The notes beneath the pieces were generated by a model that saw only the letters and a list, made by a program, of their open reading frames with translations, had not been told where the DNA came from and did not search any database. A stretch of DNA of 64,000 nucleotides, taken from positions 1,920,001-1,984,000 of the forward strand of contig OZ220480.1 in the NCBI GenBank assembly GCA_965116025.1. Direction: 5' to 3'. Position 1 is the first letter of the stretch. Each line of letters starts with the position of its first letter. Positions 1-64,000 of the stretch are shown here, in pieces. The translations under genes were made by a program, and so were the position numbers. The DNA comes from an uncultured candidatus Porisulfidus sp. (GTDB lineage: Bacteria; Pseudomonadota; Gammaproteobacteria; Poriferisulfidales; Poriferisulfidaceae).

Positions 1-887
1 TAAGGATCCGCCTGCTCGTCCACCAGGCGGAACTCCAGCGTGGCGGTCGCGCCCAGGATTTCCTTCGCCCGCGCCGTGTCCTGCACGCCAGGCAGCTGCA
101 CCACGATCCTGGTGCGTCCCTGCTGTTGAATCACCGGTTCCGCGACGCCCAACTCGTTGACTCGCTTGCGCAGGGTCACCAGGTTTTGGCTGATGGCGTT
201 GCGGCGGATCTCGTCGCGCGTGGTCTGGGTCAGTCGCATGACCACCGATGGTTGTCGTCCCTCGCTTTCTTCCACGGTCACGTCGAAGATGCCGAAGTAC
301 TCGTCCTCGACCGCCTCCTCGATTCGCTCGAGCGTCTCCGCGTCGCGGGCCAGCGCATGCAATTCCTCCCCATGCGCTCGCACCCCTCGAGATCGAATGT
401 CTCGCTCGCGCAGCAGGGTCCGGACCTCCGCCGCGTATCGAGCGTACGCCTTGTCGATCGAGGCGTCCAAGTCAACTTCCAGCAGAAAGTGCACGCCACC
501 GCGCAAATCCAGCCCTAGGTTCATCGGGTGCGCGTTCAGCGCCGCGAGCCAGCCTGGCGTGGACGGAGCTAGATGCAACGCGACCGAGAAGCGATCCGAC
601 AGGGCGTCGCGGAGCGCGTCCGCGGCCTTCAGCTGGTCTTCCGGGTCGGAGAACCGAACCAGCAGGGACTCCTCCCCGTCACGCTCGACCTGACGGTGGG
701 AAATTCCCTTCAGCTTGAGAATTTGCTCGACCCGCTCCCGCTCCGCCTCCCCGACGGCGATCCTCGACGAGGAGACCTGCACCGAGGGGTCCGACGGGTA
801 CAGATTCGGAGCCGCGTAGAAAGCCGCGATTAACGGAACGCCGATCACCAGGAGGTTCTTCCACCATGGGTACTGGTTCGCTTTCAT
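1..887 (-). CDS. secD: Protein translocase subunit SecD (N-terminal part; runs off the window)
   Basis: Manual translation from ATG 887: MKANQYPWWKNLLVIG...PNLYPSDPSVQV...MNLGLDLRGGVHFLLEVD...RVNELGVAEPVIQQQG...IVVQLPGVQD; lies directly downstream of yajC. Confidence 0.95.
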   Translation of the reverse strand, partial: MKANQYPWWKNLLVIGVPLIAAFYAAPNLYPSDPSVQVSSSRIAVGEAERERVEQILKLKGISHRQVERDGEESLLVRFSDPEDQLKAADALRDALSDRFSVALHLAPSTPGWLAALNAHPMNLGLDLRGGVHFLLEVDLDASIDKAYARYAAEVRTLLRERDIRSRGVRAHGEELHALARDAETLERIEEAVEDEYFGIFDVTVEESEGRQPSVVMRLTQTTRDEIRRNAISQNLVTLRKRVNELGVAEPVIQQQGRTRIVVQLPGVQDTARAKEILGATATLEFRLVDEQADP

Positions 888-924
888 GGACAAGCCCGAG
901 AATCGCCGGTCGAGCGGACCGTGA

Positions 925-1251
925 TCAATCGCTTTTCGCGAGCGACCCCTTCGGCAAGACGTTGCTGACCGAATCCCGGCGCAGGCGGACCTCCACGCCC
1001 TTCGCCAGTTCCAGACGCACCGTGCTGGATCCGATATGCGTGATCCGCCCCATCAGGCCACCGTTAGTGGACACCTCGTCGCCCTTTCGCAAGGATTCGA
1101 TCAAGGCGCGATGCTCCTTGACTCGCTTGTTCTGCGGACGAATGATCATGAAATACATGATCGCGAAGAAAATCGCGATCATGGCGAACATGGACCAACC
1201 GCCCATAGCGCCCGCCGCGTCCTGCGCCATCGCGTCGTCGATCAGAATCAT
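925..1251 (-). CDS. yajC: Preprotein translocase subunit YajC
   Basis: YFMIIRPQNKRVKEH...LRKGDEVSTNGGLMG motif, single TM, upstream of secD. Confidence 0.96.
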   Translation of the reverse strand: MILIDDAMAQDAAGAMGGWSMFAMIAIFFAIMYFMIIRPQNKRVKEHRALIESLRKGDEVSTNGGLMGRITHIGSSTVRLELAKGVEVRLRRDSVSNVLPKGSLAKSD

Positions 1252-1355
1252 GGAGCCGAATGCGTCGGTTTCGAGTGGGACGCATTATGCCATAAGGGGC
1301 GCCTTCAATGGAAAGGCGCCCTCGGGCCGGAACGCTCGTCGTTAGCGGCGCTCGC

Positions 1356-2624
1356 TTACTGAAACACCGCCTCGGGATCGTCCAAGCTGTCCGATCCCTC
1401 GAATTCGACCGTTCCCAATTTCAGGGCCGCCGCCGCGCCTTCGATGCCGCCAGTCTGGACCCGCAGCGCGTTGATGGCCGCCTGCACGCGGGCGTTGCCC
1501 GCGGCGTTGTCGGCACCGATCATCTGGTCGTAAGCCTCGCCGCCTTTCGCGCTTTCCACAAGTCGCTCCATCGCCTCCATAGTGGAGTCCAACTGCTCGC
1601 GCAAACGCCGGTCCGCGTCGGGCGAGGCGGCCGCGACCAGAGACGATATCCCTGGACCTCGTAGCGTCGAGCCATCCACGCGCCGGTATTCTCCGAGGTA
1701 GATATTCCGGATGCCGAGCGCGTCGTAATAGTGCGAATAGTGCGTATTGTCGCTGAAGCAGTCATGCTCCTCTTCCGGATCGTGCAGCAGCAAGCCCAGT
1801 TGCATGCGCTCTCCCGCGAGCTCGCCATAAGACAGGCTGCCCATGCCCGCGATGATCGTGGTCAGGCCCCGCTCGACCGCGCCATCAAGCAACCCCGTCC
1901 GGGCCGCGCCATCCGGCCCCCACTGGGCATGCATCCAAGCGAGATCGTCGACCAGCAGGTCGGTCGCGGCTTTCAGATAGGCCGCCCGGCGCTCGCAATT
2001 TCCCCAAGAGCAACCGTTCGGGTCGAAATCGCTCGCGGGGCGGACGCCAGCGCCGGGGCCCGTGCCGTTGAGATCCTGGCCCCACAGAAGAAACTCGACC
2101 GCGTGATATCCGGTCGCCACGTTCGCCTCGACGCCGCCGATCTCATGGAGCGTGTCCGCGAGCAAGGCTTTGGTGATTTTCGTCGCGTCGACGGTTTGCC
2201 CGCCGAACTCGAAGCGCGGGCTCGCGATGACGTTGGCCCGGTAGCCCGGGTTCTCCTCGGACTCCGCTCCGTAGCTGGCCGAAACGTAGTCGATCAGGCC
2301 CTCATCCAGCGGCCAGGCGTTCACCTTGCCTTCCCAGTCATCGACGATCGCGTTTCCAAAGCGGTAGACCTCGCTCTGCTGGTAGGGAACGCGCGAGGCC
2401 TTCCACGCCGTCCGCGCCGCTTCCAGATTCTCCGTGGTCGGCCGAGCGATCAACCGATCCACGGCGGCCTGCAGGTCGCGCGCGGTGGAGAGGGAATCCC
2501 CATACACGGCGTGAGCCAGATCGGCGTAGTGGACCAGCACCGCTCGTTCCGCATCGCCGGCGAAGGCGGGCGTGGACGCGAGCGCCATGCTGGCCGCGGC
2601 CAGAAGAATTCGCTTTGGTTTCAT
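1356..2624 (-). CDS. Imelysin family (peptidase M75 / IrpA-like) iron-regulated periplasmic protein
   Basis: Signal peptide; VNAWPLDEGLIDYV, GYHAVEFLLWGQD and EEEHDCFSDNT motifs. Confidence 0.92.
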   Translation of the reverse strand: MKPKRILLAAASMALASTPAFAGDAERAVLVHYADLAHAVYGDSLSTARDLQAAVDRLIARPTTENLEAARTAWKASRVPYQQSEVYRFGNAIVDDWEGKVNAWPLDEGLIDYVSASYGAESEENPGYRANVIASPRFEFGGQTVDATKITKALLADTLHEIGGVEANVATGYHAVEFLLWGQDLNGTGPGAGVRPASDFDPNGCSWGNCERRAAYLKAATDLLVDDLAWMHAQWGPDGAARTGLLDGAVERGLTTIIAGMGSLSYGELAGERMQLGLLLHDPEEEHDCFSDNTHYSHYYDALGIRNIYLGEYRRVDGSTLRGPGISSLVAAASPDADRRLREQLDSTMEAMERLVESAKGGEAYDQMIGADNAAGNARVQAAINALRVQTGGIEGAAAALKLGTVEFEGSDSLDDPEAVFQ

Positions 2625-2670
2625 GTCGTCATCTCCTCAAAGGCAAATAAAGAAACTGATAGTCCTCCGA

Positions 2671-4125
2671 TCAGAATTCGGCCGCGAGCTGGACCGTGAT
2701 GGTGTCGGCGTTCTCGTCGGTGCCCACGAAACCGCATTCGGTTTCCGTGTCGTCACTGTTATAGGAGCAATTCGCCGACTCATCGGTGTCGTAGTCCTCG
2801 TCATGCGCCCACTCGACGCCGAGGGCAACCCCTTCCGCCAGCTCGATCGACCCGGCAAGCATGAAACGAGTCTTCGGTAGCTCCAGCCCCACCGCGTCGT
2901 CGGTGCCCTGCATGCCGATCGCGAGGTTGGCCGCGCGCGTTCCGATCATGAAATCGTAGCCCGCCTCAATCATCCAACTAGATGGCTTGGCGCCACGGTT
3001 TTGGTACTCCATCTCCTCATCCGCGTTTGTGACCAGAGAGCCGCCGTACGATAGCGCGTCCGCCTGAAAGCGCTCGGTCGCGGCCAGATACTCGGCCATC
3101 AGCGCGACGTCTCCGTAGCGGAAGCGAGCGCTGGCGGCGATGCCAGAAACCTTGTCGGCGTAGGTGGCCGGAACATCATCCTCGGAAAGCGCAACCACTT
3201 CCTCGGCGATCTTCTCAATGCAGTCCAGCACGTCTTGGTTCGTGCTTGGCGATTCGGCCAAGCATGTGCGATCAACCGCGTCGCTCACCGTCGCCAAGCC
3301 CGCGGCCACCAAGTTTCCGCTCACGGCATCCTGCAGAGCATCCGTATCGCCAATATCGTCGACGTAGGCCACGTCCAGCCCAAACTCCGTGCCGTCGCCT
3401 TCCATCGCGTAGCCGAGCGCGACCCCCAGGTTATCGAGCCGGTTGTCACCATCCTCGCTGTTCTCTCCGTTGTAGAGGAACGCCGATCCATACAGATTCT
3501 CGCCCTCAACGCTCAGCATGAACGTCGTGTCCCGAGTCTCTCCGAGCTCCAGCGTCAGCGAATCCGAGATCATGTTGCTCTCGAACACCCCGAACGGAAG
3601 ATACGTTCTCCCCCCGGTGATGGCCCAAGGACCGTCCGGCGGCGCGATGGTCAGGGTCGCGATATCGACATCGATGTTGTCATCGTTCTCGTCTTCCTCG
3701 AACAGGAGGACAATCTCGCCGCTCACCCAATCGTGCATTCGCGCGGCCACGCCCAGCTCGACCGTCGCCACGACCGCGTCCGACTCGCTGTCGCCCTCGT
3801 AGGGGTCCTCGTAGCCCCCCTCCACCTCGATGAGGCCGGTGATCTCGACGCTATCGGACCAGTGGGCGCCTTCCTCGGCATGCGAGGCGGCGGCCGCTTC
3901 AGCCGCCTGCGCGGTCTCTTCCACCCGCGCGCCCAACTTGTGGATCAGGCGATCTTTCTCGACGATCACCTTGTTCTGATCGACGACGCGCTGCTCCAAG
4001 CGCTGAATTCTCCGCTCCAGGTCGGCGAGCCGCTCGGCTACCGACTTGCCGTGTCCATCCGCGAAAGCGGGCGCGTGGCAGATCAACGCGACGAGGCTCG
4101 TCACGGTCAAGAATTTCCGGTTCAT
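2671..4125 (-). CDS. LbtU-family (siderophore/metal) outer-membrane porin
   Basis: Signal peptide, N-terminal coiled coil, GLIEVE...YLPFGVFESNMISDSLTLELGET motif, C-terminal TVQLAAEF beta-signal. Confidence 0.8.
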   Translation of the reverse strand: MNRKFLTVTSLVALICHAPAFADGHGKSVAERLADLERRIQRLEQRVVDQNKVIVEKDRLIHKLGARVEETAQAAEAAAASHAEEGAHWSDSVEITGLIEVEGGYEDPYEGDSESDAVVATVELGVAARMHDWVSGEIVLLFEEDENDDNIDVDIATLTIAPPDGPWAITGGRTYLPFGVFESNMISDSLTLELGETRDTTFMLSVEGENLYGSAFLYNGENSEDGDNRLDNLGVALGYAMEGDGTEFGLDVAYVDDIGDTDALQDAVSGNLVAAGLATVSDAVDRTCLAESPSTNQDVLDCIEKIAEEVVALSEDDVPATYADKVSGIAASARFRYGDVALMAEYLAATERFQADALSYGGSLVTNADEEMEYQNRGAKPSSWMIEAGYDFMIGTRAANLAIGMQGTDDAVGLELPKTRFMLAGSIELAEGVALGVEWAHDEDYDTDESANCSYNSDDTETECGFVGTDENADTITVQLAAEF

Positions 4126-4212
4126 TCGTTCTCTCCTTTCGAAAAAGTCTGTTGGTGGTGGGATCCGTCCGGCCCGCGCGGCGCGGGCCTTCCAGAATCC
4201 ACATTATATCCG

Positions 4213-4235
4213 ATGTTGTAACAATATAACGTTTC
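4213..4235 (-). promoter_or_regulatory. Possible Zur-like operator beside a TATAAT -10 element upstream of the porin
   Basis: Minus strand GAAACGTTATATTGTTACAACAT, about 15/22 match to the Zur consensus GAAATGTTATA-N-TATAACATTTC; minus-strand TATAAT at 4203-4208. Confidence 0.4.
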
Positions 4236-4445
4236 TCCCTTGGCCGGAAGGTCCGCGGACGACTCCCCGGTCCAAGCGTGAACGCGCCAAAAACTACGCC
4301 GCGACGAGCGACCGGCCTGATCCCGGTCTTCCACTGGCGCATGCTGCTCCGCGAGCTTCTCCTTTCGGGCGCGGGGCGCGCTCGCTGGCGCGGAACGCAG
4401 ACTCAGGACGTTCCCAGTGGAGAGAGAAAATGTAATACTAATAGT

Positions 4446-4464
4446 CATAATGAGAATCATTATC
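4446..4464. promoter_or_regulatory. Fur box in the divergent promoter region
   Basis: CATAATGAGAATCATTATC = 17/19 match to GATAATGATAATCATTATC; overlaps a minus-strand TTGACA(4481-4486)-16bp-GATAAT promoter; flanked by iron-uptake genes. Confidence 0.88.
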
Positions 4465-4513
4465 ACTCTAAATTTGATTTTGTCAAGCCTTTCTCGCGGG
4501 AGATAATACGCTC

Positions 4514-6031
4514 ATGCCATGCGCTTTCCTCTCACGCCAGCCCGGAGCGAGCGTCCCCCTCGCGTTGGCGACCGCCTGCGTTTTCATGGCGCTTCCTCTT
4601 CCCGCGGCGGAACCCGCGCGGGACCAAGCCCGCGTCGATCGCGTCACGGGACCAACTGACGACTTCACCCGCCCCGAAGCCTACGAGCTCCGGCCTGGGG
4701 GAGCCGCGACGAGTTTCAAGATTCCCAATCGCGACGCCTTCTCCCACCCCTCCGCCAACATGCCGCCCGCGCGCCAACTCGAGTTTCACGTCGGCGACGG
4801 CATTTTCCGGAAGCTTTGGGTTTCCTCGCCCAGCTCGACCGTCTCCTCGGACGGTCTCGGCCCCCTGTTCAACGCGCGCTCTTGCCAACGTTGCCACCTC
4901 AAGGACGGCCGGGGCCGTCCGCCCATCGCGGGCGAGCGCCCCGAATCTTTTCTGCTCCACCTCTCGGTCCCGCCGCGCGACGAGAAAGAGCGAACCGCGA
5001 TCCAAAACCATCGGCTGGCGAGCGTTCCAGAGCCCGCCTACGGCGACCAGCTCCAGAACTACTCGGTCCAGGCGGTCCCCGCCGAAGGCGAGGCGACGAT
5101 CTCCTACCGCGAAATCCCGACGCCCTTGGCCGACGGAGAGATGGCGAGCCTGCGCGCCCCAATCTACGGCATTGAGAGCCTCCGTTATGGCCCCCTCCAC
5201 CCCGACACGATGATATCGCCCCGGGTCGCCCCGCCCGTCATCGGCATGGGCTTGCTGGAAGCCATTCCGGAAGCCGATATCCTGGCCGGCGCCGACCCGG
5301 ACGACCGCGATGGCGACGGCATCTCGGGGCGGGCGCGCTGGGTGTGGAACGACGAGCGTGGAAAGAAGGCGCTGGGCCGCTTCGGGTGGAAAGCCGGACA
5401 GCCCACCGTCGCGCAGCAAGCGGCGGTCGCCCTGCGCAAGGACATCGGCATCTCCTCCCCGCTCTATCCCGCTCCATATGGCGACTGCTCCCCGAAGCAG
5501 GAGAAATGCCTTCACGCGCGCCATGGCGCGCCCGATCCAGAATCCGCCGAAATCAGCCAGAAGCTGCTCGACCTCCTGGTTTTCTACAATCGCAACCTGG
5601 CCGTCCCGGCGCGGCGCCGCGTAGCCGACCCCCAGACGCTGGAAGGAAAGCGTCTGTTCTACGAAGCCAACTGCGTCGGTTGTCACCGACCCAAGTTCGT
5701 GACCCGAAGGGACTCCATCGGGGAGGAGCAGTCCTTCCAGCTGATCTGGCCCTATACCGACCTGTTGCTGCACGACATGGGCGAGGGGCTGGCGGACGAC
5801 CGACCGGAGGGCGGCGCCTCTGGACGCGAATGGAGGACCCCGCCGCTATGGGGCGTCGGCCTGACCAAAACGGTCAGCGGACACACGCTGTTCCTGCACG
5901 ACGGTCGGGCCCGGAACCTGCTTGAGGCCATTCTCTGGCACGGCGGCGAGGCCGAGGCCGCGAAACGGCGCGTCGTCGCCATGACGAGGGAAGAGCGCGC
6001 CGCCCTGCTCGCCTTCCTGAACTCGCTGTAG
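4514..6031 (+). CDS. Di-heme oxidoreductase family protein (DUF1111, two CxxCH motifs)
   Basis: DGLGPLFNARSCQRCH and CVGCH heme motifs, EWRTPPLWG, LHDGRARNLLEAILWHGGEA; usual partner of imelysins. Confidence 0.92.
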   Translation: MPCAFLSRQPGASVPLALATACVFMALPLPAAEPARDQARVDRVTGPTDDFTRPEAYELRPGGAATSFKIPNRDAFSHPSANMPPARQLEFHVGDGIFRKLWVSSPSSTVSSDGLGPLFNARSCQRCHLKDGRGRPPIAGERPESFLLHLSVPPRDEKERTAIQNHRLASVPEPAYGDQLQNYSVQAVPAEGEATISYREIPTPLADGEMASLRAPIYGIESLRYGPLHPDTMISPRVAPPVIGMGLLEAIPEADILAGADPDDRDGDGISGRARWVWNDERGKKALGRFGWKAGQPTVAQQAAVALRKDIGISSPLYPAPYGDCSPKQEKCLHARHGAPDPESAEISQKLLDLLVFYNRNLAVPARRRVADPQTLEGKRLFYEANCVGCHRPKFVTRRDSIGEEQSFQLIWPYTDLLLHDMGEGLADDRPEGGASGREWRTPPLWGVGLTKTVSGHTLFLHDGRARNLLEAILWHGGEAEAAKRRVVAMTREERAALLAFLNSL

Positions 6032-6139
6032 CGGCGGGGCGAAAACCCTCCTTAAATTCGGCGACATCCTCGCGCGCTCCGACGCGATGGTCCTCAGCGT
6101 CCGCGACGGAAACGCGGTTCGGGATCTCCCGCCACCCAG

Positions 6140-10696
<4,557 letters not shown>

Positions 10697-10700
<4 letters not shown>

Positions 10701-10894
10701 GCCAGCCATCGCGTGACATACAGCAGCAGCACGCCCAAAGTGACCGCGATCAGTCCCATCATCCGGAACTGCGGGGTCGGAAGCTGGACCATCCGCATCA
10801 TCATGCGGCGCGCGAGATCCGGGTTCAGGAGAGCGACGAGGCCCTCCAGCATGAGCACCAACGCGATGGCCGCCAGTACGAATTCCCACTGCAT
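10697..10894 (-). CDS. DUF2065 (YjeT-like) small membrane protein
   Basis: LALVLMLEG-like and RMMG motifs, 2 TM; canonical position after hflC. Confidence 0.88.
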
Positions 10895-10909
10895 GGCGGG
10901 GAAGCGGCG

Positions 10910-11770
10910 TTACTTCTTGAGCTGCTTGAAGTATTGAAAGAACTCCGAGTCCGGCTCCACGACCAGCACGTCGCCCTTGTCTCGGAACGTATTGATATAG
11001 GCGCTCAGGCTGCGGGTGAACGCGAAGAACTCGGGATCCTGATTGTAGGCCTCGGCGTAGATCTCGGTCGAGCGGGCGTCGCCCTCGCCCCGGATCTTCT
11101 CGGCGTCGCGATACGCCTCAGCCTGAATGACGGTCCGCTGACGATCAGCGTCGGCGCGGATGCGCTCGGCCGTCTCTTGCCCGCGGGCGCGGAAGTCCTT
11201 GGCGGTGCGGCTGCGCTCCGCCCGCATTCTTCGGTAGACCGAGTCGCTGACCTCGTCCGGCAACTCGATGCGACTGATGCGAACGTCCACCACCTCGATG
11301 CCCAAGTCGCGCGCCAGCCGATTGGACTGCACCTGCAACACGTTCATGATCTCGTGGCGCTCGCCCGAGATCGCCTCCTGAATGGTGCGCACGCCGAACT
11401 GGTTCTTGAGGCCATCCTTGACGATCTGAGTCAGCCGCCCCTCCGCGCGGGCTCGGTCGCCCTGGGTGGCGCGGAAGTACTCGCTGACGTTCTTGATGCG
11501 CCATTTGACGAAGAAATCGACCGACACGTTCTTCTTCTCGCTGGTCAGGAACAGCTCCGGCTTGGAGTCCAGCGACAGCACCCGGGCATCGAACCTCTGC
11601 GCGTTGTTGACGAACGGCATCTGGAAGTGCAGGCCAGGCTCCAGACCCGCTCGGCGGATCTCGCCCAGCTGGAACACGATCGCCGTCTCGGTCTGACGCA
11701 CATAGAAGGTGCAAGCCCATACCAGGACCGCCACGATTCCGGCCGCGATCAGGCGCGCCTGCATGCTCAT
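10910..11770 (-). CDS. hflC: FtsH modulator HflC
   Basis: SPFH domain, GLHFQMPFV, RMRAERSR, DPEFFAFTRSL. Confidence 0.97.
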   Translation of the reverse strand: MSMQARLIAAGIVAVLVWACTFYVRQTETAIVFQLGEIRRAGLEPGLHFQMPFVNNAQRFDARVLSLDSKPELFLTSEKKNVSVDFFVKWRIKNVSEYFRATQGDRARAEGRLTQIVKDGLKNQFGVRTIQEAISGERHEIMNVLQVQSNRLARDLGIEVVDVRISRIELPDEVSDSVYRRMRAERSRTAKDFRARGQETAERIRADADRQRTVIQAEAYRDAEKIRGEGDARSTEIYAEAYNQDPEFFAFTRSLSAYINTFRDKGDVLVVEPDSEFFQYFKQLKK

Positions 11771-11771
11771 G

Positions 11772-12911
11772 TCAACGTCCCTCCCTCAAACGCGGGAGGA
11801 TTCCGGAGCTCGTCGAGCCGCCTCCCCTCTCCCCGGTGGAGGACCCCGGCTCACGCACCGGAGCCTCGCGTCGATCCAGAATGCGGTCCAGCGGCAGGAA
11901 CAGCATGTTGCTTCCCTTGTCCACGTCGACCACCACCTTGGAAGAGTTGGACAACACCGACTCCACCGCCGTGAGGTACATGCGCTGGCGGGTCACCTCT
12001 GGAGCCTTGCGGTACTCGGTGAGCAGCTGGGTGAAGCGGGAGGCCTCGCCCTCGGCGTTCGCGATCACCTGCGAGCGGTAGGCCTTCGCGTCTTCCAGCA
12101 TCCGCGCCGCCTCGCCGCGCGCCTGCGGAAGAACCTCGTTGGCGTACGCCTGCGCCTCATTCTTGTACCGCTCCATGTCCTCGCGCGCCTTGGTCGCGTC
12201 CTGGAAGGCGTCCTGCACCGCGTTCGGCGGCTGCGAATCTTCCAGGTTCACCGTCAGAATCTCGATGCCGGTGCCGTAGTCATCAAGGATTTCCTGCATC
12301 AGGGTCATGGTCCGGCTTCCGATCTCCGCGCGACCCTCGCGCAGGATGTAGTCCATGTTGTTACGCCCCACCACGGTGCGGATCGCGCTGTCGAGCACCC
12401 CGCAAATCGTGCTCTTGAAGCGACACGCCCGGTCGAACTCGATATCCGGGTTCTCAACGTTGAACAGGTAGTCCTCGGCGTTCTTGAGCCGGTACTGCAC
12501 CGAGAACTTGAGCTCGACGATGTTCTCGTCCTGGGTCAGCATGGTGGTGCGCTTCTCCACGCTCCGGTTCCCGGTCACGTTGACCACCTCCACGTTCTCG
12601 ATCGGATATGGGATATGCCAGCCCGGCCCCGGCATGGTGGTGCGCTCGTGCTTGCCGAAGCGGAGCACGACGCCCCGCTCGCTGGCCTCGACGATGTAGA
12701 AGCCGGACAGCAACCACAGGATCAGCAGCACCAGCAGGATGCCGCCGGCGCCGACCGACCATTTGCGGCCCCCGCCCTCGCCGCCACCGCCCGCCTTGCC
12801 AGCCAACCCGAACAGGCGTCGGAACAGCTTTCCGAACAGGTCATCCAAGTCCGGCGGCCCCTGACGCGCGTTGCGCTGCCACGGGTTCCCGCCATTGTCT
12901 TTCCAAGCCAT
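11772..12911 (-). CDS. hflK: FtsH modulator HflK
   Basis: MAW...NPW...GPPDLDD, MLTQDENIV, APEVTRQRMYL. Confidence 0.97.
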   Translation of the reverse strand: MAWKDNGGNPWQRNARQGPPDLDDLFGKLFRRLFGLAGKAGGGGEGGGRKWSVGAGGILLVLLILWLLSGFYIVEASERGVVLRFGKHERTTMPGPGWHIPYPIENVEVVNVTGNRSVEKRTTMLTQDENIVELKFSVQYRLKNAEDYLFNVENPDIEFDRACRFKSTICGVLDSAIRTVVGRNNMDYILREGRAEIGSRTMTLMQEILDDYGTGIEILTVNLEDSQPPNAVQDAFQDATKAREDMERYKNEAQAYANEVLPQARGEAARMLEDAKAYRSQVIANAEGEASRFTQLLTEYRKAPEVTRQRMYLTAVESVLSNSSKVVVDVDKGSNMLFLPLDRILDRREAPVREPGSSTGERGGGSTSSGILPRLREGR

Positions 12912-13031
12912 GAAGGTTCCGAATGAGGACATGGCTGGCTATTCTAGCAAAGGCGGAATCTCCCATGGAGACCGCGTGGCCCTTCCTTGCCGAGAACGAG
13001 AGTGGAGATGGCTCCTGGGGAGGAGGGACGA

Positions 13032-14624
13032 CTACGAGCGCGGCATGGACGGAAATAAGCCAGCCTGCCGTTCCCCGCGGGACCGCGCCGCCTCTGGCAA
13101 AAGTTCGGTGATCGCCTTCGCCGAAACGTTTCCCAGTTCCCTCGGCTCCAGCTTGCGCAACCCACCGCCATACACGCGACCCTCGTCCAGCAAGGCCCGT
13201 GGGTGGATCCGATTCAGGAAATCCCAGATCTGCCGCGTCAGTTCCGGCCGTCCTCGCAAAGCGCGCCGGATCGGCTCCTTCGGATACAGCATCAGGTACA
13301 CGTTCGCGGCCGTCGCCCTTGAATGGTTCAATATGAACCGAAAGGGCCGGCCGGACTTCTTGTCGCCGCGACCCAGATACGTGCAGACGATCGGAGCCGG
13401 CGGGCGATCTTCCTGCGCGTACCATCGCGCGCGACGCCGGCAAAGATAACCGTCGGCGACGCCGTTCGCCTTCCCCTCCCTCAAATAAATCCACAAATTC
13501 GGGTAACGCTCCCGGATCTCTCCCTCCGCCCATGGAGGATCGAGCAGAAACAGGCGGCGCTCAAGCACGGGATTTCCATCTCGATCTCCCATGACCTCGT
13601 CGACCGGCACATGCCGAGGACTCGGGAGGATCGGCCGAAACGCGGCCATCGGCAACTCGCGGCGCTCGATTTCCCGATCCGACAAGATAAAGTATCCGTT
13701 TCCGCCCGTGACCAGCCCTCTCTTGATCTGAAAGAAGTCTCCAAGCACCGGCCCGCCGACCGCCTCACGTCGCTCCCCCATCGGATAGCGCGTCCACTTC
13801 GATTCTTGGCGCAACCACTCCGTTGGAATTCTTCGATCCACCTTCGCCCGCTCCAACGTTCCCCCATAAGAGAATCGAGTCTCGTATCTCGCTCGCGGAC
13901 ATTCCTTGCGGAACCAAACCATGGCCGACGACACCAACGCGTCATCGAATTGCGCGTCTTTCGGATCAAAGCGATGAATATGAAGGAGCGTGACTCTGTC
14001 AAGCAAATACCGCTTCAGCGGAGCGCCGTAATTCACGTCCATGAATTCGCTCGGAATCAACCAACCCGCCAGCCCGCCATCAGCCATCCACGCATGACTC
14101 AAGGCCAGAAAATAGCAATACAGCCCGGCCAGCCCACCAACCCGCGCGCCGCGAGCCTCCCGCGCGCGTCCTCAACCGGTGTTTCTCGAACGATGGAATA
14201 TGGTGATGCCGCACATAGGGCGGATTGCATATCAATAAGTTGAATCTCCCGATGACATCCGGCGCCTCGGCTTTCGTGAAATCCTCCAAACGAACTTCCA
14301 GCCCCATTCCGCTCCAGAGGCGCGCTGCCGGCTCACCGTAACGCGAGTCGATCTCATACCCTACGGCGGCATCGACGCGTGAGCGCGGAAAGACGTTCAG
14401 CAACGCCGAATAGAACGCTCCCGTTCCAACCGCCGGGTCCAAGAAACGCGTCCTCTCGTCCTTTTTCCGAGGCGCGCTTTCGCGTAACGCAACATTGCGA
14501 CCGCCAAAGCTGTCGGAGTCGCGAATTGCCCCATCCGATTTCGCGCGCCCGAATCTTTTTGGGCATCAAGCCCCCGTTGCAGATCAATTCGCTCCGCTTC
14601 CAGTTCCGCGACATCTCTCCTCAT
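13032..14624 (-). pseudogene. Orphan N6-adenine DNA methyltransferase (Eco57I/XamI-like), split by two frameshifts
   Basis: Three consecutive frames carry GQFATP, (FL)DPAVGTG, NPPYVRHH and GLAGLYCYF/IPSEFMDVNYG; breaks at the A5 run (14462-14466) and the (CG)4 run (14161-14168); no adjacent endonuclease. Confidence 0.85.
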
Positions 14625-14666
14625 CGCCTCTGACTCGTCGAAATCCAGAGCGCGGGAAAAACGCGA

Positions 14667-15935
14667 TCAGGACGCGGGCCAAGACGAGACCCGAAATCTC
14701 TCGACCCGCGAGAGATGCGGCGATGGCAACCATAAACGCATCTCGCACTCTCCCTGTTCCGTGAACGTCTCTTCCTCCACCCGCCCAACCCGATACAGCT
14801 CCGCCCGCAACGGGTAGGCCGAGGCTGGAAGGCGGAGACGTATCTCGGATTCCTCCGCCTGAATCTCCCGTAGCAAACGCGCGCGCAAAGATTCCACGCC
14901 CTCGCCCGTGCGCGCCGACACCCACGCGCGTCCAGACGCGCTCGCGGCCCGAACGTCCGGGGCAAGCAAATCGACTTTATTGTGAACCTCGATCAACGGA
15001 ACCTGGTCCGCGCCGATTCGCGCCAGAACCTCTCGCACCCGTGCCGCGCGCTCCATGCATCTCTCATCGCCACGATCAATCACATGCAATAGAAAATCGC
15101 ACTCGAGCAACTCTTCAAGCGTCGAGTGGAACGCGCGCACCAACTCCACTGGAAGATCTCGAACGAACCCCACCGTGTCGGTCAGCACCGCTTCTCTTCC
15201 CTGGCCCAATCGCAGGCGCCGGTGCGTCGGATCCAGCGTCGCGAACAACTGATCCTCGGCCATCACCTCGGCATCGGTCAAGCGATTGAACAGCGTGGAC
15301 TTGCCAGCATTGGTGTAACCAACTAAGGCCACGTGAAACAGTCTCGCGCGGCGTCGGCGAGCCCGACTCTGCCCACGTTGCCGCTCCACCAGCGCCAAAC
15401 GTCGCCGCAAGGCATCGATTCGCCTCGTCAGCAGCCGGCGATCCAATTCCAACTGGGTCTCGCCCGGCCCGCGCAGGCCAATGCCGCCTTTCTGTCGTTC
15501 CAAGTGGCTCCAGCCCCGCACCAGCCGGGTCGACAGATAATTCAACTGCGCGAGTTCGACCTGCAACTTTCCCTCGTGCGATCGGGCGCGTTGCGCGAAG
15601 ATGTCCAGGATCAGTCCGGTGCGACCCAGCACCCTGCACTCCAGTGCCGCCTCAAGGTTGCGCTCCTGGCTTGGACTCAGGTCAACGTTGACGACCACCA
15701 ACCGGACATGGTGGTTCGCGCGGATCTGCCGAAGCCGCTCGGCCTGCCCTCGGCCAATATAGAAACGGGGATGCGGGGCGCGACGATGGAGGTCGATATC
15801 CGCTCTCGGGGCCAGCCCGGCGCTGACCGCCAGCTCGGCGAACTCCTCTCGATCCGGGTCTTCCTTCCGAGCGCCCGCGCCAACCGTCACGCGCGCCAGC
15901 ACGCACCCGGATTCGGCGGATGCCCGCTCAAACAA
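14667..15935 (-). CDS. hflX: Ribosome rescue GTPase HflX
   Basis: GPGETQLELDRR, GYTNAGKSTLFN, LFATLDPT, DTVGF, NKVD. Confidence 0.98.
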   Translation of the reverse strand: MFERASAESGCVLARVTVGAGARKEDPDREEFAELAVSAGLAPRADIDLHRRAPHPRFYIGRGQAERLRQIRANHHVRLVVVNVDLSPSQERNLEAALECRVLGRTGLILDIFAQRARSHEGKLQVELAQLNYLSTRLVRGWSHLERQKGGIGLRGPGETQLELDRRLLTRRIDALRRRLALVERQRGQSRARRRRARLFHVALVGYTNAGKSTLFNRLTDAEVMAEDQLFATLDPTHRRLRLGQGREAVLTDTVGFVRDLPVELVRAFHSTLEELLECDFLLHVIDRGDERCMERAARVREVLARIGADQVPLIEVHNKVDLLAPDVRAASASGRAWVSARTGEGVESLRARLLREIQAEESEIRLRLPASAYPLRAELYRVGRVEEETFTEQGECEMRLWLPSPHLSRVERFRVSSWPAS

Positions 15936-15955
15936 GCGGACCCCCCCAGACGCGC

Positions 15956-16207
15956 CTAATCGGCCAGCTCCTCGCCCGCTGGCGGCTCCACCCGCTCCAG
16001 CTTCACCGGACGCGTCGGAACGATCGTGGAAATCGCGTGCTTGTAGACCATCTGATTAACGGAGTTCTGGAGCACCACGACGAACTGATCAAACGAGTGC
16101 ACCCGGCCCTGCAACTGGATCCCGTTGACCAAGTATATGGAGACGGGGATATGGTCTTTTCGCAACTGGTTGAGGAATGGTTCCTGTATGGTTTGTCCTT
16201 TGGCCAT
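15956..16207 (-). CDS. hfq: RNA chaperone Hfq
   Basis: [13 protein letters not shown]...[11 protein letters not shown]...[13 protein letters not shown]. Confidence 0.99.
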
Positions 16208-16238
16208 CAACCCACCCGCGACGGAAGTCTGATTTTTC

Positions 16239-17204
16239 TTATTGGCATGATCCGGCTCCGAGCCGATTCGAGGACCACCAGCGAGCGACCGCCTCCATGG
16301 CTTCATCCGACCTCGCGCAGTCAGTTGTGCAGTGTATCACGCCCGGCGCATGCCGCAACCAACTCAATTGCCGCTTCGCCAGTTGCCGGGTCGCCGCCAC
16401 CGCCCGCTCGCGCATCCCCTCCCGGTCGCAATCCCCATCCAAATACCGCCACACTTGCCGATAGCCGACGCAGCGCATGGCCGGGCGATCCAAGTCCAAA
16501 TCCCTCCGCGCGCGCAGCCGGCGCACCTCCTCGACCAGCCCCTCCTCAAGCATGCGATCAAAACGCTCCCCGATCCGCCCATGCAAACGCGCGCGGTCCT
16601 TTGGCCAAAGCGCCAATTGACAATAATCTTCACGCCCGGGCATCGCCGGCGCCCGCGCGGTCCATGCGCTAAGAGGCCGACCACTCGACTCGAACACCTC
16701 CAGCGCGCGGGTAACGCGCTGGCCATCTCCTGGCTGGAGCCGTCGCGCCGTCTCTGGATCGCACTGGGACAGGCGCTCATGCAACGCTGGAGCGCCCCGT
16801 TCCTCCAATTCCTGGCGCAGGCGCCAGCGCACTCCCGCGTCCGCGTCCGGGATGCGCGAAAGTCCTCGCGTCAGGGCGAGAAAGTACAGACGCGCGCCTC
16901 CAACCAGCAGCGGGACGCGCCCGACCGCGTGAATCTCCTCTATGTGTCGACGCGCTTGCCGAGCGTATTCGTAGGCGGAAAACGATTCCGCGGGATCCAG
17001 AATGTCGATCATGCGATGCGGCGCGACGGCCAGAACCTCCGGACTCGGCTTGGCGCTGCCGATATTCATGCCGCGATAGATCATGGCGGAATCCACGCTG
17101 ACGATCTCGAACGGCCAGCGGCGGACCAGTTCCACCGCGCAGTCGGTCTTGCCCGAGGCGGTCGGCCCCATCAAGGCCAGCACCGCGATTCGGCGTTCGC
17201 TCAC
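16239..17204 (-). CDS. miaA: tRNA dimethylallyltransferase
   Basis: [35 protein letters not shown]; GTG start overlaps the mutL stop. Confidence 0.97.
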
Positions 17205-18949
17205 TGCCCTCGCATGAATAGCTTGTCGAGCTGGTCGACGCTCAGTTGCACCCAAGTCGGACGGCCATGGTTGCACTGGCTGGACCGCTCGGTCTCCTCC
17301 ATGTCGCGCAACAGCACGTCCATCTCGTCCAGCGAAAGCTTCCGGCCCGCGCGCACGGCGCCATGGCACGCCATCGAGGAAAGCAACTCATTCTCTCTCT
17401 CTCGCACGCGCCCGCTACGCCCGTGTTCCACGAGATCCGCCACCACGTCTCGCATCAGAGTTGATGGATCGGCCTTTGACAACAGGGCGGGCACGGCGCG
17501 GACCCGCACCTGGGTCGGGCCACTCACGTCCACCTCAATACCTAGATCCCGCAACAGGTCTCCGTATTCCTCCACGCAGGCGACCTCGGACTCGCTCAAA
17601 CTGACGCCTTGCGGAACAAGCAGGGGCTGCATCCGCACCCCTTGCCCGTCGCGCGCCAACTTCAAGCGTTCGTAGGTGATGCGCTCGTGCGCGGCATGCA
17701 TATCGACCAGCACCATCCCCTCGGCGTTCTCCGCCAGAATGTAAATCCCGTGCAATTGCGCCCGAGCGAATCCCAAGGGTGGAACGCCTCCAGAAGCGTT
17801 GGACGACGATACCGCGCCAGCCTTCAGCGAAACGCCATCGGAGCGCTTCCCGACCGGTAGCGAAATGGGCGACTGCCGCGCCTGCGGATTCTCGTTCACC
17901 AAAGTCCGGAACCGCTCCACGTCGTGCCCGACATCACCGGGCCGCACCGCGCCGATCGCCTCGGCCACGCCGCGAGCGAGGATCTGGTGCACCTGGCGGG
18001 ACTCCCGGAAACGGACCTCCATCTTGGTCGGATGAACGTTGGCGTCAACCTCACCGGGCGGGGCTTCCAGATAGATCACGTAGCAAGGATGGCGCTGGCC
18101 GTAGAGCACGTCGGCGTACGCCTGCCGAATCGCGTGCGTCGCGACCTTGTCGCGCACGTAGCGCCCGTTGACGTATAGATATTGCTGGTCCGGCTGGCTA
18201 CGAGAGCAAGTCGGCAGCCCGACCCAGCCGTACGCCCGCATCTCCCCGAGAGCCTCCTCGAAGAACGTGGACTGCTCGGCGAACTCGCTCCCGAGCACGG
18301 CTTCCAGTCGGTCTCGTTCCGTCACCCCGTCGCCGATGCCCGGATAGCGCAACAGGCGGCGCCTGTCGTGACTGGCCTCGAAGTCCACTGTGAGGCGACC
18401 AAGCGCCAGACGACGCAAAACCGTGGCGATGTGCTTCCATTCAGTCGACGGCGCACGCAAAAACTTGCGTCGCGCCGGAGTGTTGTAGAACAAATCGCGG
18501 ACCTCGACCGTGGCGCCGCCGGGATGCGAGCTCGCGCGCGGCTCTTCCTCTGGCGCGGCGCCCTCGACACGCCAGCCATGCTCCGAGCCGCGCGCGAGGG
18601 AAGTCAAGGTCAGGCGCGAGACGGACGCGATGCTCGGAAGCGCCTCGCCACGAAACCCCAAACTCCGCAGGCTCCAAAGATCCTCCACCTCGCTCAGCTT
18701 GGAGGTCGCGTGGCGCGCGAGCGCCAGCGCCATCTCCCCGCGAACGATGCCGTGACCGTCGTCCACCACCGCCAACCGTCGCTGGCCCCCTTCCTCCACC
18801 TCCACCCGGACATGCCGAGCGTCGGCATCCAAACTGTTCTCCACCAGTTCCTTGACCACGGAAGCGGGCCGCTCAATGACTTCCCCCGCCGTGATCTGAT
18901 TGATCAGGTCCGAACTAAGTTTCTTGATGCCCATCCCGCTGGACGCCAC
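17201..18949 (-). CDS. mutL: DNA mismatch repair endonuclease MutL
   Basis: GEVIERPASVVKELVENSLDA, GFRGEALPSI, DMHAAHER, CNHGRPT. Confidence 0.99.
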   Translation of the reverse strand: MASSGMGIKKLSSDLINQITAGEVIERPASVVKELVENSLDADARHVRVEVEEGGQRRLAVVDDGHGIVRGEMALALARHATSKLSEVEDLWSLRSLGFRGEALPSIASVSRLTLTSLARGSEHGWRVEGAAPEEEPRASSHPGGATVEVRDLFYNTPARRKFLRAPSTEWKHIATVLRRLALGRLTVDFEASHDRRRLLRYPGIGDGVTERDRLEAVLGSEFAEQSTFFEEALGEMRAYGWVGLPTCSRSQPDQQYLYVNGRYVRDKVATHAIRQAYADVLYGQRHPCYVIYLEAPPGEVDANVHPTKMEVRFRESRQVHQILARGVAEAIGAVRPGDVGHDVERFRTLVNENPQARQSPISLPVGKRSDGVSLKAGAVSSSNASGGVPPLGFARAQLHGIYILAENAEGMVLVDMHAAHERITYERLKLARDGQGVRMQPLLVPQGVSLSESEVACVEEYGDLLRDLGIEVDVSGPTQVRVRAVPALLSKADPSTLMRDVVADLVEHGRSGRVRERENELLSSMACHGAVRAGRKLSLDEMDVLLRDMEETERSSQCNHGRPTWVQLSVDQLDKLFMRGQ

Positions 18950-19030
18950 GCCTCACCGTACTGATTTTCGCATCATACCAGCAAAATAGGCCGTCAAGGC
19001 TGACGCGCCCTCATTGCCGAACGCAAAAAA

Positions 19031-20770
19031 TCACGACCGGAACAGCCGATATTCGACCAACGCGGACTGGCCGATTATCTCGATGATCGTGACCGAGAGA
19101 TCTGTCCCATAAGAGTCAATCAGCCGCAACGGCTTGCCTAACCGAAACGGCACGGGCTGCCGCCGACCCTCGTCTATGGTGATATTGTCCACGTACAAAT
19201 ACGTGCGATCAAGCGAATCGCGTATTGGATTCAGCCTTCCTCGCAAGCCGGGTAGATTCCCGGAACCTTGAGCGAAAATAGTCGCGCCACCCGATTCGAG
19301 CGGCTCGAGATTAAGCGGCAATCTACCCCGGTCCGGGGTCCACTCCCGCTCAATCCCCGCGGCATACCCTAGCCCGGCGGCGTAGATCGTCATCGGCAAA
19401 TGCGTAGCGTATAGGTTCAGAGTCGCTTCACCAGACTCGTCAGTAACCGCCCGCACCCACGTCTTGTTGGGAAAGAGCGCGAGAACATCAATGCCTGCCA
19501 AAGGCTCGCCTCCAGAACGCGCCACGACTGTCGCGTCCGTCGAAACGAACTCCAATTGGGCGGAGGGAATGCGCAACATCAGATTCGATTCGTCGATCAC
19601 CTCATATACCGGTAGCGCACCGGTGGCTTCCCATGTTCGCTTGCGAATAATCTGCACGCCAGCACCTCGGCAATCCATCAGATATTTTCGATGCTCCGAC
19701 CTTGGCGCGTTGCCCACGGGAATGCGGCCGAACACGGAAGCGAGCGCTTCATTACGGGTTGCTTGGCTGAATTCCATGCCTTCAATAGTGATACCGTTCG
19801 GCAACCGCCCCGGCGAATCGATCTCCAGACGATCCTCGAACATGGACAGCCTAATTCGCCGCGATGATATGGAATAGTCGCGATGCACGACTGCGTTGAC
19901 GATAGCCTCGAAGACAGCGGTTTCGCTGTACTGCGGGATGTTTTCCCGCGCTGGCATCTTGCGCGCCGCGACTCGCATGTTGCGGACGACGAACCGCATG
20001 GCGTCCGCGATCTGGAGTGGCAACGGACCCACGATTTCCCGCGCGTCCAATTGCCCCGAAGCCCGATCCAGTCCGCGATAGCAGGTCGCCATGATGGTCG
20101 CTTGTGGCAACCAGTCCTGAGGCGAGGAAGAGCAAAGCAACACCCCGGCGACGGTCGCGCGTTCCACGCCAGCCTCATCCTGCGCCAGAAGGCGGAGATT
20201 CATCAGACCGTGCCGTGGATTGGTGGACTCATCCACACTGAGTAGCGACTCCCACAGTCGCTCACTGAGCGTCCCAAATCCAGTGTCGGGCACGATCTGC
20301 TTATCGAATCGCAGATAGCGGCTCTGCGCACGGTCTCGCGTTAACCTCAGGCACTCCTCCCTATGCAGGCGGCACTTGGTCGCGCCCACGCGGATGAACG
20401 CTCGCCCACTCCGCTCGTGAAGGGTCCCGCCGCGTGGCGCTTCAACAAGCAAAAACGCCTTGCCATCAAGCTCACGGTGGTAGGTATCAATGCGTAACGG
20501 TGGCTCTATGGCATCGGTACTCGCTTCCATCAAAAGGCGGTCAAGAGCTACCATCTGCTCCCGCGACATTCCCTGAATCGTTCCGTCATCAGCCACCCCA
20601 CATAGCATCACGCCACCGCTCGCGTTGGTGAAAGCACCCAGCTCATCCGCCAAATCGTCTAGATGTGGACTGGTCGGACTGTCGCCACTGAACTTGATTT
20701 GCTTGAATTCCCAGCGGCTGTCCTCACCCAAGCGAAGTTGTCGACGGATGTCGTCGTCTTGGATCATCAC
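19031..20770 (-). CDS. Schlafen/AlbA_2 domain protein with HATPase_c_4 (RecG-C-like) region and an unassigned beta-rich C-terminal domain
   Basis: GEDSRWEFK, AFTNASGGVMLCGVADDG; EAIVNAVVHRDY...DRLEIDSPG; start may be 20767-20803. Confidence 0.85.
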   Translation of the reverse strand: MMIQDDDIRRQLRLGEDSRWEFKQIKFSGDSPTSPHLDDLADELGAFTNASGGVMLCGVADDGTIQGMSREQMVALDRLLMEASTDAIEPPLRIDTYHRELDGKAFLLVEAPRGGTLHERSGRAFIRVGATKCRLHREECLRLTRDRAQSRYLRFDKQIVPDTGFGTLSERLWESLLSVDESTNPRHGLMNLRLLAQDEAGVERATVAGVLLCSSSPQDWLPQATIMATCYRGLDRASGQLDAREIVGPLPLQIADAMRFVVRNMRVAARKMPARENIPQYSETAVFEAIVNAVVHRDYSISSRRIRLSMFEDRLEIDSPGRLPNGITIEGMEFSQATRNEALASVFGRIPVGNAPRSEHRKYLMDCRGAGVQIIRKRTWEATGALPVYEVIDESNLMLRIPSAQLEFVSTDATVVARSGGEPLAGIDVLALFPNKTWVRAVTDESGEATLNLYATHLPMTIYAAGLGYAAGIEREWTPDRGRLPLNLEPLESGGATIFAQGSGNLPGLRGRLNPIRDSLDRTYLYVDNITIDEGRRQPVPFRLGKPLRLIDSYGTDLSVTIIEIIGQSALVEYRLFRS

Positions 20771-20875
20771 GCCACTACCCGGTGTGAAAGATTCATGTTG
20801 CAAGCGCGAGCCTCGCCGAACGAGAGATCGGGAAGGAGCGTCGTTCGGGAAAGGAAGCGAGATTTTTGCTGGTGC

Positions 20876-21292
20876 TCATCGCCATGCTCTACAGCTCATA
20901 GTCCCGTATAGGATAATGACACTGTCAATGAAATTCGTTGCGACACCCAAACACGCCTTCAGCCTCTCTTCGTCGTAATCGCGCGGTACGTTGGTCCGAG
21001 CGTCAGCGTATCGCAACCAATGCTCCAGCGGCACTGATAGCTACTGATTCTCATGCGCGATACGAAACACGGGCTTTGAGCTGTTGGGCAGGTCAGCAGA
21101 GCCGAGGCACTCGGCCAGATGGAGCTTCAACGCCTTCCACAAGCAGTCATAGCAGATTTTGAAGCACCGGATGATGGATTCAGCGATTCCCTCGCGATCC
21201 AAGTCGGAGAGCACCGAACTTTCGCGCCGATGGTTAGCGTACTGCTTCTCCAAGCACTTCAGGGCCAACTCAAATTTCCCACAGTCGATCAT
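20876..21292 (-). pseudogene. HEPN nucleotidyltransferase substrate-binding protein (HI0074-like), with an internal stop
   Basis: ESIIRCFKICYDCLWKALK...SSKPVFRIAHENQ*LSVPLEHWLRYADARTNVPRDY; in-frame TAG at 21041-21043; RxxxxH degenerate to RTNVPR. Confidence 0.75.
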
Positions 21293-21636
21293 AAGAATCG
21301 ACTTCTAAGCGCAACAATATATTCAGCACAAAACCGACATCTTGATGACCCCACCTGTATCCGACTCCTTTCCAAGCCGCACTTCGGGGGGTGTCACGCA
21401 TCCCTTGCCAGAATCGCGCCTCTGCATCACCGCCAAGAAATCGGACTGGTTCAGCGAGAATCATGCTCTGGTCATCCATTCCAGAAACTCAAGATATCGA
21501 GATTCTCGATCACCGAATCCAGCGGGACCGCTCGCTCTACTACCTACGAAACTGCGTGATCGGGCTCTTCGCCTTGTCCTCTATGAGAAACCGCATTACG
21601 ACTCGGACAGCAGTCGGCCAGCGTAGGAACAGCCAT

Positions 21637-22245
21637 TCACGAATTCGTCCGTCTCATAGGCCTGCGTAGATCATACTCGCAGTTGGCACGGTTGCGAAAG
21701 GCGGCCTCAATCAGAAACTTGAGCGCTCCTCCCTGGTTTATTCTTTCCCATGGAGCAACCGAAATTTTGACATCCTGTTCCATAAAATTATCGATGATTC
21801 GGTCAGGCATATACGGATATCGACGCTCGTATTCCGCTCGCTCCTCGACGTGCATCCACTCATCAACATCCGGGTACAGCAGCTCCTTCTCTTCATTCCC
21901 ATGGGGCGCGTGGAAGCGGCCAGGAGATATTCCCGGAAGATTGATAACGACTATCCCCGACTTCTTATTCACCGAACCGTCGTACATGCTCGAGTGAATT
22001 TCCCAATCGACATGCTTTCGGCGTTTAGTCTCTCTGCCGACTAACACTATGGTCACGGTCGAGTCCTTGAGATATTCGTCACGAATAGCGCGGCGTATTC
22101 GCTCGTCGCTCCAATCACTCGGGATGTCGCCAGTGTCGACGGACCGATCTACAAAAACTGAATGCTCTTTTCCAAATTCGACCAGATCTTCCTTGTATTT
22201 CTGATCGTCGCGGTGATGGTAACTAATGAATACCTTATGCATCAT
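21637..22245 (-). CDS. ThsB-like TIR domain protein (MTH538/DUF1863)
   Basis: MHKVFISYHH...IRDEYLKDSTVTIVLVGRETKRRKHVDWEI (catalytic Glu present). Confidence 0.9.
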   Translation of the reverse strand: MMHKVFISYHHRDDQKYKEDLVEFGKEHSVFVDRSVDTGDIPSDWSDERIRRAIRDEYLKDSTVTIVLVGRETKRRKHVDWEIHSSMYDGSVNKKSGIVVINLPGISPGRFHAPHGNEEKELLYPDVDEWMHVEERAEYERRYPYMPDRIIDNFMEQDVKISVAPWERINQGGALKFLIEAAFRNRANCEYDLRRPMRRTNS

Positions 22246-23062
22246 GCCCTCCATTAGCAAGAGCGTTGCGTAGCCCCCGTGAAATGAGAGCCACGGCTTC
22301 CTGAATATGAGGAGTGCGGGCCAAAATAGCGTTCTCGTCGCGAGACAATCCGTTGTGCAGGTCGTCTGGCGAATATTTTTGGAAACGATCCCGACCAACC
22401 CATCCATTACGCGAACCGGCCCAGCGCTCGGCGATGCCAACTGTCTCCGCGATATCACGCGCGCACCCTCCGAATCCCCCTATGAGGAACACAGGCTGAC
22501 CTGCTTCAAGAGACAAATATGCCTCCTCGGCGATGCCGGGCATCACCCCTTTGTAGCCCTCGATTCTGCCGCCGAGCATGATTCGCGCCTGAATGTCCTC
22601 GCGCATGGTGGTTCGCATCGATGTAAGTCCTACCGTCCACTCATCTTCATCCGGCTCATGTGGTCGTAACGTCAGCCGTTGCTTTTGCGCGAGACGCGTA
22701 CCATCCAGCGCAAGGAAGACGATATGACTGCAGGGCTCATGTTCAGCAGAGGACGCGACAATCTCGTCCGGCGTCATGCGGATATGCACCGGCCAAGCCA
22801 AATAGTCAGTTACGGAGACTTCCCCACGATGTCGAGGATGATTCTGATAACGCCCCACCAACTCGGCTATAAGCTCCGTGAATCCATGTTGCTGCAGGTC
22901 TCCACCGTAGGCTAGGCTTCTTCCCGACGCGAGTATCTGGAGAGCGATCTCGGCCATCGCGTCATGCAGATGCCGGTCGCTCAACCCCAAGGACCACAAA
23001 TCCGGACTCTCTGAAACCGAGACCCCGACGGTATTCAATCTCTCGATATTTGGTGTGGTCAT
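22235..23062 (-). CDS. SLOG-superfamily protein (cluster-2-like)
   Basis: VGVSVSES...LAYGGDL...ARIMLGGRIEGYKGVMPGIAEEA...PVFLIGGFGGCA. Confidence 0.85.
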   Translation of the reverse strand: MTTPNIERLNTVGVSVSESPDLWSLGLSDRHLHDAMAEIALQILASGRSLAYGGDLQQHGFTELIAELVGRYQNHPRHRGEVSVTDYLAWPVHIRMTPDEIVASSAEHEPCSHIVFLALDGTRLAQKQRLTLRPHEPDEDEWTVGLTSMRTTMREDIQARIMLGGRIEGYKGVMPGIAEEAYLSLEAGQPVFLIGGFGGCARDIAETVGIAERWAGSRNGWVGRDRFQKYSPDDLHNGLSRDENAILARTPHIQEAVALISRGLRNALANGGHDA

Positions 23063-24225
23063 GAGCGTTTCTCCAGCCAATCCGCCAACGTCCTCACACG
23101 AACATCCGGCGCAATCTCTCTGAACAGCCGTTCTTCATCCGCGCTCAACAGTGGTTCAGGATAAACGATTGTCGGGGTCGACTCTCCATCGCAAGAAGGC
23201 AATGCCGCCAATGCGATCAACTCCGGGGGCCGGGCCGTAAACACAACCCCCGACGAATCCGCCAAATGGCATCCTACCTGACAGAGCCATAGCCATGTGC
23301 GGAAGACCTCGTCCAAGAGATAGCTCACAACGATGGAGATCTTGTCCATCTGGTCGGGGTCCATGCGTACGACCGGCACATTGCCGAGATAGGCCATTCC
23401 CCTTGGATCGATATCCCGCACACAATCGACCACGACCATCGGCACCAATCGTCGCTTCGCCTCAATAATCTCGCGCCGGCACCACTCGCGCGACGAGTAT
23501 GAAGCGGAATGCACCGCCACGACAGCCCCAGCATCAATCTGATGCAGAAGAACATCCCCGAATGGCAACCCCGGTGGAATGTCGTGGATGTCAAAGAAGC
23601 TATCGAGCGGGCTGTGTTCATAGATCCAGTCGCGAATGCGATTTCCCACCGATTCGCCATCTCCGTCATGTTTCGAGTGGCTAATAAAGACCTGTATCTT
23701 TTCCAAATATCTTTCATACGCCACACTTCCACCCTCGACGCTTTGATGCGCATCTATGCGATGTCGCAACATGCGACAAAATTCGTGGGTCAGTTCCAGC
23801 ATGAGACGCTGAGATCGCCCCATATCAGTTCCATCCCAGCAATTCCAACGCAGAGCTTGTTGCTCAAAATTTGCTTCGACACCCCGGTCATCCATCGTCA
23901 CGGGGAAGAAGCCAGCGGGAATGCCTTTATCGCGCGCATCCCGCGCGATCCCATGCACATATTCAACCCAAGCTGGATCATCAACAAGCGTCGCTTCCGT
24001 CAAAACAACGACAGCGGTGAGATCCGCATCGTTCCAATTGATCGATGAAGGAGTGCGCTCGTCCTGAATCGGCACGCTAAGTCCGAAGACGTTGATACCA
24101 TGCGGCGCGCCAATGGACATGCTGGAATCGCGTCCAAAGCGTTCGTGAAATTGCTTCGCGATTTCACGGCCTCCCGTGTACGAGGGATGCCATATCACGT
24201 ACAACGAGAAGAGTGGGCGCGCCAT
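23059..24225 (-). CDS. Long TIR-domain protein
   Basis: VFISHSKHDG...FFDIHDIPPG...SYSSREWCRREIIEAK; ATGA overlap with the SLOG gene. Confidence 0.88.
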   Translation of the reverse strand: MARPLFSLYVIWHPSYTGGREIAKQFHERFGRDSSMSIGAPHGINVFGLSVPIQDERTPSSINWNDADLTAVVVLTEATLVDDPAWVEYVHGIARDARDKGIPAGFFPVTMDDRGVEANFEQQALRWNCWDGTDMGRSQRLMLELTHEFCRMLRHRIDAHQSVEGGSVAYERYLEKIQVFISHSKHDGDGESVGNRIRDWIYEHSPLDSFFDIHDIPPGLPFGDVLLHQIDAGAVVAVHSASYSSREWCRREIIEAKRRLVPMVVVDCVRDIDPRGMAYLGNVPVVRMDPDQMDKISIVVSYLLDEVFRTWLWLCQVGCHLADSSGVVFTARPPELIALAALPSCDGESTPTIVYPEPLLSADEERLFREIAPDVRVRTLADWLEKRS

Positions 24226-24591
24226 TGATTCTTTGGTCCGCCGAATCAATGTCTCGACAGATCTCCCGGCAAGCGATGTTTCCCGGCATCAGAGTTAGGA
24301 AGCGAAAAACCATCACCTCCGCTATAGTCTTGGTCGGTCGAGCACAACCACACGAAGCAAATCTCCTTCCACCGTCGATCCATAATCACCACAACGCCTC
24401 ATATTCAGATGCCAAACCGTGCGCCCATTATAAAGTGTCCGCCTATCGACGGTCTCTTTCGACGATATTGAAGAGCAGGGAATTATGTAGGTAACTTGAC
24501 AAGACGGATTGTAATCCACCTACTACTTGACAAGAGATGTAATGAACATATGATATATCGTAACTTGAATATGAAAGTTATGGAGAGAGCG

Positions 24592-25524
24592 ATGTCGAGG
24601 AGAATCGCGAAGACCCTCGGGCTGTTCGACCTGATGAAGATGTATCCGACTGAGACGGACGCCGTTCGATACCTGGAATCCCTCCGATGGGGCGAGAAGC
24701 CGCGTTGCGTCCATTGCGGCGCGACCGACAAGATCACCGCCCAGAAGAAAGCGGGCGATTACTGGTGCGGCTGGTGTCGCCACTACTTCACGGTGCGATC
24801 CGACACCCCGCTGGAGCGATGCAAGATCGACCTGCGCAAGTTCATCTACGCGGCCTATCTGCTGATGACCTCCCGCAAGGGGATCAGTAGCCTGCAGCTG
24901 AGCAAGGAGCTGTCCGTGCAGCAGCGCACCGCCTGGTATATCCTGCATCGTCTGCGCGTGGCCTGCGGCGGCAAGCTGGAGCCCCTGCGCGGGACCGTGG
25001 AGGTGGACGAGGTCTATCTCGGAGGGCGGGAAGCCAACAAGCACGAGAGCCGGAAGGCGCATGGCGGGCATTTCGCCGAGAAGCAGATCGTGCTGGGGAT
25101 GCGCGAGCGAGGCGGGCGCGCGGTCGCCTTGCCGATCGAGCGCGCCGACAAGCCCACCCTGCAAGGGGCCGTCCACCGGCATGTCCAGCCGGGAACCACG
25201 ATCTGCACGGACGAGAACCCCTCCTACCATGGCGTCGCTCGCCGGCATCGCGCAGTGAACCACAGCGCGAAGGAATACGTCAATGGCATGGCGCATACGA
25301 ACGGGATCGAATCGGTCTGGGCGGTGCTCAAGCGCGGCTTCGACGGCGTCTACCACAACTGGTCGAGAAAGCATTGCCGCCAATACGTCAACGAGTTCAT
25401 GTTCCGTCTCAACGAGGGGAACTGCGAGCGCGACACCCAGGACCGCCTGGACGATCTGTTCCGGGCCATGATGGGCAAGACGATCACGTACGAGGATCTC
25501 ACCGCGTCCGGGGAAGGCTGGTAG
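24592..25524 (+). CDS. IS1595-family (ISXO2-like) DDE transposase
   Basis: CVHC/CGWC zinc ribbon, GISSLQLSKEL, VEVDEVYLGG, TDE, HTNGIESVW; RBS GGAG upstream. Confidence 0.95.
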   Translation: MSRRIAKTLGLFDLMKMYPTETDAVRYLESLRWGEKPRCVHCGATDKITAQKKAGDYWCGWCRHYFTVRSDTPLERCKIDLRKFIYAAYLLMTSRKGISSLQLSKELSVQQRTAWYILHRLRVACGGKLEPLRGTVEVDEVYLGGREANKHESRKAHGGHFAEKQIVLGMRERGGRAVALPIERADKPTLQGAVHRHVQPGTTICTDENPSYHGVARRHRAVNHSAKEYVNGMAHTNGIESVWAVLKRGFDGVYHNWSRKHCRQYVNEFMFRLNEGNCERDTQDRLDDLFRAMMGKTITYEDLTASGEGW

Positions 25525-25533
25525 CGGGAGCCG

Positions 25534-25689
25534 ATGAACCTTCGAGCGTTGGCCCGGGCCATCCGCGCGCTGATCCGAATGCGCTCGGTGCCCTACGTCC
25601 GCCCGCCGGAGCCGACCAGGAAAGACTTGGAGAGAAAGTTCCTGATGCGCGTCGATAGGAAGGGAAAGCCGACCATCAAGGAAGTCTGA
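25534..25689 (+). CDS. 51-aa basic passenger ORF inside the IS
   Basis: GGGAG RBS then MNLRALARAIRALIRMRSVPYVRPPEPTRKDLERKFLMRVDRKGKPTIKEV*, filling the gap between the transposase stop and the right IR. Confidence 0.55.
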   Translation: MNLRALARAIRALIRMRSVPYVRPPEPTRKDLERKFLMRVDRKGKPTIKEV

Positions 25690-25810
25690 AGCCCGGCTTT
25701 GTCAAGTTACCTACATAATTCCCGAAGAGCACATTAGTTTGGAAATCAGGGTATTATGAGGCGAGCAATTTCATAATCACGTGAGGCTTTAAAGTCCCAC
25801 AGGTGGACAC

Positions 25811-28800
25811 ATGAGCGAGCAAACCCCGATACGTCCTGGACAGATTTTGGTCGGCATCCTGTTTAACCAGCCGATGCGAGTCGAGACCGTGCATGCGAAT
25901 GGAGCTAACTCTTGGAGTGTGGGTCTGGTCGGTACGCATACGGGACAATTTCGTCGCGTTGTCCTTACCGATGATGCCATCAAGAAGATATCCATCATTG
26001 ATGGATCCAACCACTCATACGATGGCGATGGCCACGTTCTTCGGCTCGGCTTGAAAGCTTGCGCGCTCGGGATCGCCCATGAATTTGATCCTTATTTCGG
26101 CCTTTCGATATCCCGAGTGGATCCACTCCCGCATCAACTCGAAGCAGTCTACGAACACATGCTCAAACTGTCTACAGTTCGGTTTCTGCTTGCCGACGAT
26201 GCTGGTGCAGGCAAGACGATTATGGCGGGTCTACTGGTGCGCGAGCTCAGATTACGTGGACTCGCGGAACGCATTCTAATCGTCTGCCCCGCAAACCTAA
26301 CGTTCCAATGGCAACGTGAACTGAGCGAGAAATTCGACGAGAAGTTCCTCGTGCTCAAAGGTGGAGACATCCGTGATCAATTTGGTGTCAACCAGTGGTT
26401 GGAGCAACAGCGTATCATCACTTCGCTCGACCTCGCAAAACGTACCGATATCCTTCCCGGACTACAGCAAGTGCATTGGGATCTCGTCATCGTTGATGAA
26501 GCGCATCGCATGTCTTGGTCGCCACCAGCCAGAAAGACGGCGCGCTATTCGCTCGGCGAGTTGCTACGCGACAGCACCGACCACATCCTTCTACTAACCG
26601 CCACGCCACACAAAGGCGACCCGGAGAATTTTGCGCGGTTCTTGCAGCTCATCGACCGTGACGCTTATGCTGATGTCAAGTCGATTCATGAGGCCATAAA
26701 CCATCGTCGGGCGCCATTCTACCTACGGCGCACCAAAGAGGCGATGTTCTACTTTCCAGAGCGCCAAACCGACGGCGAATGGAAGGCGCGCCCAGTGTTC
26801 ACGAAGCGCATCCCCCGCACAGTCGGATTCATGATTGATGAGGATGAATGGGAACTGTATTTAGAGATCACCCGATTCGTGAAGCGGCAGAGTGCAAATG
26901 CTGCCGCCCAAAGAGACGATCCTCGCGCACGAGCTGTCGGTTTCCTGATGGTGCTCTACCAAAGACGCCTTGCCTCCAGTGTTTTCGCGATGCGGCACTC
27001 GCTTGAGAACCGGGCCAAACGCCTTGAAAAAAGATTGCAGCGCGCTCAGTTTGTGGCAAAGAACGCACCACCAAGCCTTCCCGATCCTGAGGAGATCGAT
27101 GAGATGGAAGATGATGAGCGGGAACGCTTTGAAGAACTGCTTGATGCGGTCACTTTAGCCGATAACGCCGAGCAAGTGCGCGACGAAATTTTGGAACTGA
27201 GACAGTTTGCGGACAGAGCCAAGGCGATCGAAAACTCTGGCAAGGAGGCGAAGCTCACCAAGCTCAAAGACATACTACAGAGTGAAGGCTTCTTCGACCT
27301 TCCCGGTCAACGCTTGCTCCTGTTCACCGAATTTAAGGATACGCTCAACTGCCTTGTAGACCATCTCAAAACTTGGGGATTTACGGTCGGCTATATTCAC
27401 GGCGGCATGAAGCCTGGTTCGCGTGACGAGCCGGGCACTCGGCTTCACGCGGAACAGCAGTTCCGGGAAGGAAAAACCCAAGTATTGGTCGCCACAGAGG
27501 CGGCAGGCGAAGGTATTAATCTGCAGTGTTGCCATATTCTCTTCAACTACGATATCCCATGGAATCCAAACCGGCTTGAACAGCGCATGGGCCGGATCCA
27601 CCGGTACGGGCAAAATCATGACTGCCTAATCTTCAACTTCGTCGCGACCAATACTATCGAAGGGCGTGTCCTCAAACGTCTGATGGACAAGCTTCAGGAA
27701 ATCAGGGACGCGCTGGATGACGACGTGGTATTCAACGTGATTGGTGAAATCCTGCCCGCCACGCAAATCGAACGTGTATTGCGAGACTACTATGCGGGCA
27801 GGCTGGATGAGGCCAATTTGGAAAACCACATGCTGGAGGGCGTAGACGAAGATCGTTTCCGGGCCATTTGCCAGACCGCGCTCGAAGGCCTCGCATCAAA
27901 GAAGCTTAACCTCGAGATGCTCATCGAGCGACGCGCCAAAGCAAGAGAGCAACGCGTCGTACCGGAGAGCATCGCCCGGTTCATGGTAGATTGCGCCAAG
28001 GATGCGTCGCTGGCCCTCAAATCTGTGCCGAAGCTTGCCCATACGTTCGACCCTGGGCGAACACCGCCCGTCCTGAAGAAACACGAACGAGGCGCGGACT
28101 GGAAGCTCCCACAAATCGCGGCGCGCTATCCCCGTTTGTCGACGGACCGTGAAACGGCAGATCAAAACCATCTGGAATGGATCACACCCGGTCACCCTCT
28201 GTTCGAAGCGTTACGCCTCCACGCTCTTGAAACTGCAAAAAACGTCTTTACTCAAGGGGCATGCTTCCACTCTCTGGCCCATGAGGCACCGACGCGACTC
28301 GACGTATACCGGGCGAAAGTCGTAGACGGATTGGGGCATACTGTTCATGAGCGGCTTTTCGCCGTTGAGTTGCGCGAAGACGGCGAACCGCAACGACGAG
28401 AACCCGGACTGCTTAGCGATCTCACCCCCGCTGCTCCACCAGATAATATCCCATCCGTAGCACATCTTCCAGAGGCCACCGATTGGCTTATGGAAACCAT
28501 GTTGGAACCATTCCTTGAAAAGGTTCAGTCGGAACGTTCGGCTGAGATCGAACGTATCACCAAGCATGTGGAACTGTCGCTTACCGAGGTACTGCAGCGG
28601 ATCGACGTAGAGATTGGCCACGCCGCCGAAGAGGCGAAAAAAGGAAGTGCCGGAGCCAAGGGTCGTCTCACCCAAGCAGAAGCACGTCACGGCGAAGTAC
28701 TGGAGCGGCGCAACCGCCGCAACGAGGAGCTTGAACGGGAGCAAAACGTAACGCTGCAGGAAGTCGAAAGACTAACAAGTTTGCTGATCCTACCTCACCC

Positions 28801-29215
28801 CGAGCGCAGCGCTCCCGAAGTCAAGCGATTGCGGCCAAACCCCGAAACTGAGATGAAGGCGATGCGCGTCGTCATGGACCATGAAAACGCGCGAGGATGC
28901 CAAGTCTACGATGTGCACGAGAAAAATCTTGGTTACGACGTGACGAGCCTCGACCTGCAGTCTGGCGAGCTACGCCTGATCGAGGTGAAAGGGCTTGCCG
29001 CAACAACCGGCAATATCCTGCTTACTCCGAACGAGTTTCGAGTGGCCGAGGACCGCCGAGATTGCTACTGGCTCTATATCGTGACCGGTTGCGCGAGTGC
29101 CCTGAAGCTCAAACTTATCAAGAACCCTGCCCGTCTTCAATGGCGCGACATAACTAAGGTGCAACACTACTGGCTTGCAGTCGACACGTTGCATGCTACT
29201 GGAAGTGACCAGTGA
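25811..29215 (+). CDS. SNF2-family helicase with C-terminal DUF3883 (PD-(D/E)xK-like) nuclease
   Basis: LLADDAGAGKT, DEAH, LLTATPH, QRMGRIHRYGQ; GYDVTS...RLIEVKG. Confidence 0.93.
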   Translation: MSEQTPIRPGQILVGILFNQPMRVETVHANGANSWSVGLVGTHTGQFRRVVLTDDAIKKISIIDGSNHSYDGDGHVLRLGLKACALGIAHEFDPYFGLSISRVDPLPHQLEAVYEHMLKLSTVRFLLADDAGAGKTIMAGLLVRELRLRGLAERILIVCPANLTFQWQRELSEKFDEKFLVLKGGDIRDQFGVNQWLEQQRIITSLDLAKRTDILPGLQQVHWDLVIVDEAHRMSWSPPARKTARYSLGELLRDSTDHILLLTATPHKGDPENFARFLQLIDRDAYADVKSIHEAINHRRAPFYLRRTKEAMFYFPERQTDGEWKARPVFTKRIPRTVGFMIDEDEWELYLEITRFVKRQSANAAAQRDDPRARAVGFLMVLYQRRLASSVFAMRHSLENRAKRLEKRLQRAQFVAKNAPPSLPDPEEIDEMEDDERERFEELLDAVTLADNAEQVRDEILELRQFADRAKAIENSGKEAKLTKLKDILQSEGFFDLPGQRLLLFTEFKDTLNCLVDHLKTWGFTVGYIHGGMKPGSRDEPGTRLHAEQQFREGKTQVLVATEAAGEGINLQCCHILFNYDIPWNPNRLEQRMGRIHRYGQNHDCLIFNFVATNTIEGRVLKRLMDKLQEIRDALDDDVVFNVIGEILPATQIERVLRDYYAGRLDEANLENHMLEGVDEDRFRAICQTALEGLASKKLNLEMLIERRAKAREQRVVPESIARFMVDCAKDASLALKSVPKLAHTFDPGRTPPVLKKHERGADWKLPQIAARYPRLSTDRETADQNHLEWITPGHPLFEALRLHALETAKNVFTQGACFHSLAHEAPTRLDVYRAKVVDGLGHTVHERLFAVELREDGEPQRREPGLLSDLTPAAPPDNIPSVAHLPEATDWLMETMLEPFLEKVQSERSAEIERITKHVELSLTEVLQRIDVEIGHAAEEAKKGSAGAKGRLTQAEARHGEVLERRNRRNEELEREQNVTLQEVERLTSLLILPHPERSAPEVKRLRPNPETEMKAMRVVMDHENARGCQVYDVHEKNLGYDVTSLDLQSGELRLIEVKGLAATTGNILLTPNEFRVAEDRRDCYWLYIVTGCASALKLKLIKNPARLQWRDITKVQHYWLAVDTLHATGSDQ

Positions 29216-29598
29216 CTCAAAAGATTAAACATCTGGAACTCATTCAATGCGTGATCAATCGTCTTGCCGCCAACTCGTTCCGCATCAAAGGATGGGCCGT
29301 CATCCTTGTTTCGGCACTTCTCGTTCTGCTCGTCCGGGAAGGCCGGACCGATCTCGCCTGGATCGGTCTCGTCCCGGTATTCGTCTTCTGGGGGCTCGAC
29401 GGCTACTTCTTGTGGCAGGAGAGATCATTCCGTAGCCTTTATGACCATGTCCGTGTGTTACAAGACGACCATGTAGATTTCTCTATGGACACATCGGCGT
29501 TTCGCCAATTCTGGCTCAATACGGTATTTTCAGTCACCCTATGGCCCTTTTACGTTGCATTGGCCATTTCGATCTCAGCCGCTCTCTTGCTCAAATAA
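29212..29598 (+). CDS. Small ~3-TM membrane protein, putative TIR-linked effector
   Basis: KIKHLELIQCVINRLAANSFRIKGW...FWGLDGYFLWQERSFRSLYDHVR; three hydrophobic segments; GTGA overlap with the helicase stop. Confidence 0.8.
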   Translation: MTQKIKHLELIQCVINRLAANSFRIKGWAVILVSALLVLLVREGRTDLAWIGLVPVFVFWGLDGYFLWQERSFRSLYDHVRVLQDDHVDFSMDTSAFRQFWLNTVFSVTLWPFYVALAISISAALLLK

Positions 29599-29621
29599 TC
29601 AATTACATGGAGACACCTAAG

Positions 29622-30119
29622 ATGAAGCGAAAAGTGTTTTACAGTTTTCACTACGAAAAAGATAGTTGGCGTGCAGCTATGGTGCGTAACATCGGAGCTA
29701 TAGACGGAAATGCGCCAGCCACCGACAACGATTGGGAATCAGTAAAGAAAGGAGGAGATTGGGCGATCAAGAGATGGATCGCAAAACAGATGGAAGGCCG
29801 AACATGCTGCGTCGTCCTAGTGGGGACACATACCGCCAATCGCAAGTGGATCAATCACGAAATCATCAAATCGTGGAACAAAGGCATGGGGCTGGTTGGA
29901 ATACATATTCACGGTTTGAAGGACTGTGACGGGTGCGCATCATCAAGAGGGAGTAATCCATTTGACTTTATCACTTACAGAGATCAGTGCCGAACTTTGT
30001 CGTCCACCGCGAAGTGCTACGACCCACCAGGCAGGAATAGCCGCGAACGCTATGACTGGATCGCTATGCACATATCAAACGCAGTTGAGGAGGCCATTCG
30101 GATTCGTAATGCATGGTAA
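29622..30119 (+). CDS. ThsB-like TIR domain protein (MTH538/DUF1863)
   Basis: MKRKVFYSFHYEKDSWRA...VVLVGTHTANRKWINHEIIKSW; GGAG upstream. Confidence 0.92.
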   Translation: MKRKVFYSFHYEKDSWRAAMVRNIGAIDGNAPATDNDWESVKKGGDWAIKRWIAKQMEGRTCCVVLVGTHTANRKWINHEIIKSWNKGMGLVGIHIHGLKDCDGCASSRGSNPFDFITYRDQCRTLSSTAKCYDPPGRNSRERYDWIAMHISNAVEEAIRIRNAW

Positions 30120-30152
30120 TCTCGCCGTCCTGTCATCTGGCGAAATGTGCAG

Positions 30153-33100
30153 ATGATTCCCCAGCAGTGCAAGCGCCTAGCGGAGGTGGACTTCCCGATC
30201 GCTGCAGTATCGCGCCATGCGGCACGCGAAAAATCTATTCGCCACGGCCACCCATCGACGTTACATCTCTGGTGGGCACGACGACCACTCGCCTCGTCAC
30301 GGGCAGTACTACTGGGGCTTTTACTACCCGACCCCTGCGACCCTCATTGTCCAGAGGCATTCAAGAAAGAAGCACGTAAAATATTACCAACGGTTGGATG
30401 TCGGCGTGTGAAATCTGACCAAGCCATACGCTATAGCCTTCTGAAATTCATCGCCGACTTCGCTAACTGGGATAACAGCGCAGAACAGATTTATCTTGAT
30501 GCGGGCCGGTCTCTTGTAAGAGCCGCTCATGGGCAGGCTCCACCATTGGTAGTTGATCCGTTTGCGGGAGGTGGATCAATCCCCCTAGAAGCATTGCGGC
30601 TTGGTTGCGATGCGTTCGCAAGTGACCTCAATCCGGTAGCCTGTCTAATTCTCAAGGTTATGTTGGAGGATATCCCGCGTCATGGTCCGGATCTAGCCAA
30701 TGATCTGTGTGCGATAGGTGCTGAAATCAAACAGCAAGCCAAACAGGAGTTGTCAGATCTCTACCCCAATGATACGGACGGTGCAACCCCGATAGCATAT
30801 CTCTGGGCGCGCACGGTAAGTTGCGAAGCACCGGATTGCGGTGCTGAGATTCCGCTGATGCGTTCGTTCTGGCTGTGCAGGAAGACAAAACGTAAGCGAG
30901 CACTACGATTTTCCATCAAACGAAATAAAGGTACTCCACCCCAAGTGACGTTTGATGTGTTCGAACCCAAGACCGATGGCGACGTACATGCAGGCACCGT
31001 GACTCGCGCCAAAGCAACATGCTTGTGTTGCGGCACAGTCCTACCACCTGAACGGGTACGCACGCAGCTCGCTACCGAGCGCGGTGGTGCAGATGTGATT
31101 TTCGATGAGGAAGGCAAACGTATCGGTGGAGCACGAATGACAGCAGTAGTGACGCTTCGACCACACGAAGCGGGCCGCCATTACCGCTTACCGACAGATG
31201 CGGACTATGCAGCAGTGCGTAAGGCGCAAGCACGAGTCGCAAAAATACTGGGAAAGTGGGAGCGTGGTGGTAGGCAGGGGCTATGCCCAGTGCCAAATGA
31301 ACCTTTACCACCAATCGGGACACTAGGATTTCGAGTTCAGCGCTACGGCATGCTCAAGTGGGGCGATCTGTTTACCGCACGGCAGAAGATTGCACTGGTG
31401 GAACTGACAAATCTAATTCGACAGGCTGGTAGCAAATCCGAAATTGGACTTATCTCTGCCGCAATCAGCCGATGTGCAACCCACTGGTCGTCTGGAACAA
31501 TGTGGATACAGGACCTCGAAGCTGTAGCAAATATATTTGGCCGACAAGCATTACCTATCGTTTGGGATTTTGCAGAAGCATGCGGTTTCGGCGACGGTGG
31601 AGCGACTTTAGATGGACAAGTTAGCTGGATTGCCAAAGTGGCGGGGCAACTTCCCATTCGAAAAGCAGCAAACATACAAGCTTCAGATGCCGCTGACTAC
31701 CCACTCCCGGATCAAAGCGCAACTATCTGGTTTACGGATCCACCTTATTACGATGCCGTTCCGTATGCCGACTTATCCGATTTTTTTATGGTTTGGCTAA
31801 AGCGCGGTCTGCCCAATCACCCTCTCTTGCGTGACCCCTACGATCCAAACAACCCTCTTACGCCCAAGGACCGTGAAGCAGTACAGGACGAAACAAAGAA
31901 AAATGATGGTCGCTCCAAAGATCGTTCATGGTTCGAGGAAACTATGGCGAAAGCGTTCACCGAGGGAAGGCGCGTTCTTACCAAGGATGGTGTTGGTTCT
32001 GTCGTATTCGCCCACAAGACCACCGAAGGATGGGAAGCACTGCTCTCGGGCATGATCCAAGGCGGCTGGACCATCACAGGTTCTTGGCCAATTGCGACCG
32101 AACGAGCTGCCCGAATGCGTGCCCATGACTCGGCTGCCCTCGCTACCAGTATCCACCTCATTTGCCGCCCGCGCTCGAGTGATGCTCTAGTCGGTGAATG
32201 GGCTGAAGTGCTTCGCGAACTTCCCTTACGGGTTTCCAAATGGATGGATCGACTTCAAGGGGAAGGTGTTCGTGGAGCAGACCTTGTCTTCGCATGTATC
32301 GGGCCTGCAATTGAGATTTTCAGTCGCTACCAGACTGTCGAGACCGCGGACGGTCGGAGTGTCGGCCTCCCAGAATATTTAGAGAAAGTCTGGGAAGTCG
32401 TAGGGCGTGCAGCACTTGAACAAGTGCTTGGCGTGACTGAAGCTACCGCCCGCAGCGGCATGGCTGGCGCGCTGGAGGAAGATGCTCGCTTGACCGCCTT
32501 GTTTCTATGGACTCTCCAGAGTACTGAAGAATTTCGAATGGGGAATGATCGAGAGGGTTCCGTTGCCAGCCATCCAGCGGTAACCGAAAATGCTACGCCT
32601 AAGGAGTTAGATGGAAAAGATGAAGAAGCCGTCACCAAAGCAACAATGAAAGGGTTTCACCTTCCCTTTGACGTAGTACGGCGTTTCTCTCAACCCATGG
32701 GCATTGATCTCGAACGTTGGACCGGAAGGATTATTAGCCAAGAAAAAGGCATTGTGTGGTTGCTTCCGATCACGGAACGGGTGAAATCACTCTTCGGAGA
32801 CGAAGGTTCCGCAAGTGTTGCCGAATGGGTCGATAACCACCCGGCCGACGATACGCAAGCGGTCCTCTTTCCCGACCTTGATATACCTGCCTCGCCGGGA
32901 CATCAACCAAGCAGAAATGCACAAGATACCGACCCTATTCTGCAATCATCTGATGCCACAATACTTGACCGAATCCACGCTGCCATGTTGTTGCAAGTAG
33001 GCGGTTATGCAAATGCCTTGCGGACGTTGATCTTCCAAGAACAGGAACGAGGACCAGATTTCTTGCATCTCGCAAACGCGCTTTCCGCGCTCTACCCACG

Positions 33101-33155
33101 CGGTAGCCGCGAGAAAAGAATCTTGGATGCCATGCTTCTAGCCGTACCAAAGTGA
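30153..33155 (+). CDS. DUF1156 amino-DNA methyltransferase with Zn ribbon
   Basis: STLHLWWARRPLA, DPFAGGGSIPLEA, CEAPDC/CLCC, TDPPYYD. Confidence 0.93.
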   Translation: MIPQQCKRLAEVDFPIAAVSRHAAREKSIRHGHPSTLHLWWARRPLASSRAVLLGLLLPDPCDPHCPEAFKKEARKILPTVGCRRVKSDQAIRYSLLKFIADFANWDNSAEQIYLDAGRSLVRAAHGQAPPLVVDPFAGGGSIPLEALRLGCDAFASDLNPVACLILKVMLEDIPRHGPDLANDLCAIGAEIKQQAKQELSDLYPNDTDGATPIAYLWARTVSCEAPDCGAEIPLMRSFWLCRKTKRKRALRFSIKRNKGTPPQVTFDVFEPKTDGDVHAGTVTRAKATCLCCGTVLPPERVRTQLATERGGADVIFDEEGKRIGGARMTAVVTLRPHEAGRHYRLPTDADYAAVRKAQARVAKILGKWERGGRQGLCPVPNEPLPPIGTLGFRVQRYGMLKWGDLFTARQKIALVELTNLIRQAGSKSEIGLISAAISRCATHWSSGTMWIQDLEAVANIFGRQALPIVWDFAEACGFGDGGATLDGQVSWIAKVAGQLPIRKAANIQASDAADYPLPDQSATIWFTDPPYYDAVPYADLSDFFMVWLKRGLPNHPLLRDPYDPNNPLTPKDREAVQDETKKNDGRSKDRSWFEETMAKAFTEGRRVLTKDGVGSVVFAHKTTEGWEALLSGMIQGGWTITGSWPIATERAARMRAHDSAALATSIHLICRPRSSDALVGEWAEVLRELPLRVSKWMDRLQGEGVRGADLVFACIGPAIEIFSRYQTVETADGRSVGLPEYLEKVWEVVGRAALEQVLGVTEATARSGMAGALEEDARLTALFLWTLQSTEEFRMGNDREGSVASHPAVTENATPKELDGKDEEAVTKATMKGFHLPFDVVRRFSQPMGIDLERWTGRIISQEKGIVWLLPITERVKSLFGDEGSASVAEWVDNHPADDTQAVLFPDLDIPASPGHQPSRNAQDTDPILQSSDATILDRIHAAMLLQVGGYANALRTLIFQEQERGPDFLHLANALSALYPRGSREKRILDAMLLAVPK

Positions 33156-33292
33156 CATCATGGAATCGAAAGCACGTCCGAAGGACAGAAAATCCTTGAA
33201 TCTCTCTGGCTGGCAAGTCTTCCCTCGAACTAGCCATTTTCCGCTACAGGTTTTACAATCTCACTCACGTTTTGAAACGCAAGGAGAACAAC

Positions 33293-33550
33293 ATGACGGA
33301 AGAAACCGAACTGCTGAGGCGAATCACTGTCCGGCCCGATATCTTTGGCGGCAAGCCGATCATACGCAATATGCGAATCGCGGTGGAACATGTCTTGGCC
33401 AATCTAGCGGCAGGAGAAACGGTTGAGGACCTGCTAGAAAACTATCCATTCCTTGAGCAGGAAGATATCCAAGCATGCTTGCTCTTCGCTCACCGCTCAT
33501 TAGCTGGAGAACATGTACATGACCGCATCATCGATCAAAGAACTTCGTGA
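33293..33550 (+). CDS. DUF433 antitoxin (VapB45-like)
   Basis: ITVRPDIFGGKPIIRNMRIAV...DLLENYPFLEQEDIQACL; AAGGAG RBS. Confidence 0.92.
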   Translation: MTEETELLRRITVRPDIFGGKPIIRNMRIAVEHVLANLAAGETVEDLLENYPFLEQEDIQACLLFAHRSLAGEHVHDRIIDQRTS

Positions 33551-33924
33551 AATTTCTCCTCGATATTTGCGCCACATCGCAAGTACTACGTTCATGCTTG
33601 GTAGAACTTGGGCATGATGTCTTATCCGCACGAGACTGTTTTTCCCATGCATCAGACGAAGCGTTACTGGAATTCGCCTGCAGGGAAAGTCATGTGCTCA
33701 TTACCGAGGACAAGGATTTCGGTGAGCTTGTCTTTCTGCATGGCTTGCCTCATCCATCTATTGTGCGGCTTGTCGGGATGACTCCGACAGAAAGGGCGGA
33801 TGCTATGCGAAATCTGATTGAGTGCCATGCGGATGCCATACGCAAGAGCTCAATAATCGTGGTGACCAGAAAATGCGTGCGGATACGGTCGGCAAGAAAC
33901 CTTGGGAGCGTCAACAATGGCTAG
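33547..33924 (+). CDS. DUF5615 PIN-like toxin (VapC45-like)
   Basis: MKFLLD...GHDV...SDEALL...VLITEDKDFGEL; GTGA overlap with the antitoxin. Confidence 0.9.
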   Translation: MKFLLDICATSQVLRSCLVELGHDVLSARDCFSHASDEALLEFACRESHVLITEDKDFGELVFLHGLPHPSIVRLVGMTPTERADAMRNLIECHADAIRKSSIIVVTRKCVRIRSARNLGSVNNG

Positions 33925-36685
33925 GAGCCCTTGGTACAAAGTCGTTACGCCGCGATCAGAAGTGCGGGAAGGTCGCTCATTCAGCCCAGACGAGTTCGCG
34001 ATTGCCCTTGAGCAGGTGGTCGCGGGAACCGCCCCCTTGGATTACCGTGACCCTGCGCAATTCTTCTCGCGAACATGTTTTACTCGCGCCTTCAAGGAAC
34101 ATGCTGGTATGGTGCTTCGCCGTCTTGCAGGCGAGACGCAAAACACGTCCCCGGTGCTTACCCTCGTTACCCAGTTTGGCGGAGGAAAGACCCACACGCT
34201 CACTGCGCTCCACCATCTCGCCAATGCCGGCTCACGGGCCAAAAGCCTGCCCGGCGTATCTGATCTCCTGGCTGAAGCGGGAATCTCCAAGCCACCTGAT
34301 GCGCGAGTTGGTGTCTTCGTAGGTAATGCGTGGGACCCCACCGAAGGGCGTGAAACACCATGGATTGACCTAGCCTACCAAATAGCTGGTAACAGAGGTG
34401 TCGCCGCGCTTGGATCGACCGCAAAAACAACTCCACCTGGAACCGAGTCGCTCGCCCGGGTCTTCGCTGCCGTGGATGCTCCCGTACTGCTGCTGTTTGA
34501 CGAGGTTCTGAACTTCGTTAACCGGCATCGGGACAAGGCTGAAAGCTTCCATGCCTTCATACAGAACCTGGCGGTCGCCGTCACCGGAACCACTGAGACG
34601 GTCACCGTCATAAGCCTGCCACGAAGTCAGGTGGAGATGACCGATTGGGATCAGCAATGGCAAGATCGGATCACAAAAGTAGTGAGGCGCGTCGCGCGTG
34701 ACCTCATCGCCAACGATGAAGCCGAAATTGGCGATGTCGTTCGCCGGCGCCTGTTTGAGAACCTCGGCGATGAGAAAATTCGAAAACAAGTCTCAAAAAT
34801 CTATGCTGATTGGTGTTTTGAACGAACTGCTCGGCTTCCCTCTGAATGGATGGCGACCGACAGTGCCCCGCCGGAAACCAAAGCGCGGGAGTTTCTGATG
34901 GGCCGTTTCGAAGCTTGCTATCCTTTCCATCCCTCGACTCTCTCAGTTTTCCGAAGAAAATGGAGTGCGCTCGCGCAATTCCAGCAAACCCGTGGTACGC
35001 TTGCGATGCTTGCCCAATGGGTATCTTGGGCCGCACGCCAACAATTTCAGCAAGCCCGAACGGAACAGCTGATCACGCTCGGGTCGGCACCACTGCATGT
35101 GCCCGAGTTTCGCGCTGTCGTGCTTGGGCAACTAGGTGAGCAACGGTTGGATGTGGCCATAGCCGCCGACCTAGCGAGTCCCACGGCGCATGCCCGAGCT
35201 CTAGATATCGATACTCGGGGACCAATCAGGGACATACATCAGCGGGTGGGAGCGGCCATTCTCTTCGAGTCTTCTGGAGGACAAGTAGACAAAGTGGCTC
35301 ACTTGCCCGAACTGCGTTTCGCCCTTGGTGAACCCGAAATCGAAACCACAACCATTGATAACGCTGCGGGGGCATTAGAAGCATCAGGGTTCTTCATCCG
35401 CAAAGTCGGAACGGATGGTTTCCGCATCCACCATCAAGCGACCTTGAAAAAAGTTGTTAACGACCGTCGTGCCACGCTTGACGAAGAAACAGAAATTCGG
35501 CCTGTAATTCGTAAATTAGTGGAAGAGGAATTCACCCGAGGTGCCAATCTTCCGGTTATACCCTTCCCTGATGACGGCGCAACTATCCAAGATGCGCCAC
35601 GTCTGATACTGGTCCTCGTCGACCCAGAAGCGGAATGGGAACTCGGTGGGAAAACAGCAAAAAAAATCGAACGATGGACCAAAGAGAGAGGAACTTCGCC
35701 AAGGCTGCATCCTGCGTCCTTGGTCTGGTGTGCCAAAAAACCAGGGCGGGAACTCAAGAATCGCGTCGAGATGTGGCTTGCTTGGCGACGAGTCTCTTTG
35801 GATGTCGCGGAAGGTGTGCTCGGGACGGAATTTGGTCGCGCTGATCAAAACGAATTGCAGTCCAAAGTCAGAGATGCCGAAAATGCCGCGAGAGACGAAG
35901 TATGGGCCAGCTATCGATTCGTCGCTCTCGCCGATGCCAGAGCCGAATCCGGACTTAAAATGATTGATCTTGGAGCCGGGCATAGTAGCGCGAGTGAAAC
36001 ACTCTGCGGAAGGGTGTTAACCGCGCTCAAGACCGAAGCCCTGCTAAGTGAAACCATCGGTGCTGGTTACCTCGACCGGCATTGGCCACCAGCATTCAAG
36101 GAGACCGGCGCTTGGCCACTAACCAGCCTGCGGCAAAGCTTTCTCAACGGCTCCCTGACTCGGCTCATTGATCCCGATACCGCCCTGCGGCAAAAGATCG
36201 TTGAATTCGTCGAGAAAGGAGATTTTGGGCTCGCTTCGGGAACACTGGCAAGCAGCCAATACGAACATCTATGGTACATGGAGCCAGTCGAGGCTGAGGA
36301 GGTCGCTTTCGAGAAAAATGTCTTCCTGTTAACCAAAGCACGAAGCGAGGAATTGCGAATGCCAGTAGCACCAGAGCCAAAGCCATATTCTGTAACGCCA
36401 CCACCGTCCACACCTGATCCTGGCAGCGTGGATGAATTCGAATCAGAGACTAACATGTCTGATGAGCCTGTTCAATTACGTGTGCATGGAACCATACCCC
36501 CAGAACTGTGGAATCGCCTCGGCACAACGGTCATTCCAAAACTCCGCTCCGGTGATGAGCTGAAAACGCAAGTAGAAGTCAGCGTCAAAGTTGCCGCGCC
36601 CATGGCGGCAGCCTTACAGACGGATATCCAGCAAACCCTGACCGAGTTAAATCTTGATGGCCAAGTAAGTGTTGAGTGCTCTTGA
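33917..36685 (+). CDS. DUF499 AAA+ ATPase
   Basis: FFSRTCFT, TQFGGGKTH Walker A, LLLFDEV Walker B, YPFHP, FQQTRG. Confidence 0.92.
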   Translation: MARSPWYKVVTPRSEVREGRSFSPDEFAIALEQVVAGTAPLDYRDPAQFFSRTCFTRAFKEHAGMVLRRLAGETQNTSPVLTLVTQFGGGKTHTLTALHHLANAGSRAKSLPGVSDLLAEAGISKPPDARVGVFVGNAWDPTEGRETPWIDLAYQIAGNRGVAALGSTAKTTPPGTESLARVFAAVDAPVLLLFDEVLNFVNRHRDKAESFHAFIQNLAVAVTGTTETVTVISLPRSQVEMTDWDQQWQDRITKVVRRVARDLIANDEAEIGDVVRRRLFENLGDEKIRKQVSKIYADWCFERTARLPSEWMATDSAPPETKAREFLMGRFEACYPFHPSTLSVFRRKWSALAQFQQTRGTLAMLAQWVSWAARQQFQQARTEQLITLGSAPLHVPEFRAVVLGQLGEQRLDVAIAADLASPTAHARALDIDTRGPIRDIHQRVGAAILFESSGGQVDKVAHLPELRFALGEPEIETTTIDNAAGALEASGFFIRKVGTDGFRIHHQATLKKVVNDRRATLDEETEIRPVIRKLVEEEFTRGANLPVIPFPDDGATIQDAPRLILVLVDPEAEWELGGKTAKKIERWTKERGTSPRLHPASLVWCAKKPGRELKNRVEMWLAWRRVSLDVAEGVLGTEFGRADQNELQSKVRDAENAARDEVWASYRFVALADARAESGLKMIDLGAGHSSASETLCGRVLTALKTEALLSETIGAGYLDRHWPPAFKETGAWPLTSLRQSFLNGSLTRLIDPDTALRQKIVEFVEKGDFGLASGTLASSQYEHLWYMEPVEAEEVAFEKNVFLLTKARSEELRMPVAPEPKPYSVTPPPSTPDPGSVDEFESETNMSDEPVQLRVHGTIPPELWNRLGTTVIPKLRSGDELKTQVEVSVKVAAPMAAALQTDIQQTLTELNLDGQVSVECS

Positions 36686-37186
36686 TCCAAGTAGATCACA
36701 TAGGAAAAGGCTTTGAGCCAATCAACTCCCTTGAAGCCAATCAGCCATCAACGTCGTGGGAACGAGTCTGCGTATTGCCAACCATATCGATGAACTGGCT
36801 GAGGCCGTCGTTCCCTGCCAATTTTCCTTCTCGTAGAGAATCGCGTCAAGCCTCGTATTTTCCACTCCGCACCCGCATCTCTCGGCACGTACCGGGCCGC
36901 CAGATCAGCAAAGGTCTGCGCCATCCGACCAACCCTCGCCCGATGACTGCCGGGCTAACAATCAATATCGCAATCGTCGCCGCCGAAGAGCCAAGCGAGA
37001 CCGAAAACAATAGCGAGAAATTTCCACATAGCGAAAGCGTTTATCCAAATAGCCGAATCAGAAGCAATCACTTCGCGAAGCGCGCCTCGTCTCCCAATGC
37101 CAGACCGTTTTTGGGCCTAACGCACTTGCATTTTACCAAACGCTCATAATCCTTGTCGCGGCCAGCCTACCGCCAAGGAAAGAAAC

Positions 37187-37420
37187 ATGACGGAAACCGA
37201 ACTTCTGAGCCACGTCACCTCGCGGCCCGATATTTTCGGCGGCAAGCCGATCATACGCGGCATGCGAATCGCGGTGGAGCATGTCTTGGCCAATCTGGCG
37301 GCGGGAGAGACGGCCAAGGATTTGCTGAAAGACTATCCATTCCTTGAGGCGGAAGATATCCAGGCATGCTTGCTCTTCGCCCAGCGCTCGCCGGCGCCCT
37401 CTCATCGCGCGAAGACCTGA
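37187..37420 (+). CDS. Second, orphan DUF433 protein (paralog of 33293-33550)
   Basis: RPDIFGGKPIIRGMRIAVEHVLANLAAGET...YPFLEAEDIQACLLFA; no toxin follows. Confidence 0.85.
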   Translation: MTETELLSHVTSRPDIFGGKPIIRGMRIAVEHVLANLAAGETAKDLLKDYPFLEAEDIQACLLFAQRSPAPSHRAKT

Positions 37421-37824
37421 TCTGGATCGCGGAACGCCTTGAACTCCAGCATGTTGCCAGACGGGTCGCGCGCGAACGCGGTCGCCTGCTCCCCAGTCTC
37501 TCCCTGAAAGCGGACGGTCGGCTCCAACTCGAAGGCCACGCCGCAGGCGCGCATGCGATCCACCAGCTCCTCCCACCGCTCCCATTCCAGAATCAGCCCG
37601 AAATGGGGCACGGCGATCTCCTCCCCATCGACCGAATTACGGATCTCATCCCGGGCCGCGTCACGCCGATGCGCCGTGATCTGGTGTCCCATCAAGTCGA
37701 AATCGATCCACGTCTCGGACGACCGTCCGATGCGACACTGCAGCACCCCGGCGTAAAAGGCTTCCGCCGAGGACAGATCATCGACCGCGATCGCCAGATG
37801 AAACCGCGGATGTCCCGCGCTCAT
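37402..37824 (-). CDS. VOC/glyoxalase family protein
   Basis: FHLAIAVDDL...WIDFDLMGHQ...VPHFG...DPSGNMLEFK. Confidence 0.9.
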   Translation of the reverse strand: MSAGHPRFHLAIAVDDLSSAEAFYAGVLQCRIGRSSETWIDFDLMGHQITAHRRDAARDEIRNSVDGEEIAVPHFGLILEWERWEELVDRMRACGVAFELEPTVRFQGETGEQATAFARDPSGNMLEFKAFRDPDQVFAR

Positions 37825-38501
37825 CCGCGCACCGGATGCCGCAGGTAGGCCGGCTGGGCCTCTCCGAAACTCGCCGTCCGCCCCGCCTGAAAATCCCGCG
37901 ACGCGAGATCCAGGACCGAACGCGCGTCAGGTCGCATTCCGGGCGCGACGGCCCGTCCCGCTTTGGCGATCTCGCGCATGCCGGGCAGGTCCCAGCCGGA
38001 CCCCGCGCCCAGCCAGCCTCCAGGCAACGAGGACAGTCGCGCGCGAAGTTCGGATGGCGGCGACAGCGATTCCGGATGCAGCTCTGAAATCTCGTCGTCG
38101 TCCACCTCGAACATCGCCCAGTAAACCTCGTCCAAACGCGCGTCCACCGCCACCAGCGCCGGCGAGATCCGGCGATCGCGCCATGCTCCTTGGGCCAACG
38201 CCGCCAGCGAGGACACCGGCAGCAGAGGAAGGCCACGGGCGACCGCCATCCCCTGCGCCAGCGCGGTGGCGACGCGCACGCCGGTGAACGTCCCCGGGCC
38301 ACGACCGAACGCCACCGCGTCCAGATCCTCCGCCGTCGCGTCCGCCTCGCGGAGCAACTCGTCCACCTGTCCCAAGATATGCCGGGTATGCTCCCGCGGC
38401 GTGATCCGGTCGCGCGCAACGACGCTCCCGCGCGCGGCCAAGGCCACCGAGCACAACTCGGTGGACGTCTCCAACGCCAGCGTCACCAGGCCGTCGCTCA
38501 C
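37821..38501 (-). CDS. tsaB: tRNA threonylcarbamoyladenosine biosynthesis protein TsaB
   Basis: LALETSTELCSVAL, AFGRGPGTFTGVR, DARLDEVY. Confidence 0.95.
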   Translation of the reverse strand: MSDGLVTLALETSTELCSVALAARGSVVARDRITPREHTRHILGQVDELLREADATAEDLDAVAFGRGPGTFTGVRVATALAQGMAVARGLPLLPVSSLAALAQGAWRDRRISPALVAVDARLDEVYWAMFEVDDDEISELHPESLSPPSELRARLSSLPGGWLGAGSGWDLPGMREIAKAGRAVAPGMRPDARSVLDLASRDFQAGRTASFGEAQPAYLRHPVRG

Positions 38502-40423
38502 GCGACCCGCTCCCGCAAAAACGCCAGCGTCTGGTCCAGATCGGAACTGACCGGCATGTCCGGCAGACTGGCCCGGAGCTGGCGACCGTACCATTTGCTT
38601 CGCAGACGCGGGTCGGCGATCACGGCCACGCCCTGATCCGTCACGCTACGGATCAGCCGGCCCACGCCTTGCTGCAGCATCAGCGCGGCCCGCGGCAGCT
38701 GCAACTGGCGGAACGGGTCGCCACCCGCCGCGCGAACCGCGTTCTCGCGGGCCCGGTAGAGCAGGTCCGTGTGCGAGGTGAACGGAATCTTGTCGATGAT
38801 CACGCAACTGAGCGCCGGGCCGCGGATGTCCACGCCCTCCCAGAATCCGATCGATCCGAGCAGCACCGCGTCCGAGCGCTCCGCGAAACGCTCCAGCAGC
38901 TTCCGCCGCGGCGCCTCACCTTGCCGGAGCAGCGCGCAGTCGATTCGCCCTTCCAACCACCGTCCGGCCTCCTCAAGCGCGCGCAGACTAGTGAACAGCA
39001 AGAACGTCCGGCCGCGCAATTGCTCGATCAACGGGAGCACGCTCTCGAGCATGGCCTCGTTGTAACCAGGTTCGCGCGGGTCCGGCAGATCTGGAGGAAG
39101 GTACAGCCGCGTCCGCTCCCGGAAATCGAATGGACTGTCGAGCCGCAAGGTCTCGGTGTTCTCGTCCAGGCCCAGCTTGCGCAGGAAGTAGTCGAAGTCT
39201 CCCCCGACCGACAGGGTCGCGGAGGTGAGCACCCAGCGCGGCGCGTACCGCGCCCGCGCCTGCGCGAACATGTCGCTGATGTCGACCGGCGTCTGGTGCA
39301 AGGAGAATCCCTGCCGGGTGAGCGTCAAGTATTCGCAGCAGTCCGCCTCTCCGCTCGGCCATCCGTCCAGGTCCTCCACCGCTCGCGCGCAACGCTCGGC
39401 GAGCTTCTCCATTTCCGGGTCGTCCGCGCTTCGGCTTTCGAGCTCTTCGCGCAAGGCTTTCAGTTCCGTCAGCAACGGCTTCGCCCATTCGGGAAAGTCC
39501 GGCGGCGGCGGAACGCGCTCGCCCAGCGCCTCGCCGCTCAGCCGGGCGCGGGTCCGGTCGATCACCTGCCGCGTGGCGCGCCGCGTGGCGCGCGCGCCCG
39601 AGACCAGCGCCGGGCCCTCCTCCGGCGCACGACGACCCGCCGCCTCCACGTCGCGGCACAATTGCTGGATCTTGGCGGTGCCCAACTGGTGGCTCCAGAA
39701 GACTTCCAGCGCCTCAGCCAGCCGATGCGCCTCATCGAACACCAGCACGTCGAACTCCGGCAGCAGCTCGCCGAGCGAGTCCTCGCGCAACGCGAGGTCC
39801 GCCGCGAACAGGTGGTGGTTGGCCACCACCAGATCGGCCCGCCTCGCCCGCTCGCGGGCCCGAACCACGAAGCAGTCCTCGTAGTCTGGACACTTCTTCC
39901 CGAGGCAGTTCTCCAGCGTCGACGTGATGGCCGGGACGATCTCGTCGTCTTCCGGCAGGTCCATTTCCGCGAGATCGCCGTCGCGAGTCGTCTCCGTCCA
40001 GTTCCGCAGCGCTCGCGTTCGCTCGTCCTCGCCGCGTCCCAAAGTTCCGTCCACGTGAATTCGGTAGCGATGAAGGCACAGATAGTTGGCGCGACCTTTC
40101 AACAAGCATACCCTGGGGGCGGCGCCGTCGGCCGCCCGAAGCGCGACCGGAAGATCCTTCTGAAACAACTGGTCTTGCAGGTGGCGGGTGCCCGTGGCGA
40201 TCAAGGTCTTGCGCCCGAACGCCAGCGCGGGCATCAGATAGGCGAGCGTCTTGCCGACCCCGGTGCCGGCCTCCACGGCCAGCGCGCGCTCCCTGCGCAT
40301 CGCTCCCCACACGGCCATGGCCATATCCTCCTGCTGCGCGCGCGGATGGTAGTCGAGAATCTCCCGAGCCATCCGCCCATCCTCGCCGAAGCAAGCCTCC
40401 GCGTCGAACTCCCGCGTCGACAC
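38498..40423 (-). CDS. yoaA: DinG-family ATP-dependent DNA helicase YoaA
   Basis: EAGTGVGKT, KGRANYLC, Fe-S cysteines, FDEAH, QGVGRLIR; upstream of tsaB. Confidence 0.9.
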   Translation of the reverse strand: MSTREFDAEACFGEDGRMAREILDYHPRAQQEDMAMAVWGAMRRERALAVEAGTGVGKTLAYLMPALAFGRKTLIATGTRHLQDQLFQKDLPVALRAADGAAPRVCLLKGRANYLCLHRYRIHVDGTLGRGEDERTRALRNWTETTRDGDLAEMDLPEDDEIVPAITSTLENCLGKKCPDYEDCFVVRARERARRADLVVANHHLFAADLALREDSLGELLPEFDVLVFDEAHRLAEALEVFWSHQLGTAKIQQLCRDVEAAGRRAPEEGPALVSGARATRRATRQVIDRTRARLSGEALGERVPPPPDFPEWAKPLLTELKALREELESRSADDPEMEKLAERCARAVEDLDGWPSGEADCCEYLTLTRQGFSLHQTPVDISDMFAQARARYAPRWVLTSATLSVGGDFDYFLRKLGLDENTETLRLDSPFDFRERTRLYLPPDLPDPREPGYNEAMLESVLPLIEQLRGRTFLLFTSLRALEEAGRWLEGRIDCALLRQGEAPRRKLLERFAERSDAVLLGSIGFWEGVDIRGPALSCVIIDKIPFTSHTDLLYRARENAVRAAGGDPFRQLQLPRAALMLQQGVGRLIRSVTDQGVAVIADPRLRSKWYGRQLRASLPDMPVSSDLDQTLAFLRERVA

Positions 40424-40425
40424 GG

Positions 40426-40902
40426 TCAGTCGATGTCCTCGAGCAACGCCACGGCATGCGCGGCGACGCCCTCGCCCCGACCCAGCGCGCCGAGGCCCTC
40501 ATGCGTAGTCGCCTTGAGGTTGACCCGCTCCTCGTCGATCCGCAACAGACGCGCCAAGGACCGGAGCATGGTCTCGCGGTGCGGAGCGAGACGCGGAGCC
40601 TGCGCGATCACCGTGACGTCGACGTTGGAGACGCGCAACCCGCGCGCGTGGATCTTCCGCAACACGTCGCGCAGCAAGTCGCCGCTGGCGGCATCGCGGT
40701 AGCGGGGATCGTGGTCTGGAAAGTGCTGGCCGATATCGCCAAGTCCAGCCGCCCCCAGCAAAGCGTCCATCAGCGCATGCAGCGCCACGTCGCCATCGGA
40801 GTGCGCCACCACCGCGCGGTCGTGCGCGACGCGCTCGCCACAGATCCAGAGACCGTCTCCGGCAGTCAGGGCATGAACGTCATAGCCGTGTCCAATACGC
40901 AT
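40426..40902 (-). CDS. ispF: 2-C-methyl-D-erythritol 2,4-cyclodiphosphate synthase
   Basis: MRIGHGYDVH, HSDGDV, GDIGQHFPD, KATTHE. Confidence 0.98.
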   Translation of the reverse strand: MRIGHGYDVHALTAGDGLWICGERVAHDRAVVAHSDGDVALHALMDALLGAAGLGDIGQHFPDHDPRYRDAASGDLLRDVLRKIHARGLRVSNVDVTVIAQAPRLAPHRETMLRSLARLLRIDEERVNLKATTHEGLGALGRGEGVAAHAVALLEDID

Positions 40903-41593
40903 GATCCGGATCCTGTCGCAAAATCGCTTCCGCCCGGGCGAGGTCCCCGGGCCACGTCACCTTAATATTATCCTCGCGCCCGACGACCAACCGCGGGAAG
41001 CGGCCGCAATGCTCCATCGCCCGCGACTCGTCGGTGATCTCGACGCCATCGTCCAACGCCGCGCGCAGGCATCGACTCAGCTCCTCCATCTCGAACAGTT
41101 GCGGCGTCTGCGCTCGCCACAGGCCACGCCGATCCTCGCTCGCGGTGACCCTCCCCTCCTCGGCGCGCTTGAGGCTGTCCGTCACCGGAACCGCGAGCAG
41201 AGCTCCGGGCGCGTCGGCCTCGCGCAGCAATCTCTCGACGTCCGAGCGCCACACGCACGGGCGCGCGACGTCGTGCACCAGCGCCCAAGCCCGATTCCCG
41301 ACGCGCTCGAGCATGGCTTCCAGCCCGCGCAACACGGTCTCCGCGCGGCTCGCGCCTCCAGACATCTCCCGGAACTCCACCTCCGGCGGCAATGGCGGAG
41401 GAGCGCCGCCGAGCGCGGACTCCGGGAGGAGCAGAGTAACGCTGCGCACCATCGGGGCGCACATCGCCAGCGGCCGGAGCGCGTAGTCCAGAATTCGCCG
41501 CGTCCCGAGCGGCGCGTTCCACTTGGCCCCGCCGAAGCGCTCGCCTCGACCGCCTCCCGCCAAGATCGCGTGCACCTCCCGCGCGTCGTCCAT
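40880..41593 (-). CDS. ispD: 2-C-methyl-D-erythritol 4-phosphate cytidylyltransferase
   Basis: GGASRAETV, VHDVARP, AQTPQLF, NIKVTWPGDL; between ftsB and ispF. Confidence 0.93.
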   Translation of the reverse strand: MDDAREVHAILAGGGRGERFGGAKWNAPLGTRRILDYALRPLAMCAPMVRSVTLLLPESALGGAPPPLPPEVEFREMSGGASRAETVLRGLEAMLERVGNRAWALVHDVARPCVWRSDVERLLREADAPGALLAVPVTDSLKRAEEGRVTASEDRRGLWRAQTPQLFEMEELSRCLRAALDDGVEITDESRAMEHCGRFPRLVVGREDNIKVTWPGDLARAEAILRQDPDHAYWTRL

Positions 41594-41601
41594 CGGCGGG
41601 C

Positions 41602-41928
41602 TCACGGAGTCCCGGGCGCCGCGAGCGTGGACGACTCGGGCGGGCGCTCTTCCAGGTCGGGGCCGACTAATTGATAAAACGCCTCGTCCTCCCGGACCAT
41701 GCCGAGGCGGTCGCGCGCCAGTCCCTCGATCCCTTCCAGCCCGGAACGCAACTCTCGCAGTTCCGCCGACAAGACACGGTTGCGCTCGGCCAATTCGCCA
41801 TTCTCCTCTTTCAGCCGCCGAACCTCGCCCATTTGGTCCCACAAGCTCAGCAAGCCGCCGTCGCCGGCCACCAGCAGATACAGCAGACCCGCGAGCGACG
41901 CCATCATCAGCCAGTTCCACGCGCGCAT
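41602..41928 (-). CDS. ftsB: Cell division protein FtsB
   Basis: TM plus coiled coil, IEGLARDRLGMVREDE; eno-ftsB-ispDF synteny. Confidence 0.9.
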   Translation of the reverse strand: MRAWNWLMMASLAGLLYLLVAGDGGLLSLWDQMGEVRRLKEENGELAERNRVLSAELRELRSGLEGIEGLARDRLGMVREDEAFYQLVGPDLEERPPESSTLAAPGTP

Positions 41929-41946
41929 CGCGGGAAGCCCGAGAGA

Positions 41947-43275
<1,329 letters not shown>

Positions 43276-43302
43276 TCATTGTACCGAAAGAGGAGCGGTC
43301 GC

Positions 43303-43620
43303 TCATGACCAGTCCGAGTCTCGAGCGCGGAGACGCCGCCACCAGCGCCCAATCCGCCGGCCGCGATCGCCCGCCTCGCGCTTCGCCCGGTCTAGCAACC
43401 GCTTGGCCCAAGGAAACTCTGTGGCTAGCGCCGCCAACCCGATCAGAATCACCGCCAGTCCTGGCCCCGGCGTGACCAGCATGATCATTCCTACCAGCGT
43501 CACTCCAGCGCCGACGACCAGCACGATCAAACGTCGCAGGCCAGCGATCACCGGCTCCTCGCGATGGTCGGCGCCAGCGATCCGCGCGGCCAAGCGTCGC
43601 AGGGGAACCAGCAGCTTCAC
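43303..43620 (-). CDS. PGPGW-domain membrane protein
   Basis: GMIMLVTPGPGLAVILIGLAALATEFPWA; GTG start inferred. Confidence 0.8.
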   Translation of the reverse strand: MKLLVPLRRLAARIAGADHREEPVIAGLRRLIVLVVGAGVTLVGMIMLVTPGPGLAVILIGLAALATEFPWAKRLLDRAKREAGDRGRRIGRWWRRLRARDSDWS

Positions 43621-43622
43621 GC

Positions 43623-44189
43623 TCAGGCCCGCGGCAAGGTGACGCCGGTTTGCTTCTGGTACTTGCCTCCCCGATCCGCGTACGAGGTCTCGCAGAGCTC
43701 GTCCGTCTCGAAAAAAACCAGTTGCGCCACCCCCTCGTTGGCGTAAATCTTGGCCGGCAGCGGCGTCGTGTTGGAGAACTCCAGGGTGATGTGGCCCTCC
43801 CACTCCGGCTCCAATGGAGTCACGTTGACGATGATCCCGCACCGGGCGTAGGTGGACTTTCCGAGGCAGATCGCCAGCACCGCGCGCGGCACCCGCAGGT
43901 ACTCGACGGTGCTGGCCAGGGCGAAGGAATTCGGTGGGATTATGCACACCTCGCCCTCGTAGTCCACGAAGCCGTCCTCCGCGAAGCGCTTCGGGTCCAC
44001 CATCGCGGAATTAATGTTGGTGAATATCTTGAAATGCGTGGAGCAACGGACGTCGTAGCCGTAGCTGGAGGTGCCGTAGGAGATGACCCGCCGGTCCCGG
44101 GAGCGACGCACCTGGGTCGGCTCGAACGGCTCGATCAGGCCCTCCCGCTCGGCCATGCGCCGGATCCAGCGGTCCGACTTGACTCCCAC
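43623..44189 (-). CDS. dcd: dCTP deaminase
   Basis: [31 protein letters not shown]. Confidence 0.97.
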
Positions 44190-44190
44190 G

Positions 44191-45279
44191 TCAGTCGTTC
44201 TGGATGACGATGCGCGGGAATTTGGCGCTGTAGTCTTTCGCCCGCTCCGCCAGCCGCGCGGCCGCGCGGCGCGCGATGTCCCGGTAGATCTGGCTGATCC
44301 GGGAGTCCGGATCCGCGATCACGGTCGGCTTCCCGCCGTCGGTCTCCTCCCGGATGCGCCGGTCCAGCGGCAACTGTCCGAGCAGCTCCACGTCGTTCTC
44401 GCGCGCCAGGCTCTCGCCGCCGCCGGAGCCGAAGATCGGCTCCTCGTGGCCGCACTGGTTGCAGATGTGCAGGCTCATGTTCTCCACCACGCCCAGCACC
44501 GGCACCTCGACCTTGCGGAACATCTTGAGTCCCTTGCGCGCGTCCAGCAACGCGATGTCCTGCGGCGTGGTCACGATGATCGCCCCGCTGACGGGAATTT
44601 TCTGCGCGAGCGTCAGTTGCGCGTCGCCCGTGCCTGGCGGCAGATCCACCACCAGGTAGTCCAGCCCGCGCCAGCGCGTGTCGCCGAGCATCTGCTCGAG
44701 CGCCTGGGTCACCATCGGGCCGCGCCAGATCATCGGCGTCTCCTCGTCGATCAGGAATCCGATCGACATGGCCTGCAGGCCGTGGCTCTCCATCGGCTCC
44801 AGGCTCTTTCCGTCTCTCGACTCCGGCTGCCCGGAGACGCCCAGCATCCGCGGCTGGCTCGGTCCGTAGATGTCCGCGTCCAGCACGCCGACCTCGGCGC
44901 CCTCCTCGGAAAGCGCCAGCGCCAGATTGATCGCCGTGGTGGACTTGCCGACGCCGCCCTTGCCGGAGGCGACCGCCAGCACGTTCTTGACGCTCTCCAT
45001 CGGCTTGAGGTTCTTCTGCACCGAATGCGACTCGATCTCCCACCTCACGTCGACCTCGACGCGCTCGCCGCCATCCAGCCGCGCGAGGCGCGCCCGCGCG
45101 GCCCGCTCCAGCTCGTCGCGGACCCCCCGGGCTGGATAGCCGAGCCGGATCTCGACCCGGGCCGAGTCGCCGTCCACCACCACGTCCTTGAGCGCCCGCG
45201 CCGCCACCAGGTCCTTGCCGGTCCCGGGGTCCTTCACGTCCTTGAGCGCGCTCTCTATTCGCTCCTTGCTCAGCGCCAT
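44191..45279 (-). CDS. apbC: Fe-S cluster carrier ATPase Mrp/ApbC
   Basis: [30 protein letters not shown]; divergent from metG. Confidence 0.97.
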
Positions 45280-45371
45280 CGCGGTCTCTCCTCGCCTCGA
45301 AATTCTTCCCGTCCGCTTTCCATTATACGGGCGCGGCCGCTACAATGGCGCGGCGAACCGCCTCTCGTCCA

Positions 45372-47372
45372 ATGCCCTCTCCACGCCGCATCCTGGTCAC
45401 CAGCGCCCTGCCCTACGCCAACGGGCCGATCCACCTGGGCCACCTGGTGGAGTATCTGCAGACCGACATCTGGGTTCGATTTCAGCGCTCGCGCGACGTG
45501 GAATGCTCCTACGTGTGCGCCGATGACGCGCACGGCACGCCGATCATGCTGCTCGCGCGCGAGCGCGGGATCAGCCCCGAGCGACTGATCGAGGAGATCG
45601 GGCGACAGCACCGCGCCGACTTCTCCGATTTTCTGATCGAGTTCGACCAGTATCACAGCACGCACAGCGAGGAGAATCGCCAGCTGGCGCGCAGCGTCTT
45701 CCAGACCCTGTCCGAGGCCGGGCACATCCGCCGCAAGACGATCTCGCGGTACTTCGACCCCAGCGCCGGGATGTTCCTTTCCGACCGCTACCTGCGCGGC
45801 ACCTGCCCGCGCTGCGGCGCCGAGGAGCAGTACGGGGACGCCTGCGAGCGCTGCGGCGCGACGTACGACTCGAGCGAGCTGGTCAACCCGCGCTCGACGC
45901 TCAGCGACGCGCCCCCCGAGCTTCGGGAGACCGAGCATCTGTTCTTCCGCCTCGGCGACTTCGCCGAGACGCTCCGGAGCTGGGCCGAGCGCGGCGGCGT
46001 GCAACCGGAGATCAAGAACAAGCTCGACGAGTGGTTCGAGGCCGGGCTGCGCGACTGGGACATCAGTCGGGACGCGCCATACTTCGGCTTCGAGATCCCC
46101 GACGCGCCAGGGCAATATTTCTACGTCTGGCTCGACGCGCCGATCGGCTACATGGCCAGCCACCTGCGCCTATGCCGGGAGCGGGGCCTCGATTTCGACG
46201 ACTACTGGCGCGCCGACAGCGAGACCGAGCTGTACCACTTCATCGGCAAGGACATCGCCTACTTCCACACCCTGTTCTGGCCCGCCCTGCTGCGCGGCGC
46301 CGGATACCGGTTGCCGACCGCGGTGTGGTGCCACGGCTTCCTCACCATCAACGGCGAGAAGATGTCGAAGTCCACCGGCACCTTCATCGAGGCGCGCGCC
46401 TACCTGCGTCACCTCGACCCGGAGCACCTGCGCTACTACTTCGCCACCAAGCTGTCGCCCGCCATCAGCGACATCAACCTGAACCTGGACGACTTCGTCG
46501 CGCGCGTCAACAGCGACCTGATCGGCAAGGTCGTGAACATCGCCAGCCGCTGCGCCGGCTTCATCGAGAAGCGGTTCGGCGGACGGCTCGCGAAGCGGCT
46601 TCCGGACCCCGCCCTGTTCTCGGAGTTCGCGGCGGCGGCGGACGGATTGGCCGAGCGCTACGAGACGCGGAGCTTCTCCCAAGCCATGCGCGAGATCATG
46701 GCGCTGGCCGACCGCGCCAACCAGTACGTGACGCGGCAGAAACCCTGGGAGACGGCGCGCGCGGAGGCCACCCGCGAGCGGGCCTGGGAGGCATGCACCC
46801 AAGGCATCAACCTGTTCCGCACGCTGATCGTCTACCTGAAACCCGTGTTGCCCACGCTCGCCGCCAAAAGCGAGGCCTTCCTCGACTCCGGCCCGCTCGA
46901 CTGGGAAGCCTGCCAAACGCCTCTTCTGGACCGCCCGATCCGACCGTTCGCCCCTCTCTCCACCCGAATCGATCCGAAAGACGTTCGCGCCATGGTCGAG
47001 GAAACCAAGGCCGCCAGCGCCCCTCCGAGGCCAGAAGCCGCGCGTCCCGACTCCATCCCGTATGAAGACTTCGCCAAGATTGATCTTCGGGTCGCCCGAA
47101 TCGAGGAAGCGCGCGAGATCAAGGGCGCCGACCGACTGCTGGCGCTGACTCTGGACCTGGGCGACGGGCGCCGTCAGGTGATCGCCGGCATCCGCTCCTC
47201 CTACGCCCCGGAGCGCTTGCTCGGACGATTGGTCGTGGCGGTCGCCAACCTGGAACCGCGACGGATGCGCTTCGGCACGTCCGAAGGCATGATTCTGGCC
47301 GCTGGCGACAACGAGGGCATCTGGCTGCTGAGTCCAGACGAGGGCGCCCGTCCCGGCATGAAGATTCGGTGA
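45372..47372 (+). CDS. metG: Methionine--tRNA ligase
   Basis: [13 protein letters not shown], zinc knuckles, KMSKS, C-terminal tRNA-binding domain. Confidence 0.99.
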
Positions 47373-47773
47373 GCGTCGCCCGAGTCGCCTGGATCGATCT
47401 TCCACGGTGCGTGGGCTGCGCCCTGTGCGTCGAGGCCTGTCCATTCGACGCCATCGCCGGGGTCGCCGAGCGAGCTCATCGCGTGATCCCGGGGTTGTGC
47501 ACGGAATGCGGGCTGTGCCTTCCAGCCTGTCCGGTCGACTGCATCTCCCTGCGTCCGGACCCGGCGCACCCGACCCGCGACCGCGACTACCGCCGGCAGG
47601 CGCGCGACCGGGCGCGACGGCGCCTGCGGCGCCGGGCGGCGCTGCGCGAGACGCGAGAGAGCCAGCTACGGGAGGCTCACGCCGGATTCCGCGACGACGA
47701 CGATGCCGCGCGGCGGGCCGCTATCCACGAGGCCGTCGCCCGAGCGCGCGGAAGCGCGGCATCCCCCAGCTGA
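47369..47773 (+). CDS. RnfB/RsxB-like 2x[4Fe-4S] ferredoxin (short form)
   Basis: [12 protein letters not shown] and [12 protein letters not shown]; between metG and nth. Confidence 0.85.
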
Positions 47774-48405
47774 TGGACGAGCGCCAAGTCGAGCGAATTT
47801 TCCAGCGCTTTCGCGATCTGCGCCCGCACCCGACCACCGAGCTGCGCTACCGCGACGAATTCGAGCTGCTCATCGCGGTCATCCTGTCCGCCCAGTGCAC
47901 GGACGTCGCGGTCAACAAGGCGACGACGAAACTGTTCGCCCGCGCCCACGCGCCCGAGACCATCCTGGCGCTCGGAGTCGAGGGCCTCATCCCGTACATC
48001 CGCACCATCGGCCTGCACAACAGCAAAGCCGCGAACATCATCGCCACCTGCCAAATCCTTCTCGAGCGGCATGGCGGAAAAGTGCCGCGCGACCGAGAAT
48101 CCCTGCAGGCGCTGCCCGGAGTCGGGCGAAAAACCGCGAACGTCGTCCTGAACACCGCGTTCGGAGAGCCCGTCATCGCGGTGGACACTCATATCTTCCG
48201 GGTCGGCAACCGCGTCGGCCTCGCGCCGGGGCGCACCCCCCGCGAGGTGGAGGACGGCCTGACGCGCCTGGTGCCCGAGGCATTCCTCAAGAACGCTCAT
48301 CACTGGCTGATCCTGCATGGGCGGCACACCTGCACGGCGCGCGCGCCGAAGTGCTCGGAGTGCGGAATCTCGGACCTGTGCGAATGGCCGGAGCGGAATC
48401 CGTGA
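47773..48405 (+). CDS. nth: Endonuclease III
   Basis: LLIAVILSAQCTD, LPGVGRKTANVV, AVDTHIFRV, C-x6-C-x2-C-x5-C. Confidence 0.98.
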   Translation: MDERQVERIFQRFRDLRPHPTTELRYRDEFELLIAVILSAQCTDVAVNKATTKLFARAHAPETILALGVEGLIPYIRTIGLHNSKAANIIATCQILLERHGGKVPRDRESLQALPGVGRKTANVVLNTAFGEPVIAVDTHIFRVGNRVGLAPGRTPREVEDGLTRLVPEAFLKNAHHWLILHGRHTCTARAPKCSECGISDLCEWPERNP

Positions 48406-48521
48406 GAGGCGGCGCCGGGAAGGGAACCAACGAGCGGCGCGCGAGTCATAGCGTTTGCTACAATCCGAGCGACGACGCACGCGTCGTCTTTCATTAAATT
48501 TTTCAAGGAGCGCTTGACACC

Positions 48522-48851
48522 ATGAACCAGAAAGAACTCAATCCCATCGCCCTGGCCCTGGGCCTCACGGGCGCGCTGGCCTGCTCCAGCGCCGTCGCCG
48601 CCGATAACCCGTTCAGCCTGACCGAGCTGTCTGGACAGACCTACGCCGGCTCGCACGGAGGCGAGGGCAAATGCGGCGAAGGCAAGTGTGGCGAGGATAA
48701 AGATGCCGGCGAGGGCAAGAAGAAAGAGAAATGCGAGGGCCGATGCGGCGAGGGAAAATGCGGCGAAGGCAAGTGTGGCGAGGATAAGGACGCCAGCGAG
48801 GGCAAATGCGGCGAAGGCAAATGCGGCGGAGACGCCGGCGAGGGCGAATAA
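48522..48851 (+). CDS. HvfA/bufferin-type exported RiPP precursor with EGKCG repeats
   Basis: Signal peptide ending near AADNPF; six EGKCG plus EGRCG and EKC; followed by DoxX, DUF692 and DUF2063. Confidence 0.9.
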   Translation: MNQKELNPIALALGLTGALACSSAVAADNPFSLTELSGQTYAGSHGGEGKCGEGKCGEDKDAGEGKKKEKCEGRCGEGKCGEGKCGEDKDASEGKCGEGKCGGDAGEGE

Positions 48852-48867
48852 CGCCCGCCTCCCGATT

Positions 48868-48901
48868 CCCGAAGAGCCCGGCCTCGCTCGGGCCCTTCGG
48901 G
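48868..48901 (+). terminator. GC-rich hairpin after the RiPP precursor (stabiliser or partial terminator)
   Basis: CCCGAAGAGCCCG...CGGGCCCTTCGGG inverted repeat, with no U tract. Confidence 0.5.
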
Positions 48902-48959
48902 AACCCCGCCCCCGGAGACGACGGGCTCCAGCCCTGTCCATGACCGAGACTCCGGCCTC

Positions 48960-49577
48960 ATGAACCTGACTCGATTCGCCTGCGCCGCCCACCGCTCCCT
49001 CGAGCGCGCGCGGCCCCTTGATTTCCTGCCATCGCTGGCGTTGCGCCTGTATCTCGCCCCGATCTTCATCGAGGCGGGAGCTCGCAAGCTGGACCTGCCG
49101 AGTCTGCTGCCGAAGGAGAGCGTCGCGCATTGGTTCGAGTACGGCCTGGAACTGCCGCTTCCGACCCTGATGGCCGCCTTGGCCGGCTGGGCCGAGCTGT
49201 TCGGCGGCGTTCTGCTGCTGATCGGCCTCGCCACCCGCTGGGCCAGCATTCCCCTGATGATCACCATGCTGGTCGCCGCCTTCGCCGCGCACTGGAAGAA
49301 CGGCTGGCTCGCGATCGCCACCGACAGTGGGTTCTTCGCCACCGAGCGCACCATCGAGGCCACCGAGCGTCTGCAGGTCGCCCGATCCATCCTGCGCGAG
49401 GACGGCGACTACGCCTGGCTGACCGAGCACGGCAGCTTGGTCATGCTGAACAATGGCGTCGAGTTCGCGGTCACCTACCTCATCATGCTGCTGGCACTGT
49501 TCTTCCTAGGCGCGGGGCGCTACGTCAGCCTGGACCACTGGATCGCGCGGCGCTTCCAGCATGCCTGCTCGAGGTGA
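48960..49577 (+). CDS. DoxX family membrane protein (HvfX-like)
   Basis: [47 protein letters not shown]. Confidence 0.9.
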
Positions 49578-50403
49578 GACGCCCGGCCCGCGCGCCGCGG
49601 GCCTCGGCCTGCGCCGCGATATCCTCGACGAGGTCCTCCGCCTCGAGGACGGCGCGGTCGACTTCCTCGAGGTCGCGCCCGAGAACTGGATCGGCCTCGG
49701 CGGTCCGCTGAAGACCCGATTCGACGAGCTCGCCGAGCGCTACCCCATCACCACGCACGGCCTGTCGCTGTCGCTCGGCGGACCGACTCCACTAGACCAG
49801 GATCTGCTTAAGAGCGTCCGCGGCTTTCTGGATGACTACGGCATCGGCCTCTACAGCGAGCATCTCAGCTACTGCTCGGACCACGCGCATCTCTATGACC
49901 TCGCGCCAATCCCATTCACGGAAGAGGCCGCGCGCTACGTCGGCGGACGCATCCGCGAGACGCAACGGGCGCTGGACCGCCAGATTCTGGTCGAGAACGT
50001 CTCCTACTACGCCGCGCCAGGCAAGCGAATGGAGGAAATCGACTTCATCCGGAACGCGCTTGAGGAGGCCGACTGCCTGATGCTGCTGGACGTCAACAAC
50101 GTCTACGTCAACTCGGTGAACCATGGCTACGACGCGCGCGCCTACATCGACGCGCTGCCCGCCGAGCGAGTGGCGTACTTTCACGTCGCCGGACACTACC
50201 ACGAGGCCGAAGACCTGATCATCGACACGCACGGCTCCGACGTGATCGAGTCGGTCTGGGATCTCCTAGAACATGCGTGCGCGAGGTTCGGCCCGCGGCC
50301 GACCCTGCTGGAACGCGACTTCAACTTCCCGCCGATCGACCGTCTGGTCAGGGAGGTCCGCCGCGTTCGCCGCTATCAGGCGAGCGCTTCGGGGTCCGCC
50401 TAA
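49561..50403 (+). CDS. Multinuclear non-heme iron oxidase (DUF692, HvfB/BufB-like)
   Basis: [52 protein letters not shown]. Confidence 0.95.
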
Positions 50404-50406
50404 CCG

Positions 50407-51186
50407 ATGCCCGCGCGGCCCGAGTTCCAGCGCGTTCAAGAAGAGTTCTGCGCGCACCTGCGCGACCCCCGCCGCGCCCCTCGCCCGAAAGACGTCTCGG
50501 AACGGCGCATGGCCGTCTACCGAAACCTTTTCTCTAAGAACATCCAAGGCTTGATCGAGCGCTCGTTCCCCCTGAGCGCCCACCTGCTCGGGACGGAGAC
50601 GACGCGCGCGCTGTCCCGCGCCTTCTACTCGCGGCATGGCTGCCGCACGCCCTACTTCCACAAAATCGGACAGGAGTTCGTGGACTACTTGGCCCGAGAG
50701 CACGACGGCGATCCGGAGTTGCCCCCCTTCCTGGCGGAGCTCGCCCGCCACGAGTGGACCGAGGTCCGGGTCCGGCTGAACGACGATCCGCCGCCATACC
50801 CTCCCGAGCGGATCGATCCAGACGGAGATCTGCTGGAGCGTCCCGTGGTCCTGTCCCCCGCTTCAGAGCTCTGCGTCCACGCCTACCCGGTGCACCGCGT
50901 CAAGCGGAATTCGCCACCGCCGCGCGAGAGCGAGACCCCGACGTTCCTGCTCGCGTTCCGCGATTCCACCGGAGCCGCCCGTTTCCTGGAGCTCAGCCCG
51001 GCCACCGCCCGGCTGATCGCCCTGCTGATGGATCAGCCGGAGATCCCCGCGCGATCACAGTTCGGAAGAATCGCCACCGAGCTCGGCCGCGACATGTCCG
51101 AGGCGCTGGTCGACGGGGGCCGGCAAGCGCTGGAAAGATTGCGCTCGCTCGGCGCCATCCTTGGCGCGCTCCGGCCCTCCGGCTGA
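50407..51186 (+). CDS. DUF2063 MNIO partner protein (HvfC/BufC-like)
   Basis: FCAHLRDP...RRMAVYR...TPYFHKIGQEF...ELARHEW. Confidence 0.92.
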   Translation: MPARPEFQRVQEEFCAHLRDPRRAPRPKDVSERRMAVYRNLFSKNIQGLIERSFPLSAHLLGTETTRALSRAFYSRHGCRTPYFHKIGQEFVDYLAREHDGDPELPPFLAELARHEWTEVRVRLNDDPPPYPPERIDPDGDLLERPVVLSPASELCVHAYPVHRVKRNSPPPRESETPTFLLAFRDSTGAARFLELSPATARLIALLMDQPEIPARSQFGRIATELGRDMSEALVDGGRQALERLRSLGAILGALRPSG

Positions 51187-52049
51187 ATCGGCGCCGGATC
51201 GGCGTCTCCTTGAGCACGGCGAAGCTCCAGCCGCTCGCCGAGCCAGCGCTGCACCAGGATCCAGATCTCCCGCAACGAGACCCTTCTCCCGAGACTCTCG
51301 TGCAGCGCCAGGAAGAAGCCCGGCTGGCGCAACGGATCGACCCCTTGGTCGTAGCTCCGATACCGGCGCGTGAACTCCTCGTACAAGAGATACTGCAGAT
51401 CGTCGGAAAGCGCCCGAGGGCGGCCGCGGCACTGTCGTCCATGCATCTCGCGCGCCTCCGCGTACAACTGGCTGTTCATGCCGTAATAGCGCATCATCAG
51501 GTCCCGGGGCGCGTCGGCGCGAATCAACTCCGCGCACTGGCCGATCCAGCGCGCCGAGGCGATGGCCGTGTCGATCGACCGCTCCAGAAGCGGACCGTCG
51601 ATCCGCACGGTCGTGAAGAACCAGAGATATCGCGCCAGCTTCTGGAGGTCCACCCAGGGACGCATGCTGATGAACTCGGCCTGCTCCGGCTCCAGGCCAA
51701 GCTCGCCGAGTGGCCGCTGGCGGTTCCGTCGGTACAGCGTGATGACGTGGTTGAAGACGCTCAGGCACAAATCCACCTCCCGGGTCTTGGACTGGGCCCC
51801 GCTCATGGCGACCGGGTCCTCGAGCGCCAAGCGATAGCACTGCCTGAGGATCTCGAACTGCAGGTGGAAGACGGCGAAGCGTCCGCCGACTCCACTGAGG
51901 GTGTTGCTCTCGAACGCGGAAAGCTTGCTGACGCGCCCCGCCTGCCCGCGGTCGATGTTAAGGGTGGCCAGAACCGCCCAATCGTCGTCGTGGTAGCAAC
52001 GCGAGATATAGCTGACCAGCGCGAAGTTCAAAAGGTTTTTTGTTCTCAT
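51033..52049 (-). CDS. DUF2857 (STY4526/YPO1902, ICE BisC-like) protein with duplicated N-terminal repeat
   Basis: LIRADAPRDLMMRYYGM...RGRPRALS...LREIWILVQRW resembles DUF2857; 3' end overlaps the convergent DUF2063 gene. Confidence 0.65.
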   Translation of the reverse strand: MRTKNLLNFALVSYISRCYHDDDWAVLATLNIDRGQAGRVSKLSAFESNTLSGVGGRFAVFHLQFEILRQCYRLALEDPVAMSGAQSKTREVDLCLSVFNHVITLYRRNRQRPLGELGLEPEQAEFISMRPWVDLQKLARYLWFFTTVRIDGPLLERSIDTAIASARWIGQCAELIRADAPRDLMMRYYGMNSQLYAEAREMHGRQCRGRPRALSDDLQYLLYEEFTRRYRSYDQGVDPLRQPGFFLALHESLGRRVSLREIWILVQRWLGERLELRRAQGDADPAPIQPEGRSAPRMAPSERNLSSACRPPSTSASDMSRPSSVAILPNCDRAGISG

Positions 52050-52405
52050 TATCGGGTCTCCGTTCCTTGGCTTCGCCCGAACCCTCGCGTCGCCGGACGC
52101 GCGGGAAAGAATCCCGCCGAACGAGACCGGGGACCGGCGGGCGCCGGAACACTCGGGAAAGGGTCAGTCGGAGACGAGGGGAAGCCCCCGCTCCGGACTC
52201 GCCAGCATCGCTACTTCTTCGTCTTATTGAGCCGGCCACTACCGCAGACCACCGAGGCACTTCCGTGTGCAAAGGAGAACGCATAGTCACACCCTGATTA
52301 AAAGATTAGGCACCTCCCGATCCAATATACACCAAGCGGGGAGCGCTTTTCTATCGCCTTGATTCACATAGAAATCACATTGAAAATTAGGGGATTCGTC
52401 CCGCG

Positions 52406-53041
52406 CTACAGCCACCGCGCGACGCCGGTCATCACCCGGGCCGCGACCGTCATGCCCAGCCGCGCGAGCGGCGGAACCCGCTCGGCGCCGGCGGCGGCCG
52501 CCCGCCGCCGATGCGCCTCCTCGTCCTCCCGCATCTGGGCCACGATGGCGCGGCTGCGCGCGTCCCGCTCCGGCAAACGCTCCAAGTGGGACTCCAGATG
52601 CACCCCCACCCGCCGCTCGGTCTCTTCCACGAAGCCGAAGCTCCGGCGGTCTCCAGCCAGGCCAGCGGCCAAACCGATCGCCAGAGAGCCCAGTCCCCAC
52701 GCCGGGGTGAGCCAGCTGATCCTCGAGTCCAGCTCGCCCAAGCGCCGCTCGCACCAGCGCAAGTGGTCCGTCTCCTCCCGGGCCGCCGCTCGCATGCTCG
52801 CGCGCGTGAACTCCTCGCGGGCCACCAAGGCCTGTCCGAGATAGAGGCCCTGCGCCGCGACCTCCCCGGCATGATTGACCCGCATGCAGGCGGCGGCTTC
52901 CCGCTTTCGCGGCTCATCCAGATCGTCCGCCGGCAACGACCGCGCCGGATACGCCCGCGCAGGCCCGGGCGGCGCGCGCAGATCGGAAAGCCACCGGCCC
53001 ACCCCGCTCAGCAAAACGTCCGTCGGACTCATTCGGCGCAT
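52406..53041 (-). CDS. coq7: Demethoxyubiquinone hydroxylase Coq7
   Basis: MRVNHAGEVAAQGLY, EETDHL, EETERRVGVHL, EDEEAH di-iron motifs. Confidence 0.95.
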   Translation of the reverse strand: MRRMSPTDVLLSGVGRWLSDLRAPPGPARAYPARSLPADDLDEPRKREAAACMRVNHAGEVAAQGLYLGQALVAREEFTRASMRAAAREETDHLRWCERRLGELDSRISWLTPAWGLGSLAIGLAAGLAGDRRSFGFVEETERRVGVHLESHLERLPERDARSRAIVAQMREDEEAHRRRAAAAGAERVPPLARLGMTVAARVMTGVARWL

Positions 53042-53043
53042 GA

Positions 53044-54216
53044 TCAGTCCCTCAATCGCTCCCGCAACAAGTTTACGGGATGCTGGACGGTCACGTCCAG
53101 CCCGGCCGCGCGGCAGGCCCCGCGCAGATGCAGCGCGCAGCCAATATTGGAGGTCACCAGGATCCTCGCCGAAGCGCGCGTCGCCTCCTCGACGATCTCC
53201 CGAGCCAGCGCCACGGCCGTCCGGGGGAACCGGAACATGGCCACGCCAGCCGCCCCGCAGCATCCGGCGGCGCGGGACTCGACCACGCGCAGGTCCGGAA
53301 CCTTCTCCAGCAAGCGAATCGTCGCGCTCGTCTCCCGGAGGACGTTGCGGGCGCTGCAGGGATGATGCAGCAACACGGTCGCGCGCAATGACCGAAACTC
53401 GAGCCGCTCCCGCCGCTCAGCCAGATACTCCATCACGTCGCGGTGCTTTTCCGCCCAGCGCGCCGCCTCGGCCCCGCCCAGCAAGCGCGGATACTCCCGA
53501 AACTCGGCCGCGCACGCGGTCGCGACCGAGACCACGCGGTCGAGCGCGCGCGCGTCGATTCTCTGGACGTTGCCGCGCGCGGTCGCGTCCGCCCGCGCGG
53601 CCTCTCCCTGGTGCCGGTCCAACGCCCCGCAACACCCTGCCCCTTCCGCCCACACCACCTCGGCGCCGCAACGCGCGAGCAGGCGCGCCGCGTCGTTGAG
53701 CGTGGCCCGGTCCACGGTATCCGAGACGCACCCCGGGAACAGCCCGACCCGAGATCCACCGGTGGCGCGGACGCGCGCGCGCCGCGCCGCGATGGAGTCC
53801 GGCAGCAAGCCCAACAACGGTCCGCCAAGCCGAGCGAGTCCGCTGGAAACGGCCAGCCGCAACCCGAAGCGCGCCAGAGCGCGACCGGCTCTCGAGCCGA
53901 ACAGCCGGGTCCACCACGGCCTCCGCCCCGGCCATCGCGCCCGGGCCTGATCCATCAGCCGCCCGAACGGGACTCGAGCGGGGCAGACCGTCTCGCAGGA
54001 CCGGCACAGCAGGCAACCATCCAGACGCTCCTGGAGGACCGGGCTGACGCGCGCGCGTCCGCTCGCCAAGGCCGCGATCAGCTCGACTCGTCCGCGTGGG
54101 GAATCCGCCTCTCGGCGGTGAACCCGCCAAGTCGGACAATGCGGCAGACAGAGACCGCACTTCACGCAACGGTCCGCGTCGGCCCGGATGCCGGATTCGG
54201 GGGGCGTCTCGTTCAT
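53044..54216 (-). CDS. glcF: GlcF-like Fe-S oxidoreductase (CCG domains)
   Basis: CVKCGLCLPHCPT, SPRGR, CLLCRSCETVCP, two CCG motifs. Confidence 0.75.
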   Translation of the reverse strand: MNETPPESGIRADADRCVKCGLCLPHCPTWRVHRREADSPRGRVELIAALASGRARVSPVLQERLDGCLLCRSCETVCPARVPFGRLMDQARARWPGRRPWWTRLFGSRAGRALARFGLRLAVSSGLARLGGPLLGLLPDSIAARRARVRATGGSRVGLFPGCVSDTVDRATLNDAARLLARCGAEVVWAEGAGCCGALDRHQGEAARADATARGNVQRIDARALDRVVSVATACAAEFREYPRLLGGAEAARWAEKHRDVMEYLAERRERLEFRSLRATVLLHHPCSARNVLRETSATIRLLEKVPDLRVVESRAAGCCGAAGVAMFRFPRTAVALAREIVEEATRASARILVTSNIGCALHLRGACRAAGLDVTVQHPVNLLRERLRD

Positions 54217-54377
54217 CGCGCGAACCTTTGCGTATCCTCGACGCCATTCTACGGGGCGGCTGGTCGGAACCGCGCCTCGCGGCCAGAAGGCGCCCGACCG
54301 AGGTCGGCCCCCCACATGAAAATCCGAGCCGGAACAAGGACGGAGGAAGGACCCCACGCCGCTAGGCGCAGCCCTGC

Positions 54378-54441
54378 TTATGCACATGTTGTCCACCCGT
54401 TCTGCCCCACGAAACGCGCCGATTTAGTCCCCTTTTCCACA
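54378..54441 (+). promoter_or_regulatory. DnaA boxes upstream of nrdA
   Basis: TTATGCACA (54378-54386) and TTTTCCACA (54433-54441) fit TTWTNCACA; a weaker TTGTCCACC at 54389-54397. Confidence 0.6.
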
Positions 54442-54484
54442 TTTTGTAGCGTTGACATAGAGTGAGATATACTATATCTTGCGA
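54437..54484 (+). promoter_or_regulatory. Tandem NrdR boxes overlapping the sigma70 promoter of nrdAB
   Basis: CCACATTTTGTAGCGT (54437) and ATACTATATCTTGCGA (54469), 32 bp apart; TTGACA(54452)-17bp-TATCTT. Confidence 0.75.
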
Positions 54485-54567
54485 GTCCGGCGGCGGTGGC
54501 CGTCGGCGCCCCGCGTCCGGGAAACCCCGGGCGCGGGAAACCATAATGATAACAACGCGAAACTCAT

Positions 54568-57477
54568 ATGACCGCCACGCCCCCTGAACCCGGACCAGCC
54601 AAAACGCCCGCCCCCACCACGACCGACATCGCCACCGGCGCGCCGCGCCCCGACGAGCCCACCGAGGCCAGCCTTCGAGCCGCGGCTCCCGGAACCTACC
54701 GGGTGATTCGCCGCAACCGCCAACTGACGCCCTTCGACGAATCCAAGATCCAGGTCGCCATCACCAAGGCGTTCCTCGCCGTCGAAGGCGGCACGGGCGC
54801 CGCCTCCAGCCGCATCCATGAAGCGGTCGAGAAGCTGACTCGGCAGACCGTTCGCGCGCTGACGCGCAGCCACCCGGAAAACGGAACGTTTCACATCGAG
54901 GACATTCAGGACCATGTGGAGCTGGCCCTGATGCGCGGCGGCCACCACAAGGTCGCCCGGAAGTACGTCCTGTACCGGGAGGAGCGCGCCCGGGAGCGCG
55001 CCGAGATCGAGTCGAAAGAGCCGGGCGCCCGCCCGCCGGTGACATCCCTCCGGGTCAAGATGCCCGACGGCTCCCTGCGCCCGCTGGACGTGAAGCGCCT
55101 GCGCGCCCTCGCCGAGGAGGCCTGCCAAGGCGTCGAGGATGTCGAGCCCGGCCCCGTGGTCGAGGAGGCCTGCCGCAATCTGTACGACGGCGTTCCCGAA
55201 TCCGAGGTCGACCGCCAGCTGACGATCAGCACCCGCAGCCTGATCGAGAAGGAGCCCAACTACACGTTCGTCGCGGCGCGCCTGTTGCTGCGCGACCTGC
55301 GCCAAGAGGCGACGGAGTTCGTCTACGACGCGCCCATGCGAACGCGGGATACGGACGCGGGGATCACGGTCGACTACGCCGACTACTTTCCCCGCTACCT
55401 CCGCCGCGGCGTCGCGCTCGAGCTGCTCAGCCCGCATCTGGCCCAAGAGTACGATCTGGAGCGACTGGCGACCGCCATCGAGCCGGAGCGCGACTTGCGA
55501 TTCACCTATCTTGGCCTGCAGACGCTGTATGACCGCTACTTCATACATTCGGACCACACCCGTTTCGAGATGCCTCAGGCCTTTTTTATGCGCGTCGCCA
55601 TGGGCCTGGCCGGACCCGAGGTTGACCGCGAGGACCGAGCCATCGAGTTCTACCACCTGCTGTCGACCTTCGATTTCATGAGCTCGACCCCCACTCTGTT
55701 CAACTCGGGAACCCTACGCCCGCAGCTGTCCTCCTGCTACCTGACCACCGTGCCGGACGACCTGGACGGCATCTTCAGCTCCATCAAGGACGACGCCATG
55801 CTGTCGAAGTTCGCCGGCGGGCTCGGCAACGACTGGACGCGGATCCGCGCCATGGGCTCGCACATCAAGGGCACCAACGGACGCTCCCAAGGCGTGGTGC
55901 CGTTCCTGAAGGTCGCCAACGACACGGCCGTCGCCGTCAATCAAGGCGGCAAGCGCAAGGGCGCCATGTGCGCCTACCTCGAGACCTGGCACCTGGACAT
56001 CGAGGAGTTTCTGGAGTTGCGCAAGAACACCGGCGACGACCGGCGGCGCACGCACGACATGAACACCGCCAACTGGGTCCCGGACCTGTTCATGAAGCGC
56101 GTCGCCGAGAACGCCGAGTGGACCCTGTTCAGCCCAAGCGACGTCCCTGACCTGCACGATCTGGTCGGCGAGGACTTCGAGACCCGGTACGCCGAGTACG
56201 AGGAGATGGCGGCGAGCGGGCGGATCCCGCGCTTCAAGAAAGTCCGAGCCAAGGATCTGTGGCGAAAGATGCTCGGCATGTTGTACGAGACCGGCCACCC
56301 CTGGATCACCTTCAAGGACGTCTGCAACCTTCGCTCCCCCCAGCGGCATCAAGGCGTGGTCCACTCGTCCAACCTGTGCACCGAGATCACGCTCAACACG
56401 TCCGACGACGAGATCGCGGTGTGCAACCTCGGCTCCATCAACCTCGCCTCCCATACCGACGAGAACGGGCTGATGATGGAGAAGCTCGAGCGCACCGTGC
56501 GCGTCGCCATGCGCATGCTCGACAACGTCATCGACTACAACTACTACAGCGTGGCCAAGGCGCGCCGCTCCAACCTGCGCCACCGCCCAGTCGGCCTCGG
56601 CCTGATGGGCTTCCAGGACGCGCTGTACCGGCTGCGCCTCCCCTACGCCAGCGACGAGGCGGTCGAGTTCGCCGACCGATCCATGGAGGCGATCAGCTAC
56701 TTCGCCATCTCCGCGTCCATCGATCTGGCCCGAGAGCGGGGGGCCTATCCCAGTTTCCAGGGATCGCTGTGGTCCCAAGGAATCCTGCCCATCGACTCGA
56801 TCCGGAACGTGCGTCAGGCGCGCGGCGACGATCGGTTCTGCCAAATCAACGCCGACTCCACGCTGGACTGGGACCGCCTGCGCGAGAAGGCGCGCGGCGG
56901 GATCCGGAACTCCAACACGATGGCCATCGCGCCGACCGCCACCATCTCCAACATCGCCGGCGTGACGCAAAGCATCGAGCCCATCTACCAAAACCTGTTC
57001 GTCAAGTCCAACCTGTCCGGCGAATTCACGGTCGTCAACCTGCATCTGGTGCGCGACCTCAAGAAGCTAGGACTGTGGGACGACGTGATGATCAACGACC
57101 TCAAGCATTACAACGGAGGCATCCAGAACATCGCCCGCATCCCGGACGAGATCAAGCGCCTGTACACCACGGCCTTCGAGCTGGATCCGAGATGGCTGGT
57201 GGAGGCCGCCGCGCGCCGGCAAAAATGGATCGACCAAGCGCAGTCGCTGAACCTCTACATGGCCACGCCGTCGGGGCGCGACCTCGACAACCTGTACAAG
57301 CTCGCCTGGGTGCGCGGCCTGAAAACCACCTACTACCTGCGCTCGCTCGGCGCCACCCACGTCGAGAAGAGCACCGGCGACGCCCGCGGACAACTCAACG
57401 CGGTCGCCGCGAACGGCTCCTCCCCCGGCGCGCCCTCGTTCTGCTCCATGGACGAGGACTGCGAGGCCTGCCAGTGA
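54568..57477 (+). CDS. nrdA: Class Ia ribonucleotide reductase alpha subunit (two ATP cones)
   Basis: STPTLFNSG, LSSCYL, SSNLCTEI, KTTYYLRS, C-terminal CEACQ. Confidence 0.98.
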   Translation: MTATPPEPGPAKTPAPTTTDIATGAPRPDEPTEASLRAAAPGTYRVIRRNRQLTPFDESKIQVAITKAFLAVEGGTGAASSRIHEAVEKLTRQTVRALTRSHPENGTFHIEDIQDHVELALMRGGHHKVARKYVLYREERARERAEIESKEPGARPPVTSLRVKMPDGSLRPLDVKRLRALAEEACQGVEDVEPGPVVEEACRNLYDGVPESEVDRQLTISTRSLIEKEPNYTFVAARLLLRDLRQEATEFVYDAPMRTRDTDAGITVDYADYFPRYLRRGVALELLSPHLAQEYDLERLATAIEPERDLRFTYLGLQTLYDRYFIHSDHTRFEMPQAFFMRVAMGLAGPEVDREDRAIEFYHLLSTFDFMSSTPTLFNSGTLRPQLSSCYLTTVPDDLDGIFSSIKDDAMLSKFAGGLGNDWTRIRAMGSHIKGTNGRSQGVVPFLKVANDTAVAVNQGGKRKGAMCAYLETWHLDIEEFLELRKNTGDDRRRTHDMNTANWVPDLFMKRVAENAEWTLFSPSDVPDLHDLVGEDFETRYAEYEEMAASGRIPRFKKVRAKDLWRKMLGMLYETGHPWITFKDVCNLRSPQRHQGVVHSSNLCTEITLNTSDDEIAVCNLGSINLASHTDENGLMMEKLERTVRVAMRMLDNVIDYNYYSVAKARRSNLRHRPVGLGLMGFQDALYRLRLPYASDEAVEFADRSMEAISYFAISASIDLARERGAYPSFQGSLWSQGILPIDSIRNVRQARGDDRFCQINADSTLDWDRLREKARGGIRNSNTMAIAPTATISNIAGVTQSIEPIYQNLFVKSNLSGEFTVVNLHLVRDLKKLGLWDDVMINDLKHYNGGIQNIARIPDEIKRLYTTAFELDPRWLVEAAARRQKWIDQAQSLNLYMATPSGRDLDNLYKLAWVRGLKTTYYLRSLGATHVEKSTGDARGQLNAVAANGSSPGAPSFCSMDEDCEACQ

Positions 57478-57513
57478 GCCTCCCGATCACAATCGCACCA
57501 TAGGAGAACCTCC

Positions 57514-58698
57514 ATGACCGCCACCACGAACTCCTGGAACGACCCACTGTCTCCGTCGGACTCCCCGCCTCCCGCGCGCCCCTTAGACCCGGAAGCCGGC
57601 TTGCCGCCCCCTCCGAGCGCCGACCGCGAAGATGCCTCCGGGGCCGGGGCCACCGGCCTGGAAGCCCTGGAGATGGGAGCGGCCCGCATCCAGGTCGACG
57701 ACAAGCGGATCATCAACTGCCGCGCCGACCTGAACCAGCTGGTTCCCTTCAAGTACGCTTGGGCCTGGGAGAAATACCTGGCCGCCTGCAACAACCACTG
57801 GATGCCGCAGGAAATCAACATGAGCGCGGATATCGAGCTGTGGAAGAGCCCGGACGGCCTGACCGAGGACGAGCGCGTGATCGTCCAGCGCAACCTCGGG
57901 TTCTTCTCCACCGCCGACTCGCTAGTGGCGAACAATCTGGTGCTGGCCGTGTATCGGCACATCACCAACCCGGAATGCCGGCAGTACCTGCTCCGCCAAG
58001 CCTTCGAGGAGGCCATCCACACGCACGCCTACCAATACTGCGTGGAATCGCTGGGACTGGACCAGGGCGAGGTCTTCAACATGTACCGCGAGCTTCCGTC
58101 CGTGGCCCGAAAGGCGGAATGGGCGCTGCCCTTCACCCAGAGCCTGGGAGACCCCCTCTTCCAGACCGGAACACACGAGAACGATCAGCGCCTGCTGCGC
58201 GACCTGATCGCGTTCTACGTCGTGTTCGAGGGAATCTTCTTCTACGTCGGCTTCTCGCAGATCCTGTCTATGGGCCGACGCAACAAGCTGACCGGCGTCG
58301 CCGAGCAGTTCCAGTACATCCTGCGCGACGAATCCATGCACATGAATTTCGGGATCGACGTCATCAACCAGATCAAGATCGAGAACCCGAAGCTGTGGTC
58401 CGGAGCGTTCCAGCAGCGCATGATCGATCTGGTACTGGAAGGCGTGGATCTGGAGGTCGCCTACGCCTACGACACCATGCCGCGCGGCATTCTCGGGATG
58501 AACGCCCCCGTGTTCGAGGAGTACGTCAAGTTCATCGCCAACCGCAGACTGGCCCAGATCGGCCTGCCCGACCAGTTCCCCGGAGCGAAAAACCCGTTTC
58601 CATGGATGTCCGAGGCCTTGGATCTGAATAAGGAGAAGAACTTCTTCGAGACCCGGGTGACGGAATACCAGACCGGAGGCGCGCTGAACTGGGACTAG
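57514..58698 (+). CDS. nrdB: Class Ia ribonucleotide reductase beta subunit
   Basis: [33 protein letters not shown]. Confidence 0.98.
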
Positions 58699-58754
58699 AT
58701 CTCAGTCACGCACCGCTCTGACGCGCGCGTCGCCGGCGCGCCAAACCTCGGTCC

Positions 58755-60440
58755 ATGTTCGACCCGCCTACCTGGCGCGACGCCCAGCCCCTCACCCTCC
58801 GCAACCGGGTCGGCCTTTGGCTCGGGCCGCTGGCGTTCGTCCTGATCCTCGCGTTCGCGGACATCGATCCCGGAAACCCGACGGTCACTCGCATGGTGGC
58901 CATCACCGCGTGGATGGCCATCTGGTGGATCAGCGAAGCCATCCCGATCGCCGCCACCGCCTTGATGCCGCTGGCTCTGTTCCCGACCATGGGCGTCATG
59001 CATGGCCGCCATGTCGAGGTCTCCGGGAAAATCGACTTCGGGAGCGCCGCGCTCGGCGACGGACTGACCCCGGGGGATCTGAGCGTCAGCCTCCACAGCG
59101 TGGCCGGGCAGTACATGGGCTGGGTCACGTTTCTCCTGCTGGGAGGATTCCTGGTCGCCATCGCGGTGCAGAAATGGAATCTGCACCGGCGCGTCGCGCT
59201 GGGCATTCTTCGGATCATGGGAAACCGACCCGACGCCCTCGTGCTCGGCTTCATGCTGTCGGCCGCCTTCCTCTCGATGTGGCTATCCAATACCGCCACC
59301 ACCATGATGCTGCTCCCGATCGCGCTGTCCGTCTCCCTGCTCCGCGAGGAGTTTCGCGCAACCCAGCCCAGCGCCGGGGCTTCCGCGCATCCGCGCGAGA
59401 GAAATTTCTCCCTCGCCCTGCTGCTGGGACTCGCGTATTCGGCCTCTATCGGCGGCATGGCCACGCTGACCGGAACGCCGCCCAACGCCATTCTGGTCGC
59501 TCAGTTCGGGCTGCTGTACCCCGAAGCGCCACCCATCTCGTTCGCCTCCTGGTCGATGATGGCCATGCCTTTCTCGCTGCTGTTCCTGGGATGCGCCTGG
59601 TTGCTCCTGACCCGCGTGGTCTTTCCACTACCGCCATCGGACCAGTTCGGCGAACGCGACTCGATCCGCCGCCAATACCAAGATCTCGAGCCCATGAGCC
59701 CCGAGGAGAAAAAGGTTCTGGCGGTATTCGTCACCTTGGTCGTCCTGTGGTTCACTCGCAAAAAATTCCTGTTCGGTGGTGACTCGTCGGGAGGATGGAG
59801 CCATTATCTCGACGCGTTTCTAGCCCGGCTGGACATCTCCGCGATCGGCCCGATGCTCGACGATGGCACGGTTGCCATCGCCATGGCGCTTCTTCTGTTC
59901 GCGCTCCCCGCCCGCTCCGCGCGAGGCCGGCTTCTGGACGCGGACGACCTGGCCAAAGTTCCTTGGGGCGTGCTGATTCTCTTCGGCGGCGGACTGGCTT
60001 TGGCCAAGGGCTTCGACGTGTCCGGGCTCTCCGCCTGGGTGGCCCAGGAATTCGAGACGCTTCTGCGCGACAGCAACCCGCTCGTCGTGGTGGCGAGCAC
60101 GGCCGGCTTCATCACTGGTCTGACCGAGCTGACCTCCAACACGGCCACCACCGCCACGGCCATTCCCATCATGGCGAGCCTAGCGCAAGGCATTGGCGCG
60201 CACCCTCTGCTATTGCTGATCCCAACGGCCTTGGCCGCTTCCTGCGCCTTCATGCTGCCAATCTCCACTCCGCCCAACGCCATCGTCTACGGATCGCGGA
60301 GAATTCCGATCATGAAGATGGTCGCCGCGGGGATCTGGCTTGACATCCTTTCGGTCATCATCCTGACCGCGCTGGTCTTCAGTCTCGGCGATTGGGTCTT
60401 CGGATTGCTGGGCGAAGTTCCGAGCTGGTCCTCGCGGTGA
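58755..60440 (+). CDS. SLC13/DASS sodium:anion symporter
   Basis: SMWLSNTAT, GTPPNA, TELTSNTAT, AFMLPISTPPNAIV; many TMs. Confidence 0.93.
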   Translation: MFDPPTWRDAQPLTLRNRVGLWLGPLAFVLILAFADIDPGNPTVTRMVAITAWMAIWWISEAIPIAATALMPLALFPTMGVMHGRHVEVSGKIDFGSAALGDGLTPGDLSVSLHSVAGQYMGWVTFLLLGGFLVAIAVQKWNLHRRVALGILRIMGNRPDALVLGFMLSAAFLSMWLSNTATTMMLLPIALSVSLLREEFRATQPSAGASAHPRERNFSLALLLGLAYSASIGGMATLTGTPPNAILVAQFGLLYPEAPPISFASWSMMAMPFSLLFLGCAWLLLTRVVFPLPPSDQFGERDSIRRQYQDLEPMSPEEKKVLAVFVTLVVLWFTRKKFLFGGDSSGGWSHYLDAFLARLDISAIGPMLDDGTVAIAMALLLFALPARSARGRLLDADDLAKVPWGVLILFGGGLALAKGFDVSGLSAWVAQEFETLLRDSNPLVVVASTAGFITGLTELTSNTATTATAIPIMASLAQGIGAHPLLLLIPTALAASCAFMLPISTPPNAIVYGSRRIPIMKMVAAGIWLDILSVIILTALVFSLGDWVFGLLGEVPSWSSR

Positions 60441-60527
60441 ATCACCGAACCCGTTCCCTTCGCGCCTCGGAACCGTCGCGTGCGAAGTCGTTTTGCTGAT
60501 TCGGCGATTCCGCGTATAGTGCCGCCC

Positions 60528-61220
60528 ATGCCCGCTTTGGCCAACCGAATCGCGATCGTCACCGGGGCCGCTGGCGCGCTAGGTCAGGCCACGGCTCGAC
60601 GTTTTCAAGAACGTGGCGCGACCGTCGTGGCCGTGGACCGCGAAGCCCAACTACTGAAAGCAATAACGGCCGCCACGTCCCTCGTCTGCGACCTGACCGA
60701 CGAGGAATCCACGCACGCGACCTTCGAACGGATCCACCAAGCCTACGGGCGCGTTGATATTCTCGCGAACGTCGCCGGAGGTTTCGCCATGGGTCCGCGA
60801 GTCGAGGAAACATCTCTCGAAGACTGGACGAGCATGCTTCGGACCAACGCCCTTACCGCCTGGCTGGCATGCAGGCACGCCTTGCCCATCATGCGGGCGG
60901 CGGATTTCGGGCGGATCGTCAACGTAGGCGCCCGCGCCGCGAGAAGGCCAGGTGCGCGAATGGCGCCCTACTGCGTCTCGAAAGCGGCGGTGATCACTCT
61001 GACCGAGGTTTTGGCCGCCGAATGCGCCGAGACCGGCATCACGGCCAACTGCGTCCTCCCCGGCACCATCGACACCCCCCGCAACCGAGCCGATATGCCG
61101 GACGCCGACCACTCGAAATGGGTGCCTCCCGAGGATATCGCCGCCGCTATCGTCCACTTGGCCGATCCATCCAGCCGCTCCATCAACGGCGCTATCGTTC
61201 CGGTCTACGGGCGTAGTTGA
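60528..61220 (+). CDS. Short-chain dehydrogenase/reductase
   Basis: TGAAGALG, NVAG, YCVSK, PGTIDT. Confidence 0.93.
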   Translation: MPALANRIAIVTGAAGALGQATARRFQERGATVVAVDREAQLLKAITAATSLVCDLTDEESTHATFERIHQAYGRVDILANVAGGFAMGPRVEETSLEDWTSMLRTNALTAWLACRHALPIMRAADFGRIVNVGARAARRPGARMAPYCVSKAAVITLTEVLAAECAETGITANCVLPGTIDTPRNRADMPDADHSKWVPPEDIAAAIVHLADPSSRSINGAIVPVYGRS

Positions 61221-61279
61221 CGAAAGCGAGCCCCGAGACTCCTCAAGGAGAGCGCCATCCTCCACGGCGGAACGGATGG

Positions 61280-62206
61280 CTATCGAATCAGAATTCGCTT
61301 GACCGCGTACCCGCCGTAAAATTCCTGTCCAAGCAACGACAACACGCCATTCTTCCCATACAGATGCAAAGCTCCGATGGCGATGAACGAATTCCCCCTT
61401 TGGAGCGGCCCCTGCATGTAATGCGCCATCACGACGCTTCGAATGTCGATCGCATGCTTCAGATATGCCTCGCGGTGCTTCCGCTTGCTCGGATCCTTGT
61501 CGATAAAATCTGTCGAGAGATCCATCATGGCCTGCAAATCCTCTCGCCCATAAGCTTGCACGATCTCCTCCATGGTGTCGCGCATCTCTGGAAACGCGCG
61601 CAGCTTGTCCTTCAGCAAAGAGACTTGCGAGTCCATCGGCATCGCGTAGAACGCGGCCAGCAGTTCTTCCGGGCTTTCGATCTGATACAACTCCTTGTTC
61701 TGCAACACCGCGAGGTCCAGAAGCTTTTGGTCCACGATCGGCCCATGGTGCTCCGACTTGATCGCGATGCTATGGATCGCGGCCCATGGCTTGACGCGAC
61801 GGGCGAATTCCTCATCCACGTAGTTTCGCCGGAGGATCTCGTATACTTCCCGCGCCAACTCCTTGCCCGCGACCTCAGCGAGCGTCTGCTCGTCCGGCAG
61901 CATCATGCGCCCGCGAATATTCTGAAGCCCATGGTAGGGATTCCATAATTCGCTCCCTGGAAACGCCTCAATCGCGTAGCCCGAAGACTTAGCAAACACG
62001 TCCATAACCCGTTTCGGGACTCTCGTGACGCGCTCATCATTGCTGTGGATCGTGCCGAGAATGTGCCCGGCCACCCTGCCATCCTTGCTCACCTGCCAAA
62101 AAACGCCTTCCGAATATGGCGCCGGCCTCTGAGTCACATAGGCCGATCCTGACAGCAAAACAAGCAACAGCGCGAACAGCGCGGCCGGAGTGAAACGGTC
62201 GGACAT
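61280..62206 (-). CDS. TraB/GumN family protein
   Basis: Signal peptide, FWQVSK...HILGTIH, IES, FIAIGALHLYG. Confidence 0.88.
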   Translation of the reverse strand: MSDRFTPAALFALLLVLLSGSAYVTQRPAPYSEGVFWQVSKDGRVAGHILGTIHSNDERVTRVPKRVMDVFAKSSGYAIEAFPGSELWNPYHGLQNIRGRMMLPDEQTLAEVAGKELAREVYEILRRNYVDEEFARRVKPWAAIHSIAIKSEHHGPIVDQKLLDLAVLQNKELYQIESPEELLAAFYAMPMDSQVSLLKDKLRAFPEMRDTMEEIVQAYGREDLQAMMDLSTDFIDKDPSKRKHREAYLKHAIDIRSVVMAHYMQGPLQRGNSFIAIGALHLYGKNGVLSLLGQEFYGGYAVKRILIR

Positions 62207-62357
62207 CTTGCTTAAGGCGCGAGAGGAAATTTCCACGAAAGTCTATCACAGAGACTTCGCCTCTCTCCACTCAAGTTTCGCGCTCGCTCGAACTCGGAAG
62301 CGACTCCCTCGCTCCATAGCGAGTTATCTCTCACGCGCTATTTCTATCCGCGCGCGC

Positions 62358-64000
62358 TCACCACTGGAGGGAGGCGCGCAAGGCGATCCGGCTCTCGTCG
62401 CCGGTCTCCGCCTCCAGCGCCAGCGCCAGCGTCTCGCCACGGCGGTAGCGCGTCCCCAGCCGCAGCAGCGCCAACCCGGACTCCTCCACCGACAGCCCCG
62501 CGTACGGCGTCGCCAGCCCCGCCCACGGCCCCGACAGCCCCTGACCCACCTCCGCCTCCAGCCGCGTCCGAGCCTCCGCCTCCCCCAGCCTCGCCGACGA
62601 CCCCTCCCGCGCGAACAGCCGCGCCAGCCCGCTCCCCGCGTCGCCCCGACCCAGCGACAGCCGCAGCGACGGACCCCGACCGCTCGCCTCCGGCGTCACC
62701 GACATCCGCGCGCTCGCGCTCCACTCGTCGCGATCCGCCTCGTGCGCCACCAGCGCCCGCGTCCGAAGCTCCACCGACATCCGACCCGTCCCGTCCAAGT
62801 ACGACACGCTCGCCCCCAGCTCCGCCCCGGCCCCGTCCGTCGCGTCGCCCCCGTCGTAGCGCGCCCCCGCCTCCAGCGCCGGCGTCAGCCTGCCCCCGTC
62901 CTCCAAGACCCGCTCCCGCGACCCCTCCAGCGCCAGCCGCACCCGGCTCGCGTCCACCGACAGCCCCTCCAGCCCGTCCTCCGCGTCCGTCCGCGCCCGC
63001 GCCAGCGAGCCCTCCCCCCGCAGCGCCAATCGCAGAACGTCTCCTCCCGCGCCCGAGCGCTCCGACAGCGTCCGCCAGCCCCCCGCCGACGCGCTCCGCG
63101 TCCGCAAGTCCGCCTCCCGCGTCGCCTGACCATCCTCCCGCACCCGAACCTTCCCGCGCCCGTAGCTCGCGCTCGCCCACAAGCTCGACCCGTCCTCCAA
63201 AAGCCACGCCATATACGGGCGCACCGACGCCAGCCGCGTCTCGTGCCGCCCCCGAACCCCGTCCGCCTCCGTGTCCAGATCGCCCTCCGCGTAGGACGCC
63301 GCCACCCCCGCCAGAACGTCCGGGCGCGCCCGGAAGTCCACCCCGGCGTGCGCCGACCACACCTCCCCGTCCCAGGACACCCCGTCCTCCGACCCGTCCA
63401 GCGACGACAGCGCCCCGCGAACCCAGACCGACGCCACCCGGCTCCCGTCCGCCCCGGTCAATCCCGTCGCCAGCGCCGTCCCGGACAACGCCGCCCGCCA
63501 GTCCAGCCCGGCCCCGTCCGCGCCCGCCCCCGACGCCAGCGCCGCGCCCAGGTCCAGCGCCTCCGGCTCCACCCCCGACGCCGCGAGCTCGATCCGCCGC
63601 GCGATCACCCCGGTCGCCTGCGCCACCGCCGCCGCCAGCGCCTGCGGCAGCGCCGCCGCGTTCACCCGGCTCGCCCGCGCCGCCGCCCCCAGCCGGTCGC
63701 TCACTATCCCGTCCGCCAGAGCGTCCGCCCCCACCGCGTAGCCCGTCCCCGACAGCAGCTCGACCCGGTACGCCTCCTCCCCCTCCGACCCCTGATCCCC
63801 TGCCGTCGGGATCAGCACGATCCCCGCCATCCCCGCCTCCGCCCCGAAGTCCGCCTGGAAGTCCCGCGGGCCCAGCCCGCCCTCGACGTCCTCCGCGTCG
63901 AAGCCGCTCTCCTCCCGCGCCGACAGCCTCAGGCGAACCGTCAGCATGCCCGTCACCGCCTTGTCCGACGCCACCGTCAGCCGGATCGCCTCCCCCTCCG
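62358..64000 (-). CDS. Autotransporter-type outer-membrane protein, C-terminal part (Calx-beta-like passenger fragment plus beta-barrel); starts beyond the window
   Basis: IPTAGDQGSEGEEAYRVELLSGTGYAVG; SVWVRG, LTPALEAGARYDGGD, terminal ALRASLQW; frame stays open to the window edge. Confidence 0.8.
   Translation of the reverse strand, partial: EGEAIRLTVASDKAVTGMLTVRLRLSAREESGFDAEDVEGGLGPRDFQADFGAEAGMAGIVLIPTAGDQGSEGEEAYRVELLSGTGYAVGADALADGIVSDRLGAAARASRVNAAALPQALAAAVAQATGVIARRIELAASGVEPEALDLGAALASGAGADGAGLDWRAALSGTALATGLTGADGSRVASVWVRGALSSLDGSEDGVSWDGEVWSAHAGVDFRARPDVLAGVAASYAEGDLDTEADGVRGRHETRLASVRPYMAWLLEDGSSLWASASYGRGKVRVREDGQATREADLRTRSASAGGWRTLSERSGAGGDVLRLALRGEGSLARARTDAEDGLEGLSVDASRVRLALEGSRERVLEDGGRLTPALEAGARYDGGDATDGAGAELGASVSYLDGTGRMSVELRTRALVAHEADRDEWSASARMSVTPEASGRGPSLRLSLGRGDAGSGLARLFAREGSSARLGEAEARTRLEAEVGQGLSGPWAGLATPYAGLSVEESGLALLRLGTRYRRGETLALALEAETGDESRIALRASLQW

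Follow-up and report, generated by a model that had tools for sequence, protein, structure and literature searches.

Gene content of the locus

The module described here consists of three overlapping genes, all intact, on the minus strand of the window (the whole analyzed stretch of 64,000 nucleotides from an uncultured candidatus Porisulfidus sp.). The first gene (23059-24225) encodes a long TIR protein of 388 aa, which matches PF13676 (TIR_2) at residues 179-274 with 38.9 bits and carries the motif SREWCRRE with E252. It is followed by the gene of a stand-alone SLOG protein of 275 aa (22235-23062), which scores 230.9 bits with PF18163 (LD_cluster2; cut-off 25.3), and by that of a short ThsB-type TIR protein of 202 aa (21637-22245), matching PF08937 (ThsB_TIR) with 76 bits and containing the motif HVDWE with E82. 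The long TIR and SLOG genes overlap by 4 nt, the SLOG and short TIR genes by 8-11 nt. Pfam matches, coordinates and overlaps thus confirm the trio of long TIR, SLOG and ThsB-like TIR genes recognized in the initial annotation. A promoter scan delivered 3 sites, with 3.3 expected, and none for the operon.

The initial annotation had also reported that no caspase, SIR2 or macrodomain gene lies in the island, and this holds for a wider range: profile searches of the whole genome gave no match to PF00656 (caspase) or PF13289 (SIR2), and the two Macro genes of the genome are both located far from the island. Together the three genes form a Thoeris-like module that is complete, has no classical effector and is related to type III Thoeris. 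Within it the short TIR is predicted to sense the phage and to produce the signal, and the SLOG to receive this signal as the partner protein of the long TIR.

The GC content of the island is 0.50-0.59; most of the 1-kb bins that flank it have about 0.61-0.70. Upstream of the module an element of the IS1595 family, which is not part of the system, occupies 24478-25723 on the plus strand (transposase 24496-25524) and is bounded by perfect terminal inverted repeats of 25 bp. Beyond it lies an Hma system on the plus strand (25811-36685; HmaA 25811-29215, HmaB 30147-33155, HmaC 33902-36685), which shares the island with a DUF433/DUF5615 pair. A PDC-M50 pair (29212-30119, plus strand) is inserted between HmaA and HmaB and represents the island's second Thoeris-like pair; it consists of a membrane protein (29212-29598) and a ThsB-like TIR (29541-30119), which PADLOC scores as adjacent PDC-M50A (150.1 bits) and PDC-M50B (207.6 bits). 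On the other side of the module a Schlafen gene with AlbA_2 and HATPase_c_4 domains (19031-20803, minus strand) is set apart from the operon by a decayed stretch of about 830 nt.

Structure of the SLOG and long TIR proteins

The structure model of the SLOG protein (pLDDT 84.7) has as its top fold match the SLOG domain of BcThsA with 3'cADPR (7uxs; Z 16.0, rmsd 3.2, 184 residues aligned), followed by LOG hydrolases (5ajt, Z 12.3), DprA and the N-termini of TRPM proteins; a shared fold alone shows no function. Invariant in the 29 aligned rows are R150, G164, G165, G176, E180, G198 and G199. A comparison of the SLOG profile with the sequences of solved structures gave nothing below E 0.25, and a search of 50,697 phage records gave no SLOG match.

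Fourteen longer homologues of the SLOG contain TIR_2 (8), patatin (3), AAA (2) or nothing further (1). Fusions of an LD_cluster2 SLOG to patatin are found at L050:5737-9345, where a long TIR adjoins the fusion, and at L103:3696-5312, where the fusion occurs together with three short TIRs directly 5' of a true ThcB4-ThcA pair. These fusions to a patatin phospholipase mean that the SLOG family can plausibly gate a toxic enzyme.

The long TIR is modeled (pLDDT 82.5) in three alpha/beta parts. The middle domain (residues about 175-315) is a TIR of the catalytic type with E252, and residues 173-312 retrieve the TIR folds of MAL (Z 13.7) and SARM1 (Z 13.5). The N-domain (residues about 1-160) appears as a degenerate TIR copy that lacks the catalytic glutamate: Glu is found at position 252 in 31 of 31 rows and at the matching N-domain position 90 in none of the 31. 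Its profile aligns in register to that of the TIR domain over 119 columns, if weakly (E 0.0015, probability only 16.7%). Because of this alignment and the missing Glu, the N-domain is likely a dead TIR copy. The C-domain (residues about 325-388) is a small alpha/beta domain without a profile match, the C-domain of ThcB4 included in the comparison. With the whole protein Foldseek delivered tandem-Rossmann matches only, at TM about 0.2-0.3. Outside its TIR the protein has no Pfam match, and no NucS-like nuclease domain was recognized; the fold search covered residues 173-312.

Having PF18163 above its cut-off and an adjoining double-TIR protein, the locus belongs to the LD_cluster2 TIR-SLOG family. 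Burroughs et al. in 2015 reportedly predicted by computation an LD_cluster2 SLOG with an active and an inactive TIR partner, which is exactly this pair. The Pfam text on PF18163 presumably describes the same arrangement, a SLOG with one active and one inactive TIR partner, in agreement with the anatomy of the long TIR.

Related loci

Related loci were drawn from genomes, plasmids, metagenomes and E. coli, and 82 were counted after removal of 7 near-duplicates; since these loci share a common descent, their counts cannot be taken as independent. Homologues at E ≤ 0.001 number 1570 for the SLOG and 1269 for the long TIR. Of 401 genomes sampled from the phylum, 6 contain PF18163 and 7 contain ThcB4. 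Among 15 other genomes of the genus one has a distant long TIR (29% identity) with a convergent short TIR that is 62% identical to that of the window.

Among the 69 loci for which 400 nt or more of upstream DNA is available, the long TIR and SLOG genes adjoin in 67, and in four loci (L005, L019, L020, L108) they are fused; the natural fused forms remove the question of whether the two proteins are paired. Where both flanks exceed 3 kb (34 loci), 30 loci have an additional TIR within 3 kb and four (L016, L108, L109 and L110) have none. The extra TIRs vary in subfamily, side and strand; they include several ThsB subfamilies, and some carry a fused WD40, pentapeptide, FGE or Sel1 domain. The constant long TIR-SLOG pair with its varying TIRs is the Thoeris pattern of a fixed effector and exchangeable sensors. 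An E. coli plasmid encodes a TIR 49% identical to the short TIR next to a membrane gene resembling TIR-IV-A, with no SLOG in the 8.6 kb covered, and this arrangement fits a portable signal maker.

The three loci closest to the module (L001-L003, SLOG identity 75-80%) have as common partners the three genes alone. The initial annotation had proposed to compare the neighborhoods of homologous TIR-SLOG pairs for a caspase versus other partners; a caspase was found in one of the 82 (L058), on the opposite strand. The screen consisted of Pfam scans of 179 selected ORFs, a motif search, which flagged nothing and missed the caspase of L058, and a single caspase query, and distant caspases in related loci could be missed for this reason. 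The locus in the window is an ordinary member of its family, and what is surprising about it lies in the family and not in the genome. The suggestion of a Thoeris variant stands as regards a Thoeris-like module without a classical effector; a local swap of the effector does not, the layout being usual for a large family.

A recurrent set of genes beside the core comprises a ThsB-TIR, Nmad2, MazG_C and a UDG-like gene, sometimes with HMUDK (L033:6865-9770, L029:1604-4651 and others); Nmad2 occurs in 18, MazG_C in 14 and UDG in 12 of the 82 loci. The set may serve to detect modified nucleotides of phages. A small gene 3' of the core at L109:4680-5201 clusters with L083:10962-11306, an ORF that resembles the soluble portion of TIR-IV-A (27%). 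At L004:3029-5799 Piwi and a gene that looks like SIR2 by eye, without a family match, stand directly 5' of a close three-gene homologue.

Comparison with known Thoeris types

Type III Thoeris consists of several TIRs and a SLOG protein, and according to the accessible part of 10.64898/2025.12.03.692087 it is alone among the classical types in having uncharacterized signaling and output. The accessible part of 10.64898/2026.01.22.701046 reports it as working without abortive infection and hypothesizes a NucS-like nuclease domain as its effector; the SLOG protein is termed the effector in passages of the citing literature. The module shares with type III (ThcA/ThsD SLOG and ThcB TIRs) the combination of several TIRs with a stand-alone SLOG and the order of long TIR, then SLOG. 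Profile comparison gives a probability of 93.6% for the SLOG against ThcA and of 97.5%, over 146 columns, for the long TIR against ThcB4, which identifies the long TIR as a probable remote paralogue of ThcB4. However, ThcA is an LD_cluster3 protein of about 190 aa, as were all four ThcA-type proteins scanned, whereas the SLOG of the module belongs to LD_cluster2 and has 275 aa. Identity is about 18%, and a quick tree, itself with long branches, has a long branch between the two groups of long TIRs. Membership in type III is ruled out by the scores of the two models: the ThcA model NF058525 (cut-off 110) gives no match to the SLOG at E ≤ 0.001, and the ThcB4 model NF058526 reaches 36.8 bits against a cut-off of 220, in the TIR part of the long TIR only. 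Because the profiles are related and the gene order is the same, yet the ThcA and ThcB4 models failed, the module is placed by its sequences as a sister clade of type III Thoeris, and not as a member by current models.

With type I Thoeris (ThsA SIR2-SLOG and ThsB) the module shares a ThsB-type TIR with catalytic Glu (PF08937, E82), a SLOG fold closest to that of ThsA and the proposed logic. It differs in that the SIR2 of ThsA is absent, the SLOG is not STALD and stands alone, and the role of NADase is proposed for a TIR, whose chain is separate or fused. Type IV had been described in the initial annotation as two TIRs, a SLOG protein and a protease that resembles caspases. This description does not agree with the accessible part of 10.1101/2024.10.24.620036, in which type IV is a two-gene operon of a TIR and a caspase with no SLOG; the module and type IV have a short signaling TIR in common and are set apart by the caspase, as the present genome is without PF00656. 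A further mark of type IV is its N7-cADPR signal.

Literature searches, which covered mainly papers outside subscription, found no experimental study of the LD_cluster2 TIR-SLOG family; Table S1 of 10.64898/2025.12.03.692087 may already list it.

The orthologous module of Escherichia coli

At least 16 listed records of E. coli show a chromosomal copy of the module. Primer pair 16+17 of Wang et al. 2024 (PMC11350192) maps to 4318-4338 and 7327-7347 of L092, the locus of E. coli strain AR_0114. The amplicon contains a ThsB, the long TIR (44% identical) and the SLOG (45%), and differs from the module of the window in its ThsB, which lies upstream, belongs to another subfamily and is 36% identical. 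Cluster 16/17 was not found among the named multi-gene systems in the covered parts of the paper, where the new systems consist of one or two proteins. Orthologous islands supplied six accession prefixes; five of them stand there in the TIR-IV rows only and one nowhere. These rows concern the two genes just upstream of the E. coli module, a membrane gene and a TIR. Identity with TIR-III, IV, VII or VIII is accordingly ruled out within the covered parts, and TIR-IV also differs by its membrane gene TIR-IV-A, to which the window has no match (tblastn with two TIR-IV-A proteins).

Since the new systems have one or two proteins and the accessions appear only under TIR-IV, the naming in the covered parts suggests that the three-gene clone was not active against 111 phages in that construct. 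The amplicon begins within the upstream gene TIR-IV-B, only 184 nt ahead of the first gene of the operon, and may therefore lack the promoter. With a large family, fused forms and an E. coli member whose clone may lack a promoter, the question of the mechanism is directly testable.

Proposed mechanism and alternatives

In the mechanism that we propose, the short ThsB TIR would sense the phage and make a cADPR-type signal, the SLOG would bind this signal and would then switch on the long TIR's catalytic TIR domain, and the activated long TIR would destroy NAD+, so that infection stops. The long TIR and the SLOG would then be one effector in two genes, the TIR counterpart of the type I SIR2-SLOG protein ThsA, and the dead N-terminal TIR copy might be a surface for assembly or docking. 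We give this route from a ThsB signal via the SLOG to the long TIR as NADase an even chance; the long TIR as NADase effector was also among the options of the initial annotation. The route is favored by the fixed pair with exchangeable TIRs, the natural fusions, the SLOG-patatin fusions, the ThsA-like fold and the invariant E252; defence, the signal, binding of the long TIR to the SLOG and NAD depletion are inferred. The four of 34 cores without a further TIR and the apparently inactive E. coli clone count against it.

Somewhat more tentatively, the family may represent a TIR-to-TIR cascade, in which exchangeable sensor TIRs pass a nucleotide signal to a SLOG receptor and on to a double-domain TIR enzyme with its dead copy as scaffold, the same SLOG being reused to gate patatin or AAA. 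If this is true, solving it would also supply the missing mechanism of type III Thoeris.

A different assignment of roles, which we regard as rather unlikely, makes the long TIR itself both sensor and source of the signal, and gives the SLOG the role of output, as a LOG-like nucleotide hydrolase or a signal processor; the phage would be starved without a collapse of NAD, and the short TIR would be an optional sensor. The two-gene cores without a further TIR fit these roles, as do the type III loci L104 and L106, which have ThcB4 and ThcA with no further TIR gene in their ORF lists, but the varied extra TIRs of the other 30 loci need a receptor. LOG hydrolases are among the fold matches of the SLOG, although the ThsA SLOG ranks above them (Z 16.0 versus 12.3). 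At L050 a long TIR is paired with SLOG-patatin, where patatin could act as output with the long TIR producing the signal, which speaks against the NADase; the SLOG-patatin fusions, on the other hand, imply a sensing and not a toxic role for the SLOG family. The non-abortive action of the type III sister and the naming of its SLOG as effector, in the sources as far as accessible, favor the SLOG as output over the long TIR as NADase.

Less probable still is that the long TIR and SLOG form a relay or amplifier, which would convert a weak TIR signal into more of it, or into a different one, for a neighboring membrane effector, here PDC-M50A (29212-29598) and elsewhere TIR-IV-A. The pair adjoins TIR-IV in E. 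coli and Priestia and the ThsB-Nmad2-MazG-UDG set in many loci, and a relay would account for the inactive three-gene clone deduced from the covered parts of Wang et al. The closest loci, L001-L003, nevertheless share no partner past the three genes, and the membrane gene of the window has no homologue in the 82 loci. The earlier proposal of this gene as effector of the module fails on the same count; it scores as PDC-M50A beside its own PDC-M50B TIR.

That the module is a remnant, having lost a caspase or another effector or being silenced by IS1595, we consider very improbable. The element starts 252 nt upstream of the long TIR gene and could affect expression, and in the covered parts of Wang et al. 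the clone of the E. coli orthologue seems not to have been rated active. The 8-bp target duplication of the element (24470-24477 and 25724-25731) is intact, however, and excision in silico leaves an empty spacer of about 330 nt between the long TIR and HmaA. An IS-free contig of the X2 run matches 21398-24469 with 101 differences, skips exactly 1254 nt and resumes at 25724, its match to the window ending at 25779; it holds no extra gene at the site, and its indels within the short TIR sum to three bases. The insertion of IS1595 is clean and no gene was deleted at the module. It is also recent, as judged from an identical second copy in the genome (G000:C1:12192-13437). The catalytic residues of the module are conserved. 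Loss of a caspase is rejected in view of the genome without PF00656, the single caspase among 82 loci, on the opposite strand, the intact duplication and the IS-free allele, and the reading as a partial system or deletion remnant is not supported. The Schlafen/AlbA_2 gene, on the same strand and in the same island, had been named as a further candidate effector, and we give it hardly any credence in view of 0 homologues in the 82 loci and the decayed sequence between it and the operon.

Two observations concern other parts of the window. The stretch 21041-21626, in which the X2 contig differs from the window, holds a decayed pair of the nucleotidyltransferase/HEPN type, with an 83-aa NTase_sub_bind fragment below the cut-off and broken upstream frames. 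A gene resembling a restriction methylase is split between two frames at 13032-14442 (weak Eco57I match), between genes that by a look at the sequence are hflX- and hflK-like.

Follow-up and report, generated by a model that had tools for sequence, protein, structure and literature searches.

The window, a stretch of 64,000 nucleotides from an uncultured candidatus Porisulfidus sp., was found to carry an Hma defence operon that holds additional genes. All three PADLOC models for Hma were matched within one plus-strand operon (25811–36685). The first gene, hmaA (25811–29215), encodes a SNF2-family helicase of 1134 aa with a C-terminal NOV_C (DUF3883-type) domain (PADLOC HmaA, 2.2e-178; Pfam SNF2-rel_dom, Helicase_C and NOV_C), hmaB (30147–33155) encodes a DUF1156 DNA methyltransferase (PADLOC HmaB, 5e-113; Pfam DUF1156, 1.5e-22) and hmaC (33902–36685, start codon uncertain) encodes a DUF499 ATPase (PADLOC HmaC, 3.4e-90; Pfam DUF499, 4.3e-15). 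Exactly two genes, both on the plus strand, lie between hmaA and hmaB: one for a small membrane protein of 128 aa (29212–29598) and, 23 nt further on, one for a ThsB-type TIR protein of 165 aa (29622–30119). The helicase and methylase flanks named in an initial annotation of this DNA were therefore recovered as HmaA and HmaB. These two genes and hmaC are the host system and the cassette is separate from them.

With a GC content of 0.468 (bin 29400–29999), the cassette falls below the hma genes (0.51–0.57), which suggests a separate origin. A second cassette, also on the plus strand, is embedded between hmaB and hmaC (33272–33924). It comprises a DUF433 gene (33272–33550; Pfam, 7.5e-24) and a DUF5615/PIN-like gene (33547–33924; Pfam, 1.4e-16), has no PADLOC match, looks like a toxin–antitoxin pair and is unrelated to the TIR–membrane cassette. 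According to the available part of the report on Hma, embedded genes of many unrelated kinds are found in 931 of 1485 Hma systems (62.7 %; Payne et al., bioRxiv 10.1101/2024.01.29.577857). The operon described here resembles these systems in matching all three Hma models and in containing embedded genes. The nine tested Hma-embedded candidates covered by that part of the report (HEC-01 to HEC-09) belong to ATPase, GmrSD-like or RNase systems, with no TIR–membrane pair among them (Payne et al.).

The membrane gene begins with a GTG codon in ...CCAGTGACT..., where it overlaps the TGA stop of the helicase gene by four bases. This start is supported by the homologues, which begin at the equivalent residue (MxxKxKHLE). 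Hydropathy analysis identified three hydrophobic segments at about residues 27–42, 48–67 and 105–127, and an AlphaFold2 model (pLDDT 86.7) placed helices at 3–42, 46–82, 101–105 and 111–127, with both methods agreeing on three membrane helices. In the predicted layout, an amphipathic helix at the N terminus runs without a break into TM1, which forms a hairpin with TM2; TM2 is followed by a conserved polar helix, then by a DFSMD loop and finally by TM3. The initial annotation had described a 128 aa gene with about three TM segments, coupled to the helicase stop by a GTGA overlap, and this description was confirmed by the overlap, the starts of the homologues, the hydropathy and the model.

A search of sequences clustered at 90 % identity returned 1166 homologues of the membrane protein at E≤1e-3 and a library clustered at 50 % contained 4987 representatives of the family, numbers which indicate that the gene is real. 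The family is spread across many bacterial phyla; members are also encoded by plasmids of haloarchaea, by 126 plasmids and by a phage. Residues D63 and E70 were invariant across 69 diverse members. Neither Pfam nor NCBIfam contained a family for this protein, with Pfam empty even at E≤10 for 27 family members, and a profile search of PDB sequences gave no matches at E≤10. A Foldseek search, as proposed in the initial annotation, found nothing in the PDB for the AlphaFold2 model at E≤0.001; the top rows, ESCRT-III and Vipp1 hairpins with E of about 1, represent generic helical hairpins only. The best Z score of a wide VIA-align search with the model was 9.2, within the range that is uninformative for helical proteins. 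The nearest named ESM Atlas cluster, ‘RipA family octameric membrane protein’ (PF24838), scored 0.85, which is below the lead threshold, and had no backing from Pfam or NCBIfam; nothing relevant on that family name emerged from the literature. The cytosolic part of the protein amounts to only about 60 residues with no recognisable ligand-binding domain. As judged from these searches, the membrane protein belongs to a very large family without a name.

The TIR gene is likely to start at the ATG at 29622, which is preceded by GGAGA with a 7 nt spacer, and homologues begin with MKRRVFYSFHY; another in-frame ATG is present at 29607. The ORF matched Pfam PF08937 (ThsB_TIR, formerly DUF1863; 1.6e-27) and the PADLOC ThsB model (1.2e-65). 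The Glu of its WINHEI motif (E80 from the ATG at 29622, E85 from that at 29607) aligns with the Glu of the WVRYEI motif of Bacillus cereus ThsB (PDB 6LHY/9B7D, 3.6e-23), which is E85 and catalytic in that protein, and was invariant in 30 of 30 partner TIRs, in keeping with the earlier assignment of a DUF1863 TIR with a catalytic Glu. Another PDB match was 8WCF (2.5e-36), on which a literature search found nothing.

Both genes of the cassette were matched by PADLOC models of a single candidate system. Model PDC-M50A (PDLC04686) matched the membrane protein with 2.3e-44, covering residues 3–121 of 128, and PDC-M50B (PDLC04688) matched the TIR with 2e-62. By these matches, the pair is an instance of PDC-M50, which the available part of the source describes as a candidate phage defence system in the PADLOC set (Payne, Hughes, Fineran and Jackson; bioRxiv 10.1101/2024.01.29.577857) and which is catalogued but not characterised. 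The composition is identical here and, as in the PDC set, the pair lies nested within a different defence system, the host in this case being Hma. A literature search for the name PDC-M50 found no function, signal or mechanism. The question of whether the pair had already been named was thus answered by a named candidate and not by a characterised system. The novelty of the pair is weakened by its presence in PADLOC and by the prior validation of an analogous system, type V Thoeris.

Genome neighbourhoods were surveyed for the best 80 of 534 confirmed genome loci encoding a homologue of the membrane protein, a sample that is skewed to close relatives. A ThsB-type TIR was detected by HMM scan directly downstream and on the same strand in 54 of these 80 loci, and the linkage to TIR genes that the initial annotation had proposed to look for was therefore found. 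The gap between the two genes was 8–30 nt in most loci. Other types of TIR were located directly downstream of the membrane gene in three loci (L010, L030 and L047), while in two (L025 and L026) the TIR lay beyond one intervening ATPase gene. No adjacent TIR was detected with the ThsB HMM in 23 of the best 80 of 534 loci. Removal of the three loci with other TIRs and one cut contig left about 19 intact membrane genes that were alone or beside unrelated systems (an HEC-03 ATPase, PDC-M28, a CBASS operon with its own effector and an HMUDK-like protein). In these loci the protein may function independently of a TIR signal, or the genes may be remnants. A link to CBASS, raised by a cyclase beside the membrane gene in one locus (L070), was rejected, since the CBASS in question encodes a 2TM effector of its own and a TnpB gene lies in between.

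The reverse survey, of relatives of the TIR, covered the best 80 of 538 metagenome loci, whose TIRs are 51–68 % identical to that of the window and are skewed to close relatives; eight loci were cut by contig ends, leaving 72 that could be evaluated. A membrane gene was present within about 1 kb in 44 of the 72 (22 directly upstream, seven upstream with a gap, 12 directly downstream and three on the opposite strand). In both of the gap operons inspected (L096 and L113), a single membrane gene precedes two different TIR genes; several thsB genes with one effector are likewise seen in classical Thoeris operons. Among the 28 loci without a membrane gene, a canonical ThsA (SIR2_2 plus STALD SLOG) adjoined the TIR in 16. 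In a tree built from 69 of these TIRs, rows linked to the membrane gene (45) and to ThsA (16) were intermixed; at least eight changes of partner are required, and well-supported clades contained both partner states.

Some SLOG-cluster2 proteins carry the membrane module at their C terminus. One of them, P0197, has its SLOG domain at residues 10–198 and its membrane module at residues 245–374, with 40 % identity between the module and the window protein (E 1e-33), and is matched over at least 95 % of its length by eight clusters. As SLOG is the signal-sensing domain of ThsA, the membrane module occupies the output position of these fusions. The presence of a separate SLOG domain may mean that the module does not itself bind the signal. 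Of six longer homologues whose sequences were read, only P0133 was kept, as a TM–TIR fusion cluster; the apparent fusions P0130 and P0131 have garbled middle parts and look like frameshift artefacts.

A type III-like cluster of TIR, SLOG-cluster2 and TIR genes is located on the minus strand about 5 kb upstream of the cassette (21637–24249) and is separated from it by an IS1595 transposase. A domain scan of 23 window ORFs from 17.2 to 43.2 kb found no SIR2_2 or STALD. The initial statement that no ThsA is present therefore holds for ThsA of the SIR2–SLOG and TM-Macro kinds but had missed the TIR–SLOG–TIR cluster.

The linkage of the membrane gene and the TIR in both directions, the partner swap with ThsA, the interleaved tree, the operons with one effector and several TIRs, and the SLOG fusions support a position of the membrane protein as the effector of a Thoeris-like two-gene system. 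Further support comes from the ThsB-like TIR with its aligned, invariant Glu and from the precedent of type V Thoeris. This assignment, which is drawn from gene neighbourhoods and domain fusions, supports the Thoeris-like reading of the initial annotation. The pair is probably a self-contained Thoeris-like abortive-infection module (PDC-M50) inserted into, and co-transcribed with, the Hma operon, with the membrane protein as effector. Its autonomy is indicated by the presence of exactly these two genes between hmaA and hmaB and by the occurrence of the same pair without Hma on one plasmid each of Klebsiella and Priestia megaterium (the latter NZ_CP069403.1) and in a Vibrio phage.

In the proposed mechanism, the TIR would recognise a phage cue and its catalytic Glu would convert NAD+ into an ADP-ribose-derived signal. 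The signal would most likely be 3'cADPR (1''-3' gcADPR), a prediction made on the grounds that TIRs of this clade also serve canonical ThsA. The membrane protein, as a homo-oligomer, would bind the signal at a conserved cytosolic face, for which the N-terminal helix (H7, Q12, R17 and K26) and the segment after TM2 (D63, E70, R74 and Y77) are putative components. Binding would open or disrupt the inner membrane, so that the infected cell would be halted before phage release.

The closest validated analogue is type V Thoeris, in which, according to the available part of its description, ThsB is paired with ThsF, a 3-TM protein (PF10028, DUF2270), toxicity triggered by 3'cADPR was shown for one ThsF system and the TIR cluster is common to type I Thoeris (Yirmiya et al., bioRxiv 10.64898/2025.12.03.692087). 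Like type V, the cassette is a two-gene operon in which a ThsB TIR is joined by a small 3-TM protein, here the proposed effector, and its TIR clade has type I associations. As far as the source describes it, ThsF also has a similar order of elements, with an amphipathic N-terminal helix, a TM1–TM2 hairpin, a basic segment after TM2 and TM3 (Yirmiya et al.). However, the protein described here has 128 aa, compared with 184 positions in the DUF2270 model. The PF10028 HMM had no match in the genome that carries the cassette, nor in 27 family members at E≤10, and profile–profile alignment with DUF2270 (hhalign) gave probabilities of 2.2 % and 5.9 %. The membrane protein was therefore rejected as a DUF2270/ThsF homologue, with no homology detected by HMM or profile–profile comparison; the two were compared by sequence only and may be remotely related in structure. 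ThsF is described in the same part of the source as a ring-shaped homo-oligomer with basic pockets and three helices (Yirmiya et al.), of which the three helices were seen here, from the sequence and a monomer model.

Similarity to type I Thoeris (ThsB with a SIR2–SLOG ThsA) lies in the TIR, which is a ThsB and has close relatives adjoining ThsA in the 16 loci noted above (best 80 of 538). The cassette differs in having no SIR2 or STALD SLOG protein and in having the membrane protein in the effector position. With ThsA replaced in this way, cell death would come from membrane damage and not from NAD+ depletion. Type II (ThsB with 2TM-Macro) and type VII (ThsB with SLATT) are similar in combining a TIR with a membrane-spanning effector, for which the available part of the source proposes pore formation once the ligand is bound (Yirmiya et al., bioRxiv 10.64898/2025.12.03.692087). 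The membrane protein described here has no Macro domain (Pfam), and SLATT was absent from 27 family members (Pfam, E≤10). Moreover, the TIR clade is tied to type I partners and not to the His-ADPR or cADPR clusters, as these are defined in that part of the source (Yirmiya et al.).

The roles of the two proteins may be reversed, an alternative considered unlikely but the strongest of those weighed. The TIR would then itself be an NAD+-depleting effector and the membrane protein a sensor, anchor or inhibitor that, for example, senses membrane perturbation or phage DNA injection and then releases or activates the TIR. Many bacterial TIRs are NADase effectors, the membrane protein has no known signal-binding domain, and the TM–TIR fusion P0133 and the tight operon fit physical coupling and a complex, respectively. 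The available part of the work on type V also cautions that the TIR in unverified TIR pairs may be the NAD+-depleting effector (Yirmiya et al., bioRxiv 10.64898/2025.12.03.692087). However, the TIR comes from a clade that changes places again and again with ThsBs linked to ThsA, the proteins that produce the signal in type I Thoeris, and the two different TIRs accompanying one membrane gene in L096 and L113 represent a multiplicity expected of sensors. The place of the effector in the SLOG fusions is taken by the membrane module, and the TIR, at only 165 aa, lacks an extra sensor domain to take the input. These observations argue against such a reversal.

A much weaker case can be made for the free-standing SLOG-cluster2 protein about 6 kb upstream (22235–23080, minus strand) as the partner of the membrane protein, in an arrangement equivalent to a split fusion through which the three TIRs of the island would feed one effector via SLOG. 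This protein matches the SLOG half of P0197 (31 % identity, E 1e-12), with the match stopping at the fusion junction (RGLR), as the membrane protein matches the other half. It has no Pfam domain besides SLOG, and both genes are retained in the closest relative locus, L001 (among the best 80 of 534). Against this very improbable partnership, a SLOG-cluster2 gene was found near the membrane gene in only two of the best 80 of 534 genome loci and three of the best 80 of 538 metagenome loci, and is thus no regular partner. The SLOG gene also belongs to its own TIR–SLOG–TIR cluster on the other strand, beyond the IS1595 transposase, and this arrangement fits type III Thoeris as separately described in the available part of the source (Yirmiya et al., bioRxiv 10.64898/2025.12.03.692087).

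Least probable of all is a functional role of the cassette within Hma, either as a needed accessory or as the abortive back-up envisaged in the initial annotation, fired by phage inhibition of Hma: the translational coupling of the membrane gene to hmaA, the finding of no promoter or terminator signal above chance between the cassette and the hma genes, and the same embedding behind a full-length HmaA (68–79 % identical) in 12 of the best 80 of 534 loci fit such a role, but 66 of these 80 have no HmaA at that level and two a partial one, plasmids and a phage carry the pair but no Hma, the TIRs of Hma-embedded copies vary from 45 % to 74 % identity (L019, L022 and L032 versus L003 and L018), the cassette has the lower GC content, and Hma commonly holds unrelated cassettes (Payne et al., in the part available), here also DUF433 with DUF5615.

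For annotation, the cassette is best treated as an independent system nested in Hma and not as a component of Hma. A more far-reaching proposal, put forward tentatively and with somewhat less than even confidence, is that the 128 aa protein represents a new and very abundant family of Thoeris effectors (without a Pfam entry and comprising about 5000 clusters at 50 % identity) that has no relation to ThsF, SLATT or Macro-TM effectors and is among the smallest receptor-effectors known. It would bind the TIR signal, probably 3'cADPR, directly at an oligomer interface and gate a lethal membrane pore, the module would also act as output domain in SLOG sensors, and the pair would be a new type of Thoeris, perhaps as common as those already named. 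Since ThsA and the membrane gene replace one another repeatedly beside closely related TIRs, the signal can be predicted and the Thoeris-like hypothesis is directly testable with existing reporter assays. If the Thoeris-like reading of the pair is right, a large unnamed family of membrane proteins of about 130 aa would become a class of Thoeris effectors, a greater share of genomes would be known to use TIR signalling, and the protein would provide a minimal model for the gating of a membrane protein by a small nucleotide signal.

The Hma operon lies on the forward strand and encloses two smaller cassettes. Its first gene, hmaA (25811–29215), encodes a 1134-aa helicase with SNF2, Helicase_C and C-terminal NOV_C domains (PADLOC HmaA, 2.2e-178). 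The membrane gene (29212–29598, +) is coupled to the helicase stop through GTGA, with the last two bases of the GTG running on into the helicase TGA, and its 128-aa product matches PADLOC models for PDC-M50A (2.3e-44 at best). It is followed by the TIR gene (29622–30119, +) and then by hmaB (30147–33155, +), which encodes a 1002-aa DUF1156 methylase (PADLOC HmaB, 5e-113). Order and coordinates were borne out by ORFs, Pfam and PADLOC, and the gene anatomy of the initial annotation was therefore confirmed. The second cassette (33272–33924, +), a DUF433 gene (92 aa) overlapping a DUF5615/PIN-like gene (125 aa), is located between hmaB and hmaC (33902–36685, +; 927-aa DUF499 ATPase; PADLOC HmaC, 3.4e-90). 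These two genes had no PADLOC match and look like a toxin–antitoxin pair. No promoter or terminator signals above chance were detected around the membrane gene–TIR cassette, so that it is probably transcribed by read-through from hmaA.

The TIR protein matched Pfam ThsB_TIR (PF08937, previously DUF1863; 1.6e-27) and the PADLOC models ThsB (1.2e-65) and PDC-M50B (2e-62). The most likely start is the ATG at 29622, with GGAGA seven bases upstream, and homologues begin MKRRVFYSFHY. As initially described, this is a DUF1863 TIR with a Glu in WINHEI; its counterpart in Bacillus cereus ThsB (PDB 6LHY/9B7D, E 3.6e-23) is the Glu within WVRYEI, the catalytic E85 of that protein, and the residue is invariant in 30 of 30 aligned partner TIRs. 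The closest solved structure was PDB 8WCF chain A (E 2.5e-36, 160 aa), deposited as 'Molecular chaperone Tir', and a literature search on '8WCF' found no paper mentioning the entry.

Hydropathy analysis of the membrane protein identified three hydrophobic segments (approximately 27–42, 48–67 and 105–127), in line with the proposed three transmembrane segments. An AlphaFold2 model (mean pLDDT 86.7) consisted of a helix (3–42), a turn, a helix (46–82), a loop and a helix (111–127). No Pfam or NCBIfam family was matched and no sequence relative was found in the PDB. The family comprised 1166 homologues among near-length proteins (E≤1e-3), clustering at 50 % identity gave 4987 representatives, and homologues start at the same position as the window protein. 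Across 69 diverse members D63 and E70 were invariant, with H7, Q12, R17, K26, R74 and Y77 nearly invariant, and the conserved polar residues map to the predicted cytosolic face. Many of the closest relatives (best 80 of 534 loci) were from uncultured Binatia, Latescibacterota, Poribacteria, Vicinamibacterales, Entotheonella and Azotimanducaceae, and several genomes had two copies (e.g. L005 and L046, L010 and L042, L039 and L044). The window's own genome, a single 2.02-Mb contig, carries a distant second copy (C1:91907–92287; L082 1483–1899), whose 138-aa product matches the family profile at E 7e-16. An 85-aa truncated ThsB-like ORF lies downstream and a TIR-like ORF on the opposite strand, all among transposase/IS fragments, and the locus looks like the decayed remains of a further module of this kind.

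Linkage between the two genes was surveyed in both directions; as each was confined to its 80 best matches out of more than 530, both surveys lean to close relatives. In the forward survey one genome per species was scanned, giving 534 confirmed membrane-gene loci, and TIRs were detected with a partner-TIR HMM. Among the best 80, a ThsB-type TIR was directly downstream on the same strand in 54, nearby in three and absent by HMM in 23. Three of these 23 (L010, L030 and L047) were followed directly by TIR genes of other types and one ended at a contig edge (L062). Many of the genome loci derive from metagenomes assembled from long reads, with frameshifts in some of the TIR genes. L004, where an NsnB/PDC-M55A-like ATPase adjoins, was TIR-positive by HMM (among the 54) and TIR-negative by tblastn. 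Approximately 19 of the 23 remain as intact membrane genes, either alone or beside systems with their own components. Neighbours of TIR-less genes included a HEC-03 ATPase (L043), an HMUDK-like protein (L005), a cyclase from a CBASS system that has a 2TM effector of its own (L070), PDC-M28 (L028 and L035) and unknowns. The membrane gene is directly upstream of PDC-M28 (ParA-like ATPase and partners) in L028 (6431–8346) and L035 (6466–9337), and in L035 it fills the position held by PDC-M28A in L028.

The reverse survey covered the best 80 of 538 metagenome loci with TIRs 51–68 % identical to the window TIR, of which eight were cut too near the TIR. In the 72 evaluable loci the membrane gene was immediately upstream in 22, upstream across a gap of 300–1100 nt in seven, immediately downstream in 12, adjacent on the opposite strand in three and not in the available flanks in 28. 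A canonical ThsA adjoined the TIR in 16 of these 28 (SIR2_2, STALD SLOG, 1e-26 to 1e-78), one of which ends at a contig edge with SIR2_2 alone seen (L148, 6.7e-13); in L084, L117 and L125, TIR_2 proteins were accompanied by genes of SLOG cluster 2 or 3. A maximum-likelihood tree was reconstructed for 69 TIRs (68 metagenome loci and the window; 12 short or cut loci excluded). TIRs linked to the membrane gene (45 rows) and to ThsA (16 rows) interleaved, with at least eight partner changes, and clades with SH-aLRT 97–99 contained both states. Thus, either ThsA or the membrane protein can be the partner of closely related TIRs, the pattern expected from effector exchange under one signal. In both gap operons inspected (L096 and L113), two different TIR genes follow a single membrane gene; Thoeris operons can carry several thsB genes per single effector. 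Fusions were also found. P0197 (378 aa; matched over at least 95 % of its length by eight clusters at 90 % identity) has an SLOG-cluster2 domain (10–198, 1.7e-15) and a C-terminal membrane module (245–374) with 40 % identity to the window membrane protein (E 1e-33), while a TM–TIR fusion was represented by one cluster, P0133 (286 aa, four member sequences, longest contig 988 nt).

TIR linkage, ThsA swapping and SLOG fusions argue for the initial proposal of a Thoeris-like pair with a membrane effector. The pair is, however, already catalogued, as a candidate only: the PADLOC search for an existing name returned PDC-M50. According to Payne et al. (bioRxiv 10.1101/2024.01.29.577857), candidates of this type entered PADLOC without testing, and the string 'PDC-M50' was not found in the literature searched. 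On balance we favour Thoeris-like signalling, in which the TIR would sense phage infection and produce a signal derived from ADPR, to which the membrane protein would respond by killing the cell. Within this model 3'cADPR would be the leading, if tentative, candidate signal, given that ThsA is another partner of this TIR clade. From the conserved polar residues on the predicted cytosolic face and the precedent of the type V effector ThsF, we infer that the signal could bind the membrane protein directly. Activation may require another input, given the SLOG fusions and orphan membrane genes. The main rival, in which the TIR would be an NADase effector and the membrane protein a sensor or anchor, is unlikely.

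Yirmiya et al. (bioRxiv 10.64898/2025.12.03.692087) annotate 29 putative Thoeris types, with V to XI validated and 18 effectors unverified; the PDC-M50A membrane family may be among those 18. Type V, as described there, combines ThsB and the three-helix membrane protein ThsF (Pfam DUF2270) and responds to 3'cADPR; types I and IV share the TIR cluster of type V. The window pair likewise combines a ThsB TIR with a three-helix membrane protein, and type V is its closest working analogue. Membership of type V was rejected: the PF10028 model matched nothing in the window's own genome and none of 27 membrane-protein family members (E≤10), and profile–profile comparison with the DUF2270 alignment gave probabilities of only 2.2 % and 5.9 %. 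Unlike type VII (SLATT), as described in that text, and type II (Macro), neither domain was found by Pfam (E≤10) in the window membrane protein or the 27 members.

GC content was 0.47–0.62 across approximately 18600–37200 and lowest in the cassette bin (0.468), compared with 0.66–0.71 in the flanks, where the core gene mutL lies before the island and two more core genes, a TsaD-family gene and a helicase gene, lie after it. This composition suggests that the defence island was horizontally acquired. The island also encodes a 590-aa Schlafen AlbA_2/HATPase_c_4 protein (19031–20803, −), with weak PADLOC matches to pAgo-associated models, and a three-gene cluster (21637–24249, −) of ThsB_TIR (21637–22458, 273 aa), SLOG cluster2 (22235–23080, 281 aa; Pfam LD_cluster2, 2.9e-68; no PADLOC match) and TIR_2 (23059–24249, 396 aa) proteins. 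This cluster matches the description of type III Thoeris (several TIRs and an SLOG effector) quoted by Yirmiya et al. (bioRxiv 10.64898/2025.12.03.692087), and its SLOG protein shares 31 % identity with the SLOG half of P0197. An IS1595-family transposase gene (24496–25524, +) separates it from hmaA.

Embedded genes of many kinds are reported in 931 of 1485 Hma systems (bioRxiv 10.1101/2024.01.29.577857). Among the best 80 of 534 membrane-gene loci, a full-length HmaA homologue (68–79 % identity) was just upstream in 12 and a partial one in two more, and TIRs of Hma-embedded copies differed in subtype (45 % to 74 % identity to the window TIR). The membrane-protein family was present on 126 plasmid records (39 Klebsiella, 34 Escherichia) and three Vibrio phage records, with a TIR gene directly upstream of the membrane gene in all three plasmid/phage records inspected. 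The suggestion that the pair guards or backs up Hma is unsupported, given the scarcity of full HmaA and the plasmid and phage copies. Together with the varying TIR subtype, the GC content and the lack of a promoter or terminator signal of its own, these distributions show that the membrane gene and the TIR gene form an autonomous and mobile unit lodged within Hma.
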